The notes under the pieces are model-generated. The model was not told where the DNA came from, made no database searches, and worked only from the letters and a program-made list of their open reading frames with translations. A stretch of DNA of 64,000 nt from an uncultured Bacteroidales bacterium. Lineage in GTDB: Bacteria > Bacteroidota > Bacteroidia > Bacteroidales > UBA10428. Below, piece after piece: positions 1-64,000 of this stretch. The stretch is taken from assembly GCA_963808745.1 (NCBI GenBank), contig CAWEGX010000012.1, forward strand, positions 86,720 to 150,719, in the 5' to 3' direction. The position numbers and the translations under genes are program-made. The stretch's first letter is position 1. Every line of letters begins with the position of its first letter.

Positions 1-454
1 CCTTGCCCGTAGGAATCCTGCCCCCGTTGATGTAAGTAGTCCATGCCCCCTTATCTTCGCGTGCGTCAATGGCAACTACAACAAACTGGCTGCCAAAATT
101 ACGGGCCATCTGATCAATCAGGCCGGGATTCCGGAGAGCGGCTGAATTGATGGAAACCTTATCGGCACCTGCAGCCAGCAGATTTTCAATGTCGTCCAAT
201 TCTCCAATCCCACCCCCAACAGTGAAGGGAATGTTAAGGTGATGGGCAATGCGTTTTACCAGGTGAACGAATGTTTTACGGCCTTCATGGCTGGCAGTGA
301 TATCAAGGAAGACCAGTTCATCCGCTCCCTGTGAGGCATACATCGCACCCAGTTCCACTGGATCACCCACTTCACGGATATTTACAAAATTGATACCCTT
401 CACGGTTTGTCCGTTTCGCACATCAAGGCAGGGGATGATTCTTTTAGCTAACAT
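1..454 (-). CDS. hisF: Imidazole glycerol phosphate synthase cyclase subunit (5' part; runs off window)
   Basis: Manual translation from ATG at 454: [23 protein letters not shown]...[13 protein letters not shown]...IPFTVGGGI...[11 protein letters not shown]; downstream of hisA. Confidence 0.96.
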
Positions 455-463
455 GGTTTCTGA

Positions 464-520
464 AATCGGTATTCGGTATCGATAATCGGTATTCGGTAAT
501 CGGTGTTCGGTAATCAGTAA
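464..520. repeat. Degenerate heptamer tandem repeat (TAATCGG/TATTCGG)n
   Basis: atcggtattcggtatcgataatcggtattcggtaatcggtgttcggtaatcagtaa between hisA and hisF. Confidence 0.85.
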
Positions 521-533
521 ATGGAATAACGTT

Positions 534-561
534 GTAGAGACAAGGCATTGCCTTGTCTGTA
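534..561 (+). repeat. REP-like palindrome with GTAG foot
   Basis: GTAG-AGACAAGGCA-T-TGCCTTGTCT-GTA: GTAG tetranucleotide followed by a 10-bp stem. Confidence 0.7.
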
Positions 562-583
562 AGAATTCCAGCATTTCAAATGC

Positions 584-615
584 AATCGTAAATCGTAAAT
601 CGTAAATCGTAAATC
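584..615. repeat. Heptamer tandem repeat (AATCGTA)4
   Basis: Four perfect copies abutting the hisA stop codon. Confidence 0.9.
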
Positions 616-1336
616 AATTAAGAAACTCCCTTAATTCTTCCAGTTTAATATTTCCCTCATACAGCGCCTTGCCAATGATCGCACCGGTAACACCGGATTC
701 ATTCAGGGTATGGATCTCTTTCACCGAAGTGATACCACCGCTGGCAATGATCTGCATACCTGAAAACTTCCCGACCATCTCCTTATACAAATCGACTGAA
801 GATCCTTCAAGCATGCCATCTTTAGAAATATCAGTACATAATACCTGTTTAACGCCCATATCTTTATACTGCTTCAAAAAATCGAAAAGATCAATGGCTG
901 TTGTATCTGTCCATCCTGAAACTGCTATTTTTCCGTTTCTGGCATCCGCAGCGAGAATAATTTTCTGAGGCCCATATGCAAAAAGCCAGCTTTCAAACAA
1001 ATCCGGATCGGATACTGCAATACTGCCGATAACCGCCATCGCGGCACCACTGTCGAGCACAACTTTCAGATCCTGGTCGGATTTAATACCACCCCCAAAA
1101 TCCACGATCAAACTGGTACGTGATACAATCCTTTCCAATGTATTCCAGTTGACGATCTGTTTTGCGACTGCCCCGTCGAGATCCACGACATGGAGCCGGC
1201 GGATCCCAAAATCCTCAAAACGCTTTGCAACGGTAAGCGGATCTTCTTCATATACTTTTTTTAACCTGTAATCCCCCTGTTCAAGACGGACGCACTTGCC
1301 ATCCATGATATCTATGGCCGGAATTATTGTAATCAT
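614..1336 (-). CDS. hisA: ProFAR isomerase
   Basis: IIPAIDIMDGKCVRLEQGDY, HVVDLDGA, DFGGGI, TDISKDGMLEG, ASGGI, GKALYEG. Confidence 0.97.
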   Translation of the reverse strand: MITIIPAIDIMDGKCVRLEQGDYRLKKVYEEDPLTVAKRFEDFGIRRLHVVDLDGAVAKQIVNWNTLERIVSRTSLIVDFGGGIKSDQDLKVVLDSGAAMAVIGSIAVSDPDLFESWLFAYGPQKIILAADARNGKIAVSGWTDTTAIDLFDFLKQYKDMGVKQVLCTDISKDGMLEGSSVDLYKEMVGKFSGMQIIASGGITSVKEIHTLNESGVTGAIIGKALYEGNIKLEELREFLN

Positions 1337-1932
1337 AAATCAATAAAGTTTTTAAGGATTTGTGAACCTGTTTTTCCGCTTTTTTCCGGATGAAATTGTG
1401 TTGCATAAAAATTATGGTGATGCAGAGCTGCACTGAATGTTTCAGGGTAATTGCAGCTTGCAATTGTATCTTTACCTGCAGCAGCATAATAGCTGTGAAC
1501 GAAATACGCGTGCTCATTTTCAGCTATACCGCGAAAGAGATCAGTTTTGAGATTAAAGATATTGTTCCATCCCATATGGGGCACTTTTAACTTTTCCTCA
1601 TTCTCTCCGGGCGGGGCAAACTTCTTTACCGTCTCCTCAAAAATTCCCATGCATGGTGTATCATTTTCCTCCGAATATTTGCACATCAGCTGAAGTCCCA
1701 GGCAGATTCCCAAAACAGGTTGTTTCAAATCAGGGATAAGCAGGTTGAGCTTTTTTTCAGAAAGATATTTCATCGTAGTATTAGCCTCACCCACACCCGG
1801 AAATATCACCTTGTCAGCAGCCCGGATAAGTTCCGGATCGTCTGTCACCTCCGCCCTTATGCCCAATCGCTGAAGGGCATAATCCACTGACATGATGTTG
1901 CCCGCGTTATATTTTATGATGACTACTTTCAT
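1333..1932 (-). CDS. hisH: IGP synthase glutamine amidotransferase subunit
   Basis: YNAGN, FPGVG, LGICLGLQ, VPHMGWN, YFVHSY, QFHPEKS. Confidence 0.97.
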   Translation of the reverse strand: MKVVIIKYNAGNIMSVDYALQRLGIRAEVTDDPELIRAADKVIFPGVGEANTTMKYLSEKKLNLLIPDLKQPVLGICLGLQLMCKYSEENDTPCMGIFEETVKKFAPPGENEEKLKVPHMGWNNIFNLKTDLFRGIAENEHAYFVHSYYAAAGKDTIASCNYPETFSAALHHHNFYATQFHPEKSGKTGSQILKNFIDL

Positions 1933-1941
1933 TTTCCTGAC

Positions 1942-1999
1942 CGTAAATCGTAAATCGCAAATCGTGCAAATCGTAATTCGTAAATCGTAAATCGTAAAT
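1942..1999. repeat. Heptamer tandem repeat (CGTAAAT)n, about 8 imperfect copies
   Basis: cgtaaatcgtaaatcgcaaatcgtgcaaatcgtaattcgtaaatcgtaaatcgtaaat between purU and hisH. Confidence 0.88.
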
Positions 2000-2036
2000 T
2001 TCTACAATACCTTACGCGCTCTGTGCAAAAACAAAT

Positions 2037-2906
2037 TTAGTTAAAAACCACCGTCCTGTTATTATATACCAGGATCCGACGCTGTAAATGCATTAAAATC
2101 GCCCTTGACAGTACCAGTTTCTCCACATCCTTGCCTTTCATGATCAGCCTGTCGATTGAATCACGATGTGTAATTCTGACTATATCCTGGTCAATGATCG
2201 GACCCGAATCCAGGTCAGACGTCACATAATGACTTGTGGCACCGATGATCTTTACTCCCCGCTGGTAGGCAGAATGATAGGGCTTGGCCCCCGGGAAAGC
2301 AGGAAGAAAGGAGTGATGTATGTTGATGATCTTATTCGGATAATGGTTGATGAAGTTTTCGCTGATTATCTGCATATACCTGGCCAGAACAACGAATGTA
2401 ATACCGTGATTTTTAAGCAACTCAAGTTCACGACGTTCCGCATCTTCGCGGTTATGCTCGTTTTTTTCCACCAGGTGAAAATCAATCCCAAATTGTTTTG
2501 AAACAGGTTCCAGGTCGCGATGGTTGCTGATAATCAGTGGAATGTCAACATCCCATTCCCCGGAATGAAACCTTGATAAAATATCATACAGGCAATGGGA
2601 TAATTTGGAAACGAAAATGGCCATCCGTGGTCGCTGATCACTGAAATAGATGTTCCAGGTCATGTTGAATTTGGCAGCGATCAGGGTACCGAAAAAATCT
2701 GCGATCTTTTCCTGGGGAATCAGAAATCCATTCAATTCCCATTCAATGCGCATGTAGAATATCTTGTCGAGCCTGTCTACATGTTCATCCAGGGTTATGA
2801 TATTCCCCTGGTTATTATTGATAAATTCTGTAACATCCGCAACGATCCCTTTCTGATCATTGCAATGCATCAGCAGAATGGCTGAATTATTGTTTGCTTT
2901 CGTCAT
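2037..2906 (-). CDS. purU: Formyltetrahydrofolate deformylase
   Basis: N-terminal ACT domain (CNDQKGIVA); VLARYMQI, INIHHSFLPAFPGAKPY, GVKIIGATSHYVTSDLDSGPII. Confidence 0.95.
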   Translation of the reverse strand: MTKANNNSAILLMHCNDQKGIVADVTEFINNNQGNIITLDEHVDRLDKIFYMRIEWELNGFLIPQEKIADFFGTLIAAKFNMTWNIYFSDQRPRMAIFVSKLSHCLYDILSRFHSGEWDVDIPLIISNHRDLEPVSKQFGIDFHLVEKNEHNREDAERRELELLKNHGITFVVLARYMQIISENFINHYPNKIINIHHSFLPAFPGAKPYHSAYQRGVKIIGATSHYVTSDLDSGPIIDQDIVRITHRDSIDRLIMKGKDVEKLVLSRAILMHLQRRILVYNNRTVVFN

Positions 2907-2908
2907 TT

Positions 2909-4024
2909 TTACAGGGTTCCTTTTGTTGTTGGCAGTTCATAGCTGAATACATCCCGTTTTATGGCCATTTTTATTGCCCTTGCGAGGGCCTTGAAAATTG
3001 CTTCTATTTTGTGATGTTCGTTTGTTCCACTGGCTGATATATTCAGGTTACAGCGGGCAGCGTCAGAAAATGATTTGAAGAAATGCATGAACATCTCAGT
3101 TGGCATTTCCCCTATTTTCTCACGTTTGAAGTCGGCATCCCATACAAGCCAAGGCCTGCCTCCAAAATCGATCAGCACCTGGGCCAGGCAGTCATCCATG
3201 GGAAGAGCATATCCATATCTTTCCATTCCCCTCTTATTACCCAGGGCAAGGTAAAAGGCCTCACCAAGAGAAATAGCGGCATCTTCAATTGTATGGTGCT
3301 CATCTACATGCAGGTCCCCTTTAACCGTCAGTTCCAGGTCACAGCCTGAATGCCTTGCCAGCTGACTGATCATATGATCAAAAAATCCAAGTCCGGTTGA
3401 TAATTGATATTTTCCTGTACCATCCAGGTTAAGATCCACGGTAATTTCTGTTTCACCGGTTTTTCTTTCTACATGGGCGCTTCTTATGCCAAGGGCTATC
3501 TTTTTGAATATATCGTCCCAGTCATTTGTTACAAGGGAACAATAACTGATAATCTCATCAGCAAATTTTTCGGGATGTGGTGTATAAAGAATGACACGTG
3601 CACCCAGATTCCTGGCCAGCTCCACATCGTTGCGGCGGTCTCCGACCACCCAGGAATTGGCCAGGTCATAGTCCCCGTTCATATATTCGCCAAGCATACC
3701 CAGTCCGGGTTTGCGGGTAGGTGCCTTATCTGCAGAAAAAGTGCGGTCTACCAGGATGTTATCGAATTGTATGCCTTCATTTTCGAATGCCTTGAGCATT
3801 TTTTTCTGAACCAGGTTAAAATGGGCTTCAGGATAGCCAGAAGTTCCCAGTCCATCCTGGTTTGTCACGATCACCAATTCGAAATCGAGGTACTTGCGGA
3901 TGAAATGCAGATTCCTGAAAACGCCCGGCATATATTCCAGTTTTTCAAGCGAATCTACCTGAAAATCATCGGGAGGTTCATGAATGAGCGTGCCGTCTCT
4001 GTCCACAAAAATAACTTTCTTCAT
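2909..4024 (-). CDS. hisB: Bifunctional histidinol-phosphatase/IGP dehydratase
   Basis: HAD motif DRDGT, TNQDG; IGPD motifs [25 protein letters not shown]. Confidence 0.97.
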
Positions 4025-4036
4025 TCCTGCTCTGAT

Positions 4037-5068
4037 TTAATATTTATTTAATGCACTGATCAGCATTCCGTTCTCTTCCGAAGTTCCCACGGTAATGCGA
4101 AGATATCCCTCGCAAAGGGTAATTTTCGACCGGTCACGGACGATGATCTTTCTGTCAATTAAAAAGTTAAATACCTTCTTCGGATCATCAAATTTTACCA
4201 TCAGAAAATTGGCATCGGCGGGCAAAATATTTCTGACCATTGAAAACCTGCTCAACTGGCTGTACAACAAATTTCGCTGTTCGAGTATCTGATTAACCCA
4301 TTTATCCTTGTTCTCCATGCTATCCAAATGTTCAAGTGCCACTTTCTGGGTGAGGATATTTACATTGTAGGGATACTTTATCCGGTTTAACACCCCGATT
4401 ATATCGATGTCAGCGAATGCCATGCCCAGCCGGATTCCTGCCATTCCCCATGCCTTGCTGAATGTTTGAAGGATAACCAGGTTTGAATAGGCCTTCAATT
4501 GTGCTGCCATTGAGGGATGGATTGAAAAATCAATATAGGCTTCATCTAAAATGACAAGTCCCTTGAACTGCTTTACAAGCTGCAGTATATCATCGGCATC
4601 CAGGCTATTTGACGTTGGATTATTCGGTGAGCAAAGGAACATCAGTTTGCTGTGGTCGTCGGCAAGGTCAGTCAGTTGCTGCACATTTACCTGGAAGTGC
4701 TCATTTAACAATGATTCACGATATTCAACGCCACTGATATCGGCACAAACCTTATACATTCCATACGTTGGCTTTATGGCCAGGATATTATCCTCGCCCG
4801 GTTCGCAAAACGCACGGATGAGAAGGTCGATGGCCTCGTCGCTGCCATTGCCCAAAAATATATTTTCCGGAGCCACACCCTTGATTTCCGAGATCCTTTT
4901 CTTCAGCTTGATCTGAAGCGGATCAGGATACCGGTTAAACGGACTGTTATATGGATTTTCATTGGCATCCAGGAATACAGCTTCCTCACCCTTGTATTCA
5001 TCACGGGCAGATGAATACGGCGTAAGTGACCTGATGTTATTACGCAATAAAGAGCTAATATCAGCCAT
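4037..5068 (-). CDS. hisC: Histidinol-phosphate aminotransferase
   Basis: DANENP, NRYPD, GNGSDEAI, CSPNNPT, DEAY, TFSKAWGMAGIRLG. Confidence 0.97.
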   Translation of the reverse strand: MADISSLLRNNIRSLTPYSSARDEYKGEEAVFLDANENPYNSPFNRYPDPLQIKLKKRISEIKGVAPENIFLGNGSDEAIDLLIRAFCEPGEDNILAIKPTYGMYKVCADISGVEYRESLLNEHFQVNVQQLTDLADDHSKLMFLCSPNNPTSNSLDADDILQLVKQFKGLVILDEAYIDFSIHPSMAAQLKAYSNLVILQTFSKAWGMAGIRLGMAFADIDIIGVLNRIKYPYNVNILTQKVALEHLDSMENKDKWVNQILEQRNLLYSQLSRFSMVRNILPADANFLMVKFDDPKKVFNFLIDRKIIVRDRSKITLCEGYLRITVGTSEENGMLISALNKY

Positions 5069-6347
5069 GATCTTTTTTTAATCGTGTGTTTACGGCATTA
5101 CTGTGTGCCTGCAATTCCTCGCTCTCAGCCATCTTCATAATCGTGGGACTAAGGTATTCCAAACCCTGCCGGGTAATATGCTGAAAGGTGATCTTCTTTA
5201 CAAAATTATCCAGATTTACCCCATTGTATGCCTTGGCATAACCATTGGTAGGCAGGGTATGATTGGTTCCGGAAGCATAATCACCGGCGCTTTCAGGAGT
5301 ATAATGCCCGATGAAAACGGAACCGGCATTGATAATGCTGTCTGCCACAATTTCAGCATCATCCGTGGCTATGATCAGGTGTTCAGGAGCATAATCATTC
5401 ACCATGTTCGTTATTTCCTTAATATCCTTTAAGATAATGATGCGGCTATGCTCAAGGGATCGGCTGGCAATTTCCCTGCGGGGAAGCTTTTCCAGTTGTT
5501 TTGTAACTTCTTCCTTTACAAGGGATGCCATATCCTCACTCACCGTGAACAGCAATACCTGGCTATCTGCGCCATGTTCAGCCTGAGACAATAAATCCGA
5601 AGCAACAAATGCCGGGATGGAGGTGTCATCTGCAATCACTGCCAGTTCCGAGGGCCCGGCAGGCATGTCAATAGCGGTGTCACCCTGTGCAACGATTTTT
5701 TTGGCAGCAGTTACAAATTGGTTACCCGGACCGAAAATTTTATACACCCTGGGAACAGATTCGGTGCCGAATGCCATGGCGGCTATTGCCTGGGCACCGC
5801 CGATTTTGAATACATCAGAAACACCTGTCAGTCGTGCTGCGTAAAGTACAGCCGGATGAATCCTGCCATTCCTTCCGGGAGGCGAACAGAGCACTATATC
5901 TTTACAACCGGCAATACGTGCAGGAATGGCAAGCATCAGCACTGTGGAAAACAATGGGGCAGACCCGCCGGGTATGTATAATCCCACTTTTTCAATAGCC
6001 ACCGGTTTTTGCCAGCAGGTAACCCCCGGAGCAGTCTCTGTCCTCTCTGAACCTGTTTGCTGCGAACGATGAAAAATCTCGATGTGATGTGAGGCAACCG
6101 CTATTGCTTTTTTCAGGTCGTTATCCACCAGGTTGGCAGCTTCAAGAAATTCCTTCTGCGAAACGCGGAGGGAGGAGAGGGTGACATGATCAAATTTTTC
6201 AGTATATTCATACAATGCGCGATCCCCGTTTTGTCGCACATTTTCAATGACCGGCATTACAATGGCATTCATATCCTGGCCGGAAAGAGCGGGCCGTTTT
6301 AAAATTTCCTGCCAGGTTGATTTATGCGGATACCGAATAATTAACAT
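5061..6347 (-). CDS. hisD: Histidinol dehydrogenase
   Basis: GLYIPGG, GGAQAIAA, FGPGN, AGPSE, DLLSQAEH, APEHL, GDYASGTNHTLPT. Confidence 0.97.
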   Translation of the reverse strand: MLIIRYPHKSTWQEILKRPALSGQDMNAIVMPVIENVRQNGDRALYEYTEKFDHVTLSSLRVSQKEFLEAANLVDNDLKKAIAVASHHIEIFHRSQQTGSERTETAPGVTCWQKPVAIEKVGLYIPGGSAPLFSTVLMLAIPARIAGCKDIVLCSPPGRNGRIHPAVLYAARLTGVSDVFKIGGAQAIAAMAFGTESVPRVYKIFGPGNQFVTAAKKIVAQGDTAIDMPAGPSELAVIADDTSIPAFVASDLLSQAEHGADSQVLLFTVSEDMASLVKEEVTKQLEKLPRREIASRSLEHSRIIILKDIKEITNMVNDYAPEHLIIATDDAEIVADSIINAGSVFIGHYTPESAGDYASGTNHTLPTNGYAKAYNGVNLDNFVKKITFQHITRQGLEYLSPTIMKMAESEELQAHSNAVNTRLKKDHG

Positions 6348-6358
6348 AGGTCAATTTT

Positions 6359-7219
6359 TTAGGTGATCATCTTCTCAATGGGAATCACAAGAATACCCTG
6401 GGCCCCATATTCCTTCAATTTTCCGATTATATCCCAGAATTCATTTTCGTTCACCACCGAATGTACTGAACTCCATCCCTTTTCATACAGTGGCAAAACC
6501 GTTGGGCTTTTCATTCCGGGCAGCAATTTCACAATTTGTTCCAGGTTTTCATTGGGTGCATTCAGCAGGATGTATTTGTTGTTTTTGGACCGTCGAACAG
6601 CCTGAAAGCGGAAAAGCAGATCCCTCAGGATTTTTTCCTTTGCAGGAATCATTCCTGGTGTAGCAATGACAACAGCTTCAGATTTTGCAACAACTTCCAC
6701 TTCTTTAAGCCTGTTATGAAGGAGTGTACTTCCGGTGCTTACTATATCAAATATGGCATCAGCCAGACCAATGCCCGGAGCTATTTCCACTGATCCACTG
6801 ATCTCATGGATATCCGCTTTCAGATTATTCTTTTCAAGCCATTTGCCTAAAATGTGGGAGTAGGAGGTAGCGATCCTTTTATTATTGAAATAAGTCAACC
6901 CATTGTAATCGTCTGATTGAGGAATGGCAAGGGATAACCTGCACCTGGCAAAGCCCAGCCTTTCAACGATTTCCACCTTCCGGTTTTTTTCCATTACCTC
7001 GTTTTCACCCACGATGCCAATATCAGCAACCCCGTCTGCAACATATTGGGGAATATCATCATCTCGCAGATAGAGGATCTCAATGGGGAAATTTTCACCC
7101 AGGGATATCAACTTTCTTTTGCTGTCCTGGTTATGGCGCACCCCTGATTCTTCAATTAATTCAAGTGATTTTTCGCTTAGGCGACCTTCTTTTTGTATGG
7201 CAATCTTCAGTTTATTCAT
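6359..7219 (-). CDS. hisG: ATP phosphoribosyltransferase (long form)
   Basis: IAIQKEGRL, RDDDIP, IATSY, GSVEIAP, DIVSTGSTL; C-terminal regulatory domain PGMKSPT. Confidence 0.97.
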   Translation of the reverse strand: MNKLKIAIQKEGRLSEKSLELIEESGVRHNQDSKRKLISLGENFPIEILYLRDDDIPQYVADGVADIGIVGENEVMEKNRKVEIVERLGFARCRLSLAIPQSDDYNGLTYFNNKRIATSYSHILGKWLEKNNLKADIHEISGSVEIAPGIGLADAIFDIVSTGSTLLHNRLKEVEVVAKSEAVVIATPGMIPAKEKILRDLLFRFQAVRRSKNNKYILLNAPNENLEQIVKLLPGMKSPTVLPLYEKGWSSVHSVVNENEFWDIIGKLKEYGAQGILVIPIEKMIT

Positions 7220-7239
7220 TTTTTCCGTTCAATAAATGT

Positions 7240-7271
7240 AAAAAAAAAGGGTTTGCAGTATTGCAAACCCT
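7240..7271 (-). terminator. his attenuator rho-independent terminator
   Basis: Minus strand AGGGTTTGCA-ATAC-TGCAAACCCT followed by a T8 tract, 20 nt upstream of the hisG start. Confidence 0.9.
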
Positions 7272-7311
7272 GAATATATCTTCATGTACACATACTGCAT
7301 CTGTCCATATT

Positions 7312-7353
7312 TTACGGGTGATGATGATGATGATGTGTACGGTTGAATTTCAT
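7312..7353 (-). CDS. hisL: his operon leader peptide MKFNRTHHHHHHP
   Basis: ATG AAA TTC AAC CGT ACA CAT CAT CAT CAT CAT CAC CCG TAA directly upstream of the terminator and hisG. Confidence 0.92.
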   Translation of the reverse strand: MKFNRTHHHHHHP

Positions 7354-7420
7354 ATTTATAATTTTCTACTGCAATATTACAACATTATTTTGAATTTTAA
7401 AAAAAAATCTATTGCAGGGA

Positions 7421-7460
7421 AGATCTATTGCCGTCAGCTTAAGCTGACGGCAATAAATCT
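7421..7460. repeat. 40-bp palindrome (REP-like or transcript-end hairpin)
   Basis: AGATCTATTGCCGTCAGCTT|AAGCTGACGGCAATAAATCT; central 30 bp perfect, just past the RND gene stop. Confidence 0.75.
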
Positions 7461-7468
7461 ATTTAAAA

Positions 7469-10400
7469 TTACTGCAGTGACTGCAAAAATAATTCTTTCC
7501 GGCTTTCTCTTTTCAGTTTTCTATAATGTGCCTTTTTTGTCCTTCTGATTTTCCAGGTATGAATAAGCTTATACATTACCGGAATAAATATCAGGGTCAG
7601 GACTGTTGCAAAAGATAATCCGAAAATGATCGTCCATGCCAGGGGTCCGAAAAACTGTTTAGTATCGCTGCCAAAATGAATATGTGGTTGATATTCAGTC
7701 AATAAGGTGGCGAAATTGATATTAAACCCAAATGCAAGCGGAACCAGCCCCAGGATGGTAGCAGTGGCAGTTAGAACAATTGGTGTGATCCTTATCTTGC
7801 CGGCTTCAATGATGGCTTCCCGGGTTCGCACCCCTTCGGCCTTCAGCTTATCGGTAAATTCAACCAGTAATATTCCGTTCCTGACTACAATACCTGCAAG
7901 CGCCACAACACCCATACCGGTCATAATTACGGAGAAGTCCATTTTGAAAATGGTAAAGCCAAGCAATACACCAATGATACTGAAGATTACTTCGGAAATG
8001 ATAATGACGGGTTTGCTCAGTGAATTGAACTGTGTGATCAGGATGAATAATACAAGACACAGTGAGAGAAACATCGCCTTGCTCAGGAATATCATATTAT
8101 CGGCCTGATCCTGTTGTTCACCCGTTATCTTAATCTCGGTTCCCTGGGGTTTTACAAAATTTACCAGTAAAACCTTAATCCGGGCGTTCACTTCATTTGA
8201 AGTGTATCCCGACAGGAGGTTTGAAGAAACCGTGATCACCCTTTTCAGGTCCTTACGGTTAATACCACCATAGGTATTCTGGTATTTTACCGTGGCAACC
8301 GATGATAAAGGAATGCTCTTTACCCGGCCTGTTACCATATCCATAAAGGTGATCTTCAGGTTCATCAGCCGATCGATATTGTCACGTGAATACTCATTAT
8401 ACCTAAGCTGCACGGGGTACTGATCTTCCTGTTCACGGTATTTTGTCACCTCGGTGCCGAGAATGGCTGTACGAAGTTCACTACCTATCTGTGCAGTACT
8501 GATTCCTTCACGATTGGCACGGATCCTGTCAACATCCACAATTAACTCCGGCTTCCGGTCTTCAAAGTCCATTTTCAGATCTTCAATTCCTGGTACCTTC
8601 AGGGAATCAATAAACCGTATGAGACGATTTGAAGTAACGATGAGCTCATCAAGGTTCTCACTCGACACTTCAATATTAATCGGCTTTCCAACCGGTGGTC
8701 CCATGTTTTCTTTATCAACCGTAATTTCCGCGCCGGGTATATCCCTTACGGCATTTCGGATTTTATCCATGTAGGGGGTCGTTTTTGTCCCACGCCTCTT
8801 TGCAAATTCTACAAAATTAATGGTGATCTTACCCAGGTTGGATGTAATGGTTGCTGAACTAAACATGTCAGTAGAAGCTCCAAGCGCAACGTTCGATATT
8901 ACTGATTCAACAATCGGATTATCCTTGCCGAGAATATCAAATACCCTGTCTTCTACTATTTTAGTTACGGAATCAGTTACCTGAACATCCGTACCCACAG
9001 GCATTTTTATACTTACAAATAGGGAAGCAGGATCACTGTCCGGGAAAAAGACCAATTTGCTGCTGCCTGCATTAAAAATAAAGATGGTGACCACAAAAAG
9101 TGCAATCAATTCCCAAAGCAGCCGCTGTGGTCGTTTACCTTTTAAAGCCCAGCGCAGTGCTTTTTCATAAGCGGTCATCATGCGCGGAAGAGCATTTAGC
9201 TGGAAGCGCAGCAGTACCTTATACATAAACAGATTATGCAGCACATAACTGATTGCAATGAATAATCCCAGGTTGGCCAGTCCAATGAAAAACTTGCTGT
9301 GCATAGCAAAACCAGGAAGGAAAAAGAAGGCAGAGATCAGTGCAATGATAATTCCTGTTTTGTAGATATGTTTTTTGTCGCGTACTTCTTCTAATCCTTC
9401 TTCATCTGCTTTCATAAAAGTTACTGCAAAAACCGGATTAAAGAGATAAGCGATTATAAGTGAAGCGATCAGTGTGATGATCAATGTAACAGGAATGTAG
9501 TACATGAACTTCCCCACCACACCCGGCCAGAATGCCAGTGGAAAGAAGGGAGCAAGGGTGGTCAATGTACCTGAAAGAATGGGTACAAATACTTCCCCCG
9601 CCGCCGCCTTGGCTGAGTTGGTTATATCCATTCCTGTTTTCTTGAAAATGCGGTGGGTATTTTCAATAACCACAATGGCATCATCTACCACAATTCCAAG
9701 TGCAAAAATGAAGGAGAACATCACGAGCATGTTCAGTGTGAAGTCAAAGGCAGGAAGCACGATGTAGGCAAGCGCCATGGACAACGGCACAGAAAAACCG
9801 ACAAATATTGCATTTGTGAGGCCCATGAAGAACATCAGCACAATGGTCACCAGGATAAATCCGATGATAATAGTGTTATTGAGTTCCTTCAGGATAATAT
9901 TGGTGTAGTAGGACTGATCACCGGAAACAACAATATTCAGATCGCGGGGGAGATCATTTTTCTTCATTTCATCAATGATCACCTTAATCTGGTCAGCTGC
10001 ATTTATAAGGTTGGTACCGCTTTTTTTCACCACATTCAGGGTAATTACATTTTTCCCGGCCAACCGCGCAAAACTTTCTGCCTTTTTGCGGGCATCCTTG
10101 ATTTCAGCAATATCCGAAAGTCGCACAACAGCTCCACTGGAAGAGATCAGGCTGATGTTCTTTATCACGTCTACATTGGCAAATTCACCCACTACACGCA
10201 CAGACCTGCTCATACCTTCCATATCAATGCTTCCGCCTGAAACAGTCATATTTTCATAGGCGATCGCATTTTGAATATCACGGAAAGTGACCATCGCAGC
10301 CTGCATTTTGAACATATCCACATCCACCTGGATTTCACGGTCAAGAGCACCTACTACATCCACACGGGTGACCTCGGGAACGGTTTCAATACGATCCTGC

Positions 10401-10901
10401 ATTTTATCTGCATATTGCTTCAGGTTGTCCAGGCTATAATCTCCGGAAACGTTGATATACATGATCGGGATCTGGGAAAAATCAATTTCATCGACTGATG
10501 GTTGACGGAGAAGATCATTGGGCAGGTCAGTTTGTAGTTTTGTCCACAGCATCCTTCACCCTTTGCTTTGCTTCGGGAATATCGATGCCTGTGTTAAACT
10601 CAACGATGATCATGGAAAAATCCTGTACCGAACTGCTCGTTATTTGCTTGACATCCTCAATGGATTTCATGTTTTTTTCCAGGGGCCGTGTGATGAAGTT
10701 TTCCATATCGGCGGGAGATGTGCCGGAATAAAACGTATTCACCATAATATAGGGAATAACTATCTCAGGAATTTGTTCCTTGGCAATTGTAGAATAACTG
10801 ATAAAACCATAGGCGGCCAGGATAAATGCCAGGACGTACATGCTGGTTTTATTATTGATGGCCCAGCTGGTGGGCTTAAATTGTTTATATTTCTCAATCA
10901 T
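7469..10901 (-). CDS. Efflux RND transporter permease subunit (AcrB family); one frameshift near 10535
   Basis: ORFs 10527..10901 and 7469..10552 join; GIVVDDAIVVIEN, GIVVRNGILLVEF, RITPIVLTA motifs. Confidence 0.92.
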
Positions 10902-10947
10902 GGTTTATTGAATATGAATGTAAAAACCTGCAATCATGTGGGTGAAT

Positions 10948-12060
10948 TTAGAACCTGATGATCTGACCTTCGTTCAGACTCATATATCCGCTTGTAATTA
11001 CTTTCTCTCCGGGTTCCAGTCCGCCGGTAACTTCAGCCAGTCCGTTATACTTCTGACCTGTTTGCATAGCCTTTTTGCGAGCGATGTACTGGTTATTTTC
11101 CTGTTGCGCAACAAGAACAAAATTGCCTTTGTTATCTGTCTGGATAACGTTCAGGGGCAGTACAATGGCCTTTTGTGTACTATAATCATTGATTTTCACC
11201 ACTGCAATCATATTGGCCTTTAAATTGCCTGCAACAGTCTTCAACTTTGCCTCCACGCTGAATGTACGGTTGGTGGTATTGATGAACTTGCTGCAGAAAG
11301 TTATCTTGGCATTGATTTCCTGTTTGATGTCGGGGAAATAAACTACCACATCATCACCAACATTTACTTTGGCGGTGTATGCCTCTGCTACATCGGCGGT
11401 AACTTTCAGACTGCTGAAATTAACAACCCGGAATGCCGGAAATGAAGGAGAAACAGACTGGCCAACTTTTACCATCGATTCTTCCACAGTACCTGATATG
11501 GGTGATTTGATGGTAGCCATATCAATTTGTTTCTGAATGGAGGCAATTTGCGATTCGAGTCCTTCTTTCGAAGCTTTTGCCTGTAAGTACTGCATTTCGG
11601 ATCCGATATGCTGGTTCCAGAGATTCTCCTGCTTTTTAAAGGTTTCAGCGGCCAGGTCATAACTGGTTTGCAATGATTTGAGCTGCTCCTGGTAAGCTGC
11701 GTCGTTAATGTGGGCCATCGCCTGGCCTTTATTTACATGTTCGCCAACATGCACGCTTACACTGGTTACAACACCCATTGATTCGGGATAAACGGACAGG
11801 TTCTCATCACCGTCGAGTTTTCCCTGTACTTCAATATAATGATTGAATGGCTGAAACTGTATATCTTCAACTGATACAAAAACACCGGTAGTGTTCTTCG
11901 CTGTTGAATCAGAGCTTGCAGCTATTTCTTTCTCCAGTTTTTCAATTTTCTGGGCAATGGCATCATGTTCTTTTTTTAATTTATCGAGCTGGGCTTGTTT
12001 GTTACTTCCACAGGCCATGAGCATCGACAGGGCAATTAATACGAATACTTTGGTTTTCAT
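10948..12060 (-). CDS. Efflux RND periplasmic adaptor subunit (lipoprotein)
   Basis: Lipobox LMAC; lipoyl-like halves (GVVTSVSVHVGEHV, IKSPISGTV); RTFSVEA; GLEPGEKVI. Confidence 0.93.
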   Translation of the reverse strand: MKTKVFVLIALSMLMACGSNKQAQLDKLKKEHDAIAQKIEKLEKEIAASSDSTAKNTTGVFVSVEDIQFQPFNHYIEVQGKLDGDENLSVYPESMGVVTSVSVHVGEHVNKGQAMAHINDAAYQEQLKSLQTSYDLAAETFKKQENLWNQHIGSEMQYLQAKASKEGLESQIASIQKQIDMATIKSPISGTVEESMVKVGQSVSPSFPAFRVVNFSSLKVTADVAEAYTAKVNVGDDVVVYFPDIKQEINAKITFCSKFINTTNRTFSVEAKLKTVAGNLKANMIAVVKINDYSTQKAIVLPLNVIQTDNKGNFVLVAQQENNQYIARKKAMQTGQKYNGLAEVTGGLEPGEKVITSGYMSLNEGQIIRF

Positions 12061-12085
12061 TTTATTTTGAATTATATATTTACAC

Positions 12086-13405
12086 TTATTTTACTTTTGT
12101 TAAAAGATTGTCCAGTTTTGTTTTCGCAGTTACCAGGGCCATGAGCGCATTAAAATAGGTGCCTTCAGCCGTGAAATACTGCTGCTGGGTTGTATTCAGG
12201 TCCAAACTACCGCTTACTCCTTCCTGGAATTTTATGATTGATTTCCTGTAAATCCTCAAAGCAAGATTCCTGTTTTCCTGTTGAAGGAAGTAAACATCAC
12301 GTGCTGTCAAAAATCCTGAAAGGGCAGATTCATACTGAATTCTAAGGTCATCTGCTCCCATTTTCTTATTGGTTTGTGCCTGCTGATATTCAATTTCACG
12401 CTGCTTTACCTGTGACAATCTCATTCCGCTGCTGAAGATGGGGAAGGCAAGTGAAAGACCATAGGTGTTTGGCGACTGATCGTTGAAAAAGTTATTATCC
12501 AGACTCTTATAATATGAATAATAACCTGAAACGGTCGGCAAAAACATCGACTTTGATAATTTGTAATTTAACAATCTTAGTTTTTCCTGGGTTTGCATCA
12601 TGTTGTAATCAACGTTGCTGCCAAGGTCAAAGCTATCAATGACGGCGGTTTCAAGGTTCATAATATCAACCAGGGGATCAATCTGATCGGTGAGTATGAT
12701 GGGCTGGTCGATAGGAAGTCCCATCTGAAATTTCAGCATACGTTCCATAATGCCAATTTGCCTCAATGTGACGGACAAATTGCTTTTAATGTTCGATTCA
12801 AGGATCTTCAACTGATCAACATCTGTTTGTTCAAGAAAACCATTGTTAAACATCTGTTCACTTTGATATAATGTTTGTTGAATGGCTGTAAGCGTTGAAT
12901 CAAGGATATCACTCGATTGCCTCGCAACCAATGCTGTGAAATAAGTATTGGTGATACTTTCCTCAATTCCGATCTTGGATTTGGTATCAGCCAGTTCAGA
13001 CAGACTGGCATACACCTTTGCAGCTTTTAATCCAACGATATATGCACCGTTGAAAATGAGCTGATCGACTTTCCGCCAATAAAAAAACTGGTTTTCAAAT
13101 CATCGGGATTGAAATCCGGGATGAAATTACCTAATTGATCAGACAAACCCGCCAGCTGTGGCGAATAAGCATATTGACTGTTAACATTCACCTGGGGAAG
13201 ACCGGTTGCCGTATTCTCCCAGATCATTTTCTTAGCGATTTCCACATCGCGTGCGGAGTTCAGTAAAATCGGACTATTATTCAATGCATAGTCTTTGGCC
13301 TCGCTGAGAGAGAATTTCAAGGGTTGAGACGGACTGGTCTGTGTATTTGCTGATAATAACAACGCAGAACAGCAACGCCAAAAAAAGAAGTGATCTGACT
13401 TTCAT
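12086..13405 (-). CDS. TolC family outer membrane efflux protein; frameshifts near 13355 and 13070
   Basis: Signal peptide MKVRSLLFLALLF; FSLSEAKDYALNNS; reconstructed GKVDQLIFNGAYIVGLKAAKVYA; LPTVSG, PIFSSG. Confidence 0.88.
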
Positions 13406-13470
13406 TGTGCCTGATTTAAAAAAATTAATAAACTTGATTATCATAAATTTGTAGTTAAATAGGTTATTCA

Positions 13471-14116
13471 TCATTCATATTTTTTTGAATCATTGGAACC
13501 GTGGAATTCAAGTTGCATTAAATGAGATTCAAAAAAAACAAGACCTTTTGCATTGACTATACCCCTGATATGGTAAACAAAAAATTCATTAAAAAACTGG
13601 GGATCCATAAATTCAGGAATGGAAACCACTTCGCTGTCAACCATATTGTCTATCAAAGCAACGTTCAGACGTGAAATCGTATCCAGTTTGATCTCTTCCC
13701 TGTAAAGACCTTCTTCAATGCCCTTTTTCAGGTTATCAAAAATGAAACGGAAAACATGATTTCTTCTAAGATCACGAACCTTTATATAAAGGTCGGGGTA
13801 ATATTTTTTCAGATCATATTCCGTAGCAGCGCTATAGTCTTTTAACATGGTGCTGATACATCGTGCAATCTCCAGCAGCTGCTCAATGGCATTTTTGTCA
13901 TCACTGCAGGTGATATTCATTCTGTCCTGCCGGTCAGAAATTTCCATTTCGACTACCTTATGTACTAAGATCATCTTTATCATGCACGTATTGATACAAC
14001 GTTTTCTTTGAGATGCCCAATTCATGGGATACATCATCCATGGTCACACTGCGTATACCGTATTTACGGTAAAGCTGGCGTACCTTTTTAAGTATTGTTA
14101 TTAATTCGTCATTCAT
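13471..14116 (-). CDS. TetR/AcrR family regulator; two +1 indels near 14009 and 13969
   Basis: From ATG 14116: MNDELITILKKVRQLYRKYGIRSVTMDDVSHELGISKKTLYQY (TetR HTH); C-terminal part NLKKGIEEGLYR. Confidence 0.9.
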
Positions 14117-14120
14117 GCTG

Positions 14121-14183
14121 CAAATATAAACGAAAAAAACTTTGGAAACAAAAATTGGAGTAAAAAGTTTCCAAAGTTTTTTT
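14121..14183 (-). promoter_or_regulatory. Bacteroidota sigma-A promoter of tetR plus 17-bp inverted repeat (putative TetR operator)
   Basis: -7 box TATATTTG (14128-14121), -33 TTTG (14152-14149), 20-bp spacer; IR AAAAAAACTTTGGAAAC (14133-14149) / GTTTCCAAAGTTTTTTT (14167-14183). Confidence 0.7.
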
Positions 14184-14419
14184 GCAATATATATATCTCA
14201 GTTTTATTGACGATCATGTAGAATGAATATTCTAATCTTAATATTAATTTTTCGAATTCATAGATTAAACGCCTTCGGCGTTTTTGGATTTAACCGCAAA
14301 GACCTCAGAGAAATACGCAAAGGACTCGAAGTTTTTAATGCGATAATCAAGGCAAAAAGCAGAGGCGCTTTGCTTTAATGAGAGCACAGAGCCTAACAAT
14401 CCATTATCGCCAAAAATAA

Positions 14420-14642
14420 ATCTGCGAAATCCGCGAGAATCTGCGAGAGAATAAAGCCCCGTTAAGCAAAATTATCTGCGAGATCTGCGAGATCAGCGAG
14501 AGAATAAAGCCCCGTTAATGCAAATTTATCCGAGATCGGAGATCCGCGAGAGAATAAAGCCCCGTAATGTAGATTTATCTGCGAGATCCGCGAGAGAATA
14601 AAGCCCCGTTTATGCAAATTTATCTGCGAGATCAGCGGAGAT
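14420..14642. repeat. Tandem repeat of 44-53-bp units (4 full copies plus a partial)
   Basis: Core GCGAGAGAATAAAGCCCCGT at 14443, 14496, 14546, 14590, separated by related ATCTGCGAGATC-rich sequence. Confidence 0.9.
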
Positions 14643-14646
14643 TTTC

Positions 14647-15369
14647 TTATTTGAATTCAAGTGTACCAAACCGCCTATAGTCATGGAATGTACCGGGAAC
14701 GGGCAGCCATGACCATTCGGACTGTCCATGGTCATAATCTATACGGTAGAAATTGGCACGCCAGCGGGAGCCTTTTACAGGCGGGCCACTGATAATAGGT
14801 TTTAGCAATGCATAAGGAATATAGAACTCGGCCGTCCATGATCTGCCTGAATGGGAGGTGTTTTCTTTAATGGCTGTAGAATGGCGGGTAAGCCGTTTTC
14901 CTTCATAATGCCAGGGCCTCCAGCCATAAAAATTGCCATCATAATTGGGTACCATGATGGGCAACTCATAATTCAAGGGTGATAACTCATATTCAAAGTA
15001 TACCGGTATGCGCTCATCTGTCCAGAAGAAAGCCTCCACCACATCCTCATGCCAAAGATCCAGGAAATCTCCCTTCATTGTGGATATGATTGCGCTGTCC
15101 ATACACTGGTACAAACAATAAATACCCGAATCGGAATACATGATCTTGAACCGCGTCTCGTAGGAGACACCTGGCTGTTGAGGGTTCAGAACAGTCCATT
15201 GAGCGGAACTCCAGGCTGATTCATTGCCATCGCCGGTCAGCTCAAAATTTGAGCAATGTACAACAGGCATTATATGATCAGCAGGGCTGGAGCTACCCGC
15301 GGGTTGAGCTGCAAGGGCAGAGGCGGCAAAGGCAAAAATGGCCGTAAGTAATCCTGATGTATTTTTCAT
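14647..15369 (-). CDS. Secreted CBM9-like (DOMON-like) domain protein
   Basis: Signal peptide; LTGDGNESAW, LWHEDVVEAF, YFEYELSPLN, WTAEFYIPY, WRANFYRID, FHDYRRFG. Confidence 0.78.
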   Translation of the reverse strand: MKNTSGLLTAIFAFAASALAAQPAGSSSPADHIMPVVHCSNFELTGDGNESAWSSAQWTVLNPQQPGVSYETRFKIMYSDSGIYCLYQCMDSAIISTMKGDFLDLWHEDVVEAFFWTDERIPVYFEYELSPLNYELPIMVPNYDGNFYGWRPWHYEGKRLTRHSTAIKENTSHSGRSWTAEFYIPYALLKPIISGPPVKGSRWRANFYRIDYDHGQSEWSWLPVPGTFHDYRRFGTLEFK

Positions 15370-15415
15370 AGATAATAAAGTTATTGAAAAACATTTAGAT
15401 TATCCAAATAAGAGT

Positions 15416-15561
15416 TTTGCAGTTCTGCAGTTCGGAAAAGTGAATGGTGAATGGTGACAGTGAATCACTACAAGATAAAAACTAAGAGTGGAAAACAATG
15501 TGCTAATTGCTAATATGCAAATTTGCTAATTTGCCGAACCAGTAAACTGCAGAACTGCAAA
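15416..15561. repeat. 146-bp segment with perfect 17-bp terminal inverted repeats and internal 7/8-mer repeats
   Basis: TTTGCAGTTCTGCAGTT (15416-15432) / AACTGCAGAACTGCAAA (15545-15561); internal GTGAATG and GCTAATTT-like repeats. Confidence 0.6.
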
Positions 15562-15632
15562 CCGCAAATCTGCGAACTGCAGCACTTCATGCACATTTCT
15601 CTTGCCAGTCCCTAGTCCCCAGTCCCTCGTCC

Positions 15633-17729
15633 CTACTTAAGATACTTGTCCAGCCATCCAAAAAACTCCCTTTGCCAGAGAATGCTGTTTTGTGGTTTTA
15701 GTACCCAATGACTTTCATCCGGAAAGTAAAGGAGCTTTGAAGGAATTCCACGCAATTGAGCCGCATTGAATGCCTGGAGGCTTTCTGTATAGGGAATGCG
15801 CAAATCATTGGCTCCTGTAATAAACATAATGGGCGTGTCCCATTTGTCCACATACAGATGGGGCGAAAACCGGGTATAGCTTATTGGCTTGGGTTTATCC
15901 CATGGATAACCCTGCAGGTCATGATTTGGAAAAAACGACTCTTCTGTTGCCGTTGCCTGGCTCTCGAGATTGAAGTTACCACAATGCGCAATAAAAGCCC
16001 TGAATCTTTTTTGATGGATTCCGGCCAGGTACATGACGGAGTAACCTCCATAACTGGCACCCACCGCACCTATATGGTCGCCATCTACGTAAGGTTCTTT
16101 TTTCATATCGTCAACCGAACTTAAATAGTCCCTCATATTCTGGCCACCGTAGTCCCCTGTGATCTCATCATTCCATTCCTTTCCGAAGCCAGGCAATCCC
16201 CTGCGGTTGGGGGCAATTATAATATATCCGTTTGCCGCCATCAGCTGAAAATTCCAGCGGTATGAAAAGAATTGGGAAACTGCGTTCTGAGGACCTCCTT
16301 CACAAAATAACAAAGCGGGATATTTTTTTGTGCTGTCAAAATCAGGAGGATATACTACCCATACCAGCATGTCTTTTTTGTCGGTTGTTTTTACCCATCT
16401 CTCTTTCACATCACCCATTTTCACAGCATCATAAATGTTTTTATTGATGTAGGTCAGCTGTGTTTCCTTTCCCGTTGAGGGGTCGATGCTAAAAATCTCT
16501 GCGGCCATGGACATTGAATTCCTTGTACCAATGAGTTTGTCACCGCACCTGTATAATACATTGTAATCATGTTTTCCTGATGTTACGGATCTAATGGTTC
16601 CATCGGCTGTATTGCATTCGTACACCTGGTAAGTTCCATGGATGATTGTAATAAAATTAATTTTCGTACCATCTTCATTCCATACATAATTCGAGGCATT
16701 GTAATCAAAACCGGTTGTCAGGTTTTTCAGGCTTTTTGTATCGAAATCATAAACAAACAATTCTTCCTGGTCGGATTCATAACCTGGAGTTTCCTGGCTT
16801 TTGAAAGCCAGCTTTTTGCCGTCAGGTGAAAAAACGGGATTTTTATCATATCCCATCATACCGTTCGAAATATTGGTAGTTGTATTATCCTTAAGGTCAA
16901 AAACATATATATCTGAATTGGTGCTGGTTGCATAGGCTGTTCCCTTTAATTTCTTGCAGGTATAGGCCAGTTTTGAACCATCGGGACTCCAGGCAATTTC
17001 TGAAGCATCAAAATAAGGGGACAAGGGTGAATCAAATGGTTCACCAGACAGGATATCCTTACCCGTTTCAATTTTATCTTGCTTGAATGATGTAATAAAA
17101 ATATGGCTGTATGCATAATCATGCCATGAATCCCAGTGGCGGTACATCAGTTCATTTATGATCAGGCCCTTTGCCAGTGGCAGGTCAGGATAAATATCCT
17201 GTGTGGTGGAGTCAAGTTTTACATCCTGGAGATAGAAAAGCGAGTCGCCGGAATTGGTAAATTCAAATCCGTTTATTCCTCCGGGTATATTTGAAACTGC
17301 TGTTTTATTGCTGCCGTCGGCATCCATTTTCCAAATTTGCATGCTGCCATCGGATTCACAGAGGTAGGCAATACTCTTATTATTTATCCAGCGGGGATTT
17401 GCACAGGAAGGGCTTCCACCGGTAAGATTCACGGAATTTCCACCCGCTGCCGGCACAGAAAAAATCCAGGTATGACGCTTATTAGTATGGTAATCATACC
17501 GGGTAACAGTATAAATAATGGCATTCCCGTCAGGAGACGGTTGAATTTCGCCCAGTCGTCCAAATTTCCAGAGCATTTCAGGGGTTAGCCTGGCTGCGCT
17601 GATCTCCTGAGGAGTCAGGCTATTGAGAAAATCTCCATCCTCAGGAATATTCGCCTGAGGGCTTTTAATTCTGCAACTGTCCAGCAAGGCCATCAGCAGC
17701 AAAGCGGATAAAATGAATAGCTTTTTCAT
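15633..17729 (-). CDS. S9 family peptidase (dipeptidyl-peptidase 5-like), lipoprotein
   Basis: Lipobox LDSC; PD40-type propeller repeats (SPDG); GASYGG nucleophile, ANDLRI, DESHW; likely start MKKLF at 17729. Confidence 0.9.
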   Translation of the reverse strand: MKKLFILSALLLMALLDSCRIKSPQANIPEDGDFLNSLTPQEISAARLTPEMLWKFGRLGEIQPSPDGNAIIYTVTRYDYHTNKRHTWIFSVPAAGGNSVNLTGGSPSCANPRWINNKSIAYLCESDGSMQIWKMDADGSNKTAVSNIPGGINGFEFTNSGDSLFYLQDVKLDSTTQDIYPDLPLAKGLIINELMYRHWDSWHDYAYSHIFITSFKQDKIETGKDILSGEPFDSPLSPYFDASEIAWSPDGSKLAYTCKKLKGTAYATSTNSDIYVFDLKDNTTTNISNGMMGYDKNPVFSPDGKKLAFKSQETPGYESDQEELFVYDFDTKSLKNLTTGFDYNASNYVWNEDGTKINFITIIHGTYQVYECNTADGTIRSVTSGKHDYNVLYRCGDKLIGTRNSMSMAAEIFSIDPSTGKETQLTYINKNIYDAVKMGDVKERWVKTTDKKDMLVWVVYPPDFDSTKKYPALLFCEGGPQNAVSQFFSYRWNFQLMAANGYIIIAPNRRGLPGFGKEWNDEITGDYGGQNMRDYLSSVDDMKKEPYVDGDHIGAVGASYGGYSVMYLAGIHQKRFRAFIAHCGNFNLESQATATEESFFPNHDLQGYPWDKPKPISYTRFSPHLYVDKWDTPIMFITGANDLRIPYTESLQAFNAAQLRGIPSKLLYFPDESHWVLKPQNSILWQREFFGWLDKYLK

Positions 17730-17786
17730 GGGATTGGTTATATTTGAGGGCACAATTTAATCAATAAGATAATAACAACAATCCAA

Positions 17787-18860
17787 ATGGAACTGAAAAA
17801 AGATTTTACCCATTCTTTGGTTGTGCCCACAAGCATGGGTATTCGGATAACCCCGTTAAACGGCCAGCCCGTTCACAGCAGTGAGCTTTTCAGCCTGCAG
17901 GCTACCAGTGCAGAAACCAATGTGGCAAGTATTTCATCCTACCTTGGACTACCGGTAAAGGTGCTTACAACCTTTGTGAAGGATAGTCCGGTTGCACAAA
18001 TAATAAAAAACAGCCTGGCCAGCCGGCATATCTCCTATGAAGGAAGAGAGGTACCCCAGGGTGATCCCTGGGGATACCGTCATCAGTTTAATATTGCCGA
18101 CAGCGGTTTCGGATCACGCGGACCACGCGTACTTAATGACCGTGCCGGTGAAGTAGGCCGCACTCTCAGCGTGAAGGACTTTGACCTGGAGAGGATTTTC
18201 GGTAAAGAAGGCGTGCAGATCCTGCATATGTCGGGTTTGATAGGAGCGTTATCCCCTCAAACCAGTGCGTTTTGTCTTGAACTGGCCAGAACCGCAAAGA
18301 AATACGGCACCCGCATTTCCTTTGACCTTAATTACAGGGCTTCATTCTGGAAAAACCGGGAAAAGGAACTCCGTGAGATTTTTACAGAGATCGCTTCTGT
18401 TTCAGATATTTTAGTGGGAAATGAAGAAGACTTCCAGCTTTGTCTGGGAATTAAGGGTCCGGAAACCGGGGGTAAAGACATAGCAAACCATATTGACGGA
18501 TTCAGGATAATGATTGAAAGTGTAAAAAAGGTATTTCCCTATACTTCTGTATATGCAACCACGCTGAGGCAGGTCATCAGTACCAACAGCCACATGTGGG
18601 GAGCCATTTTACTGGCCGAAGATCAATGGCACTTCGTCGAACCGCGCGAAATCAGTGTTCTCGACCGGATTGGCGGAGGAGACGGATTTGTGGGCGGACT
18701 ACTCTATGCTTTGCTGAAAGGCTGGGATGCAGAAAAGTGGATTCAATTTGGCTGGGCATGCGGTGCACTGGCCACTACATTTCTCACCGATTACGCTCAA
18801 CCCGCCGATGAAGAACAGGTCTGGAGCATCTGGGAAGGCAATGCACGTGTGAAGAGGTAA
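17787..18860 (+). CDS. PfkB family sugar kinase (2-keto-3-deoxygluconate kinase-like)
   Basis: AETNVA, SFDLNYRASFW, GNEED, DRIGGGDGF; -7 box TATATTTG at 17739. Confidence 0.85.
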   Translation: MELKKDFTHSLVVPTSMGIRITPLNGQPVHSSELFSLQATSAETNVASISSYLGLPVKVLTTFVKDSPVAQIIKNSLASRHISYEGREVPQGDPWGYRHQFNIADSGFGSRGPRVLNDRAGEVGRTLSVKDFDLERIFGKEGVQILHMSGLIGALSPQTSAFCLELARTAKKYGTRISFDLNYRASFWKNREKELREIFTEIASVSDILVGNEEDFQLCLGIKGPETGGKDIANHIDGFRIMIESVKKVFPYTSVYATTLRQVISTNSHMWGAILLAEDQWHFVEPREISVLDRIGGGDGFVGGLLYALLKGWDAEKWIQFGWACGALATTFLTDYAQPADEEQVWSIWEGNARVKR

Positions 18861-18993
18861 ATTTCCCTTTTAATAATAAGATATAATTATCCGGATTTAT
18901 ACGGTAACTTTGCCCTGTGATATATTGTTAATGAGGTTAACCTTATATAATGCTTTTATTTTTGTTGAATTGTGAATTAATTATAACCAGGGA

Positions 18994-19818
18994 ATGAACC
19001 AACTAGTTGCAAAGCGGTATTTGTCTGCAAATGTTGTGGAAATGGAGATTGAGTCGCCGCTGATTGCACGAAAGAGACAGGCGGGACATTTTGTGATTTT
19101 AAAGGTAGGCACACGGGGGGAGCGGATCCCCCTCACCATAGCCAAAGCCGATGTGGTGAAGGGTACCATTACCCTCATCATACAGAAAGTGGGCGTCACC
19201 AGCCATAAAATCTGCAACCTGGAGGTTGGCGATGAAATTACGGATGTGGTCGGTCCATTGGGTCATCCAACCCACATTGAAAAAATAGGAACATTGCTAT
19301 GTGCAGGCGGAGGAGTAGGGGTGGCACCCTTGTTGCCGATTGTGGAGGCAATGCACAATGCCGGGAACCGGATCATTACAGTTCTCGCTGCACGATCAAA
19401 GGAACTGATCATTCTTGAGCCCGAAATGCGTGCTAATTCAGATGAGGTAGTTATCATGACGGATGACGGCAGCTACGGCAAAAAGGGAATTGTAACACAG
19501 GGCATGGAAGAAGTGATCACCAGGGAAAAGATAGATATGGTGCTCACGATTGGCCCTGCCATTATGATGAAATACTGCAGTCTGCTTACCGCAAAATACA
19601 ATATACCTACGATGGCCAGTCTGAATGCAACAATGGTGGACGGTACAGGCATGTGTGGTGCCTGCAGGGTTACTGTAGCCGGGAAAACCAGGTTTGTTTG
19701 CGTCGACGGTCCGGAATTCAATGCCCACGAAGTGGATTTTGACGAATTGCTGATGCGCCTGGGTGGTTATAAGGACGAGGAGAAAGCGCTGTTTCAGCAA
19801 TATATGGACAATAATTAA
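18994..19818 (+). CDS. nfnA: NfnA/SudB-type FAD/[2Fe-2S] subunit
   Basis: GERIPLT, VGPLG, GGGVGVAP, TDDGSYG, DGTGMCGACRV...CVDGPEF; -7 box TAACTTTG at 18905. Confidence 0.85.
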   Translation: MNQLVAKRYLSANVVEMEIESPLIARKRQAGHFVILKVGTRGERIPLTIAKADVVKGTITLIIQKVGVTSHKICNLEVGDEITDVVGPLGHPTHIEKIGTLLCAGGGVGVAPLLPIVEAMHNAGNRIITVLAARSKELIILEPEMRANSDEVVIMTDDGSYGKKGIVTQGMEEVITREKIDMVLTIGPAIMMKYCSLLTAKYNIPTMASLNATMVDGTGMCGACRVTVAGKTRFVCVDGPEFNAHEVDFDELLMRLGGYKDEEKALFQQYMDNN

Positions 19819-19837
19819 GTGAATCTCAACGGGAAGA

Positions 19838-21370
19838 ATGACGATGTCTGAAAACAATCAGGAGATGACTTCACGTGATGAGTCCTGGCGTGAAAAACTC
19901 AGGCAGGACCTGAAGCCGGCGGAACGCAGCAAAATGGTGCGTGTTGAAATGCCGGAAGCCGATCCGAAGGAAAGAAGCAAAGGATATATTGAGGTGAACA
20001 GGGGATTGACACCGGAACTTGCGAAGTCAGAAGCCAGTCGGTGTCTCGACTGTAAAAATCCCACCTGTATCAGCGGCTGTCCGGTTGGAATTGACATTCC
20101 CGGATTTATCAAGAGCATTGAAAAGGGCGATTTTCTTGCAGCATCACGGATCATTAAGTCGGCCAGTGCATTTCCGGCAGTTTGTGGCAGGGTTTGCCCG
20201 CAGGAAATTCAATGTGAAGCAAAGTGTATTTATGCTGATAAAATGCACAAGGAGCCTGTGGCCATCGGGCATCTTGAACGATTTGTGGCAGATTATGAGA
20301 TGCATTCCGGAAAAATATTTGTTCCTGCTACAGCCTGCAGCAATAATACAAAAGTTGCGGTGGTAGGATCGGGACCTGCAGGGCTTACGGCAGCAGGTGA
20401 TCTGGCCCGGCTTGGTTATTGCGTCACCGTTTTTGAGGCCTTGCACGAATTGGGCGGTGTGTTGAAATATGGAATTCCTGAATTCAGGTTACCGAACGAA
20501 ATAGTAGACACTGAAATCGAAAACCTGAAAAAGATGGGTGTCGAGTTTGTGTGCAATTTCATAGTAGGAAGAACCTTGTCATTTGAGGATTTAACAAACC
20601 AGGGATTCAGGGCTTTTTTTGTTGGCAGCGGAGCCGGATTACCAAACTTTATGAATATTCCGGGTGAAAATTTTAACGGCGTTCTTTCATCCAATGAGTA
20701 CCTTACCCGCGTTAACCTGATGGGAGCAGCAAAAGAGGATTATGATACGCCTGTATACTTTGGTAAAAATGTTGCCGTAATTGGCGGCGGGAATACTGCG
20801 ATGGATTCAGTAAGAACCGCACGCCGCCTGGGCGCCGAAAGAGCTATGATAATTTACAGGCGGTCATTTGATGAAATGCCTGCCAGGAAGGAAGAAATCA
20901 AGCATGCCCTGGAAGAGGGAATTGAGTTTCTGAACCTGAACTCCCCGGTTGAGTATCTTGCAGATGAAAAGGGACATGTGAATAAAATCAGGCTTCAGCG
21001 CATGGAACTGGCAGAACCCGATGCTTCGGGAAGGAGGAAGCCCACTCCGGTTAAGGGATCAGAATATCTTATCGATGCGGATCTTGTAATCGTCAGTATC
21101 GGCGTGTCTCCCAATCCGTTAATTGCACAAAGTCTGCCCAGGTTAAGTGTGAGCAAATGGGGAACGATCAATTTAACGGATGGAACCATGCAATCCAGTA
21201 TCCCCGGATTATTTGCCGGAGGTGACATTGTAAGGGGCGGCGCTACCGTGATCCTTGCCATGGGCGACGGAAGAAGGGCGGCACGGGAGATACACGAATA
21301 CCTGAGCAGGGACGAGGGAGAAGAGACCAGGGACGAGGAACCACCGGGAAGAAATCCCGATTGGGATTAA
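19838..21370 (+). CDS. nfnB: NfnB/SudA-type Fe-S flavoprotein (often annotated as NADPH glutamate synthase GltA)
   Basis: RCLDCKNPTCISGCP, CGRVCPQEIQCE, GSGPAG, YGIPEFRL, GGGNTAMD, FAGGD; adjacent to nfnA, no large GltB subunit. Confidence 0.85.
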   Translation: MTMSENNQEMTSRDESWREKLRQDLKPAERSKMVRVEMPEADPKERSKGYIEVNRGLTPELAKSEASRCLDCKNPTCISGCPVGIDIPGFIKSIEKGDFLAASRIIKSASAFPAVCGRVCPQEIQCEAKCIYADKMHKEPVAIGHLERFVADYEMHSGKIFVPATACSNNTKVAVVGSGPAGLTAAGDLARLGYCVTVFEALHELGGVLKYGIPEFRLPNEIVDTEIENLKKMGVEFVCNFIVGRTLSFEDLTNQGFRAFFVGSGAGLPNFMNIPGENFNGVLSSNEYLTRVNLMGAAKEDYDTPVYFGKNVAVIGGGNTAMDSVRTARRLGAERAMIIYRRSFDEMPARKEEIKHALEEGIEFLNLNSPVEYLADEKGHVNKIRLQRMELAEPDASGRRKPTPVKGSEYLIDADLVIVSIGVSPNPLIAQSLPRLSVSKWGTINLTDGTMQSSIPGLFAGGDIVRGGATVILAMGDGRRAAREIHEYLSRDEGEETRDEEPPGRNPDWD

Positions 21371-22689
21371 AGGTCCTTTACCAATAAGTTCTTCGGTGAC
21401 TTGCGGAAATCATCGTAAAAGGATTCCACAATGGCTGAAATTTTCTCCTTTTCAGGAGTTTCATGATCATACGTTATCAGGTTCCCCAGTTTATCGGTTT
21501 CATCAAATACATAACTCACCGTAATAACAGAAGGATCTATAGCGGGCTGATAGGCTACCTCCCGGATTTCCTGGTCAACGGTTTCAATGATAATCTTAGA
21601 GCTCAGCAATATATATATAATATCCCTTACAATCCTTACCGGAATTGAAAGATTCAGGGCAATTTCAGCAGCATTCATGGCAGGACGGCCTTCCACAAAA
21701 TTCCGGACTATCTTTTTTGTAACCAGCAATGTAAGGATCTTTTTATCTTTCAGGCTTACATGAGCACCTTCTGCTTCCTGTTCATAATGAACGGCATTCT
21801 GATATGCATAGGAAATTTCCGCTCCCAGCAATACAATCAGCCAGCTGAGTTCAAGCCACATCATAAATAACGGAAGAGCGGCAAAAGTTCCATAAACGGC
21901 ACCATAACTTGAAAGCAATGACTGGAAATTAACATATCCCCATTGAAGGACCTGAAACATGGTGCCTGCAATAATTCCTGCAATCAACGCAGGTACAAAT
22001 TTTACCTTGGTATTGGGGATCACAATGTATATCAGGGTGAACACAAACCATATCAGGGTCAATGACATTACGGTAACCAGTAATTTCAGAAATGAATCCA
22101 GGTATCGCAAAAAGGGAATGCTATCGGATATGCTGGTCAGCCGTGATAAATTAAAGCTGCTGGCAATGATCAGTAATACCGGGGCAATGACAACCAGGGA
22201 AATATAATCGGTAAATTTGCGGGTGAACATTCTTGACTTCTTTATCCGCCAAATGTTATTGAATGAACTTTCAATATTGCCCAGCACTTGCATCACCGAC
22301 CAAAACAGAATAATAAATCCAATTCCTGCAATATATCCCTGGTTAATGCGGCCAAGGTACTTTTCCACAAAACCAAGCAGCATCTTGAGCATGTCCTCAT
22401 GTTCATGAAATTTCTCGATCAGAGTGGTTCTAAGGTATTCCTGAAAGCCAAAACCCTGGGCAATTCCAAACACAAGAGCCAGGATAGGAACGATTGACAG
22501 CATTGTATAAAATGATAATGCCGATGCCCTGAGTTGTATTTTGTCTTCGTAAAACCCCCTGACAGCAATGAACAGTATCCTGCCCTGTTTTACCAGGAAG
22601 CTGAATACCGGATGCTTATCCTTGATGGATATCTTCCAAATATCCTTTTCAAAAAAATTTATTACTTGTTGAATCCGATCTACTTTCAT
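21367..22689 (-). CDS. YihY/virulence factor BrkB family membrane protein with C-terminal HTH-like domain
   Basis: ASALSFYTMLSIVP, IESSFNNIW, YGAVYGTFAALPLFMMWLELSWLIVLLGAE. Confidence 0.9.
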   Translation of the reverse strand: MKVDRIQQVINFFEKDIWKISIKDKHPVFSFLVKQGRILFIAVRGFYEDKIQLRASALSFYTMLSIVPILALVFGIAQGFGFQEYLRTTLIEKFHEHEDMLKMLLGFVEKYLGRINQGYIAGIGFIILFWSVMQVLGNIESSFNNIWRIKKSRMFTRKFTDYISLVVIAPVLLIIASSFNLSRLTSISDSIPFLRYLDSFLKLLVTVMSLTLIWFVFTLIYIVIPNTKVKFVPALIAGIIAGTMFQVLQWGYVNFQSLLSSYGAVYGTFAALPLFMMWLELSWLIVLLGAEISYAYQNAVHYEQEAEGAHVSLKDKKILTLLVTKKIVRNFVEGRPAMNAAEIALNLSIPVRIVRDIIYILLSSKIIIETVDQEIREVAYQPAIDPSVITVSYVFDETDKLGNLITYDHETPEKEKISAIVESFYDDFRKSPKNLLVKDL

Positions 22690-22790
22690 ACTGGTCCTTA
22701 TTCGTCCTAAAGCAAGGGTAAATGCTTTTTATGGCGGTTAAAAGTACGATTTTTTATACTTTTACGGTTACATTATATATAAGGTTCTTT

Positions 22791-23165
22791 ATGTCCTTCC
22801 CAAATCTGCAAAATAAGACCGTACTGGTAGTTGAGGATGACGACATGAGTTTTCTCTATCTGAACCAGCTTTTCATGTTAACAAAGTGCAAATTGATTCA
22901 TGCCAGATCAGGATCAGAGGCATTGGAAAAATTTAACGTGGAACATCCTGATTTGATCCTCATGGATATCCAGTTACCGGATATGGAAGGAACAGAGGTT
23001 ACCCGCAAAATAAGGCAATCCGGCACTGAAATACCAATTATCGCCCAGACGGCCGGAAGGAGCACTGAAGAACAGGAAAAGGCGCTAAAAGCAGGATGCA
23101 CCAGTGTTCTTTTCAAACCGTTTACGATGGAAAAGTTGTTCGAGGAGATTCTCAGATATTCCTGA
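22791..23165 (+). CDS. Stand-alone response regulator receiver (CheY-like)
   Basis: LVVEDD, LILMDIQLPDMEG, PIIAQTA, FKP; likely start MSFP at 22791. Confidence 0.88.
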   Translation: MSFPNLQNKTVLVVEDDDMSFLYLNQLFMLTKCKLIHARSGSEALEKFNVEHPDLILMDIQLPDMEGTEVTRKIRQSGTEIPIIAQTAGRSTEEQEKALKAGCTSVLFKPFTMEKLFEEILRYS

Positions 23166-23204
23166 AAAAGAAACAATCTCCACGGTTTCCCGGGAGATTG
23201 TTTC
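23165..23204 (-). terminator. Rho-independent terminator (minus strand)
   Basis: Stem GAAACAATCTCC/GGAGATTGTTTC (12 bp) followed by T5 on the minus strand. Confidence 0.7.
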
Positions 23205-23209
23205 AATCA

Positions 23210-23288
23210 TAACCCTAATCTAACCAAATCATAAAAACTAACCTAAACCCTAATACTAACCTAATACTAACCTAAAACCTAAAACCTA
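23210..23288. repeat. Low-complexity CTAACC/CCTAA repeat tract (UUAGG-rich on minus strand)
   Basis: taaccctaatctaacc...ctaacctaaaccctaatactaacctaatactaacctaaaacctaaaacct. Confidence 0.75.
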
Positions 23289-23347
23289 TATTTTTAAAAT
23301 AAAACCAGTTATATTGTTAATAACCCTGTTCTTTTTCCACCGTCAGG

Positions 23348-23427
23348 CAATCCCTAAAGGGATTATTCTCGCTCACCTCTCTTTTCTACCTGCATTCAAT
23401 CCCTAAAGGGATTATTCTTGCTCACCT
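23348..23427. repeat. Two direct copies of a 31-bp unit containing hairpin AATCCCT-AA-AGGGATT
   Basis: CAATCCCTAAAGGGATTATTCTYGCTCACCT at 23348 and 23397. Confidence 0.85.
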
Positions 23428-23462
23428 GTCACCTCTCATCTCTCTTTTCTCGTCCCTAGTCC

Positions 23463-23960
23463 CTATTCCACTCCTGGCTTCATATATACCACATATGGTG
23501 TGGAAACAACCCGTGTGCAGATATTGCAATTCATGGCCGGCTTCTTTGTAACAATATTCCGGATCTTATACCATGCTGTATTTTTGGTTTTTTGAAAATA
23601 TCTAACCTGGATCACGTCTCTGTCGGACCATGGGTTTGATTTCAACTCATCTTTTCTTTCCTGTGAACTTTCAACAAGCAATACCGGCTCGGCTGAATTT
23701 GTATTGTTTTCAGATTTCTCAGCCATGTTTTTTTCAGGATTATCATCTGTTACTGAGGGAGCCTGGTAGCGTATATGGCTTTCGGTGTCTGCTGCAAGCT
23801 GGTCAAGATTTTTCCAGGCCTGTTCAACCATCGAAACCACTTCCTTATCATACCCGCCTTTTACAGCAGGCTGTGCGTAAATTGAAACAGACAAGGCCAT
23901 CAGGACAATAAAAAGGATGGCCCATTTTTTTGATTTCCTGATGTCAATTTGTGTTTTCAT
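23463..23960 (-). CDS. Hypothetical secreted protein
   Basis: 165-aa ORF with signal peptide ending SIYA-Q; no recognisable family. Confidence 0.6.
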   Translation of the reverse strand: MKTQIDIRKSKKWAILFIVLMALSVSIYAQPAVKGGYDKEVVSMVEQAWKNLDQLAADTESHIRYQAPSVTDDNPEKNMAEKSENNTNSAEPVLLVESSQERKDELKSNPWSDRDVIQVRYFQKTKNTAWYKIRNIVTKKPAMNCNICTRVVSTPYVVYMKPGVE

Positions 23961-24132
23961 TATAGCAGATATTGAATTGTGTCGGCTTTAATATCTACTT
24001 CTCATAAAATGTGCCACACATTATAAAATGCTGATATACAGCAAATTATTTAAAATTTGCCAGACTTACCAGGAACGTAAAGTGTTTGTTTTTGCGAATT
24101 TTATGTTCGTTTCCGAACAAAATCAGGAGAAA

Positions 24133-24627
24133 TTATTTTTGTGTCCTGGGTTTTGTGGTTTTCTTCTTTGCGGCGGGTGCCTTTTTCTCTGCTTTTTCAG
24201 TGGCCGGTTCTTCGGCAGTTTTTTCAGCAGCAGGCTCTTCTTCAAAACTGAGCATATTTAATGACAGCAAGGTATTATACCAGGTAACCAGTTTTTTTAT
24301 ATCGGAAACATATACCCTTTCATGATCGTATGTAGGCAATATCTTTTCCATGTATGCCTTTAACTCTTCAGGTGAAGATTTAGGATCGGGAGCAGGACCT
24401 CCATTTTCATGTTCGAAAATGCTTTTAAGGACTTGTTTAAGCGGAACTTCCTCTTCACTTGTGAAAATAGCAATATCTTCCAGGGAACTAACCTTGCTGG
24501 AAGCATTGACAAAACTCCTTTTCTTGTCGGAAAATGATTCTACAATTATACCATTCCTGCCTTGTGAAATATACCTGTAGAGCCCGCTTTGTCCGGATAC
24601 GGACATAATTTCCTTTAAATCCATCAT
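24133..24627 (-). CDS. DUF5606-family conserved Bacteroidota protein
   Basis: LKEIMSVSGQSGLY, VSSLEDIAIFT, LPTYDHERVYVSDIKKLVTWYN. Confidence 0.85.
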   Translation of the reverse strand: MMDLKEIMSVSGQSGLYRYISQGRNGIIVESFSDKKRSFVNASSKVSSLEDIAIFTSEEEVPLKQVLKSIFEHENGGPAPDPKSSPEELKAYMEKILPTYDHERVYVSDIKKLVTWYNTLLSLNMLSFEEEPAAEKTAEEPATEKAEKKAPAAKKKTTKPRTQK

Positions 24628-24715
24628 TTGTTAGTTAGATACAATATGGTGCAAAAATACAATTTCTTAATCATAATCAAATTATTGCCATGGTTTTGTT
24701 TTGATCGCCATGCGC

Positions 24716-25439
24716 TTAATTCATTTTTCTTTCCTTTTTAACGGCTTCATAGGCTTCGTTTATCTTTTGAAACTTTTCCTGGGCTTTTTTCCTGATGTCC
24801 TCGCCCAGGTATGCCACTTTATCCGGATGATTTTTCAGGGCAAGTTGCCTGTAGGCTTTTTTAATTTCTTCATTGCTTGCCCGGGAATCGATTTCCAGAA
24901 CCCTATATGCCCAATCAGCCGACTGAAAATACATACTTTTCACTGAAATGATATCAGCACCGCTTAACCCCAGATCATAAGCGATCTGTTCTATTACGGC
25001 CATTTCAGCATCGGAAATATCACCATCAGCCTGTCGCAATACCATATATCAGGTGAATCAGCTGCAGCCTGGATGGATAATCCATTCTTCCCTTAATCTG
25101 AAGTGTGACTTCTTTAAGCGGAATTTCCTGTTTGATTATATCGCGCAGTATGCGAAGCATTTCAAGAGCCTCATCTTCACCAAATGCCCTTACCAGGTAT
25201 TGTTTTACAAATACAAGTTCCGATTGCATGACCTTGCGGTCAGCTTTCATTACAGCGGCCATCAATACAAGCAAACTCATGACAAAATCCCCGGTAGTCG
25301 TGTCAATCCTTGTATTTTCGAACTTCTCAATATTTGATGCGTCCACCAATGAACCAAATGCAAAACCAACCAATGCACCTATTGGCCCACCGATTGTCCA
25401 TCCCAGTCCCGCACCGATCCATTTGCTAAATTTTCTCAT
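24716..25439 (-). CDS. DjlA-like co-chaperone (TerB + DnaJ domains); frameshift near 25034
   Basis: WIGAGLGWTIGGPIGALVG, AVMKAD, joins to ADGDISDAE; J-domain HPD motif. Confidence 0.87.
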
Positions 25440-25454
25440 TCCTGCATGATTAAA

Positions 25455-26039
25455 TTATCTCTTGCTGATTTCTGTATATATTGACAAAATAAGGGGTAAG
25501 ATCAGGGTCGTTTCATCATTTTTTATAACAAAGTGCGAACGTACAATTTTTTCTTCTTCCGGTAGCTGATTCTTCATTATTCCCAGGATTTTTTCCCTGG
25601 TCATCCCCGGCCTGCTTAGTACCCTCTGTATGCGGATCTCTTCGGGTGCTGTAACCAGAATGATATAATCAAACAATTTGAAAGTATTGCTTTCAAAAAG
25701 GATGGCACTTTCCTGTATTACAAAAGGAACGCTGGTGAAGGAGGAGCACCACCCGATAAAATTGCGCCTTACCCCTGGATGTACGATCCGGTTTACATCA
25801 GCAAGTAATTTGGGATCATCGAAAATCAAACCTGCCAGTTTTGGCCGGTTAAGTTTTCCACCTGCATAAATAGTGGCACCAAATACACCGGTCAGACCTT
25901 TTATGATCTCCGGGTCGCAATCCATCAGATTTTTAGCTGCTTCATCTGCAAAATAAACCGGAACACCCAAATGTGAAAAAACCTGGCAGATCAATGATTT
26001 TCCACTTCCAATACCGCCTGTAACTCCAACCTTGATCAT
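25455..26039 (-). CDS. coaE: Dephospho-CoA kinase
   Basis: VGVTGGIGSGKS, IVHP, ESAILFE, RIQRVLSR. Confidence 0.95.
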   Translation of the reverse strand: MIKVGVTGGIGSGKSLICQVFSHLGVPVYFADEAAKNLMDCDPEIIKGLTGVFGATIYAGGKLNRPKLAGLIFDDPKLLADVNRIVHPGVRRNFIGWCSSFTSVPFVIQESAILFESNTFKLFDYIILVTAPEEIRIQRVLSRPGMTREKILGIMKNQLPEEEKIVRSHFVIKNDETTLILPLILSIYTEISKR

Positions 26040-27088
26040 TTGCGGGTAATTAGAAATTCAATTTCATGTGGATTAATCCGTACATTGCTGATCACCCTGG
26101 GTGTGTCAGCTAAAAATACAGTTAGCCTGCCTGAATTCGTAAGATTAATATCCTTGTAGTTTATCCTCGGTAAAAGCGGATTATGCAAAATATGCGGATA
26201 ATTGCTGAGACAAATATGGTAGGTTACTTTTACCTGTCCCGGAATAGCTATCATCGTCAGGCTATCCGGCACATTGATACTCTGAACAGGGAGGTTGTTT
26301 TCAACCTCGGTAAATCTGTCCACGGGTATGGTAACTTTGACTTTCTGAACGGAATAAGTCAGCGATTTCACAGGCTTCAGTTTACAATCCATTGTAACCG
26401 TATCTGTGAGGTTTGTGAAGGAAATGAGTTCGGTATAAATGAAATGTATAGCATTTACAACATTATCAGGACCTGAAACAGTTATGCTGTCGGGCGATAC
26501 CCGTATCTCACCGTTCTGAATAAACTGTTTCTGATAAAAATGCTCATGCATTCCGAGTGTCGGCAAAACGGGTACTTTTCTGGTAACGACATCCGTCAGC
26601 TTGAAAAACAAGGTGTCAGGTGATATATTTAGGATCTTAACCTGGTCGAGTTCTTCTGAAAGCATATCCCTGATGTTTCCCGTAATGACAACATAGGTGT
26701 CCTTTCCGGAAGTGTTCACGGCATATGAATTCACATTAAACCGAAGCGGGATAATATTCAGATTGAGCCGGCATTTTAATATGCTGAACCCACTGGCCCG
26801 GACCCTGAGTACTAATTTTTGAGGAACGTCACCGATGAGAACCTTATTCTCAGGAAAGTCGGTGTATTTTACCGGATAGGTAACGTTGGATTCGTATTGC
26901 TGGCCCAGTGATCGCACGAACCAGAAACCGGTGGAAACAAGCACGAAAAAAAGGAAGGTGATCAGCTTATGGTGGAACGGAGAATTGACATCAGCAAGAA
27001 GCCTGTAATATTTTAAGATATAACCCGGCCCGTTTTTTCCTTTGTTATCGGTTCTACTCAATGAAACAGAGTTTAAAGTATATGGCAA
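26036..27088 (-). CDS. YbbR/CdaR-like membrane-anchored protein
   Basis: N-terminal TM (FLFFVLVSTGFW); ISPDTL, PDSITVSGP, VDRFTE; usual yajC-ybbR-coaE synteny. Confidence 0.8.
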   Translation of the reverse strand: MPYTLNSVSLSRTDNKGKNGPGYILKYYRLLADVNSPFHHKLITFLFFVLVSTGFWFVRSLGQQYESNVTYPVKYTDFPENKVLIGDVPQKLVLRVRASGFSILKCRLNLNIIPLRFNVNSYAVNTSGKDTYVVITGNIRDMLSEELDQVKILNISPDTLFFKLTDVVTRKVPVLPTLGMHEHFYQKQFIQNGEIRVSPDSITVSGPDNVVNAIHFIYTELISFTNLTDTVTMDCKLKPVKSLTYSVQKVKVTIPVDRFTEVENNLPVQSINVPDSLTMIAIPGQVKVTYHICLSNYPHILHNPLLPRINYKDINLTNSGRLTVFLADTPRVISNVRINPHEIEFLITRK

Positions 27089-27118
27089 ATATACCTTAAA
27101 CTCTGGTTATTCATGTAA

Positions 27119-27448
27119 TTACTGAGCTTGATTTTCAACGTCAGTTGTGTCACGGAGAACTGAATTTTTGTCCACTTTTAACAAAATGCTGTTTCCAACA
27201 TCAACTGTAATAAAATGGTCGGAAATATTATTGATCTTGCCATATATGCCACCGGCCGTTACAATACGGTCTCCTTTTTTCAGTGATTCCCTGAAAGTTT
27301 TTAATTCTTTTTGTCTTTTCATCTGCGGACGGATCAGGAAAAAGTAAAAAACAACCATGATCAGCAGCAGGGGAACAAGGGATGACCAGGGACTACCCTG
27401 TCCTTGTTGTGGCGTACCCATGAGAACGATACTTAATAAATTATTCAT
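27119..27448 (-). CDS. yajC: Preprotein translocase subunit YajC
   Basis: FYFFLIRPQMKRQK, LKKGDRIVTAGGIYG. Confidence 0.96.
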   Translation of the reverse strand: MNNLLSIVLMGTPQQGQGSPWSSLVPLLLIMVVFYFFLIRPQMKRQKELKTFRESLKKGDRIVTAGGIYGKINNISDHFITVDVGNSILLKVDKNSVLRDTTDVENQAQ

Positions 27449-27565
27449 TTTAAAATTATATTATATTAATAATCAGGAAATTCGCTTAAAATTTGTCCCT
27501 AAATATAAAACGCAAAGTAACAACAAATTTATTAACTGTGCAAGATTGGAAAGTATAGAGAAAGA

Positions 27566-28522
27566 TTACACCTCGTCTTCACCAATAAGTCCCCTGCCGG
27601 TTTTCACAATCCGGCGTTGCTCTTTCAGGTGCCTGAAAATCTTGTCGAGCAGTCCATTGATGAACACGCTGCTTTTTTCAGTACTGTAGAACTTGGCAAT
27701 TTCAAGGAATTCATTAATGGTTACGCGGGTAGGAATGGAAGGGAAAACAACTGCCTCGGTAATGGCTATTTCAATGATAAGAAAATCCATAAAGGCAACG
27801 CGTTCGATATCCCAGTTTTCAGTAAAGGATTCTACGAGTTCCCGGTATTCTTCCTTATGCATAATGGCATTGCGATACAGATCCCGTGCAAATTCACGGT
27901 CATCATCGTTCTTAAAAAGAGGCATAAGCTCTGCATTTTCACCATCTTTCTGCCTGAATACCTTTAGCGTTTTTGTGATCATGCTGATCACGAATTCAAC
28001 CTCGTCATTCCAGTAAATACTTTGCTCTTCAAGCGTCTGGTACAAATTTTCAAAATTGATGATCTCGCTGGAATAAATTTCGAGAATCACTTTCAGATCA
28101 CTTTCATAACTCCTTACAGGATTTTCCATGTATTCCTTAAAGAAAGGCGCCATCCGGATGCGGTTATGCAACTTTTTGATGAGATCGGGAGAATTGACCC
28201 AGGTAAGTTTTGTCTTGTTTAAATATTGGTTAAGCTGCCTGTTTGTGCGGATCTGCTGAATAATTAAATTATCCACAAATTTCGTATTCGGGTTCAGGTC
28301 TTCCCGTGTAGGGATCTTTTTCTGGAGGGCTATCTCAATCCTTGAGTTCGCATAATCGGCTACCTCAACGATGAGCAATAACAGGTAATGATAGAGGTCG
28401 TATGTTTTCTGAATGCTGAAGAATAATTCTTTTTCTGACTTATTCAATGAACTCTCGGCACTTTGAAAGTAAGCATACAGGAGCTGTAAAATCTTAATTC
28501 GTATTATCCTTCTGCTGATCAT
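27566..28522 (-). CDS. nusB: Transcription antitermination factor NusB (long Bacteroidota form)
   Basis: MISRRIIRIKILQLLYAY; WDIERVAFMD; INEFLEIAKFYSTEKSSVFINGLLD. Confidence 0.93.
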   Translation of the reverse strand: MISRRIIRIKILQLLYAYFQSAESSLNKSEKELFFSIQKTYDLYHYLLLLIVEVADYANSRIEIALQKKIPTREDLNPNTKFVDNLIIQQIRTNRQLNQYLNKTKLTWVNSPDLIKKLHNRIRMAPFFKEYMENPVRSYESDLKVILEIYSSEIINFENLYQTLEEQSIYWNDEVEFVISMITKTLKVFRQKDGENAELMPLFKNDDDREFARDLYRNAIMHKEEYRELVESFTENWDIERVAFMDFLIIEIAITEAVVFPSIPTRVTINEFLEIAKFYSTEKSSVFINGLLDKIFRHLKEQRRIVKTGRGLIGEDEV

Positions 28523-28741
28523 AATTGAAAGAACGTTCAGTATGAGTTTTTGAGATAGTCCCGGTTTAAGTGCTGCAAAGTAAATGTATTTTTTGAATAT
28601 TATCAATATTATCCAAGTATCTGTAATAACTTGTTTTTCGTCAAAAAAATGATAATACAGTCAATCAAATGAATGTTCGAAATAAAATTTTTTTATTTTT
28701 GAGATGCATTTAAACTCTACAACTACAAAATACCCTAATTT

Positions 28742-29146
28742 ATGATGGATGAAAGAACAGATAAAAACGATGCCTTTGAAGATTCCGAACACCGGGAAAT
28801 ATATTCAAAGGCAGTCAGAGCAGGAAAGAGGACATATTTTTTTGATGTAAAGGCTACCAAACGTAACGACTACTTCCTGACAATTACGGAAAGCAAGAAA
28901 CGTTTTCAGAAAGATGGTCGTTTCTTTTTTGAAAAGCATAAAATCTTTTTGTACAAAGAGGATTTTGAGAAATTTGCAGATGGGTTTACCGAAGTCATTG
29001 ACTACATTAAGAATGTGAAATCCACCGAACAGGGCGTGAATGAAGAAATGATTCACAAGGAATCTGAAGGAACAGAGGATTATACCAGTGTTGATTTTGA
29101 TGATCTTGAAAGTGTTGAAGTAGAGGATAAACAAAGAAAAGGTTAA
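28742..29146 (+). CDS. PUR-family (DUF3276) DNA/RNA-binding protein
   Basis: YSKAVRAGKRTYFFDVK, LTITESKK, KHKIFLYKEDF. Confidence 0.9.
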   Translation: MMDERTDKNDAFEDSEHREIYSKAVRAGKRTYFFDVKATKRNDYFLTITESKKRFQKDGRFFFEKHKIFLYKEDFEKFADGFTEVIDYIKNVKSTEQGVNEEMIHKESEGTEDYTSVDFDDLESVEVEDKQRKG

Positions 29147-29162
29147 CACGGTATTTTGACTG

Positions 29163-29198
29163 AAAACCCGGATAATTCTACCTTTATCCGGGTTTTTT
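29163..29198. terminator. Bidirectional rho-independent terminator
   Basis: AAAACCCGGATAA-N8-TTATCCGGGTTTT(TT) between convergent genes. Confidence 0.85.
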
Positions 29199-29224
29199 AT
29201 TATATACCGATTACTGATTACCGA

Positions 29225-29950
29225 TTACCCTACCTTTCTGGCCATCAGGTTTCGGATCTGCTTACCGGATAAAATTTTCACATTGGTGATCAGACATTCA
29301 TGATCAATGAAGTTTCCGTATAAATTACATTCTTCGATAACCTTGTCGAATAATTGTTGTATAGGGATATGCAAAGGAATTACAGACAGTATCCTGCATA
29401 ATTCCCTGTTAAAATGAATACTCTCCAGTTCAGCATGATTGTTTTTCAGGCTGAACTGCATCTCTGATTTGACGAGTTTCTTTTCATAATTCGAAAAAAC
29501 CCTTCCGGATACTGTTTGCAGAACTGTAAAATACCTGAGTTTCATACCTTTTCCGCCCAATCCGGTAGATATCAGTATCTGATTTTCATCCAGTAAACTA
29601 CTTTCAAGCAACATTTTATTTTCCTGAAAAGCCAGTACAGCCCATTCTTTTAATCCTTCATCAGGAAGGGTTATGTAATTCTCCAGGATTTGGTGCGATT
29701 CAACTGTGCCGATTTTTGCCAGCTCAACAAGGTATTTCTTTTTATAATCGATTGAATAACCAGGGCTGTTCAGCGTATCTTTCTTTTTCAGAATTTCATC
29801 CGGGTTGGAAATATCCATTTCCTGTTCAGCCAAATGATTGTATTCAAGTTGAATATCAGCGTCGATCTGGTGTTCAAGGACGGCTACGTTTCCGGTCATT
29901 GTTCCGAGAAATTCCTTGATTTTATCATATATGTTATCGTGGGTGCTCAC
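29225..29950 (-). CDS. Conserved hypothetical protein
   Basis: 241-aa ORF, GTG start; ISTGLGGKGMKLRYF segment. Confidence 0.7.
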   Translation of the reverse strand: MSTHDNIYDKIKEFLGTMTGNVAVLEHQIDADIQLEYNHLAEQEMDISNPDEILKKKDTLNSPGYSIDYKKKYLVELAKIGTVESHQILENYITLPDEGLKEWAVLAFQENKMLLESSLLDENQILISTGLGGKGMKLRYFTVLQTVSGRVFSNYEKKLVKSEMQFSLKNNHAELESIHFNRELCRILSVIPLHIPIQQLFDKVIEECNLYGNFIDHECLITNVKILSGKQIRNLMARKVG

Positions 29951-30105
29951 TTATAAATTTCATGATATTACTAAAGATAATAAAATTACGACAAATCAAA
30001 TGCCATTTTTGTTCAAAATCAGTAAAAAACGCATATAAAATTTCCCTATTTGTTGGTATTGCCGGGAGAGGAATTAATGGTTACCATTGTCATTATTCTT
30101 TTGGT

Positions 30106-32622
30106 ATGACAGGTATGTCACGCTTGAGTGAAATTGAAACGGGTGAGAGTGTTTATATCCGCAGGGTAAGGGGAGAAGGTGCGTTCAGGCAGCGTATCAG
30201 TGAAATGGGTTTTGTGAGGGGGAAAAAAATCACAGTTGTTAAGAATGCTCCCCTGAATGATCCTGTTGAATTTAGTCTGATGGGCTATAATGTTTCTCTT
30301 CGCAGAAATGAAGCTTCGCTGATTGATGTTACTTCTGAGAGGGATACGGCCGAAACGGCAACAAATGGTTTTTCAGAAGAAGGTATCAGATTCCATCCGG
30401 ATGAAAATACAGGAAAAATAATCCGTGTAGCCCTTGTCGGAAATCCAAATGCGGGAAAAACCACTATTTATAATTATGCTTCCGGTTCACGCGAGCATGT
30501 AGGCAATTATACAGGTGTAACTGTAAACTCAAAAACCGCCACTTTTAAACTTAATGAATATACTTTTCAGCTTACCGATCTTCCCGGCACCTATTCCTTA
30601 TCGGCCTACTCCCCTGAAGAACTGTATGTAAGGGATTTTATACTGGAACAACAACCGGATGTTGTTATCAACATTGTTGATGCTGCCAATCTCGAGCGCA
30701 ATCTTTATCTCACAACGCAGCTAATTGATATGAATTTAAAAGTTGTGGTTGCACTGAACATGTTCGATGAACTTGAAAAGAACAAGGATAAGTTTGACCA
30801 TGCCGCACTGGGAAGTATGCTTGGAATACCCTTTGTTCCAACGGTTGGTGCGCGGGGCAAAGGCATTCATAAGCTTTTTCAGAAGGTAATCTCGGTATAT
30901 AGCGGTAAAAACCCGATTCAAAGGAATGTCAATATCAATTACGGAACTGAGGTTGAACAAAGCGTAAAGCAGGTGCACGAAAAAATAAGGTCCATTACCG
31001 GCAGTGATCGTGTTGAAGGTGTTCCTGCCCGGTTTATTGCATTGCGTTTGATAAACAGGGACAGGCATATTGAATCCCTCCTGCTTAATTATCCCCGCCA
31101 TAATGAGATTTTGTCTGTTGCAAGGCGCGAATCCGACCGGGTAGCTTCTGTAATGAATGAGACGGTGGAAACGGTTATCACCAATGCCCGCTATGGCTTT
31201 ATTTTTGGCGCACTTAAGGAAACATTTGAAGCGGCACCGCGCAGCAAGGCAACCCATTCCGACCGCATTGATCAGCTGTTGACAAATAAATACATGGGAT
31301 TCCCGGTTTTCCTGCTTTTCCTCTGGATCATGTTCACGGTAACTTTTACACTGGGTGCTTATCCACAGGAGTGGATCAACCAGGGTGTGACTGTTCTGGG
31401 AAATGCATTTAACAATGTGATGCCTGAGGGATCATTGAAACAGCTGATATCAGAAGGAATTATTGGCGGTGTTGGCGGTGTCATCGTATTCCTCCCCAAT
31501 ATCCTGATCCTCTTCTTCTTTATATCCGTTATGGAAGATACGGGTTATATGGCACGGGCAGCATTCATGACCGACAAGCTCATGCACAAGATCGGGTTGC
31601 ATGGAAAATCGTTTATTCCGCTCGTTATGGGATTTGGCTGCAATGTTCCGGCTATTATGTCAACCCGCACCATTGAAAGCCGCAATAACCGGTTGCTTAC
31701 CATGCTGATCAATCCATTCATGTCGTGCAGCGCACGCCTGCCTGTATATTTACTTCTTGTCGGGGCAGTATTTCCCCGGCACAGCGGAACACTCCTTTTT
31801 GGTATTTACCTTACCGGTATTGTGATGGCTATCCTGGTTGCCCTTCTATTCAAAAACACCTTTTTCCGGGCTACTGACGCTCCGTTCGTGATGGAATTGC
31901 CGCCATACAGGATGCCTACCATTCGATCCACCTTCAGGCACATGTGGTCAAAGGCCTCACAGTATATTAAGAAAATGGGCGGAGTGATCATGATTGCTTC
32001 CATTTTGATCTGGGCCCTTGGACATTATCCTGTTAAGGTATCCTACACACAGAATTACGGGGAGCAAAAGGCCGAAGTTATTAAGAAATATGAAGGGCAG
32101 TCCGCGGGTTTACATGACAAAGCCACGCTTTTGCATCTTCAGCAAAATAAGGATAATGACCTCCTTGCCCTTGATACCAGAATGAAATCCGAACACCAGG
32201 AGAAATCGTATATCGGACGGATTGGCAAGAAGATCGAACCGCTGATCAGGCCATTGGGATTCGACTGGAAAATGGGAGTCTGCCTGCTCACTGGTGTGGC
32301 TGCCAAGGAAATTGTTGTAAGTACCATGGGCGTAATTTACCAGGCCAGTGAAGGGGACGAATACACAACATCCTTGCAGGGAAAAATCAAAAATGCCACC
32401 TATAGCAGTGGAATTAATAAGGGTAAACCAGTTTTTAATCCATTGGCAACGATCTCATTTATTCTGTTCACCCTGTTCTATTTTCCCTGCATTGCCACGG
32501 TAGCCGCAATATACAAGGAGTCTGGTTCATGGAAATGGGCGGCGTTTTCTGTTCTGTATACAACCGGTCTGGCCTGGCTGGTTTCCCTGGCGGTTTTCCA
32601 GATTGGTAATTTATTTTTGTAA
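30106..32622 (+). CDS. feoB: Ferrous iron transporter FeoB with fused N-terminal FeoA
   Basis: FeoA (RISEMGF...APLNDP); GTPase GNPNAGKT, DLPG, NMFD; gate motifs GFGCNVPA, FMSCSARLP, YFPCIAT. Confidence 0.96.
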   Translation: MTGMSRLSEIETGESVYIRRVRGEGAFRQRISEMGFVRGKKITVVKNAPLNDPVEFSLMGYNVSLRRNEASLIDVTSERDTAETATNGFSEEGIRFHPDENTGKIIRVALVGNPNAGKTTIYNYASGSREHVGNYTGVTVNSKTATFKLNEYTFQLTDLPGTYSLSAYSPEELYVRDFILEQQPDVVINIVDAANLERNLYLTTQLIDMNLKVVVALNMFDELEKNKDKFDHAALGSMLGIPFVPTVGARGKGIHKLFQKVISVYSGKNPIQRNVNINYGTEVEQSVKQVHEKIRSITGSDRVEGVPARFIALRLINRDRHIESLLLNYPRHNEILSVARRESDRVASVMNETVETVITNARYGFIFGALKETFEAAPRSKATHSDRIDQLLTNKYMGFPVFLLFLWIMFTVTFTLGAYPQEWINQGVTVLGNAFNNVMPEGSLKQLISEGIIGGVGGVIVFLPNILILFFFISVMEDTGYMARAAFMTDKLMHKIGLHGKSFIPLVMGFGCNVPAIMSTRTIESRNNRLLTMLINPFMSCSARLPVYLLLVGAVFPRHSGTLLFGIYLTGIVMAILVALLFKNTFFRATDAPFVMELPPYRMPTIRSTFRHMWSKASQYIKKMGGVIMIASILIWALGHYPVKVSYTQNYGEQKAEVIKKYEGQSAGLHDKATLLHLQQNKDNDLLALDTRMKSEHQEKSYIGRIGKKIEPLIRPLGFDWKMGVCLLTGVAAKEIVVSTMGVIYQASEGDEYTTSLQGKIKNATYSSGINKGKPVFNPLATISFILFTLFYFPCIATVAAIYKESGSWKWAAFSVLYTTGLAWLVSLAVFQIGNLFL

Positions 32623-32628
32623 TTTTAT

Positions 32629-32856
32629 ATGATGATGACCCAGGATCTTCTGACCTATCTGGTAATTGCTTCTGCAGCCGCGTATATACTTTTTAGTATT
32701 TACAGGATGATCATTCCATCGAAGAATGTCACTGGCATTGGGTGTACCGGGTGTGGCGGGGGCTGTAAACACGAAAATTTTGCAGAGAAGAAAAAAGTTG
32801 AAATGGGTTTCAAACCCATCTCTACCGTCATTTCAGAAAAGACCGACCAGGTCTAA
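32629..32856 (+). CDS. FeoB-associated Cys-rich membrane protein
   Basis: TM helix then GCTGCGGGC, directly after feoB. Confidence 0.8.
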   Translation: MMMTQDLLTYLVIASAAAYILFSIYRMIIPSKNVTGIGCTGCGGGCKHENFAEKKKVEMGFKPISTVISEKTDQV

Positions 32857-33665
32857 AATTTCACATCCCCGATCTTATTCATCAGATTCAGGATCCGTGC
32901 CTGCCGCCGGAGCAGATAAGGTGTGGGTGCCGCGGGATTTCGCTTCCTCGGATTTGGCAAACAGGCTGCAATAAGAGCAGCTTCGCTGCGCGAGAGGTTT
33001 TTCGAAGACTTATGAAAATAATCTCTGGCCGCCGCCTCTGTTCCATAAATTCCATCGCCGGTTTCAATTACATTCAGATATACTTCCATGATCCTCCGCT
33101 TACTCCATATCAGGTCAATTGTAACGGTAAAATAAAGTTCAAAGCCCTTGCGCAGCCATGTTCTGGCCGGCCAAAGAAAAACATTTTTGGCAACCTGCTG
33201 TGTAATAGTACTGGCGCCATGTTTCCTCTTATGGCGTTTGTTATATTGAACGGCCTTTTCAATGGCCTGAATATCTATTCCCCAGTGTTCAAGAAAGCGG
33301 TTATCTTCAGAAGCTACCACAGCCCGGTACATATTCGGTGAAATTTTTTCAATGGGCATCCACTTCTTATGCATTTTGGCTCTTTTGCCTGCCATCTTTT
33401 GTTCTACAACCCTGTTGATCATCAGGGGAGTTATCGGAGGATTTATAAATGTGAATAAAACTTCAACGAACAAAGTGGAAACGAAAAAAAACACAGCAGT
33501 CCATTTCAGTATCGTCAGAGCTTTTCCGGCATATAAACGCCAGTTTTTCTTCAATTCGATCAGCGCGTTCCTGCCAAAATAACGCCAGTTCTTCTTCACA
33601 ATAGGGCTATCGGCCTCCACAGGCTGATTTGTATTTTCAGGTTCGTCCATTTTTCCAGGTTTCAC
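32853..33665 (-). CDS. mtgA: Monofunctional biosynthetic peptidoglycan transglycosylase
   Basis: SEDNRFLEHWG, GASTITQQVAKN, RKGFE, YLN, LPNP; start may be 33650. Confidence 0.94.
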   Translation of the reverse strand: MKPGKMDEPENTNQPVEADSPIVKKNWRYFGRNALIELKKNWRLYAGKALTILKWTAVFFFVSTLFVEVLFTFINPPITPLMINRVVEQKMAGKRAKMHKKWMPIEKISPNMYRAVVASEDNRFLEHWGIDIQAIEKAVQYNKRHKRKHGASTITQQVAKNVFLWPARTWLRKGFELYFTVTIDLIWSKRRIMEVYLNVIETGDGIYGTEAAARDYFHKSSKNLSRSEAALIAACLPNPRKRNPAAPTPYLLRRQARILNLMNKIGDVKF

Positions 33666-33684
33666 GTTTTAAAAATAATAAAAA

Positions 33685-34290
33685 AAGGACAAGGGACAAG
33701 GGACAAGGGACTAGTCCCTCAGCATCTGGCAATTTTGCCACAAAATAAATAACTGAAATGGAAAATGCGAGCAAAGCGAGCATTCATCGCGAAATCTGCG
33801 AAATCTGAGGGAGAAAAAATTTCGAAGAAAAACATATTGGCACAGGGAGGGATGGCCAAAAGTTTTACACAGAGGACCACGGAGTTAAGGTGAGCTTAAC
33901 GTGGCTTGGAGGACACAGAGCGCAATCTCATTTCATTCGATTGACCGTTCAGTATGTAGTTATATCTACATCGTTGAGATCAGTGTAATCTGAGATAAAA
34001 TAGGCCCGGAGAGGTTTTCATGCGAGCTACGCGAGCATGGATCTGCGGAATCTGTCGAGAGAAGATTTTAGGATTTTAGGCTTTCCAGGTAATGTGTAAA
34101 GTTTTTTACGCAGATCGCAAAGGTATTTCGAAAGTTTGAAAATTTGAAAATGTGAAAATTAAGCTTTTCAGTCATGCAGATCAGTGCAGTCCTTCAAACT
34201 CTTATGAAGTATACTCCTTACTCCTTACTCACTCGTCTCACGTCCTCTCAGCTCTCATCTCTCATCTCTCAGTCTCTCGTCACCTCTCAC
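33685..34290. repeat. Repeat-rich intergenic region (AAGGGAC, GCGAGC/ATCTGCG, TTTGAAAA and CTCATCT-type repeats)
   Basis: (AAGGGAC)3 at 33691, gcgagcaaagcgagc near 33767, tttgaaaatttgaaaatgtgaaaa near 34135, ctctcatctctcatctctca near 34250. Confidence 0.65.
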
Positions 34291-34568
34291 TTCCCGTGTT
34301 TCCCCTCCAGCTCCTTAATTTTCTCTCTAATCCGGAGATAATAAGCCTTGTACTTAATAAAGTGATTCCCTTTTTCAAATTCCCAGATTATGTTGCCGGC
34401 ACGGTAAATTTTGCCTATGCAGGCTTCAAAAATGAGATTGTAATTTACACCCGTGATGCTTTCAGCCTGGAGGATGGAATGGAATCTGACGTTTTTATCG
34501 CCGAAATATCCAATGACGGGTAAGTTGTACTTTTTTTGTTTTCGTTTTAGCTGAGGTTGGGTTGTCAT
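34287..34568 (-). CDS. Small NUMOD1-like (IENR1) DNA-binding domain protein
   Basis: PVIGY...FHSILQAESITGVNYNLIFEACIGKIYRAGNIIWEF fits the NUMOD1 pattern FxSxxxA...I...c.GK...AG..W. Confidence 0.62.
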   Translation of the reverse strand: MTTQPQLKRKQKKYNLPVIGYFGDKNVRFHSILQAESITGVNYNLIFEACIGKIYRAGNIIWEFEKGNHFIKYKAYYLRIREKIKELEGKHGK

Positions 34569-34681
34569 GGGTAACCTTTTTTATAATTTACGAATATTAC
34601 CCTCTATTTGTTACGAATATGGTCTATGCATTGCCCGGATGAACAATTGCGGCCGGTGTATGTTAATCCAGTCGAGATATC

Positions 34682-36280
34682 ATGAATGTGGACGTCCTTA
34701 CATCAAATACAAAATCCGGTTCAGCGGCATTCAGATCACGGGTTGGGGAATATAATGCCCTTGTCGGAGATTTGAATGAAACCATCAGGGCAAAAACCCG
34801 CGGCGGAAACCAGGAATCGGTAAAAAAGCATACTTCCAGGGGCAAACTGATGGCCCGGGAACGGATTGACCTTTTAGTGGATGAAAATACCGCTTTTCTT
34901 GAATTCTCACCGCTGGCTGCTATTGGCCAGTATAATGATGATTTCCCCGGGGCCGGCATTATTACCGGGATCGGTGTCATTCACAACAGGGAAACGGTAA
35001 TTGTAGCCAATGACGCCACCGTCAAGGGCGGGACATACATAGCTGAAACCATAAAAAAACATCTCCGGGCCCAGCAAATTGCACTCGAAAATAGTCTGCC
35101 CTGTTTTTACCTGGTGGATTCGGGGGGGATTTTCCTGCCCGAACAGGCAAGGGTATTTCCCGACAGGCATGATTTCGGCCGGATATTTTATAACCAGGCC
35201 AGGTTATCCTCATTGGGCATACCGCAAATCTCTGCCGTTATGGGTTCATGTACTGCAGGAGGAGCCTATGTGCCTGCCATGAGCGACGAAACGGTGATCG
35301 TAAAGGGACAGGGAACTATATTCCTTGGTGGTCCACCCCTTGTAAAAGCGGCCACGGGTGAAACTGTCACTGCCGAAGAACTTGGGGGAGCACTTGTACA
35401 TACGACCTTGTCGGGAGTGGCCGACCACCTTGCTGTGAATGAGCATCATGCAATTAATATTTGCAGAAACATTGCTTCTACTTTTCCGTCACCCCAAAAG
35501 CAGGAAATTCAACGCTCAGCGCCTGAAGATCCGCTGTATGATCCTGCGGAATTATATGGTTTACTTGGACTTACATCACGTGAGATTCCTGATGCCCGTG
35601 AAATCATTGCACGTCTTGTGGATGGCAGCCGGTTTCACGAATTTAAGGCCGGTTACGGTACAACATTAATTACAGGCTTTGCCCGGATTATGGGTTACCC
35701 GGTCGGCATATTGGCCAATATGGGCATCTTGTATCCGGAATCCGCCCTTAAAGGAACGCATTTTATCGAATTATGCAATTTCAGGAAAATTCCTATGCTG
35801 TTCCTTCAGAATATCAATGGATTCATGGTCGGTAAAGATGTTGAAAACCGGGGGATTGCAAAAGACGGAGCAAAGATGGTGCATGCAGTGGCCACCTCCT
35901 CCGTACCTTTTTTTACCATAATAATTGGCGGTTCGTATGGTGCCGGAAATTATGCCATGGCTGGCAGGGCATATGATCCGCGATTACTTTTTATGTATCC
36001 CGGAGCCCGGATTTCCGTGATGGGTGCTGAACAGGCTGCCGTTGTGCTTGGCAGCATCGGAAAACAGGAAGGCAAGCCTGATCGCATAATCACGTCTGAA
36101 TCCGGTAACCCGATATACGACACATATAACCGTGAAGGATCACCGTATTACAGCACATCCAGAATTTGGGATGACGGTATTATTGACCCCCTTGACACCC
36201 GAAAGATTATAGCCATGGGAATTGCCATGTCGCTGAATAAAAGATTTTCTGAACCTGCCAATGGCATTTACCGCATGTAA
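34682..36280 (+). CDS. liuB: 3-methylcrotonyl-CoA carboxylase beta (carboxyltransferase) subunit
   Basis: GKLMARERI, ANDATVKGGTY, KKHLRAQ, VDSGG, FPDRHDFGRIFYNQA, GSCTAGGAYVPAMSD, GSYGAGNY, WDDGIIDP. Confidence 0.92.
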   Translation: MNVDVLTSNTKSGSAAFRSRVGEYNALVGDLNETIRAKTRGGNQESVKKHTSRGKLMARERIDLLVDENTAFLEFSPLAAIGQYNDDFPGAGIITGIGVIHNRETVIVANDATVKGGTYIAETIKKHLRAQQIALENSLPCFYLVDSGGIFLPEQARVFPDRHDFGRIFYNQARLSSLGIPQISAVMGSCTAGGAYVPAMSDETVIVKGQGTIFLGGPPLVKAATGETVTAEELGGALVHTTLSGVADHLAVNEHHAINICRNIASTFPSPQKQEIQRSAPEDPLYDPAELYGLLGLTSREIPDAREIIARLVDGSRFHEFKAGYGTTLITGFARIMGYPVGILANMGILYPESALKGTHFIELCNFRKIPMLFLQNINGFMVGKDVENRGIAKDGAKMVHAVATSSVPFFTIIIGGSYGAGNYAMAGRAYDPRLLFMYPGARISVMGAEQAAVVLGSIGKQEGKPDRIITSESGNPIYDTYNREGSPYYSTSRIWDDGIIDPLDTRKIIAMGIAMSLNKRFSEPANGIYRM

Positions 36281-36293
36281 CCTGATAACCATA

Positions 36294-37085
36294 ATGAATG
36301 CCCGGACAATTATCACCGAGATCAGGGGGCCTTTGGCCCGGCTGTGGTTAAACCGCCCCGGAGTGAGAAATGCATTGGACAAACCGATGCTGGAAGAACT
36401 TTTTTCGGCCATTGAAAACATCAACAACAATCCGGCAATCCGCATTGTCAGTTTGCGGGGAATTGGATCCTCTTTTTGTGCCGGTGCCGATCTTGGATGG
36501 ATGCAAAAAGCACAGGGCCTGTCGAAGGACGAAAACTACCGGGAGAGTATCCTCCTGGCAAAATGTTTTCATGCCTTATATACAAGCCCTAAAATTATTG
36601 TAGCGGGCATACATGGTGCAGCCCTGGGTGGGGCGATCGGCCTGGTTTCAGCCTCTGATATCGCCGTTACGACGAATACAGCAGTTTTTGCATTTTCGGA
36701 AGTGAAACTGGGACTGATACCGGCCACTGTGGCCCCCTATCTTCTGCGCAAAAGCTCCAGCGGAAAAATTATGGAGTACCTGCTGACAGGAAGGAAATTC
36801 AGCGGGCATGATGCAGTATCTATCGGATTGGTAAACAGGTCGGTACCTGATGAGCAGTTCGAACAGGTGCACGAAGATCTCCTCACTGAATTGCTGAAGG
36901 CAGCCCCTGATGCCCAGCTTAAAATTAAGGAATTGATCCGTTCTCTTACCGGATCTGCGCCCGACATAACCATCATGGCAAGAACCGCTTCACTTCTGGC
37001 TGAAACCAGGGTGTCGGAAGAGGCAGGAGAAGGTATCCGGGCATTCCTGGAAAAGCGACAACCAGGCTGGATGAGCGGCCAGTAG
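36294..37085 (+). CDS. liuC: Enoyl-CoA hydratase, 3-methylglutaconyl-CoA hydratase-like
   Basis: LNRPGVRNA, FCAGADLGWM, GAALGGAIGL, FSEVKLGLIPA, EGIRAFLEKRQP; sits between the MCC subunits. Confidence 0.85.
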   Translation: MNARTIITEIRGPLARLWLNRPGVRNALDKPMLEELFSAIENINNNPAIRIVSLRGIGSSFCAGADLGWMQKAQGLSKDENYRESILLAKCFHALYTSPKIIVAGIHGAALGGAIGLVSASDIAVTTNTAVFAFSEVKLGLIPATVAPYLLRKSSSGKIMEYLLTGRKFSGHDAVSIGLVNRSVPDEQFEQVHEDLLTELLKAAPDAQLKIKELIRSLTGSAPDITIMARTASLLAETRVSEEAGEGIRAFLEKRQPGWMSGQ

Positions 37086-37099
37086 AAAAGGAGCCTGCA

Positions 37100-39097
37100 T
37101 TGAAACCGGATTCCATACATAAAATTTTGATTGCCAATCGCAGTGAAATAGCCCTGCGGGTAAAGCGTGCTGCCACATCACTCAATATTCCTACTGTTGC
37201 TATTTTCACCGGTCAGGAATCAGAATCCTCCTGGGTCAGGCAATTTCAAGAATCCTATTCTTTGGGGAGTGGACCTCTTTCCGATACCTGGCTCAATATT
37301 GCTTCTATCATAGCGTTGGCTAAAAAATCGGGTGCAGATGCAATCCACCCCGGCTATGGTTTTTTATCGGAAAACAGCCTTTTTGCGAAGGCTTGTGAAG
37401 AAAATAAAATTCGCTTTATCGGTCCGTCTGCTGAAATATTAAAACTCATGGGTGATAAATTAACTGCCCATCATTTTGTATCCGGACTTGGAATACCGGT
37501 CATCGATAAAATTATCGACACACCGCATGAGATCAGTAAGCTGCGGCATTCGATTGAATATCCGGTTTTGGTTAAAGCAGTGGCAGGCGGAGGTGGAAAG
37601 GGCATGCGCCTTGTGAAATCACATGCAGAGCTTAGGGATGTTCTTGAAATTACATCCAATGAAGCTTATCATTACTTTGCCGATGACAGGGTTTATGTTG
37701 AAAAATACCTTCATGCCCCGCGCCATATTGAAGTTCAGATAATTGGCGATGTGCATGGCAATATTGTTCATTTGTTTGAACGCGAATGTTCCATTCAGCG
37801 CAGGCATCAGAAAATAGTTGAAGAGGCACCTGCTGCCAGTCTGCCGGACCAGGTCAGAAAAGAAATAATTGATGCCGCGCTCACCATAGCCAGGTCAGTG
37901 AGGTATGTTAACGCCGGCACAATTGAATTTCTGCTGGATGATTCCGGAGATTTCTTCTTTCTTGAAATGAATACCCGCATCCAGGTTGAGCATGGCATCA
38001 CAGAAATGATTACAGGCATCGACCTGGTAAAAGAACAGATCCGGGTGGCCGAAGGATACCCACTATCCTTTTCACAGACCGATATCCTCAGGCATGGCCA
38101 TGCCATTGAATCGCGCATATACGCTGAAGATCCGGAGCATGATCTGCTGCCATCGCCGGGGAAAATTCATTACTACCGGGAACCTTCCCTCAATGCAGTT
38201 CGCATGGAATCTGCAGTTACCTCAGGCACTGAAATACAAGCCGATTTCGATCCCCTGATTGCCAAGGTCATTGCTCATGGGCCAACCCGTGAGGATGCAA
38301 TTTCACAGATGGAGAGGGCCCTGGAACAAACCGTGATCACAGGGGTTCGCCATAATATACCCCTCATCAGGGCTATACTGGCAGATGAGGATTACAGGCG
38401 GAATGAAGTGAGCACTACATACCTGCAGGATAGGTACGAACTATTCAAAGTGCTGATTTCAACCCGAAAGAAAAAAACTGACCCGTGGGAGCTGATCCTG
38501 GCCGGAACCCTGGTCTCCCTGTTTTCACCGAAAAGCCGGCAATCCTCCATTTGGAATTCATTGGGATACTGGAGAATTACACCACGAATTGGATTTAAAT
38601 ACAACAATCTGCAGCATACTGCTGAGTATCGCATAGTCAGCACTGATTCAGCGGATATCTGGTATGATTCCGTAAAGCGGTCAGTTACCAATATCCGTGT
38701 TGAAGAAAATGCAGTGTCTTATGATCAGGATGATGTAAATGCCTGTTTTTATTTTGTGCCCGAAACAAATGGGGTAATTGTGATTACAAAAGATGGCCTT
38801 GATTTCGGGCTCAGGCGAACAGACAGGCTTGAATCAACAGACTTTGGTCTTTTTGAAGAAGAAAGTACCGTTGAACAGGAACTGGTAAGATCGCCGCTGC
38901 CGGGGAAGGTAAACCGGATATTTGTTAAAGTGAATGAAAAAGTAAACAAGGGTGATCATTTGGTCACCATTGAATCAATGAAACTTGAAAATGGCATTCT
39001 GGCGCCTCATGAAGGTACTGTTCAGCAAATCCTCACCAGTGAAGGGGCACAGGTTAGTCAAAATGAGCCATTGGTTTTTATTAAACTTCTGCAATAA
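37100..39097 (+). CDS. liuD: 3-methylcrotonyl-CoA carboxylase alpha (biotin carboxylase + biotin carrier)
   Basis: ILIANRSEIA, HPGYGFLSEN, GGGGKGM, ERECSIQRRHQK, EMNTRIQVEH; biotinyl motif ESMKLE; TTG start. Confidence 0.9.
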   Translation: MKPDSIHKILIANRSEIALRVKRAATSLNIPTVAIFTGQESESSWVRQFQESYSLGSGPLSDTWLNIASIIALAKKSGADAIHPGYGFLSENSLFAKACEENKIRFIGPSAEILKLMGDKLTAHHFVSGLGIPVIDKIIDTPHEISKLRHSIEYPVLVKAVAGGGGKGMRLVKSHAELRDVLEITSNEAYHYFADDRVYVEKYLHAPRHIEVQIIGDVHGNIVHLFERECSIQRRHQKIVEEAPAASLPDQVRKEIIDAALTIARSVRYVNAGTIEFLLDDSGDFFFLEMNTRIQVEHGITEMITGIDLVKEQIRVAEGYPLSFSQTDILRHGHAIESRIYAEDPEHDLLPSPGKIHYYREPSLNAVRMESAVTSGTEIQADFDPLIAKVIAHGPTREDAISQMERALEQTVITGVRHNIPLIRAILADEDYRRNEVSTTYLQDRYELFKVLISTRKKKTDPWELILAGTLVSLFSPKSRQSSIWNSLGYWRITPRIGFKYNNLQHTAEYRIVSTDSADIWYDSVKRSVTNIRVEENAVSYDQDDVNACFYFVPETNGVIVITKDGLDFGLRRTDRLESTDFGLFEEESTVEQELVRSPLPGKVNRIFVKVNEKVNKGDHLVTIESMKLENGILAPHEGTVQQILTSEGAQVSQNEPLVFIKLLQ

Positions 39098-39123
39098 TCA
39101 ACAAAAAATAATATTTGAAATAA

Positions 39124-40281
39124 ATGCATCCATTTCTTACACCATCTCATGAAAAGTTCCGGCATAAGATCCGGGAGTTTGCCACAAAGGAAATTAAAGA
39201 AATTGCGCGAAAGCTTGATGATACCAGCACTTTTTCACCCGAAATAACCCGGAAAATGGGCCAGTTTGGACTTTTTGGAATGAATCTTCCTGAAAAGTAT
39301 GGTGGAACGAATATGGATACACTTTCATATATAATTGCTGTAGAAGAGCTTGCGCGTATTGATAGTTCCCAGGCTGCCACCGTGGCTTCGCATAATTCCC
39401 TGGGCATTGGTCCCATATACCAGTTTGGAACCGACAGGCAGAAGGAAGAGCTTTTGCCTGGTTTCTGCACCGGTGATCGGTTATGGGCATTCGGGCTCAC
39501 CGAGGAATCAGCCGGTTCAGATGCCCGCGGAACAAAGACGGAAGCCATACACAGCGATGGCCACTGGGTGATCAACGGTTCCAAGATGTTCATTACCAAT
39601 TCAGCTTCTGTATTATCGTATGGGGCAACAATACAGGTTGTTACAGGTAATAACAACGGTGACAAGGAACTTTCGGTGATCCTGGTTCCCCGCAATACAC
39701 CCGGTTACAGATGCGAAAGAATAGGCAACAAGATGATGTGGCGTGCCGCGGATACCGGGATGCTGTATTTTGATAATTGCCGCGTTCCGGAGGAGAACAT
39801 CCTGGGTAAAAGAGGAATGGGAGCAAAGATCATGTTACAAACCCTTGACAGCGGTAGATTGTCGATTGCTGCCATGGGACTTGGATTGGCACAGGGCGCA
39901 TTTGAACTGGCACTCGAATATGCGAAAACACGGGTTCAGTTCGGTCGGCCGATCTCACAGTTCCAATCCATTGCATTCAAGCTGGCAGATATGGACATGA
40001 AACTTGAACTGGCCCGCAACACCCTTTACAAAGCCTGCAAAATGAAAGATGACCATTTGCCGTTTGGCAGGGAAGCTGCCATTGCCAAATTATACTGCTC
40101 CGAAATTGCACGGGAGGTAGCTGACGAGGCGGTGCAGATCCATGGGGCTTATGGATTATTCAAGGACAGCGATATTGAAAGATTTTACCGCGATCAGCGA
40201 ATCCTGCAGATAGGTGAAGGAACTTCAGAAATTCTGCGGGTTGTGATCTCACGGTATTTGGGATTGAAACACATTTCTTAA
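39124..40281 (+). CDS. Acyl-CoA dehydrogenase (putative isovaleryl-CoA dehydrogenase by context)
   Basis: FGLTEESAGSDA, INGSKMFITN, RVQFGRPI, VQIHGAYG, IGEGTSEI. Confidence 0.88.
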   Translation: MHPFLTPSHEKFRHKIREFATKEIKEIARKLDDTSTFSPEITRKMGQFGLFGMNLPEKYGGTNMDTLSYIIAVEELARIDSSQAATVASHNSLGIGPIYQFGTDRQKEELLPGFCTGDRLWAFGLTEESAGSDARGTKTEAIHSDGHWVINGSKMFITNSASVLSYGATIQVVTGNNNGDKELSVILVPRNTPGYRCERIGNKMMWRAADTGMLYFDNCRVPEENILGKRGMGAKIMLQTLDSGRLSIAAMGLGLAQGAFELALEYAKTRVQFGRPISQFQSIAFKLADMDMKLELARNTLYKACKMKDDHLPFGREAAIAKLYCSEIAREVADEAVQIHGAYGLFKDSDIERFYRDQRILQIGEGTSEILRVVISRYLGLKHIS

Positions 40282-40284
40282 TAT

Positions 40285-41283
40285 ATGGAACACCGTAAGG
40301 CTGATCATATCGAAATGGCATTTCTGTCTCAGGTAAATGAGGTAGAACATGACAACAGGTTCTTTTATGAACCAATGCTTCATCCGCATCCTTTGAATGA
40401 ATCATTATCACTGACATTTCTGGGAAAAAAGCTGGGGGTGCCTATGTGGGTTTCCAGCATGACGGGCGGAACATTTGCAGCCCGAAAGATCAATGCAAAC
40501 CTGGCCAGGGCCTGTCAGGAATTTCGCATGGGGATGGGACTGGGATCATGCCGGGCACTGCTTGACAGCAATGCAAGCCTTCACGACTTTGACATGCGCG
40601 ACATCATTGGTGATGATCTGCCCTTGTATGCTAACCTGGGTATCAGCCAGGTGGAGCAAATGGTGGAAAACAAACAGGTGGACAGGATCAGGATCCTTAT
40701 CGATAAATTGCGTGCCGACGGGCTCGTTGTTCACGTAAACCCCTTGCAGGAATTTTTCCAGCCCGGCGGCGATCGCCTAAAGCTGGCTCCCATTATATCC
40801 ATAAAACGCCTGCTCGATGTAGCCGGCTTTCCCGTTATTGTAAAAGAAGTAGGACAGGGAATGGGTCCGGCAAGCCTGCGGGAATTGATTCGTCTGCCCC
40901 TGGCTGCAATAGAATTTGCTGCGTTTGGCGGCACCAATTTTTCAAAGCTGGAAATGCTCCGAAGCGAGGAAGGGACAGTTGATGCATACGGACCACTTGC
41001 CTGTGTTGGCGAATCCGCTGGTGACATGGTCACCTATGTAAATAAAATTCTTGCGGATGAACCCGGCATCAATTGCAGACAAATCATCATATCCGGTGGA
41101 CTTAAAAGTTTCCTGGATGGATTCTATTTAATGAAGAAATTGCATACAACATCGATATTTGGCCAGGCATCCGGATTTTTGCGGCATGCGAAAGAAGGCT
41201 ATGAAGAACTTCATCAATATGTAAGTCACCAGGTGAAGGGTTTAAACCTGGCAAACTCCTATCTAACAATTAAAAAAGGATAA
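40285..41283 (+). CDS. fni: Type 2 isopentenyl-diphosphate isomerase (FMN-dependent)
   Basis: RKADHI, SSMTGG, GLGS, NLG, HVNPLQE, VKEVGQG, GGTNF, ISGG. Confidence 0.93.
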   Translation: MEHRKADHIEMAFLSQVNEVEHDNRFFYEPMLHPHPLNESLSLTFLGKKLGVPMWVSSMTGGTFAARKINANLARACQEFRMGMGLGSCRALLDSNASLHDFDMRDIIGDDLPLYANLGISQVEQMVENKQVDRIRILIDKLRADGLVVHVNPLQEFFQPGGDRLKLAPIISIKRLLDVAGFPVIVKEVGQGMGPASLRELIRLPLAAIEFAAFGGTNFSKLEMLRSEEGTVDAYGPLACVGESAGDMVTYVNKILADEPGINCRQIIISGGLKSFLDGFYLMKKLHTTSIFGQASGFLRHAKEGYEELHQYVSHQVKGLNLANSYLTIKKG

Positions 41284-42606
41284 ATGGAAATCTACGGGCA
41301 AATACAGGGATTTTCAAAACTTGGCAGGGAAGACCAGGTGAAACTGGTAGCGTCGTTTACTGATGACCCTGCCGGAATCGTTCATGAACTCAATGCACAT
41401 TTGTCGCCGGATGGTTCACGGCAAAAGCTGTACCAGGAATTTTCAGAAAATTCAGTTTCAAATTTCTTCCTGCCCTATAGCATTGCGCCCAATTTCAGGA
41501 TCAATAATAAGTACTATCTCGTCCCTATGGTAGCCGAAGAAAGCTCTGTGGTCGCTGCCGCTGCTTCTGCTGCCAAATACTGGTCGGAAAGGGGTGGATT
41601 TCATACCAGCATCGGTACCATGCAGAAGCCGGGCCATATACATTTCACCTGGAAGGGCAGTGCAGTGGAAATAGCCACCTTCATCAATGACTTAACTCCC
41701 GGCTTTTATCAGGTGACTTCCTGGTTAACCAGGCGAATGAATCAGCGGGGTGGGGGGATCATGAAAATTAACCTGAAGGATCTGACAGATCAGATGGAAG
41801 GCTATTACCAGCTTGAGGTTATTTTTGAAACGGCTGATTCCATGGGAGCGAATTTCATGAATTCCTGCCTTGAACAAATGGCGGACTTTCTTCACCAGCA
41901 GGTTCAACTGGCAGGACTGACGGGACGTCTTGAAATAATTATGTCTGTCCTCTCAAATTATTCTCCCGGATGTACGGTTGAATGCAGGGTGAATTGTCCT
42001 GTAACTGAAATGGCCCATCGGGAATATAATCTTGGAGGTATGGATTTCTGCAGGAAATTTGAAACAGCGGTGAATCTGGCTAAACATGATGTTTACAGGG
42101 CAGTAACACATAATAAGGGAATATACAATGGCGTTGATGCAGTAGTTATCGCCACAGGAAATGATTTCAGGGCAGTTGAGGCAGACGGGCATGCTTTTGC
42201 TTCCAGGAATGGAAAATATCGCGGTTTAACGGATGTTGAAGTGTCGCAGGATTCATTCAATTGCCGTATTGAGATCCCGGTTACTGTAGGCACTGTGGGT
42301 GGACTTACAGGACTGCACCCGCTGGCCGCAGTTTCTTTGAAAATTCTTGGAAATCCGGGTGCATCTGAGCTCATGTCGATTGTAGCCGCTGCCGGTATGG
42401 CCAGTAATTTCAGTGCAATCAGGGCACTCATTACAGGAGGAATTCAAAAGGGACATATGAAACTGCATCTATCCAATGTTTTGAATCAGTTTCATGCATC
42501 TGATACAGAGAAGCTGGCAGCCATGAAATACTTTGCCAAAAGGGCCGTATCTTTTTCTGCCGTTGAGGATTTTCTCACCAATTTGCGTACCCGTCTTGAA
42601 AAGTGA
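41284..42606 (+). CDS. mvaA: HMG-CoA reductase, class II
   Basis: SEN, PMVAEESSVVAA, DSMGANFMN, THNKGIYNG, GNDFRAVEA, GTVGG, GIQKGHMKLH. Confidence 0.94.
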   Translation: MEIYGQIQGFSKLGREDQVKLVASFTDDPAGIVHELNAHLSPDGSRQKLYQEFSENSVSNFFLPYSIAPNFRINNKYYLVPMVAEESSVVAAAASAAKYWSERGGFHTSIGTMQKPGHIHFTWKGSAVEIATFINDLTPGFYQVTSWLTRRMNQRGGGIMKINLKDLTDQMEGYYQLEVIFETADSMGANFMNSCLEQMADFLHQQVQLAGLTGRLEIIMSVLSNYSPGCTVECRVNCPVTEMAHREYNLGGMDFCRKFETAVNLAKHDVYRAVTHNKGIYNGVDAVVIATGNDFRAVEADGHAFASRNGKYRGLTDVEVSQDSFNCRIEIPVTVGTVGGLTGLHPLAAVSLKILGNPGASELMSIVAAAGMASNFSAIRALITGGIQKGHMKLHLSNVLNQFHASDTEKLAAMKYFAKRAVSFSAVEDFLTNLRTRLEK

Positions 42607-43534
42607 AGCGATAAAACGGTATTATGCCAACGGGAAATTGCTGATCTCAGGAGAATACCTTGTTCTTTCAGGAGCTGATGCCCTTGCTGTTCCTCTGAAA
42701 AAGGGACAATGGCTTGAAGTCGGAATGATCAGCGGTGAAGAGAGGCCTTGTCTGAAATGGCTGGCATGGGTGCTTGACAAAGAATGGTTCTCTGCTGAAA
42801 TACTGTTGCCGGACATGGAGATTGTGCGGTCCTCTGATCCGCTCATAGCAAGGCGCCTCGTAAAAATTTTAAGTGAAATCACCGAAATGAGCAATGGACT
42901 ATTTGAACCGGGCAAAAGTTATTCCTTTTCAACAGTCTCTACTTTTGATCATAACTGGGGAATGGGAAGCAGTTCTGCGCTCATTGCAAACCTGGCCCGG
43001 TGGGCAATGATCGACCCGTTTGACCTTTTCCATCGACTTAATAAGGGCTCAGGTTATGATGTTGCCACTGCACTGGCCAAAGGGCCAATCCTTTTCAGCA
43101 CTTCCCGCAACAAGGCGAGAGTAATTCCTGTGAGGTTTCTGCCTGCCTTTCATCCGCAAATATGGTTTGTTTACACAGGTCAGAAGCAGGATACTGAGCG
43201 AGGCCTTTACGATTACAGCTTATTACCGGAGCCTGCCAGGCAACAGATCGAAATGATAAATTATTTCACGGGTGAATTACTGCATACGAAGCACCTGCAG
43301 CAATTTATGCAAATTATGTCGGAGCATGAGTCGTTTATTTCAAATTTGTTGGGAAAGAAAACTGTTAAAGAGGAATATTTCAGTGATTTCAATGGCGAAA
43401 TCAAATCCCTGGGTGCCTGGGGAGGTGATATGATGATGGCAGTCTCTGAATTGCCAGGGGACTATATTCGTACTTATTTTAAAACAAAAGACATACAAAC
43501 GGTGTTTGACTTTCATTCATTGATCTTATCATGA
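42596..43534 (+). CDS. GYDIA-type GHMP kinase, putative phosphomevalonate kinase
   Basis: GKLLISGEYLVLSGA, WGMGSSS, GSGYDVA, KSLGAWGGD; likely TTG start at 42596 overlapping mvaA. Confidence 0.85.
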   Translation: MKSEAIKRYYANGKLLISGEYLVLSGADALAVPLKKGQWLEVGMISGEERPCLKWLAWVLDKEWFSAEILLPDMEIVRSSDPLIARRLVKILSEITEMSNGLFEPGKSYSFSTVSTFDHNWGMGSSSALIANLARWAMIDPFDLFHRLNKGSGYDVATALAKGPILFSTSRNKARVIPVRFLPAFHPQIWFVYTGQKQDTERGLYDYSLLPEPARQQIEMINYFTGELLHTKHLQQFMQIMSEHESFISNLLGKKTVKEEYFSDFNGEIKSLGAWGGDMMMAVSELPGDYIRTYFKTKDIQTVFDFHSLILS

Positions 43535-44640
43535 CGTTTAAATCACTGGAAGACAAATTTATCAGTCAGGCACATGAACTTCTGAATCCGGCTGTCTTTC
43601 TTCCCGGACAGTCGGCATGGGAATGCCCTTCAAATATTGCACTTATTAAATACTGGGGTAAAACGCAGTTCCAGAAACCGCTGAATCCTTCAGTGAGCAT
43701 GACTCTTCAGCATTCCAAAACGATTATTTCAGTTGATTATTTTTATCAAAGGAAGTTGAAAGAAATGTCGCTATCCTATTTTTTTGAAGATAAGCAACAC
43801 CCAACCTTTGAGGACAGGTACCGGCAATATCTGGAACATGTTTCAAAATATCTTCCGTTTCTTAATCACACTGAATTAGTGATTAAATCACGAAATACCT
43901 TTCCCCATTCCGCCGGCATAGCCTCATCGGCGTCATCATTCGGAGCCCTGGCGCTTGCACTCTGTGATATAGAACGCAGTTTGTTTGGTACGCTGCCCGA
44001 AGATGCCGATTTCATGGAAAAAGCCTCTTTTCTGGCCCGGCTTGGTTCAGGAAGTGCATGCCGGTCGGTTTATGGCGGCTTTTCATTATGGGGCAGGACT
44101 GAAGATTTAATGGCGTCAACCGATGAAGCGGCCATTTCATTGAATTTCATCATTCATCCTGTATTTACAGATTATTGCGACAGCATTCTTGTTATCGATT
44201 CCGGTAAAAAGGAGGTCTCCAGTTCTGCAGGCCACCGGTTGATGGAACATCATCCTTTTGCTGGGGCACGCATTGCCCAGGTGCAGGATAATCTTAAAAG
44301 AATGCTGATTTCTTTACAAACCGGGAAAGAACCGAAATTTTCGACCCTTGTTGAAGAAGAGGCCCTCACCTTGCATGCCATGATGCTGACATCACGACCC
44401 GGTTATATACTGTTAAAGCCCAATTCTCTCGAGGTGATTGACCGGATCAGGCAGTTCAGAAATTCCACCGGTATGCCGGTAAGTTTTACCCTGGATGCCG
44501 GGGCGAACGTGCATCTTTTATATCCGGCCAGAGTAATCAGCGAAATCAAACCATTTATTATGGATCAACTGGCCGTCTTCTGCCAGGAAGGCAATATAAT
44601 TCATGATACAATCGGAACCGGGCCGGTAAAACTTCTCTGA
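43531..44640 (+). CDS. mvaD: Diphosphomevalonate decarboxylase
   Basis: PSNIALIKYWGK, NTFPHSAGIASSAS, ARLGSGSACRS, SSSAG, FTLDAGANVH. Confidence 0.94.
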   Translation: MTFKSLEDKFISQAHELLNPAVFLPGQSAWECPSNIALIKYWGKTQFQKPLNPSVSMTLQHSKTIISVDYFYQRKLKEMSLSYFFEDKQHPTFEDRYRQYLEHVSKYLPFLNHTELVIKSRNTFPHSAGIASSASSFGALALALCDIERSLFGTLPEDADFMEKASFLARLGSGSACRSVYGGFSLWGRTEDLMASTDEAAISLNFIIHPVFTDYCDSILVIDSGKKEVSSSAGHRLMEHHPFAGARIAQVQDNLKRMLISLQTGKEPKFSTLVEEEALTLHAMMLTSRPGYILLKPNSLEVIDRIRQFRNSTGMPVSFTLDAGANVHLLYPARVISEIKPFIMDQLAVFCQEGNIIHDTIGTGPVKLL

Positions 44641-44642
44641 TC

Positions 44643-45590
44643 ATGAAAATCACGATCCTTTCAAACCGGAATTATTCCGGAAAATTGCTGTTGATCGGTG
44701 AACATTCGGTAATTGAAGGCTCCAGGGCACTTGTGATTCCCTTTCCGGATGTTTCAGCAAATCTGGTTCTCACACAGCAGCTACTTTTAGGGGAAGATCT
44801 GGGATCCAATCGCGTACTGTTTGAGTTCGCCTCCTGGTTGCGGGAAAATCAACACTCATCGCTGCCAAAGCTGGATATACCCAGGCTGGTCCGGGATATT
44901 GAACTGGGATTGTATTTCCGGTCTTCCATTCCCCGGGGATATGGTCTTGGGAGTTCTGGTGCCTTATGTGCAGCTATATATGATGAATACGCTGAGGGGA
45001 AGAATAAATTATCAGAAAAACCGGATACTGATGAGTTATTGGATGTAAAAACAGCATTAGCTTCCATGGAATCCTGGTTTCATGGCACCAGTTCAGGGAT
45101 CGATCCGCTCTGCATTTACTACAACCAACCGTTAATCGTTGAGGGGAAAAAAAACCTAACAACCTGGCACATTGAAAACATCCGGAACCAGGGTTTGCAG
45201 GTCTTCCTTCTGGATACCGGATTGACAGGTAATACAAGAGAACTGGTTAAGACTTTTCGGAATAAATTGCAGGGGCAGAGTTTGAAAGAAAGTTTTACCG
45301 AGCAGTATATTCCATTGGTTAACGAGATAGTGGATCAGTTTGTGGATGGCCGTCCTGATTATGATTCGCTGGTTCAGCTATCCTTATTTCAGTGGAGGAT
45401 ATTTCAGGATATGATTCCTGAAAAATTCCGCATGGTATGGCAATATGGACTCGACTGGGAATATTATGCCTGCAAATTACTCGGATCGGGTGGCGGCGGT
45501 TACATCCTTGGTTTCACGCGGGATTTTGAATATGCAAAACTTTGTCTCAGGGAACAGTTTGGTCTCGAACCGATTCATCTGAATATCTGA
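44643..45590 (+). CDS. mvk: Mevalonate kinase
   Basis: GKLLLIGEHSV, SIPRGYGLGSSGA, ESWFHGTSSGID, KLLGSGGGG. Confidence 0.92.
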   Translation: MKITILSNRNYSGKLLLIGEHSVIEGSRALVIPFPDVSANLVLTQQLLLGEDLGSNRVLFEFASWLRENQHSSLPKLDIPRLVRDIELGLYFRSSIPRGYGLGSSGALCAAIYDEYAEGKNKLSEKPDTDELLDVKTALASMESWFHGTSSGIDPLCIYYNQPLIVEGKKNLTTWHIENIRNQGLQVFLLDTGLTGNTRELVKTFRNKLQGQSLKESFTEQYIPLVNEIVDQFVDGRPDYDSLVQLSLFQWRIFQDMIPEKFRMVWQYGLDWEYYACKLLGSGGGGYILGFTRDFEYAKLCLREQFGLEPIHLNI

Positions 45591-45750
45591 TTTTTGCTCG
45601 CAGATCTCAAAGTGCTAACGGCGTTTCGCTCGCATGCGAAATCTCGCGATTTGCAGTTTCGCAGTCATGCTCTGCATGAAAACCTCCATAATCCCTCAAC
45701 TCTTAACGATCATCATTTATCATTCATATTTATCATTCATAATTATTCTA

Positions 45751-45786
45751 ATCAACTATCAACTATCAACTATCAACTTTCAACTA
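45751..45786. repeat. Heptamer tandem repeat (ATCAACT)5
   Basis: atcaact x4 plus ttcaact, just upstream of the TACCTTTG -7 box at 45793. Confidence 0.88.
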
Positions 45787-45816
45787 ATTTTTTACCTTTG
45801 CGCCAAATATTTCAAG

Positions 45817-46200
45817 ATGGCGTTTGAAATTGGCGAACAAAGTATTAGTAAGCTCATCATGGTGGGAGACAGGGTGTTGATTAAGCCCAAGACACCGCAT
45901 GATAAAACAAAAACGGGATTGTACCTGCCTCCGGGAGTGCATGAACAGGAGCCAATTCAAACCGGTTATGTAGTGAAAGTCGGGCCCGGATATCCGATTC
46001 CTGCCATTCAGGAAGCCGATGAGCCATGGAAAGACAGGGGAGAGGAAGTTAAGTATGTGCCTTTGCAGCCCAGGGAGGGAGATGTAGCAGTATATCTGCA
46101 GAAAAGCGGATGGGAAATTGAATTTAACAATGAGAAATATGTTGTTATTCCCCATAATGCCATACTAATGCTGATCAGGGATGAGGGACTTTTTACCTGA
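45817..46200 (+). CDS. Orphan GroES/Cpn10-family co-chaperonin
   Basis: GDRVLIKP, KTKTGLYLP, GYVVKVGPG; start MAFE at 45817; no groEL adjacent. Confidence 0.85.
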   Translation: MAFEIGEQSISKLIMVGDRVLIKPKTPHDKTKTGLYLPPGVHEQEPIQTGYVVKVGPGYPIPAIQEADEPWKDRGEEVKYVPLQPREGDVAVYLQKSGWEIEFNNEKYVVIPHNAILMLIRDEGLFT

Positions 46201-46345
46201 GATGCATATGTATTCTTCCATTCTGTACGTTTTATATTTTAAAATAGCGAATGTCGTTTTACATCCGGTTATATGCTGTTAGTCACTTATTTGCTCCACT
46301 CGTCAATATTATTCTAACTTTTTAATTGTTAAACCGTAACCTTAC

Positions 46346-47337
46346 ATGTTATCAGATCAACCAAAACCCAGCATTAAAGATATGCGCCATTACAAATTAT
46401 ACAACGATCAGTTCCAGGCAGGATTTCTTTCAGAGCAGGATGCCTTGTTCAGAATTGTCTTTGAAGAATCGCCCGATGCAATTTTTATGCTAAATCCGGG
46501 CAATTTCAATATTATTGATTGCAATGCAAAAGCCATTCAGCTTTTTCAGGGTGATCAAAAGACAGACCTTACAGGCCGGGAATCATTTGAATTATATGAT
46601 GCTCCGCCAGCAGAATTCAGTAAAAACGTATTTATCGACACGATCAATAAGGGCACTGATCATTCACAGGAGATGGCCTTCCGGTCGTTAAAGGGAAATA
46701 TTTTCTGGGGCAAGTGTTCTGTTAAGAGGGTAGAGGCAGCCCGGGGATCCGTCATTGTATTCCGTGTAAGGCGCGTGGTTGATTATATGAAAACGGCAGA
46801 AATGCTGTCCACCATGATCAAGCAAACAGCCAGGGTAACCGGAATGGAATATTTTGGTGTGCTGACAGAATTGCTGGTCAAATCATTTGGAGTAAGCGTG
46901 GCATTCGTTGCCACCATTGACGAAGACATGCAAAAATCCAATATTATACATTGCTGGCACAAGCAGCAATTCCTTGAATGCAAATCGTATGAGCTTGCTA
47001 CCAGTCCGTCCCTGAATGTACTTCGGGGATATACGGCTTACTATCCCAATAATCTCCGGGAAATGTTTCCCGATGATAAGCTGATCCAACATCTTGGAAT
47101 GGAAAGCTACATGGGTACACCGGTATTTGATGTGAAGGGTGAGGTATGCGGATTATTGGTGATGATGGATGACAAGCCCATGGAGGAAATTCCCAATTCA
47201 CGGAATATATTTCCATTTTTGCTTCCCGCGTAGGCGCTGAGCTTGAAAGGATGCAGATTGAAGAATCGTACAAGAAGAAGATACATGAACTGACGAGGAT
47301 GATTGGTAATCAGTCGGCAGTGATCAGTAATCAGTAA
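46346..47337 (+). CDS. PAS + GAF domain sensor protein; frameshift near 47205
   Basis: FRIVFEESPDAIF...DCNAKA (PAS); FPDDKL...ESYMGTP...GLL (GAF); alternative frame continues SIFASRVGAELER to TAA at 47337. Confidence 0.8.
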
Positions 47338-47369
47338 TCGGTAATCAGTAATCGGTATCGGTAATCGGT
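47307..47369. repeat. Heptamer tandem repeat (TAATCRG)n followed by a degenerate REP-like hairpin
   Basis: taatcagtaatcggtaatcagtaatcggtatcggtaatcggt, then agacaggcatgcttgtct near 47386. Confidence 0.8.
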
Positions 47370-47591
47370 GAAAGGAAGAATTTGTTAGACAGGCATGCTT
47401 GTCTGACGCCAACATATTATAGAAACGTAGACTTGCAGTTTGAGTCTATCATTTCAGAGTAGAATCATATTCAAATTCAATCATATTCTGCACATTTTCC
47501 ACTCATCATTTTCTTCATCTTTTACCCACACCTTCTTCGTATATTTTATTCATTAATTTTCTATATTTGCAGCCCATACAGTAATAAACAA

Positions 47592-47665
47592 GGCCCCGTA
47601 GCTTAATTGAATAGAGCATCTGACTACGGATCAGAAGGTTATAGGTTTGAGTCCTATCGGGGTCA
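47592..47665 (+). tRNA. tRNA-Arg (anticodon ACG)
   Basis: Acceptor GGCCCCG/CGGGGTC, D arm GCTT/GAGC, anticodon arm TCTGA-CTACGGA-TCAGA, T arm ATAGG-TTTGAGT-CCTAT; -7 box TATATTTG at 47562. Confidence 0.95.
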
Positions 47666-47682
47666 CTTTCTATTTTGTAGTG

Positions 47683-47716
47683 CCTTGTAAGTCAAATAAC
47701 TTGCGAGGTTTTTTTA
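47683..47716 (+). terminator. Terminator-like hairpin after the tRNA
   Basis: CCTTGTAAGT-CAAATA-ACTTGCGAGG followed by a T tract. Confidence 0.6.
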
Positions 47717-48007
47717 TTTATTACACCCTGTTTTACACACAAATTATATCTTAATCCTGCCACTATACGACTTCTCAAAGCAATAAATTACCCCCCTTAC
47801 TTTTGTTGGATTTTACGTTAACAGTTCATATATAGGGAAACCAAATAGGCGATATTTATAATTAACCCGGTGTGATGGCTGGGTTATTCTTTTCACCCCA
47901 AATTCGTCAAAATTCACTTGACTTCAGCTTTTAAATATTGTAAATTGTATCTCATAAATGACTAAAGGTCATACAATTTCCTAATTAGCTAACCAAACTA
48001 AAAAACA

Positions 48008-48454
48008 ATGAAAACAAAAACATTTCTTCTCTTATGTCTTTTTATGGGCATTGTTGCGTCCCAGCTTTTTGCACAACCACCTGAAACAGACCCAGGAAAC
48101 AGGACTTATAAATGGGTTGAACAAATTGATGAAAATGATTATAATATATCAATAGTCTGTGGCGGTGCGGAGGTTGATGTATTGAATTTTGTAGTACCTT
48201 TTGATTTAAGACTTATGTCTCATATAAAGAATGGCCAGGAGACTTGGTTTAAGGCAAAGCTTAATAACACTAAATTTGTCAGTAAGATAACTCAGGAAGT
48301 TTTCAACGGACAAACGACTGAAATCCAATTTCAAAAAGGTCAGTATCTTTGGACTTTACACCTGAATGGAAATATGGGACACCATTATAATATCAAAATG
48401 GTATTTGAAACAGTTTACTGGGATTTAATTTATTATCATTCTTCTTGTAACTAA
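48008..48454 (+). CDS. Hypothetical secreted protein
   Basis: Signal peptide MKTKTFLLLCLFMGIVASQLFA-Q; AT-rich. Confidence 0.7.
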   Translation: MKTKTFLLLCLFMGIVASQLFAQPPETDPGNRTYKWVEQIDENDYNISIVCGGAEVDVLNFVVPFDLRLMSHIKNGQETWFKAKLNNTKFVSKITQEVFNGQTTEIQFQKGQYLWTLHLNGNMGHHYNIKMVFETVYWDLIYYHSSCN

Positions 48455-48541
48455 ATTATCGAAACTCTTGAGCAGTATTATATTGCGATAAAGCTGTATG
48501 TGCTGAAAATGGGAAGACATAAACTGACAATGCAATACAGT

Positions 48542-48576
48542 AAGTCCCCGGATATTCGCCCCGGGGATTTATTTTT
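48542..48576 (+). terminator. Rho-independent terminator
   Basis: AAGTCCCCGG...CCGGGGATTT followed by ATTTTT. Confidence 0.65.
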
Positions 48577-48710
48577 ACATAAATTTAGTTTATAATAAAC
48601 AAGGTTAAATGCCGGTTCTTTTAAATTATGACTCCGTTGCTTTCACCTTTTTCGGCTTCACAAATTCAGGATCCTGGATAAGAACCAGCAGCGTTGAAGT
48701 TTCCCTTACC

Positions 48711-48847
48711 TGGAAAAATCGGTCATATTGACCACCTCTCGCCGGAGATTATTCATTTTATTAAATAACTTGTTATCAAATATTTAAGCCTGGAATCGGT
48801 TGATCAATGAATTCCGGCTTGCGATGGTCATCTGCACTGTTTTTCCA
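48711..48847. mobile_element. MITE copy L (137 bp, IS21-like TGGAAAAA...TTTTTCCA ends)
   Basis: Starts TGGAAAAATCGGTCATATTGACCACC, ends GCACTGTTTTTCCA; inverted homolog at 49763-49900. Confidence 0.72.
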
Positions 48848-48947
48848 GATAAATTAACGACAATAATTTATCATTTTTGGTAAATCAATAAAGATTTATT
48901 ATATTTGTGATGTGATTTTCATAATTAAAGTGATGTAATTTCATTTT

Positions 48948-49262
48948 ATGGTTGTACAATTTAATAATGTTTATTTAGAGCATCTTTATATTGGAGAACC
49001 GCTAAAAGGGAAACCAAAGTATTCCTCTCAAGTAATTGACAAGTTTATAAAAAGAGTAGATTCATTAAAGAATCTTAGTAATGCAGAAGAACTATTTAAG
49101 CTCAAGAGCTTCGGTTTTGAGAGATTGAAAGGGGATAAAAAGCATTTGTATTCAATCCGCATTAATGATCAATATAGGATCGAATTCGAATTAGATAACG
49201 AAGTATTGAAACTTGCTGAAATTGTGACTATCGAGGAACTTTCAAAGCATTATGAAAAGTAG
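48948..49262 (+). CDS. higB: HigB (RelE/ParE-family) toxin
   Basis: FERLKGDKKHLYSIRINDQYRIEF...SKHYE; toxin precedes antitoxin; -7 box TATATTTG at 48900. Confidence 0.9.
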   Translation: MVVQFNNVYLEHLYIGEPLKGKPKYSSQVIDKFIKRVDSLKNLSNAEELFKLKSFGFERLKGDKKHLYSIRINDQYRIEFELDNEVLKLAEIVTIEELSKHYEK

Positions 49263-49321
49263 TTTTTAAGATTGTTTGTGAAGGTAATTTGAAATTGTAA
49301 ATTCTAATACTGTAAATCAAA

Positions 49322-49630
49322 ATGTCAACCCATAAGGTAATTGGTCAGAATGGAAAGGAAATTCGTTCTAAGGTGTTATTACACCCAGGTGAAGTATTGG
49401 AAGAAGAACTGGAAGCAAGAGGTATAAAAAGATCTGTTTTTGCTATGGATTTAAAAATATATCCGTCGCATTTTTCGAACATATTAAAGGGGAAAAGGGA
49501 TATAAATGCAACAATAGCTTTGAAACTTGAAAAAGCGCTTGATATCAGTGCGGAATTTTGGGTACAGCTTCAAGCAGAATATGATTTAAAGCTGGAACGA
49601 CAAAGATTGCATCATGCGAAAATTGCTTGA
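49322..49630 (+). CDS. higA: HigA-family antitoxin (HTH)
   Basis: HPGEVLEEEL, NILKGKRDI, ALKLEKAL, SAEFWVQLQAEYDL. Confidence 0.92.
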   Translation: MSTHKVIGQNGKEIRSKVLLHPGEVLEEELEARGIKRSVFAMDLKIYPSHFSNILKGKRDINATIALKLEKALDISAEFWVQLQAEYDLKLERQRLHHAKIA

Positions 49631-49688
49631 TTGATCTTCATTGCTATGCTAATCCGACCATATGGAAGGAAGATAAAATATATTGGAA

Positions 49689-49835
49689 ATGACTGTAAAC
49701 GATTTAATTAAAGTATTACAAACCCTTCCACCTAATTTAACAGCGGTAAACGAAGGGTATGATGGAAAAATCGGTGCCAATGACAAGGGCTTGCCGGAAT
49801 TCCTTAACCACCCAGCTTGGCAGATAATTATTTGA
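49689..49835 (+). pseudogene. Small ORF remnant (MTVNDLIKVLQTLPPNL...EGY) probably interrupted by MITE copy R
   Basis: 48-codon ORF whose 3' half lies inside the MITE; N-terminus resembles common small phage/island proteins (MTVxELIxxL...GYE). Confidence 0.4.
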
Positions 49836-49900
49836 CAACAAGTTATTTGATATTTTGAATTATTTCCGGCGAATGGTGGTCAATACGACCGATTTTTCCA
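49763..49900. mobile_element. MITE copy R (138 bp, inverted relative to copy L)
   Basis: Starts TGGAAAAATCGGTGCC, ends GGTGGTCAATACGACCGATTTTTCCA; outer 72 bp match copy L at 62/72 ungapped. Confidence 0.72.
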
Positions 49901-49944
49901 GATAATGATATTGTATATCGCCGGAATCTTTCGGTCGACAATTA

Positions 49945-50187
49945 TTATGCTGACTTCTCAGCAATTTTCTGTGAGATCCACATTTTAATAATCGATTGCC
50001 GTGTAATGCCCAGCCGGTTGGCTTCCCGGTCGAGCTGATGCACCATCCAGGCAGGGAAATCAACGGTGATGCGTCTTTGTTCAAAACCAGGCCGTTTTTT
50101 CCCTGAAATGTCCAAATAGTCAGCAATATTTTCTCCCGCTTCAAAAAGTTGATCAAATTCAGCGGCCTTTATATATTTCTTTTTCAT
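49945..50187 (-). CDS. BrnA/CopG-family (RHH) antitoxin
   Basis: AAEFDQLFEAGENIADYLD, RRITVDFPAWMVHQLDREANRLGITRQSIIKMWI. Confidence 0.87.
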   Translation of the reverse strand: MKKKYIKAAEFDQLFEAGENIADYLDISGKKRPGFEQRRITVDFPAWMVHQLDREANRLGITRQSIIKMWISQKIAEKSA

Positions 50188-50422
50188 ATTCCCGGGCTTT
50201 TCTCACTGAAATTAGTCTGATGTTTTTATTCCTTATCGTATAGATTCCGGACCAGATTTCCTTTTCAATCCTGCCAATAATCATAAATCGAGGCTCATCA
50301 AGGTTCCTTGCAGGTATTTCAACCCGTTCGGGATCGTTCCATATTTTTTGCGCTTCAATAAAATCAATACCATGCTTTGCCCTGTTAGCGATGCTTTTAT
50401 TCTCATCAAACTCAAATGGCAT
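50159..50422 (-). CDS. brnT: BrnT-family toxin
   Basis: FEFDENKSIANRAKHGIDF, EPRF..IG, YTIR...IRLISVRKA; likely start MPFEF at 50422. Confidence 0.9.
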   Translation of the reverse strand: MPFEFDENKSIANRAKHGIDFIEAQKIWNDPERVEIPARNLDEPRFMIIGRIEKEIWSGIYTIRNKNIRLISVRKAREYEKEIYKGR

Positions 50423-50444
50423 TTGCAAATCATATTTGATGTAA

Positions 50445-50467
50445 AAATACATAATTAATATGTATTT
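50445..50467. promoter_or_regulatory. Palindromic putative BrnA operator
   Basis: AAATACATA-ATTAA-TATGTATTT about 22 bp upstream of the brnT start. Confidence 0.5.
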
Positions 50468-50755
50468 AATACAGTATTATAATTTTTTTTCCGGGAGTTC
50501 GCATACCCTCTTCCTGAACCCTGCCGGCTCAATTTTTAATCTGGCTGGCGAAAAAGAAAGGGAAGAAAAGCCTGTTGCTTTTGGCGAAAAACCGCTTTAA
50601 AATTAGAAATATCATTAATTTGGTAGTCTAAAAGCGTTATCATGAATAATAGAGCATTCTGTTTATCCTTGTCTACGCCCGATCTTTGCTCAAAATATTC
50701 CAGGTATTTTGGGAGCGTAGCAAGCTACTGACGATAGTGCACAAACCTTAATAAT

Positions 50756-53250
50756 ATGAAAATCAAAACCAATCTTTTATTCTTTGCCATTTTACTTCTA
50801 TCCTTTGGCGGAAGTGCTGTGGCCCAGGAATCTTTCAGTTCTTTCGAAAGAGCAAGACTTCATCCCCTGACATACAACAAGCCGGCTGTTGATTTTTTTG
50901 AAGGGGCATTGCTGGGGAACGGGGCAATGGGCGTTGTGGTAACTACCCGCCCGATGCGGTGGTGCTCTATTTCGGTCACAACAATGTCTGGGACATCCGG
51001 ATTGCAGAAAATAACAGGGAGAAAATCGGAACTTTTAAAGAGGTTTTTAAACGTGTAAAAGCAATTCCTGATACCTTGTCAGTTCTTACCCAGGATCCAT
51101 GGTACAACGAATACAGCTGAAATGACTGCTGAAAACTACTCGAAGCCTTATCCCCGGCCATTTCCCTGCGGTTCGGTATTGCTGGGTTTCGACCGCCGGA
51201 ATGCTGAAATGATCGGTCACCGGCTCGATATCTCCAACGGACTTGTGCGAAGTTTTCCTGCTAACCAAAGATCAGAAAGAGATTAACCTGCAGATTTTTA
51301 CCGATATGACCAACGATCAGCTTTGGATGCGATTGGTTGATCAACAGGGCAATCCGTGCGAAAATATTTTTGACCGTGTTCGTGTGATGCCCGATCCATC
51401 AACACCGAGAGAATTTCCGAAGACAAAAACTGAGGAAGATTTATCAAAAGGAATTCTCTCTTTTCGCCAGACCTTGCCCTATTCGGAACCGGATAAATAC
51501 GATCAGGGAAAAAGGACATCCGAAAGACAAAGCATTCCGCCTGACTGCTACCACTGAATTGTTCGCTTGAAAAAACGATCAAGAATTAACTGGGACGGGA
51601 ACAAGCAGGAAATGGCGCACTTTGGAAGCAGGAATTCAGAAAAGGAAACTGGATTTGTCGGGATGCATTTCACTTCAGGAAGGATTGAACAATGGATGTT
51701 GCCAACGATTTCCCGGAAACAGAAGTACCTCAGACTGAAAGATTTCAATGCTTCATTCTGAAAAGTCAACAAATCTGGAAAGAGTACTGGAATAAATCGG
51801 GGGTAAAACTGAGTGACCAGTTCCTGGAACGAATGTGGTACCACAATCTCTATTTTCTGAATTGTGCCACAAAAGATGGCGCAACCACTCCCGGACTTTT
51901 TGCCAACTGGAGTTACAACAACATTGGCACTGCCTGGCATGGCGATTACCACATGAATTACAACACCCAGCAACCTTTCTGGGTTACCTTTTCGAGTAAT
52001 CATCTGGAAAAAAACCTGCCCTATGTCAACCTTATCGAAAAGTTAATGCCGGTCAGCAAAAGTTGGGCAAAGGAATATTATGAGTTGCCCGGCGCCTATT
52101 TTCCGCACAGCGCCTATCCGGTTGATATGACAATGAATGCCTATCCGGTTCCGACCTGGGGATGGGAGATTGCCGAAACACCCTGGGCAGTGCAGGGTTT
52201 GTGGTGGCACTATCTGTATTCCGGCGATACCGAATTTCTGAAAACCCGGGCTTATCGAGCCGATAAAAGCAGCAGTTGAATTTCTGGTTGCCTACATGAA
52301 ACGACCCGAAGCCAGCGGACCACAATGGAACGATGACAAATTCCATATTTTCCCGACCGTGCCTCCCGAATTGTACGGATTTCGTCCCGGATTCAAATAC
52401 AATTACGATTGCAACGCTGATCTTGTCGCTCACCAAATTTATTTTCAAGGCATTTACTGAGGCAGCCCGGGTTTTGAACATTGAAGCAATGGAGAAAGCT
52501 TTACTGAGCTGATGTAAAAATGATTTTGTCGCGTTTTCCGGAATATCCAACTGCAGTTTCGAAAGAATATGGAAAAGTGCTGGTTTCGGTTCCCGAAGAG
52601 CACGACCAGGTGGTTTACAATGTTCCAAATGCCCTGTTTACGGTATTTCCCGGGCGAAGATCATGGTTTGCATTCTGATCAGGAAACCATGATGATATTG
52701 AAGAATACCTATTTACAATCAGCAAAACGAAGGGGGAAACGACCTGGTGTTTATCAATTTGCAGGCTGCCCGCATCGGAATGCTCGACCTGGAACGGTTT
52801 AAACGGCAGGTCAATTATTCCCTGATGCCCAACGGAACAGCTTCCGACCGGGTAATGCAGGTGCATGGCCGTTACAGCGACACCACTCCTTATGGTTATA
52901 TGGATAAAATGGGTATCTGGTTCGAAAATTTTGCCTTGCCGGTTGTGGTCAACGAATGTCTGATGCAGAGTTACAACGGCACCATCCGGCTTTTCCCCAA
53001 CTGGCCCATGGAAAAAGATGCCGAATTCCATAACCTGCGCGCCGCAGGAGCATTTCTGGTAACAGCATCGCTGAAAAACGGAAAGGCAGGTAAGATTGAA
53101 ATTACCAGCGAAGCAGGAGGATTATTGAAAATGATTTTACCTTGGAAATCAGGAGGAAGTGTTACCAATGGAAGCGGTCAAAAAATGCTCCAATCGAATG
53201 TGGTGGAAATGCAAACTAAAAAAGGTGAAACGATTATTTTTAAACCTTGA
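50756..53250 (+). CDS. GH95-like glycoside hydrolase; broken by many frameshifts
   Basis: Signal peptide; EGALLGNGAMG, FGHNNVWD (shifted frame), WHGDYHMNYNTQQPFW, ECLMQSY...IRLFPNWP...LRAAGAFLV. Confidence 0.8.
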
Positions 53251-53340
53251 AAAAGATAACAAACTATAAATTCATGCCAGCGAAACTACAACCGCTCATG
53301 ATAAAACTGGAACATACAGTAAGGCCAGAACGCTTAATAA

Positions 53341-56088
53341 ATGACTATGAAGAAGCATCTATTTATTCTTATCCTTTTCTTCAGTACAGCCATGGTACAA
53401 GCTGCCACGGTTAAAAATTTACGCTGTGAACGTTTGGTTGCCCCCCTGGGTGTCGATATTGAACGCCCCCAGCTGAGCTGGATGATTACCGAAGGCGAAG
53501 ATCCGGCGAAAGTGATCCGCGATCAGCGACAAACCGCCTATCAGGTAATGGTTGCCTCTTCCCGAGAGAACCTGGCTGCCGGCTTGAGTGATCTCTGGAA
53601 CAGCGGGAAAGTGGAGTCCGATCAAAGTATTGGTGTAGTTTATTCGGGCAAACTGCTGAAATCTGGGATTCCTTGCTTTTGGAAGGTCAGAATTTGGGAC
53701 AAAAAAGGGAAACCTTCTTCCTGGAGCGAACCTTCCCAATGGAGTATGGGACTGCTGAAGCCTGAAGACTGGCAAGCAAAGTGGATTACATATCCTGATA
53801 CAATGCGACTTTATCATCCCTGGCTGCGCCGGACGTTTGAGATGAAGGACGATGTTAAACGGGCGGTGATCTATATCAATACCGGTTCCTATTATGAACT
53901 GCACATCAATGGCAAAAAGGTCGGTCCGTATGTGCTGGAGCCGGGCATCACACAGGTCAACAAGCGGTTTGTCGTCAATGCCTATGATGTTACCTCCTTC
54001 CTGGTGAAAGGCAAGAACACGATTGCCCTCTGGATGGGCCCTGGCTGGTATCAGCCGCGTAATGGCAATACTTACAATGCGCCGATTCTTCGCGCCCAAT
54101 TGAATATCGTTTCTCCATCCGGCCCGATGGTGATCGGAACTGACGCAAGCTGGCGGGTGAAGGAAAGCTGTATTTCACAGATCGGCAGCTGGTCCTGGAA
54201 TAACTTTGGAGGCGAGCGTTTTGACGCCAGGGAGTTTGTAGAAGATTGGGATCAGGTTGGCCTGGACGATTCCAGTGGGTGCAGGCGCGTGAGATACCGG
54301 CGCCGCTTTTAGCGCATTCCTGGCAGGGCTGCGAAAGCGCGCGGCTGAGCGATCCGATGAAGCCCGTTGAGATCCGGCAACTGCAAAACGGCAAATGGGT
54401 GATTGACTTCGGGCGGCCCCTGACCGGCTGGATGCGTTTGAAAATGCACGATCTCAAGGCCGGGCAGGAAGTGCAGATCAATTATGCCGACATCGATGAC
54501 AACCGCAATGCGCGGAAGCTGGCATTCGAGGTCAATGCCGACGGATTCCAGGATTTCAATCAGAAGGATGTTTTCATAAGCGCTGGGAATGTCATTGAAA
54601 CATTCTGTTCCAGATTCAATTACCACAGTTTCCGTTATGCTGTCATTGCCGGGCTTGACCAGAAACCTTCTGTCAGCGATGCAGAAGCCATGATGATAGA
54701 GCCTGACCTGGCATCCGCAGGGTCATTCGAATGTTCGAACGATCTGTACAACCGAATTCATGAGATCACGCGCTACACGCTTTCGCACCCAGAATCCTTG
54801 CCTGGCACTGGGTACCGGGGAGGCACGTGAGAAGACGGCCTATGGCGACGGTGGCGCCCATCTTTCCGGATATCTGTATAACTTCAGGTGTGACGCTAAT
54901 TTAAAAAAGTGGATACTTGACTGGAGTGATGCCCAGCGGGATGACGGCTGGTTCAGGAATACGGCTCCATCTTTTGAAGATCACGGCGGCGGTCCGGCTT
55001 GGGGAGGCCAGGTCAGCGAGTTGGTCCGGCGGATGATCCTCTATTATGGAGATAAAAACATGGTTGAGCAGATGTATGACAAACTCAGAAAGTATGTCGA
55101 TTACCTGGAAAGCAAAACTACCAATGACATACTGCGTTCCTTTACGCCGACCACGCGAGAGGAGGATTGGATGTTCATCGGCGACTGGGCGCGTCCCGCA
55201 GCGACTGCCGGCCAGGGCTTCAACATGGATAAAAAGGATGAAAGAGAGTTTTTCAATAATTCCTATCGCGTGTTGCTGTGGCAGCAATTGCAGTATTTCG
55301 CCACGAGCCTGGGCCGCACCGATGAGGCCACGCGCTGCGGGGAGCGGCTGGCGATAATCCGTCCACTGGTTCACAAGGAATTCTACCAGCAGGACAAGGG
55401 CGACTACCGCTACCGCAGCCAGAGCAGTCTCGCCATGGCGCTTTATGCGCGCATCCCGCCGCCTGAGTTGCGTGCGAAAATACTGGCGCAGTTGGAGAAT
55501 GATATTGTGGTTGAGAAGCAAGGCCATCTCGATACCGGCCTGCTGGGAACCTTTATCATGCTCGATTTACTGATACAGGAGAACCGGAATGATCTTGTTG
55601 ATCTGATCATGGGGCAGACGACTTATCCAGGGTGGGGATATCTGGTCAAGGAATTGGGCCTCAAGACATGGCCCGAAACCTGGAGCGGCTGGGGTAGCCA
55701 TGTGATTCTTGTCACGGCAACGCCGGGCTCATGGTTCTTCGAGGGTCTGGGTGGAATCCTGCCCGATCCGGCGAAGCCAGGGTTCAAGCATTTCACGCTA
55801 CGACCCGGCATCGTCAAGAGTGTCGATTGGGTAAAGTGCAGCTACCAATCTCCCTACGGTGAAATCGTCTCCAATTGGAAGTCGGAGAAGGATTCTTTCA
55901 AGTGGGAAATCCACGTCCCGGTCAACAGCACGGCGACGATCTATCTGCCGGCCACCTCTGCTGATCAGGTGAGTGAGTCGGGAAAGAAAGCCGACAAGGC
56001 AAAAGGAGTGAAGTTCCTCCGGATGGAAAAAAAAATTGCCGTTTATCAGGTTGGCTCGGGGAGTTATGAGTTTAAGTCAGGGGATTAA
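53341..56088 (+). CDS. GH78 alpha-L-rhamnosidase-family protein; frameshifts near 54275 and 54780
   Basis: NLRCERL.APLGVD..RPQLSW, LWNSGKV, IDFG, FNYHSFRY, FECSN.LYN, GHLDTG, TTYPGWGY, SPYGEI.S.W. Confidence 0.85.
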
Positions 56089-56226
56089 TTTACGAGGCAA
56101 AATCATAATACCCCTTGAGAATTAAAATAGATCACAGCACGATCAAATCTATCAGCGTAAAATGCCAAAATGGTTCAACAGTTATTCCCAGTTTTCGATT
56201 TATGACTTCTTAGCCGACCTCGACCT

Positions 56227-57388
56227 TTACCGGGATTCTTCAACAATCTCTTTCACCCTGAAGGTTGCCTTTCCAATGCTTTCAAATTCACCCTGTTTGT
56301 CATAGGCGGAGAAGAAGCAGGTATACAGACCGTTCCCCTCATCGATGAGTTGATGGGGAACCCGAATGCACCGCCACCACGCATTGGTTCCGGCCGGCAG
56401 CCCTTTATCCATGTCTATGATTTGAGCGTTTCCCACAGGCCACGTCAAACCGTCCTCCGAACAGCTAAATCCGATCTGGGAGTTATTGCCGGTCGTCACT
56501 TCAGGCTTAAGGAAATCGAAGATGATCGTCCAGTATTCCTTGCCGGTAACAGGCCCCTTTATCCTGGTGATCAAAGGATTCTCCACGAAACCCGTCGGCT
56601 CCATGAACCGCTCCGGGGCGTGCTCCGGCATATAAATGAACGGACCTTCCGGGCCTTTTGCCTTTACAATCAATACCCACCAGTTTCCCGATGTGGCATT
56701 GAATGGTTCGGGTCCGCCGCCCAGAAACGCGTACCATTTCCCATCGGCGGCCTTGAAGGGTGGACTGATGCTTGATGCCGCGGCATCGGTCGGATGGGCG
56801 ATTCCGCTGGGCGCTACAATCTCTCCGGGGTACTCGAACTCGCCGTTGATCCCGGACAATCCCTTCGTTTTGGCTCCTGCCCTGCGCAGCAAAGTTGGGG
56901 TGTCCCATTGGCGTCTGCGGTCATAGGCCATGAAATTGAAATAGACGAACCAGCGATCCGCCTTTTCATCGAAAAAGAAGAAGGGGCTGCCGGTCAACTC
57001 CCACATTCCCGTCTCGGGATTTTTGCCCGGACGGAACAGAATCTTGTGCCGTCTCCATTGGTTTCCGTCTTCGGATATCCAGTGCTCGGTCCGCATGTCC
57101 GCCCAGCGCGTGGCACCGAAGGTTTCCATGGTCGATGTGACCATGTGGTAGGCGGCTCTGTCCGTTGATTTTTACTTTCACGGTGGTGCCTGCCTCAAAT
57201 CCGGCGGGTATGTCCTTTGCATCGGGATGCTGTGGGCCGATGACCGGAACCGGCTCGGTCTTCACCAGTTCCAGGCACAATCTGGTCGTTTTGTTTGCGG
57301 TCGCAGGCTGATTATCAATATTGCCAACATTTTGTGCCTGAGACCAAAGGGTAATAAACAGAACAGATAAAAACAGAAATTTCTTCAT
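56227..57388 (-). CDS. Secreted five-bladed beta-propeller glycoside hydrolase-like protein (GH32/43/130-like fold); frameshift near 57150
   Basis: Signal peptide; GFEAG, SEDG..W repeats, FVENP, GPEGPF. Confidence 0.6.
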
Positions 57389-57390
57389 GG

Positions 57391-60300
57391 TTATTTTGTC
57401 TTTTTAACAGTCAGTATTTTAACCGGGCCCATCAATCCCGATTTCAATAAAGGAGAATCGGCGTTGTAGTGTTTGTAGGTAGTAAAAGTATACCGCCCTG
57501 ATGTCCTTGGTTTTCCGTTTAGCAGCCATTCCGGCCATTGCCCGTTTTTAATTCCGTCGTCCGGTTTTATGTTCATCACCAATCAACCGGTTTGGCCAGA
57601 GGTTGGCCACTTCAATATCTAACCGGTTATCGCCTGAAACAACTGCATCTGTAATTTTTATGCGGAAAGGAGCAGTCCATACAACACCCATATCTTTGCC
57701 GTTTACATGAATGCGCGCCAGGTTGTTCACTTCTCCCAGATCAATAAATACATCAGTCTTTTTATCAGCAATAATATTTTCAGGAAGTTTTATGGTATTG
57801 TGATAGTTTGCAATTCCTGAATAGTATTTAATGCCTTCTTCCGGTCTTGAAGTCCAGTCATCAAGTTTATCGAAAACAACATTTTCAGGTCCGCCCCATT
57901 TCGGGTCGAAGGACACCTTCCATGGATTATTCACTTCAAACAAAACTTCCGGTTGGGCAAAATTTTTCACGCCCGTTAGAATTGGCTGGTTTTGCTTTTC
58001 TATTTTGATTGAAAACAATAAAATAACTTTCGTAAGCCTCAAATTGAAGTGGTATTTGAATCTGGCCTTTCTTTATTTCGAAATCAGGAAGTTCCCGCGT
58101 TTCTCCGGTCATAGGATTCCACAATTCGGGTGTTCCTTCGCTCACCCGGAATGAACAATTGACATTTATGGCAGCATTGGTTTTGTTTGAAACAAAATAA
58201 ATTTCTCCGGATGGGATCAATTGATGCGTATATCTTACAGAACCATCTGATTCAAAATCTTCAGGAATACCCATTTCGCGGAGTATTGAAGCCGTGGCAT
58301 CATAGTCAGGGTAAAGCTCAGGCAGTTTAATACCGGAGAAAGCACCGCCCCAATAAATTTTACCCTTTCCCAACTTTCGTTCGGAAATTTGTGAAGGTGC
58401 GGTTGTTGCACCCCACATGGATCCGGATTTCGCTGCAACCTGCCTGTCACATTCGGGATAATTCACCAGGCTGGGCGATTTAAGCGGAGGATTTCCTATA
58501 ATTACAGCGCCGTCGTTCACCAATGATTCAATTTTATTGAGCAAAGCCGGAGTCATGGTTTCAGTGTTCGGCAGAACAAGGACGTAATAGGAAGCCCCTG
58601 ACGGGAATACGATTTTCCCGTCAGTAACTGAAGCTTTCAATAACTGGGAAGGCGAACAGCCATCAAAATTATAGCCTTTCCGGTCGGGAAGAAATGCATC
58701 TTTTGACTCACCCGGCAGCATTTCCTCATTGGCTGTTAAAACCAACGATTTGTCCGGTACAATTCCTTTTGTCAGAGCAGAAGCCGGTGCACGGAATACC
58801 TGGGGTGCCCCTTCAGGTGTAAGGTAAAGAATGTCGGCAACTGTTTGTCCCTGTTGCAGAATGTACTGACAACGGGAAACATATTTATGGTATCCGTCCG
58901 CCATAGGCCACCAGGTCTGACTGCGTTCATGATGCACACCATAAGGCCCAATGGTCATCCCTGGTTTCAGGTTGTCATGGAGTGGCTGATGCTGAAAGGT
59001 AAGGTACACGAATTTGTTAATTCCGGCTGCAAAAGCCCAGTCGCCCTGATCTTTCATTGATCCCGGATATTGCTTCCAGGCATCGAGATAGGCTGTAAAA
59101 GCCTCGGCAGCAACAACCTTCTTTCCTTCGATATGGGCAATAGATGCCGCCTGAATACAACTGAAAGACGAATTGAATCCATAATCTTTACTCCAGAATT
59201 CGCACATCGGAACATCAGCCACTGCACCCAATTCCATATCGGCAGTAGGGTTCATATCGTAAGGCTCGATGGAAAAGCCCATGTTGTATTTTTGTGCGTA
59301 TTTTTTGAGATGAATTGCATGATTTTCAATAACTAATTCCTGAGCTGTCAGCCGCAAATCCCATAAAAAACGTTCGCTTTTCTCAAGGCTTTCAACCACC
59401 AGGCCCGCATAAACAGGATAAAAAGGAAGCGGATCGTAGCCTCTGCGCTTTTTAAATTCTTCCCTGAATTTTAAAGTCCAGTTTTGCGCTCCCATTTCCC
59501 AGCTATCCATGTGCAGCATTTTTAAGCCGCCCTGCAAATTTTTATCAGGCATACCGGTTTTTTGAAGCAACTTGCCGGTGAAATTTGCCATGTGTGCATT
59601 AATGGCTGTGGTATCGAATTTATCGGCTTCAAAACCCACACCCGGTAATGGAGCAGGCGGGTAACAGCGCCGTTGTTTCTGCTTCCGAAACGCATAATGG
59701 TCCAGTTACCCTCGGGAACTTTCCAATCCAGGGCGCCATCCGGTTTCAGATACCGGGTTACATCAATGATTTTATCCGGTGAAATTACAGTTCCTTTAGC
59801 CGGTTCACTATAATTTGCAAACGATGGAAGAAATGGTTTTACACCAGGCATTGAAGTGATATGGATCGCGATAATACAAGGCTTTCCTGTGTAATATCGG
59901 TTATTCTGAATTCGCCTACCGGAGTTGGAAATGCAAGCACACAAACATCTTCATAATAATCGAGCCATTTTTGCCTGAGTTCCGGAGTGAAAGCGTCCTC
60001 ACCAAAATAGGGATTCATAGGTGCCGGCTTGGGAAGGATGATTGGCTTCTTTTCATTTTCTGAAACCTGAGTTAAACTATAAACAAGATGTTTCATTGAC
60101 TGGGCACCTGTAACCCATGGACCACCGCTGCCGGTCCAGCCGGGACCAACCCCAAGGGTTATAGCGATACCTAAGCGCTCGGACTCGCGAACAACATGGG
60201 TAAACAAATTCATCCATTCTTCGCTCATGAAATCAACTTTTCCCCGGGGAATACCAACATTAACCTCCATAAACAATACACTTCCAATGCCCGCGGCTTT

Positions 60301-60501
60301 CATCGACTCCAAATCAGCAGTTATTCCTTGTTTCGAAATATTGCCATCCATAAAATACCAATAAACTCCGGGACGGGCAGAATCAGGAGGATTTAGAAAT
60401 CCTTTCTTCAATTCGGAAAATGCCGATTCGCCCTTGTGTTGCGAACAGCTGCCTGCAAACAAGGTTGCAGCAATTGTGATAACGATAATAATTTTATTCA
60501 T
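57391..60501 (-). CDS. GH106 alpha-L-rhamnosidase-family lipoprotein; about 4 frameshifts
   Basis: Lipobox AGSC; RPGVYWYFMDGNISKQGITADLE, HMDSWEMG, PMCEFW, AAEAFT, DLGEV...VNG, EVANLWPNRLIGD, SGLMGPV. Confidence 0.87.
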
Positions 60502-60594
60502 TCAATGTTTTTTCATTTCAAGCGCCTTCCCAATTGATATTAATACGTCAGTATTTTCACAAAATAAGTAATTTTTTTGTTTTCCCTAAATGGG

Positions 60595-61662
60595 TTATAA
60601 GCCCCTGGCAGCATCAATAAATGCTGCAATATTATCCCATGGTATCGACGGGTCCAAAATATGGGCCGGTGCCACCAGGAAACCGCCATTTTCTCCAAAA
60701 AGTCCATTTGTTTCCCTGACTTTCGAAGTCACTTCTTCCGGTGTTCCGTTAAACATCACTGACTGTACACCTACGCCTCCCCAGAATGAGAGTTTATTTT
60801 TATATTTCCTATAAATCTCAGTAAGGTCATTACACTCAGGCTGGATTGGATTTAAAACTTCTACACCGGCTTCAATAAAGTCGTCAATAACCTCCTCGAC
60901 CTTTCCGCAGCAGTGCATAAAGATGATTACTTCGGGATTTACTTCTTTTGCCGCCTGTATGATCCTTTGAATCCTTGGTTTGAAAAAAGTATGATAGGTT
61001 TCCCGTGACATCATCAAACCCTGCTGGCTCACAATATCATCGCCTAAACGAATGATATCAACCCCTGCTCTGGCAAATAAGCGTGCTTGCTTAATCCTGA
61101 TTCGGGTAATATTTTCGCAAATGGCATGAGCAATATCTTCATTCAGGAGCAAGTCAATCATGAATGGCTCCATATTCCTCATCAACCATGCAGTTTCAAA
61201 AATAGTCTGGTACAATTCTCCACATACCGCATAACCCCTGGCTTGAAATTCCTTGGTTTTTTTTGCCACTTCAATATACCGGTATTCTTCACCCAGATCA
61301 GGCCAGGGATAATTGTTGATTTCTTCGACCGTGGACATATGTTCCAAAGGGTGGTACTTATAATGTGGAATTTCATACAAGGTCGGAACTGAACCTATTC
61401 CCCATTCATCAAAATGTACATTTTCATTGAGAGATCCGATATTGAAAAATTGGCTGAAATCAGTATTTTGTCGTGTTGGTGCCGGGAGCACAAACCTTGT
61501 ATCAAAGTCAAAATACTCTTCAGGTGGTAAATCTGATCCCGTTTTTTCCCGGTATGTCTTCATTAGCAAAGGTGTAAATGCCCCCCAGCTGATTTCAAAA
61601 GGAGTTTTATCAGGCTTACCTGTTCTTTTTAATGCTGTCAATACTCTTTCCCTGGAATTCAT
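60595..61662 (-). CDS. URO-D/MtaA-CmuA superfamily protein
   Basis: MNSRERV, DEWG, FETAWLMR, LGDD, HCCG, LNPIQPE, FWGG, APAH. Confidence 0.85.
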   Translation of the reverse strand: MNSRERVLTALKRTGKPDKTPFEISWGAFTPLLMKTYREKTGSDLPPEEYFDFDTRFVLPAPTRQNTDFSQFFNIGSLNENVHFDEWGIGSVPTLYEIPHYKYHPLEHMSTVEEINNYPWPDLGEEYRYIEVAKKTKEFQARGYAVCGELYQTIFETAWLMRNMEPFMIDLLLNEDIAHAICENITRIRIKQARLFARAGVDIIRLGDDIVSQQGLMMSRETYHTFFKPRIQRIIQAAKEVNPEVIIFMHCCGKVEEVIDDFIEAGVEVLNPIQPECNDLTEIYRKYKNKLSFWGGVGVQSVMFNGTPEEVTSKVRETNGLFGENGGFLVAPAHILDPSIPWDNIAAFIDAARGL

Positions 61663-61823
61663 TATATGATAAATTTAATAGCTGTGTTTACAGAATAAAT
61701 TTAGCAATATCTCTGATACAAAAAGCTTCCGCGCAGCACCGCTTTTAAAAAATGAGTAACTTACCCTTTCTGTCTTTCTGGTGAATATGGATATTTATGT
61801 CAAATCACATTAAATACAAAAAA

Positions 61824-63279
61824 ATGAAAAAGTATATCATTATGATTTTGTCTTTTAGTTATGCTTACTGGCTGTAATCAAACTACACATCAAAATCAGA
61901 AGGCAGAAAAACCCAATGTAGTAATCGTATTTATAGACGATGAAGGCTATGGAGATGTTGGCTGCTATGGGGCAACAGGATTCGAAACTCCAAACCTTGA
62001 CAAGATAGCAAGTAAAGGAATGAGATTTACAAATTTCTACTCAGCTCAGCCTGTGTGCAGTGCTTCGCGGGCCGGACTTTTAACCGGTTGCTACCCGAAT
62101 AGAATTGGTTTTTCCGGAGCTTTATTCCCTAATGATACAATTGGCATAAATCCAAATGAGCTCACTATTGCTGAAATGTTTAAAGAACAAGGCTATGCTA
62201 CTGCCTGCTTTGGCAAATGGCACCTGGGCTGGCAAAAGGAGTTTTTACCCTTACAAAATGGTTTTGATGAGTATACCGGTCTTCCTTACTCAAACGATAT
62301 GTGGCCTAATGATAATGCAACCGGAGCAAGGTTGCCTGTAAGCGAAGAGCGGGGAAAATTTCCTGTACTTCCTTTAATTGAAGGTAATGAGGTAGTTGAT
62401 ACAATCGGAAGCCTTAAAGACCAGGATAAACTTACAACGCTTTACACCGAAAAAGCGGTTGATTTCATCAATAGAAATGCACATAATCCATTTTTCCTGT
62501 ATATCCCGCATACTATGGCGCATATTCCCCTGGGTGTTTCTGATAAATTCAGAGGTAAAAGCGAACAGGGACTTTACGGAGATGTAATGATGGAAATAGA
62601 CTGGTCGGTAGGCGAAATAAGCAAGGCATTAGAGAAGAATAATTTAACGGATAATACTATTTTGATTTTTACAACGGACAATGGGCCCTGGCTAAATTAT
62701 GGAAATCATGCAGGCTCGTCGGGCGGACTTCGCGAAGGAAAGACAACCAGTTGGGAAGGCGGACAAAGAGTTCCGTTTATTATTCGCTGGCCGGGAAAAA
62801 CTCCAGAGGGAACTATTTGCAATAAACTGGCTTGTGCGATTGATCTATTGCCAACACTGGCATCAATTATAAACGGCAGGTTGTCGGATAATAAAATAGA
62901 TGGCGTTGATATTTCATCACTTTGGAAAGGAGAATTTAAATCCGAACCCCGTGAAACGATTCTATATTATTATGGTAAAAATAATCTTAATGCTGTACGC
63001 AAAGGCAACTGGAAACTTGTGTTGCCCCATACCTGGTATTCATACAACACTAAACCTGGCATGAATGGATACGCTGGCGCCAGAGTAGAAATGACCATTG
63101 AAAAGGCAGAACTTTATAATATGATGCGTGACCCGGGAGAGCAATATAATGTAATTGAATATTACCCGGAAAAAGTAAAAGAACTAATGGAAATTGTGTT
63201 AAAATCCCGCGAAGAACTTGGGGACTTAAATGTTGGAATTGCGGCAGGAAGCGAAAACAGACAAATTGGCAAATATTGA
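61824..63279 (+). CDS. Cys-type S1 sulfatase (lipoprotein); indel near 61858 in the signal peptide
   Basis: KPNVVIVFIDD, CSASRAGLLTG, FGKWHLG, YSNDM, TDNGPW, EGGQRVP; MKKYII... start joins LTGC lipobox. Confidence 0.92.
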
Positions 63280-63281
63280 TG

Positions 63282-63915
63282 TCATGGTTTCTGTTTCCTG
63301 GAAAACATAATTCTTAACACGGGAAAAGATGCAATAGCAGCAAAAAGCAACAGGATATATACAGAATAGTTGATTACACCGGGATATGCCTTGCCAATGA
63401 AATATCCCAGGGGAACAAGGGAACCAACCCAGCAAATTGCCCCTGCCATGTTAAAGAGCAAAAACCTTTTTAGGAGAAATAGCAGTCGCACCGGCAATCA
63501 TGGGGACCAACGTCCGTATCACGGGCATAAACCGCCCCATTATAAAGGCCCACATGCCATAATGCTGATAAAACTTCTTACCGCGTTCCAGATATTCTAT
63601 CTTAAAAAAACGGGATTTGTTATCTGTAAAAAGTTTGCTTCCCAGCCACTTTCCTTTCAAGTAGCCTGTAAGATCCCCAAAAAAAGAAGCCAATATTAAC
63701 AATGTAACCAGCCAGAAAATAGAAATTTCTAAATAATGAGATCCGCAGAATATCCCGGCAGCAAATAACATATAGTCACCGCCTGGCAGAACAAATCCAA
63801 GAAAAAAGCCAGTCTCGATATAGATTATGGCTAAAACCAGCAATAGTCCACCTACCTCAATGATTTTGTGGGTATTGAAAATAAAACTCCAAAAATTACT
63901 GTCCAGAACAATCAT
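63282..63915 (-). CDS. DedA family membrane protein; frameshift near 63475
   Basis: ETGFFLGFVLPGG, GRFMPVIRT, FNMAGAICW. Confidence 0.9.
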
Positions 63916-63916
63916 A

Positions 63917-64000
63917 CTATTTGGTTTTTTTAGCCGGATGGATTCTCAGAGATAAAATAATGCTGGCAGCAATTATGGAAACAATGAAGAGCAATGACCA
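63917..64000 (-). CDS. 3' end of a membrane protein (TerC/Alx-like C-terminus)
   Basis: WSLLFIVSIIAASIILSLRIHPAKKTK*, stop 1 nt before the dedA start. Confidence 0.5.
   Translation of the reverse strand, partial: WSLLFIVSIIAASIILSLRIHPAKKTK

Follow-up and report, generated by a model that had tools for sequence, protein, structure and literature searches.

A predicted nine-gene operon in Bacteroidales combines leucine catabolism and mevalonate pathway genes and probably acts as a leucine/isovalerate shunt

The window, i.e. the whole stretch of 64,000 nucleotides analysed here, originates from an uncultured Bacteroidales bacterium. At positions 34682-45590, nine intact open reading frames (ORFs) on the plus strand follow one another in the ORF listing, and their junctions consist of gaps of 0-26 nt or of overlaps. 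The earlier note had described nine co-oriented genes spaced in this way, which the ORF coordinates and the domain matches confirmed. The first four genes are referred to as the liu half and the following five as the mva half. The features are:

34559..34681, plus strand: terminator-like hairpin of the preceding gene, then a conserved leader/promoter region
34682..36280, plus strand: MCC beta, the carboxyltransferase subunit of 3-methylcrotonyl-CoA carboxylase (MCC); PF01039 (460 bits) and MCC beta PDB structures
36261..37085, plus strand: crotonase-family hydratase, presumably a 3-methylglutaconyl-CoA hydratase (LiuC-like); PF00378 (ECH_1), 166 bits
37100..39097, plus strand: MCC alpha (biotin carboxylase and biotinyl carrier); domain matches
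39124..40281, plus strand: acyl-CoA dehydrogenase (ACAD) of the SCAD/Bcd type, putative isovaleryl-CoA dehydrogenase; three ACAD domains
40285..41283, plus strand: type 2 isopentenyl-diphosphate isomerase (IDI-2); TIGR02151 and PDB matches
41284..42606, plus strand: class II HMG-CoA reductase (HMGR); PF00368, TIGR00532 and PDB matches
42533 (or 42596)..43534, plus strand: GYDIA-family GHMP kinase, putative phosphomevalonate kinase; NF040656
43531..44640, plus strand: diphosphomevalonate decarboxylase (MVD); MVD-like_N, MDD_C and TIGR01240
44643..45590, plus strand: divergent mevalonate kinase (MVK); GHMP_kinases_N and TIGR00549

The first two genes overlap by 20 nt, and the next four junctions are gaps of 14, 26, 3 and 0 nt. 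HMGR and the GYDIA kinase overlap by 74 nt if the latter starts from TTG 42533, or by 11 nt from the in-frame TTG 42596; the GYDIA kinase and MVD share 4 nt, and MVD and MVK are 2 nt apart. Just upstream of the operon, a terminator-like hairpin with a T run was found at 34559-34577. The leader/promoter region contains two copies of TTACGAATAT and an ATTTG element, and its identity averages 90% among four operon-carrying members of the genus (alignment A1); a search of 34559..34681 against Rfam gave no match. No terminator-like site was detected in any intergenic gap of the nine-gene operon, and thus none separates the liu from the mva half, a possibility that had been raised before. In one metatranscriptome, contigs 90-95% alike matched both halves of the operon; none of them spans the ACAD/IDI-2 junction, and DNA carry-over is possible. 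As part of the joint explanation given below, the nine genes would probably form one transcription unit and be co-transcribed.

In the PDB, MCC beta matched AccD1 of M. tuberculosis (660 bits), human MCCB (637 bits) and MCC beta of P. aeruginosa (614 bits). Geranyl-CoA carboxylase beta (388 bits) and propionyl-CoA carboxylase beta (about 250 bits) scored below these 614-660 bits. MCC alpha comprises the Pfam domains Biotin_carb_N, CPSase_L_D2, Biotin_carb_C and Biotin_lipoyl and was partnered with an MCC-type beta subunit in every cluster examined. Judged from these matches, both MCC subunits, alpha and beta, are present as in Liu catabolic clusters. The best NCBIfam matches of the hydratase, NF005675 (223.7 bits, cut-off 350) and the gamma-carboxygeranoyl-CoA hydratase model NF004227 (203.3 bits, cut-off 426), both remained below the cut-offs, and its PDB matches were AtuE (4zu2, 128 bits) and Myxococcus LiuC (5jbx, 105 bits). 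In the clusters of other genomes, the crotonase gene is always located between MCC beta and MCC alpha. 3-Methylglutaconyl-CoA is the putative substrate of this hydratase.

The acyl-CoA dehydrogenase, which the earlier note had counted among the Liu enzymes, turned out to be SCAD/Bcd-like and not a canonical LiuA of the IVD subfamily. Its best PDB matches were Bcd of C. difficile (5ol2, 344 bits) and rat SCAD (311 bits), whereas IVD structures reached only 196-208 bits, and an assignment to the IVD subfamily was rejected. The enzyme carries a Glu in the C-terminal GEGT motif, presumably at the position of the catalytic base of SCAD/MCAD. In lyase-type leucine catabolic clusters, the last gene of the liu module encodes an orthologue with 64-67% identity, and because of this place in the clusters the dehydrogenase may well act on isovaleryl-CoA. 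Many Bcd-type enzymes run reductively in anaerobes. Just one further ACAD was detected in the assembly of this organism, a 594-aa long form on contig C14.

The mva half has the same five genes in the same order as the Bacteroidota cluster IDI-2/class II HMGR/GYDIA kinase/MVD/MVK. IDI-2 scored 188.5 bits with TIGR02151, below the cut-off of 281, with an alignment covering 1-316 of 338; all five PDB matches were type 2 IDI structures. HMGR yielded 278 bits with PF00368 and 273.7 bits with TIGR00532 (cut-off 259.95), and its PDB matches were 7n7s (431 bits), then 5wpj, 3qae and 1qax, which we take to be class II reductases of Streptococcus and Pseudomonas mevalonii. By its sequence, the HMG-CoA reductase of the classical bacterial mevalonate pathway is represented. 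The GYDIA kinase exceeded the cut-off of NF040656 (301.6 bits, cut-off 225) and had no match in Pfam or in the PDB. Among 80 mva loci of other species, 68 have its gene directly 3' of HMGR, and by elimination the enzyme was assigned as the likely phosphomevalonate kinase. MVD scored 157.5 bits with TIGR01240 (cut-off 171) versus 94.6 bits with the phosphomevalonate decarboxylase model. MVK remained below the cut-off of TIGR00549 (84.4 bits, cut-off 163), and its best PDB match was the mevalonate kinase of S. aureus (2x7i, 40 bits). According to a passage of PMC6107057, which cites Hayakawa 2017, Flavobacterium johnsoniae possesses distant MVK and PMVK enzymes.

Genes for HMG-CoA synthase (HMGS), HMG-CoA lyase or thiolase were found neither in the 64,000-nt window, as had been noticed before, nor in the 4.36-Mb assembly of the organism. 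Since this assembly is only 67.8% complete, these absences weigh little alone. Within it, the sole match of TIGR01835 was FabH, PF00682 matched only a 210-aa aldolase-like fragment, and no real thiolase was detected. Among 201 genomes of the order, TIGR01835 exceeded its cut-off in none (three weak matches, all in HMGR-negative genomes), and PF08540 gave no match in any of the 201. HMGR was detected in 69 of the 201 genomes, and all 69 were without detected HMGS. As a positive control, the same HMGS models matched 7 of 151 genomes of the class, with proteins of G259 and G312 reaching 261 and 267 bits on TIGR01835; the search does recover HMGS of Bacteroidia, and the absence of mvaS assumed in the earlier note is borne out. 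The class sample contained 20 genomes whose HMGR is of the window's type, and 13 of them were likewise without HMGS. HMGS-like matches occurred in three genomes of the order (G009, G021 and G042), of which G021 was inspected.

The Liu (leucine/isovalerate utilisation) cluster of Pseudomonas is liuRABCDE. Liu clusters and the operon share MCC beta, hydratase, MCC alpha and acyl-CoA dehydrogenase, and Bacteroidales relatives possess the same four-gene order. In contrast to Liu clusters, the operon is devoid of HMG-CoA lyase (LiuE) and an acetoacetate-activating enzyme and contains five mevalonate genes instead; moreover, its dehydrogenase is SCAD/Bcd-like and not IVD-like. A lyase-like gene was found in 0 of 27 genomes with fused liu and mva genes (NF004283, E <= 1e-30), and lyase-like matches were obtained in 21 of 31 genomes with an unfused or undetermined mva cluster. 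In six non-fused genomes (G136, G123, G126, G116, G045 and G024), the liu genes occur in the same order; all six gave matches for MCC beta, crotonase and ACAD, and two of them also for MCC alpha. A lyase-like gene lies downstream of the liu genes in all three of them that were scanned, beside an acetoacetate-CoA ligase (914 bits; G136), a butyrate kinase (G116) or 3-oxoacid CoA-transferase A/B (G045). As the liu module elsewhere precedes the lyase and acetoacetate-activating genes, the mva genes occupy the place of the lyase module.

The operon is best explained as a self-contained leucine/isovalerate shunt into the mevalonate pathway, serving as accessory C5-salvage beside the MEP pathway; we assign this reading a probability of about 0.7. 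Isovaleryl-CoA would originate either from imported isovalerate or from leucine, in the latter case through transamination and a branched-chain 2-oxoacid dehydrogenase; the genome encodes three 2-oxoacid dehydrogenases with fused E1 alpha/beta. The SCAD-like dehydrogenase would convert isovaleryl-CoA to 3-methylcrotonyl-CoA and transfer the electrons to ETF and ETF:quinone oxidoreductase. The genes for these lie at another place in the genome, with a fused ETF next to ETF:quinone oxidoreductase. With ATP and bicarbonate, MCC alpha/beta would form 3-methylglutaconyl-CoA, and hydration by the crotonase would lead to HMG-CoA. Because these proposed steps lead from isovaleryl-CoA to HMG-CoA, the Liu module could substitute for thiolase and HMG-CoA synthase. 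The class II reductase would then produce mevalonate, MVK, the GYDIA kinase (as phosphomevalonate kinase) and MVD would convert it to IPP, and IDI-2 would yield DMAPP. The mva module would thereby take the place of the HMG-CoA lyase and acetoacetate activation in the leucine-catabolic clusters of relatives. In addition to the usual bacterial route, these sediment Bacteroidota probably use leucine or isovalerate for some of their isoprenoid units, and from the gene content we infer an actual flux from leucine to isoprenoids.

A sample of 200 other species-level genomes of the order contained 26, belonging to 21 coded families, with the same gene order and orientation, which exceeds chance and bears out the synteny across relatives that had been put up for examination. 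All nine genes lie in one stretch in 22 of these 26 genomes, and the match distance from ACAD to IDI-2 is <=25 nt in 16 of 24 loci. The arrangement was also found in the cultured Thermophagus xiamenensis, a Prolixibacteraceae MAG and a Bacteroidia MAG, none of which gave a match for HMGS or lyase (T. xiamenensis: no match of NF004283 at E <= 1e-20). Among 80 mva loci from other species, three have co-oriented liu genes directly upstream, and locus L056 has them about 3 kb downstream of the mva cluster and in the opposite orientation. Of 35 genomes of the genus, 12 carry the operon. G353, G007 and G360 show the same flanking genes around an empty site, and the block was therefore gained or lost as a whole. 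On the HMGR tree, the fused/unfused label takes 4 changes versus a shuffle mean of 22.9, and 0 of 500 shuffles were as low. Literature searches revealed no description of such a liu-mva operon, in agreement with the earlier note, which knew of no described bacterial operon of this build.

It is very improbable that both halves are independent, i.e. that liu serves leucine catabolism for energy, mva is fed from acetyl-CoA by an unrecognised synthase, and their adjacency is a historical accident. This type of mva cluster occurs in 57 other genomes of the order; liu genes lie directly upstream of it in 26, and the 31 genomes without adjoining liu genes (in 4 of them the contig end is too near to judge) would fit such an independence. 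The same holds for the 5 of 31 unfused HMGR genomes without a close MCC beta orthologue; therefore, some members need another HMG-CoA source, and one may exist in the order. However, the fused genomes lack a lyase-like gene with which leucine catabolism could be completed, and no HMGS was found in the order genomes. The tight junctions of 0-26 nt, the gain or loss of the whole block at one site in the genus and the fused state following one HMGR lineage also argue against independent halves.

We consider it very unlikely that the liu half operates in reverse. In this case HMG-CoA, e.g. from imported mevalonate oxidised by an NAD-type reductase, would be dehydrated, decarboxylated by MCC and reduced by the Bcd-like enzyme to isovaleryl-CoA, which would serve as a starter for iso-branched fatty acids or for leucine synthesis, comparable to the alternative isovaleryl-CoA pathway of myxobacteria. 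The Bcd/SCAD-like dehydrogenase and an HMGR above the cut-off of a model named 'degradative' (TIGR00532) are consistent with this direction, and iso-branched fatty acids dominate in Bacteroidota. Furthermore, G021 harbours an archaeal-type HMGS (526 bits) and a thiolase inside its liu cluster and has no HMGR; this cluster looks biosynthetic and suggests that biosynthesis is a further possible direction of the liu module. The fused genomes, however, are without detected HMGS, so that the forward liu module would be their sole internal source of HMG-CoA. MVK, the second kinase, MVD and IDI-2 in the operon would draw mevalonate to IPP, and the decarboxylation step to IPP is irreversible. In addition, an ETF:quinone oxidoreductase for the oxidative direction is encoded, and the same-order liu genes of relatives occur in a catabolic context, which is lyase-type in the three genomes scanned.

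The leucine/isovalerate shunt coexists with the MEP pathway: of the 201 order genomes, 193 gave a dxr match, among them each of the 26 other fused genomes. Because the MEP genes coexist, the route would be accessory and not a replacement, and the operon is not required to explain isoprenoid synthesis. For the dedicated leucine-to-IPP/DMAPP route postulated in the earlier note, the replacement of HMGS by Liu enzymes was supported; since MEP genes are present, the route would not be the sole one. The coexistence of MVA and MEP in this order differs from the general bacterial pattern given in the section 'Bacteria' of PMC6107057, where both are generally mutually exclusive except in Firmicutes and Actinobacteria.

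In the 67.8% complete assembly of this organism, dxr was not found, ispF contains three in-frame stops, and the N-terminus of ispG lies in another frame. Together with the nine intact operon genes, this could indicate that the MEP pathway is decaying and that this genome depends mainly or solely on the shunt for its isoprenoids, which we regard as unlikely. Other broken genes in the assembly are the ETF on C14 and a rhamnosidase within the window; these breaks and the incompleteness speak against a specific decay. If one A is added to the run at about 1806-1809 of L021, a segment is opened which presumably reads like IspF, and by eye the frame returns about 60 nt later; this shift and return is the signature of an assembly error. 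Moreover, dxr is present in the same-genus genome G007, besides the 26 of 26 other fused genomes.

Only tentatively, the ATP-dependent carboxylation of 3-methylcrotonyl-CoA from leucine or isovalerate, and not acetyl-CoA, might be considered as the normal and only entry into the mevalonate pathway across much of the class Bacteroidia. If this were true, C5 salvage would be a design of the whole phylum, with the fused operon as its most explicit expression, and members also devoid of the MEP pathway would derive all isoprenoids from branched-chain amino acid catabolism.

Flux from leucine to mevalonate is known by labelling in Leishmania (mexicana) and Halobacterium (salinarum), as stated in section 3.1.2 of PMC8791446. 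Leucine-derived isoprenoid carbon is thus known in trypanosomatids, as the earlier note had stated, but not only there, since a passage of PMC7321100 documents it in myxobacteria too. As far as described in these passages, the chemistry is the same as proposed here, from leucine via isovaleryl-CoA, 3-methylcrotonyl-CoA, 3-methylglutaconyl-CoA and HMG-CoA to mevalonate, bypassing acetyl-CoA; the known shunts were defined by isotope labelling, whereas the present one is defined by one operon. Leishmania, Halobacterium and myxobacteria presumably also have HMG-CoA synthase. In the operon carriers, neither synthase nor lyase was detected, and in the missing synthase they also differ from the classical pathway of mvaS, mvaA, mvaK1, mvaD, mvaK2 and fni.

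The alternative isovaleryl-CoA pathway of myxobacteria comprises MvaS, LiuC, AibA/B and AibC (cited in PMC7321100). As presented there, it likewise links HMG-CoA, 3-methylglutaconyl-CoA, 3-methylcrotonyl-CoA and isovaleryl-CoA with the mevalonate pathway. Its direction is from HMG-CoA towards isovaleryl-CoA, and it depends on MvaS and on a dedicated decarboxylase, whereas the operon has no synthase and encodes an ATP-dependent MCC. The G021-type cluster is a closer analogue of this myxobacterial pathway than the nine-gene operon.

The ORF listing of the window shows nine ORFs on the + strand, spanning 34682-45590, which overlap or are separated by 0-26 nt, as the earlier note had described. 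They were identified with Pfam and NCBIfam profiles and then compared with solved structures. Genes 1 to 4 form the liu module and genes 5 to 9 the mva module:

Fused operon, 34682-45590, + strand, in order of the genes
Gene 1, carboxyltransferase (MCC beta): PF01039, 460 bits
Gene 2, crotonase (hydratase): PF00378, 166 bits
Gene 3, biotin carboxylase with biotinyl domain (MCC alpha): four Pfam domains
Gene 4, acyl-CoA dehydrogenase (ACAD): three ACAD domains
Gene 5, type 2 IPP isomerase (IDI-2): TIGR02151, 188.5 bits, below the cut-off of 281
Gene 6, HMG-CoA reductase (HMGR): TIGR00532, 273.7 bits, above the cut-off of 259.95
Gene 7, GYDIA-family GHMP kinase: NF040656, 301.6 bits, above the cut-off of 225
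Gene 8, diphosphomevalonate decarboxylase (MVD): both Pfam domains; TIGR01240, 157.5 bits, below the cut-off of 171
Gene 9, divergent mevalonate kinase (MVK): TIGR00549, 84 bits, below the cut-off of 163

By its alignment scores, the carboxyltransferase groups with MCC beta subunits (M. tuberculosis AccD1 660 bits, human MCCB 637, P. aeruginosa MCC beta 614), whereas geranyl-CoA carboxylase reached 388 bits and propionyl-CoA carboxylases about 250. The reductase belongs to class II (structure match 7n7s, 431 bits), the isomerase matched structures of type 2 IDI only, and the GYDIA kinase had no relative in the structure database. The ACAD is not a canonical isovaleryl-CoA dehydrogenase (IVD), since Bcd/SCAD structures scored 311-344 bits and IVD structures only 196-208. 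A terminator-like hairpin with a T run (34559-34577) closes the gene preceding the operon, and the terminator scan of the window found no such site in any intergenic gap of the operon, where the earlier note had considered a terminator as evidence against a single unit. The neighbouring genes are unrelated: FeoAB, a transglycosylase and a small ORF precede the operon, and genes for a GroES-like and a PAS protein follow it. In the intergenic region before the small upstream ORF (33700-34055), short dispersed repeats of about 100 nt occur; copies with 79-95% identity are found on several contigs both of this genome and of genus relatives.

The absence of HMG-CoA synthase (HMGS), lyase and thiolase genes from the window, claimed earlier, was confirmed and extends to the whole assembly (4.36 Mb, 20 contigs, completeness rated 67.8%, the window lying on contig 12). 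In this assembly the HMGS model matched FabH only, the sole lyase-like match was a 210-aa aldolase-like fragment, and no real thiolase was found. The best-supported reading of this gene content is a shunt of leucine or isovalerate into the mevalonate pathway: isovaleryl-CoA would be converted to HMG-CoA by the liu module, and HMG-CoA to IPP and DMAPP by the mva module, with neither synthase nor lyase involved. For the MCC and HMGR steps of this putative route the family evidence is strong; the roles assigned to the dehydrogenase, to the hydratase and to the GYDIA kinase are presumptive, and carbon would actually flow along this path. Before and beside the ACAD step, 2-oxoacid dehydrogenases, an electron transfer flavoprotein (ETF) and ETF:quinone oxidoreductase are needed. 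The genome encodes three 2-oxoacid dehydrogenases with fused E1 alpha/beta and, at G000:C3:195943-199565 (L187 1943-5565, minus strand), a single 647-aa ORF with both ETF domains (beta and alpha fused), which directly adjoins ETF:quinone oxidoreductase. The only other ACAD in the assembly is a 594-aa long form. 2-Isopropylmalate synthase was not found with PF00682 in the 67.8% complete assembly; if this absence is real and not an assembly gap, the organism would lack leucine synthesis and depend on imported leucine or isovalerate.

An HMGR scan with one genome per species yielded 80 loci (46-51% identity). The GYDIA kinase lies immediately 3' of HMGR in 68 of them, and co-oriented liu genes lie directly upstream in only three (a Prolixibacteraceae MAG, a Bacteroidia MAG and Thermophagus xiamenensis DSM 19012); in a Bdellovibrionales MAG liu genes are nearby on the opposite strand. 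Neither HMGS nor lyase was matched in T. xiamenensis or in the two fused-operon MAGs; a true lyase (388.7 bits) is present in the MAG from Bdellovibrionales. Among 201 species-level genomes of the order, 69 contain HMGR. Of 74 HMGR places 60 were fetched, and those left out include eleven high-scoring or long and two partial ones. The synteny comparison proposed earlier (tblastn, E <= 1e-10, or 1e-8 for the genus-site and liu-cluster comparisons; at least 40-50% query coverage) found the window-type mva cluster in 57 other genomes, in 26 of which (21 coded families) co-oriented liu genes lie directly upstream, so that with the own genome 27/201 are fused. All nine genes form one stretch in 22 of these 26; one further operon is cut at a contig end, one is spread over two contigs, one lacks IDI-2 in the cluster (G074), and in one only MCC alpha and ACAD adjoin the mva genes (G040). 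Between the ACAD match and the IDI-2 match, 16 of 24 loci have no more than 25 nt, seven have 44-145 nt and one has 1000 nt. The 31 genomes counted as unfused include four with a contig edge beside HMGR (G183, G047, G012, G197). Ten genomes contain only other kinds of HMGR (G015, G026, G037, G162, G167, G008, G154, G179, G148, G177), with PF00368 scores of 383-432 bits in ORFs of 430-534 aa or 303-358 bits in ORFs of 632-802 aa; an MCC beta orthologue was not found in seven of the ten. Two further HMGR places (L161 and L162) showed no match to any window protein.

HMGS was found in none of the 201 genomes, neither with TIGR01835 over its cut-off nor with PF08540. The three weak TIGR01835 matches (about 110 bits) all occur in genomes without HMGR. 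In the class sample of 151 Bacteroidia genomes both models found the same seven genomes, and two of these proteins reached 261 and 267 bits on TIGR01835. The search of the order sample is thus sensitive enough, and an archaeal-type HMGS would also have been detected, because the 110-bit match of genome G021 proved to be of this type (NF003274, 526 bits). All 27 fused genomes contain a close orthologue of MCC beta (at least 59% identity), as do 26/31 other genomes with the mva cluster and 32 of the 143 remaining ones. Sorting the reductases of the class sample by score and by ORF length gave 20 genomes with window-type HMGR, of which 13 also lack HMGS. The corresponding test of MCC at class level was discarded, as an MCC beta-like gene at 43-52% identity is too common (132/151, including the unpublished genome G292) and its orthology uncertain.

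The genome G021, which lacks HMGR, contains a liu cluster of another kind (L165, G021:C1:52000-70000, about 2029-13182) with MCC beta, hydratase, an IS4 transposase, MCC alpha, archaeal-type HMGS, archaeal-type thiolase (517 bits) and a SCAD-like ACAD; G009 and G042 show similar HMGS-like matches. This cluster looks like a de novo isovaleryl-CoA route in which the liu module is run backwards. It gives some colour to the view that the liu half of the operon works in reverse, as does the Bcd-like dehydrogenase. However, a reverse liu half would require a source of HMG-CoA, which the fused genomes lack, and conflicts with the irreversible lower mevalonate steps.

Support for the leucine shunt also comes from the fate of HMG-CoA. 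NF004283 matched a lyase-like gene in 50/201 genomes, at 121-204 bits and thus short of its curated cut-off (246), and for the six such ORFs that were scanned it was the only or best family match. The lyase search suggested earlier found this gene in 0/27 fused genomes and in 21/31 unfused or contig-edge ones. Six liu clusters were taken from genomes without the fused operon. MCC beta, crotonase and ACAD keep their order in every one of these clusters, MCC alpha reached the required coverage in two, and the ACAD is 64-67% identical to that of the operon. The downstream ORFs were scanned in three of them:

Genes downstream of the liu genes in three genomes without the fused operon
G136: lyase-like gene, acetoacetate-CoA ligase (914 bits), second lyase-like gene
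G116: lyase-like gene, butyrate kinase
G045: lyase-like gene, 3-oxoacid CoA-transferase A and B, second lyase-like gene

Because lyase-like and acetoacetate-handling genes trail the same module there, gene context shows that the four-gene liu module is a real leucine-catabolic module, its SCAD-like dehydrogenase notwithstanding, and that in the window the position of the lyase module is filled by the five mva genes. The earlier proposal that Liu enzymes replace HMGS is supported by this exchange and by the lack of HMGS matches over the cut-off in 201 genomes, with the correction that the dehydrogenase is not a canonical LiuA/IVD.

That the two halves are independent of each other is hard to square with this distribution of lyase and synthase and with the gain and loss of the block as a whole. 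Operon DNA was found in 12 of 35 genus genomes including the own one, in four contiguously at 78-92% identity and in seven in several pieces at 64-77%. Three relatives (G352, G377, G373) have an identical context. In G353 the site is empty: nothing lies in the 125 nt that separate the small upstream ORF from the GroES-like gene, and the two are collinear; the site is also empty in G007 and G360, with the GroES-like gene inverted. A tree was built from 68 reductases by quick search, with SH-aLRT as the only support and a midpoint root; it leaves out the short matches L159 and L160 as well as L161 and L162. On it the fused/unfused label requires four changes, compared with a mean of 22.9 after shuffling (0/500 as low). 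A contig end truncates the locus in two of the four exceptions, and the unfused reductases cluster with those of other orders and phyla.

The search for MEP genes gave a divided result: dxs, ispD, ispE, ispF, ispG and ispH are present in the own assembly and dxr was not found in it (67.8% complete), yet dxr occurs in 193/201 genomes of the order, including all 26 other fused ones. The operon route is therefore an accessory isoprenoid route in organisms that retain MEP. Decay of the MEP pathway was considered for the own genome, where ispF (G000:C18:151457-151918, L021 1471-1980) carries three in-frame stops and the N-terminus of ispG (G000:C5:699503-701135, L004) lies in a different frame. These breaks are probably assembly errors, because at least one ispF break falls in an A run and the reading frame recovers about 60 nt downstream, and because other genes are fragmented as well: an ETF on contig C14, and an alpha-L-rhamnosidase in the window (53341-56088), broken into three overlapping ORFs (53341-54312, 54246-54830, 54760-56088). 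According to the section 'Bacteria' of PMC6107057, MVA and MEP generally exclude each other in bacteria, Firmicutes and Actinobacteria providing exceptions; in contrast, both coexist in the fused-operon Bacteroidales.

Two entries into bacterial isoprenoid synthesis are textbook knowledge, the MEP pathway and the route from acetyl-CoA via thiolase and HMG-CoA synthase. The operon, which is widespread in the order (27/201 genomes) and in the genus (12/35), is genomic evidence for a third, hard-wired entry with a catabolic carboxylase module in place of the synthase. The flux itself is already known: section 3.1.2 of PMC8791446 reviews a 'leucine shunt' for Halobacterium salinarum and Leishmania mexicana, and a passage of PMC7321100, citing Bode 2009, states that leucine degradation supplies mevalonate-dependent isoprenoids in myxobacteria. 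The earlier statement that no bacterial operon built this way is described agrees with the full-text literature searched, which contained no description of one; leucine-derived isoprenoids, for which the earlier note named trypanosomatids, are documented in bacteria as well. As far as this literature shows, the hard-wired liu-mva operon is new. An HMGS-less MVA pathway in Bacteroidota was likewise not described in the full texts searched, and the gene tables supplementing PMC6107057 and PMC4026382 may record it. If the shunt operates, 13C signatures of isoprenoid lipids of sediment bacteria would need rereading, and amino acid supply would govern the sensitivity to MEP inhibitors. The nine genes might also serve as a compact natural part for IPP production from isovalerate or leucine, which, according to a passage of PMC8791446 and to its authors' knowledge, has not been built in E. 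coli. With T. xiamenensis DSM 19012 a cultured carrier exists, which makes the idea directly testable.

Four genus members share the leader of the operon (34580-34681) at a mean identity of 90%, which equals or exceeds that of the operon DNA (78-92%). The leader carries two TTACGAATAT-like copies at a distance of 23 nt as well as a CCGG...CCGG element; it matched no Rfam family and may act as an operator or as a leader RNA. A scan with the sigma-70 consensus (40 sites, 25.9 expected) was disregarded, because Bacteroidota promoters obey another consensus. For expression, the region 34000-46500 was compared with the sediment metatranscriptome X20 and three DNA runs. Contigs of the X20 RNA library, 90-95% alike, cover parts of MCC beta, MCC alpha, ACAD, IDI-2, HMGR and MVD; none of the contigs from this one metatranscriptome, which derive from relatives and may include DNA carry-over, spans the ACAD/IDI-2 junction. 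The nine genes are presumably co-transcribed. Downstream of the operon, the region 48001-50000 has a G+C content of 0.337, compared with about 0.43 elsewhere, and contains short ORFs only.
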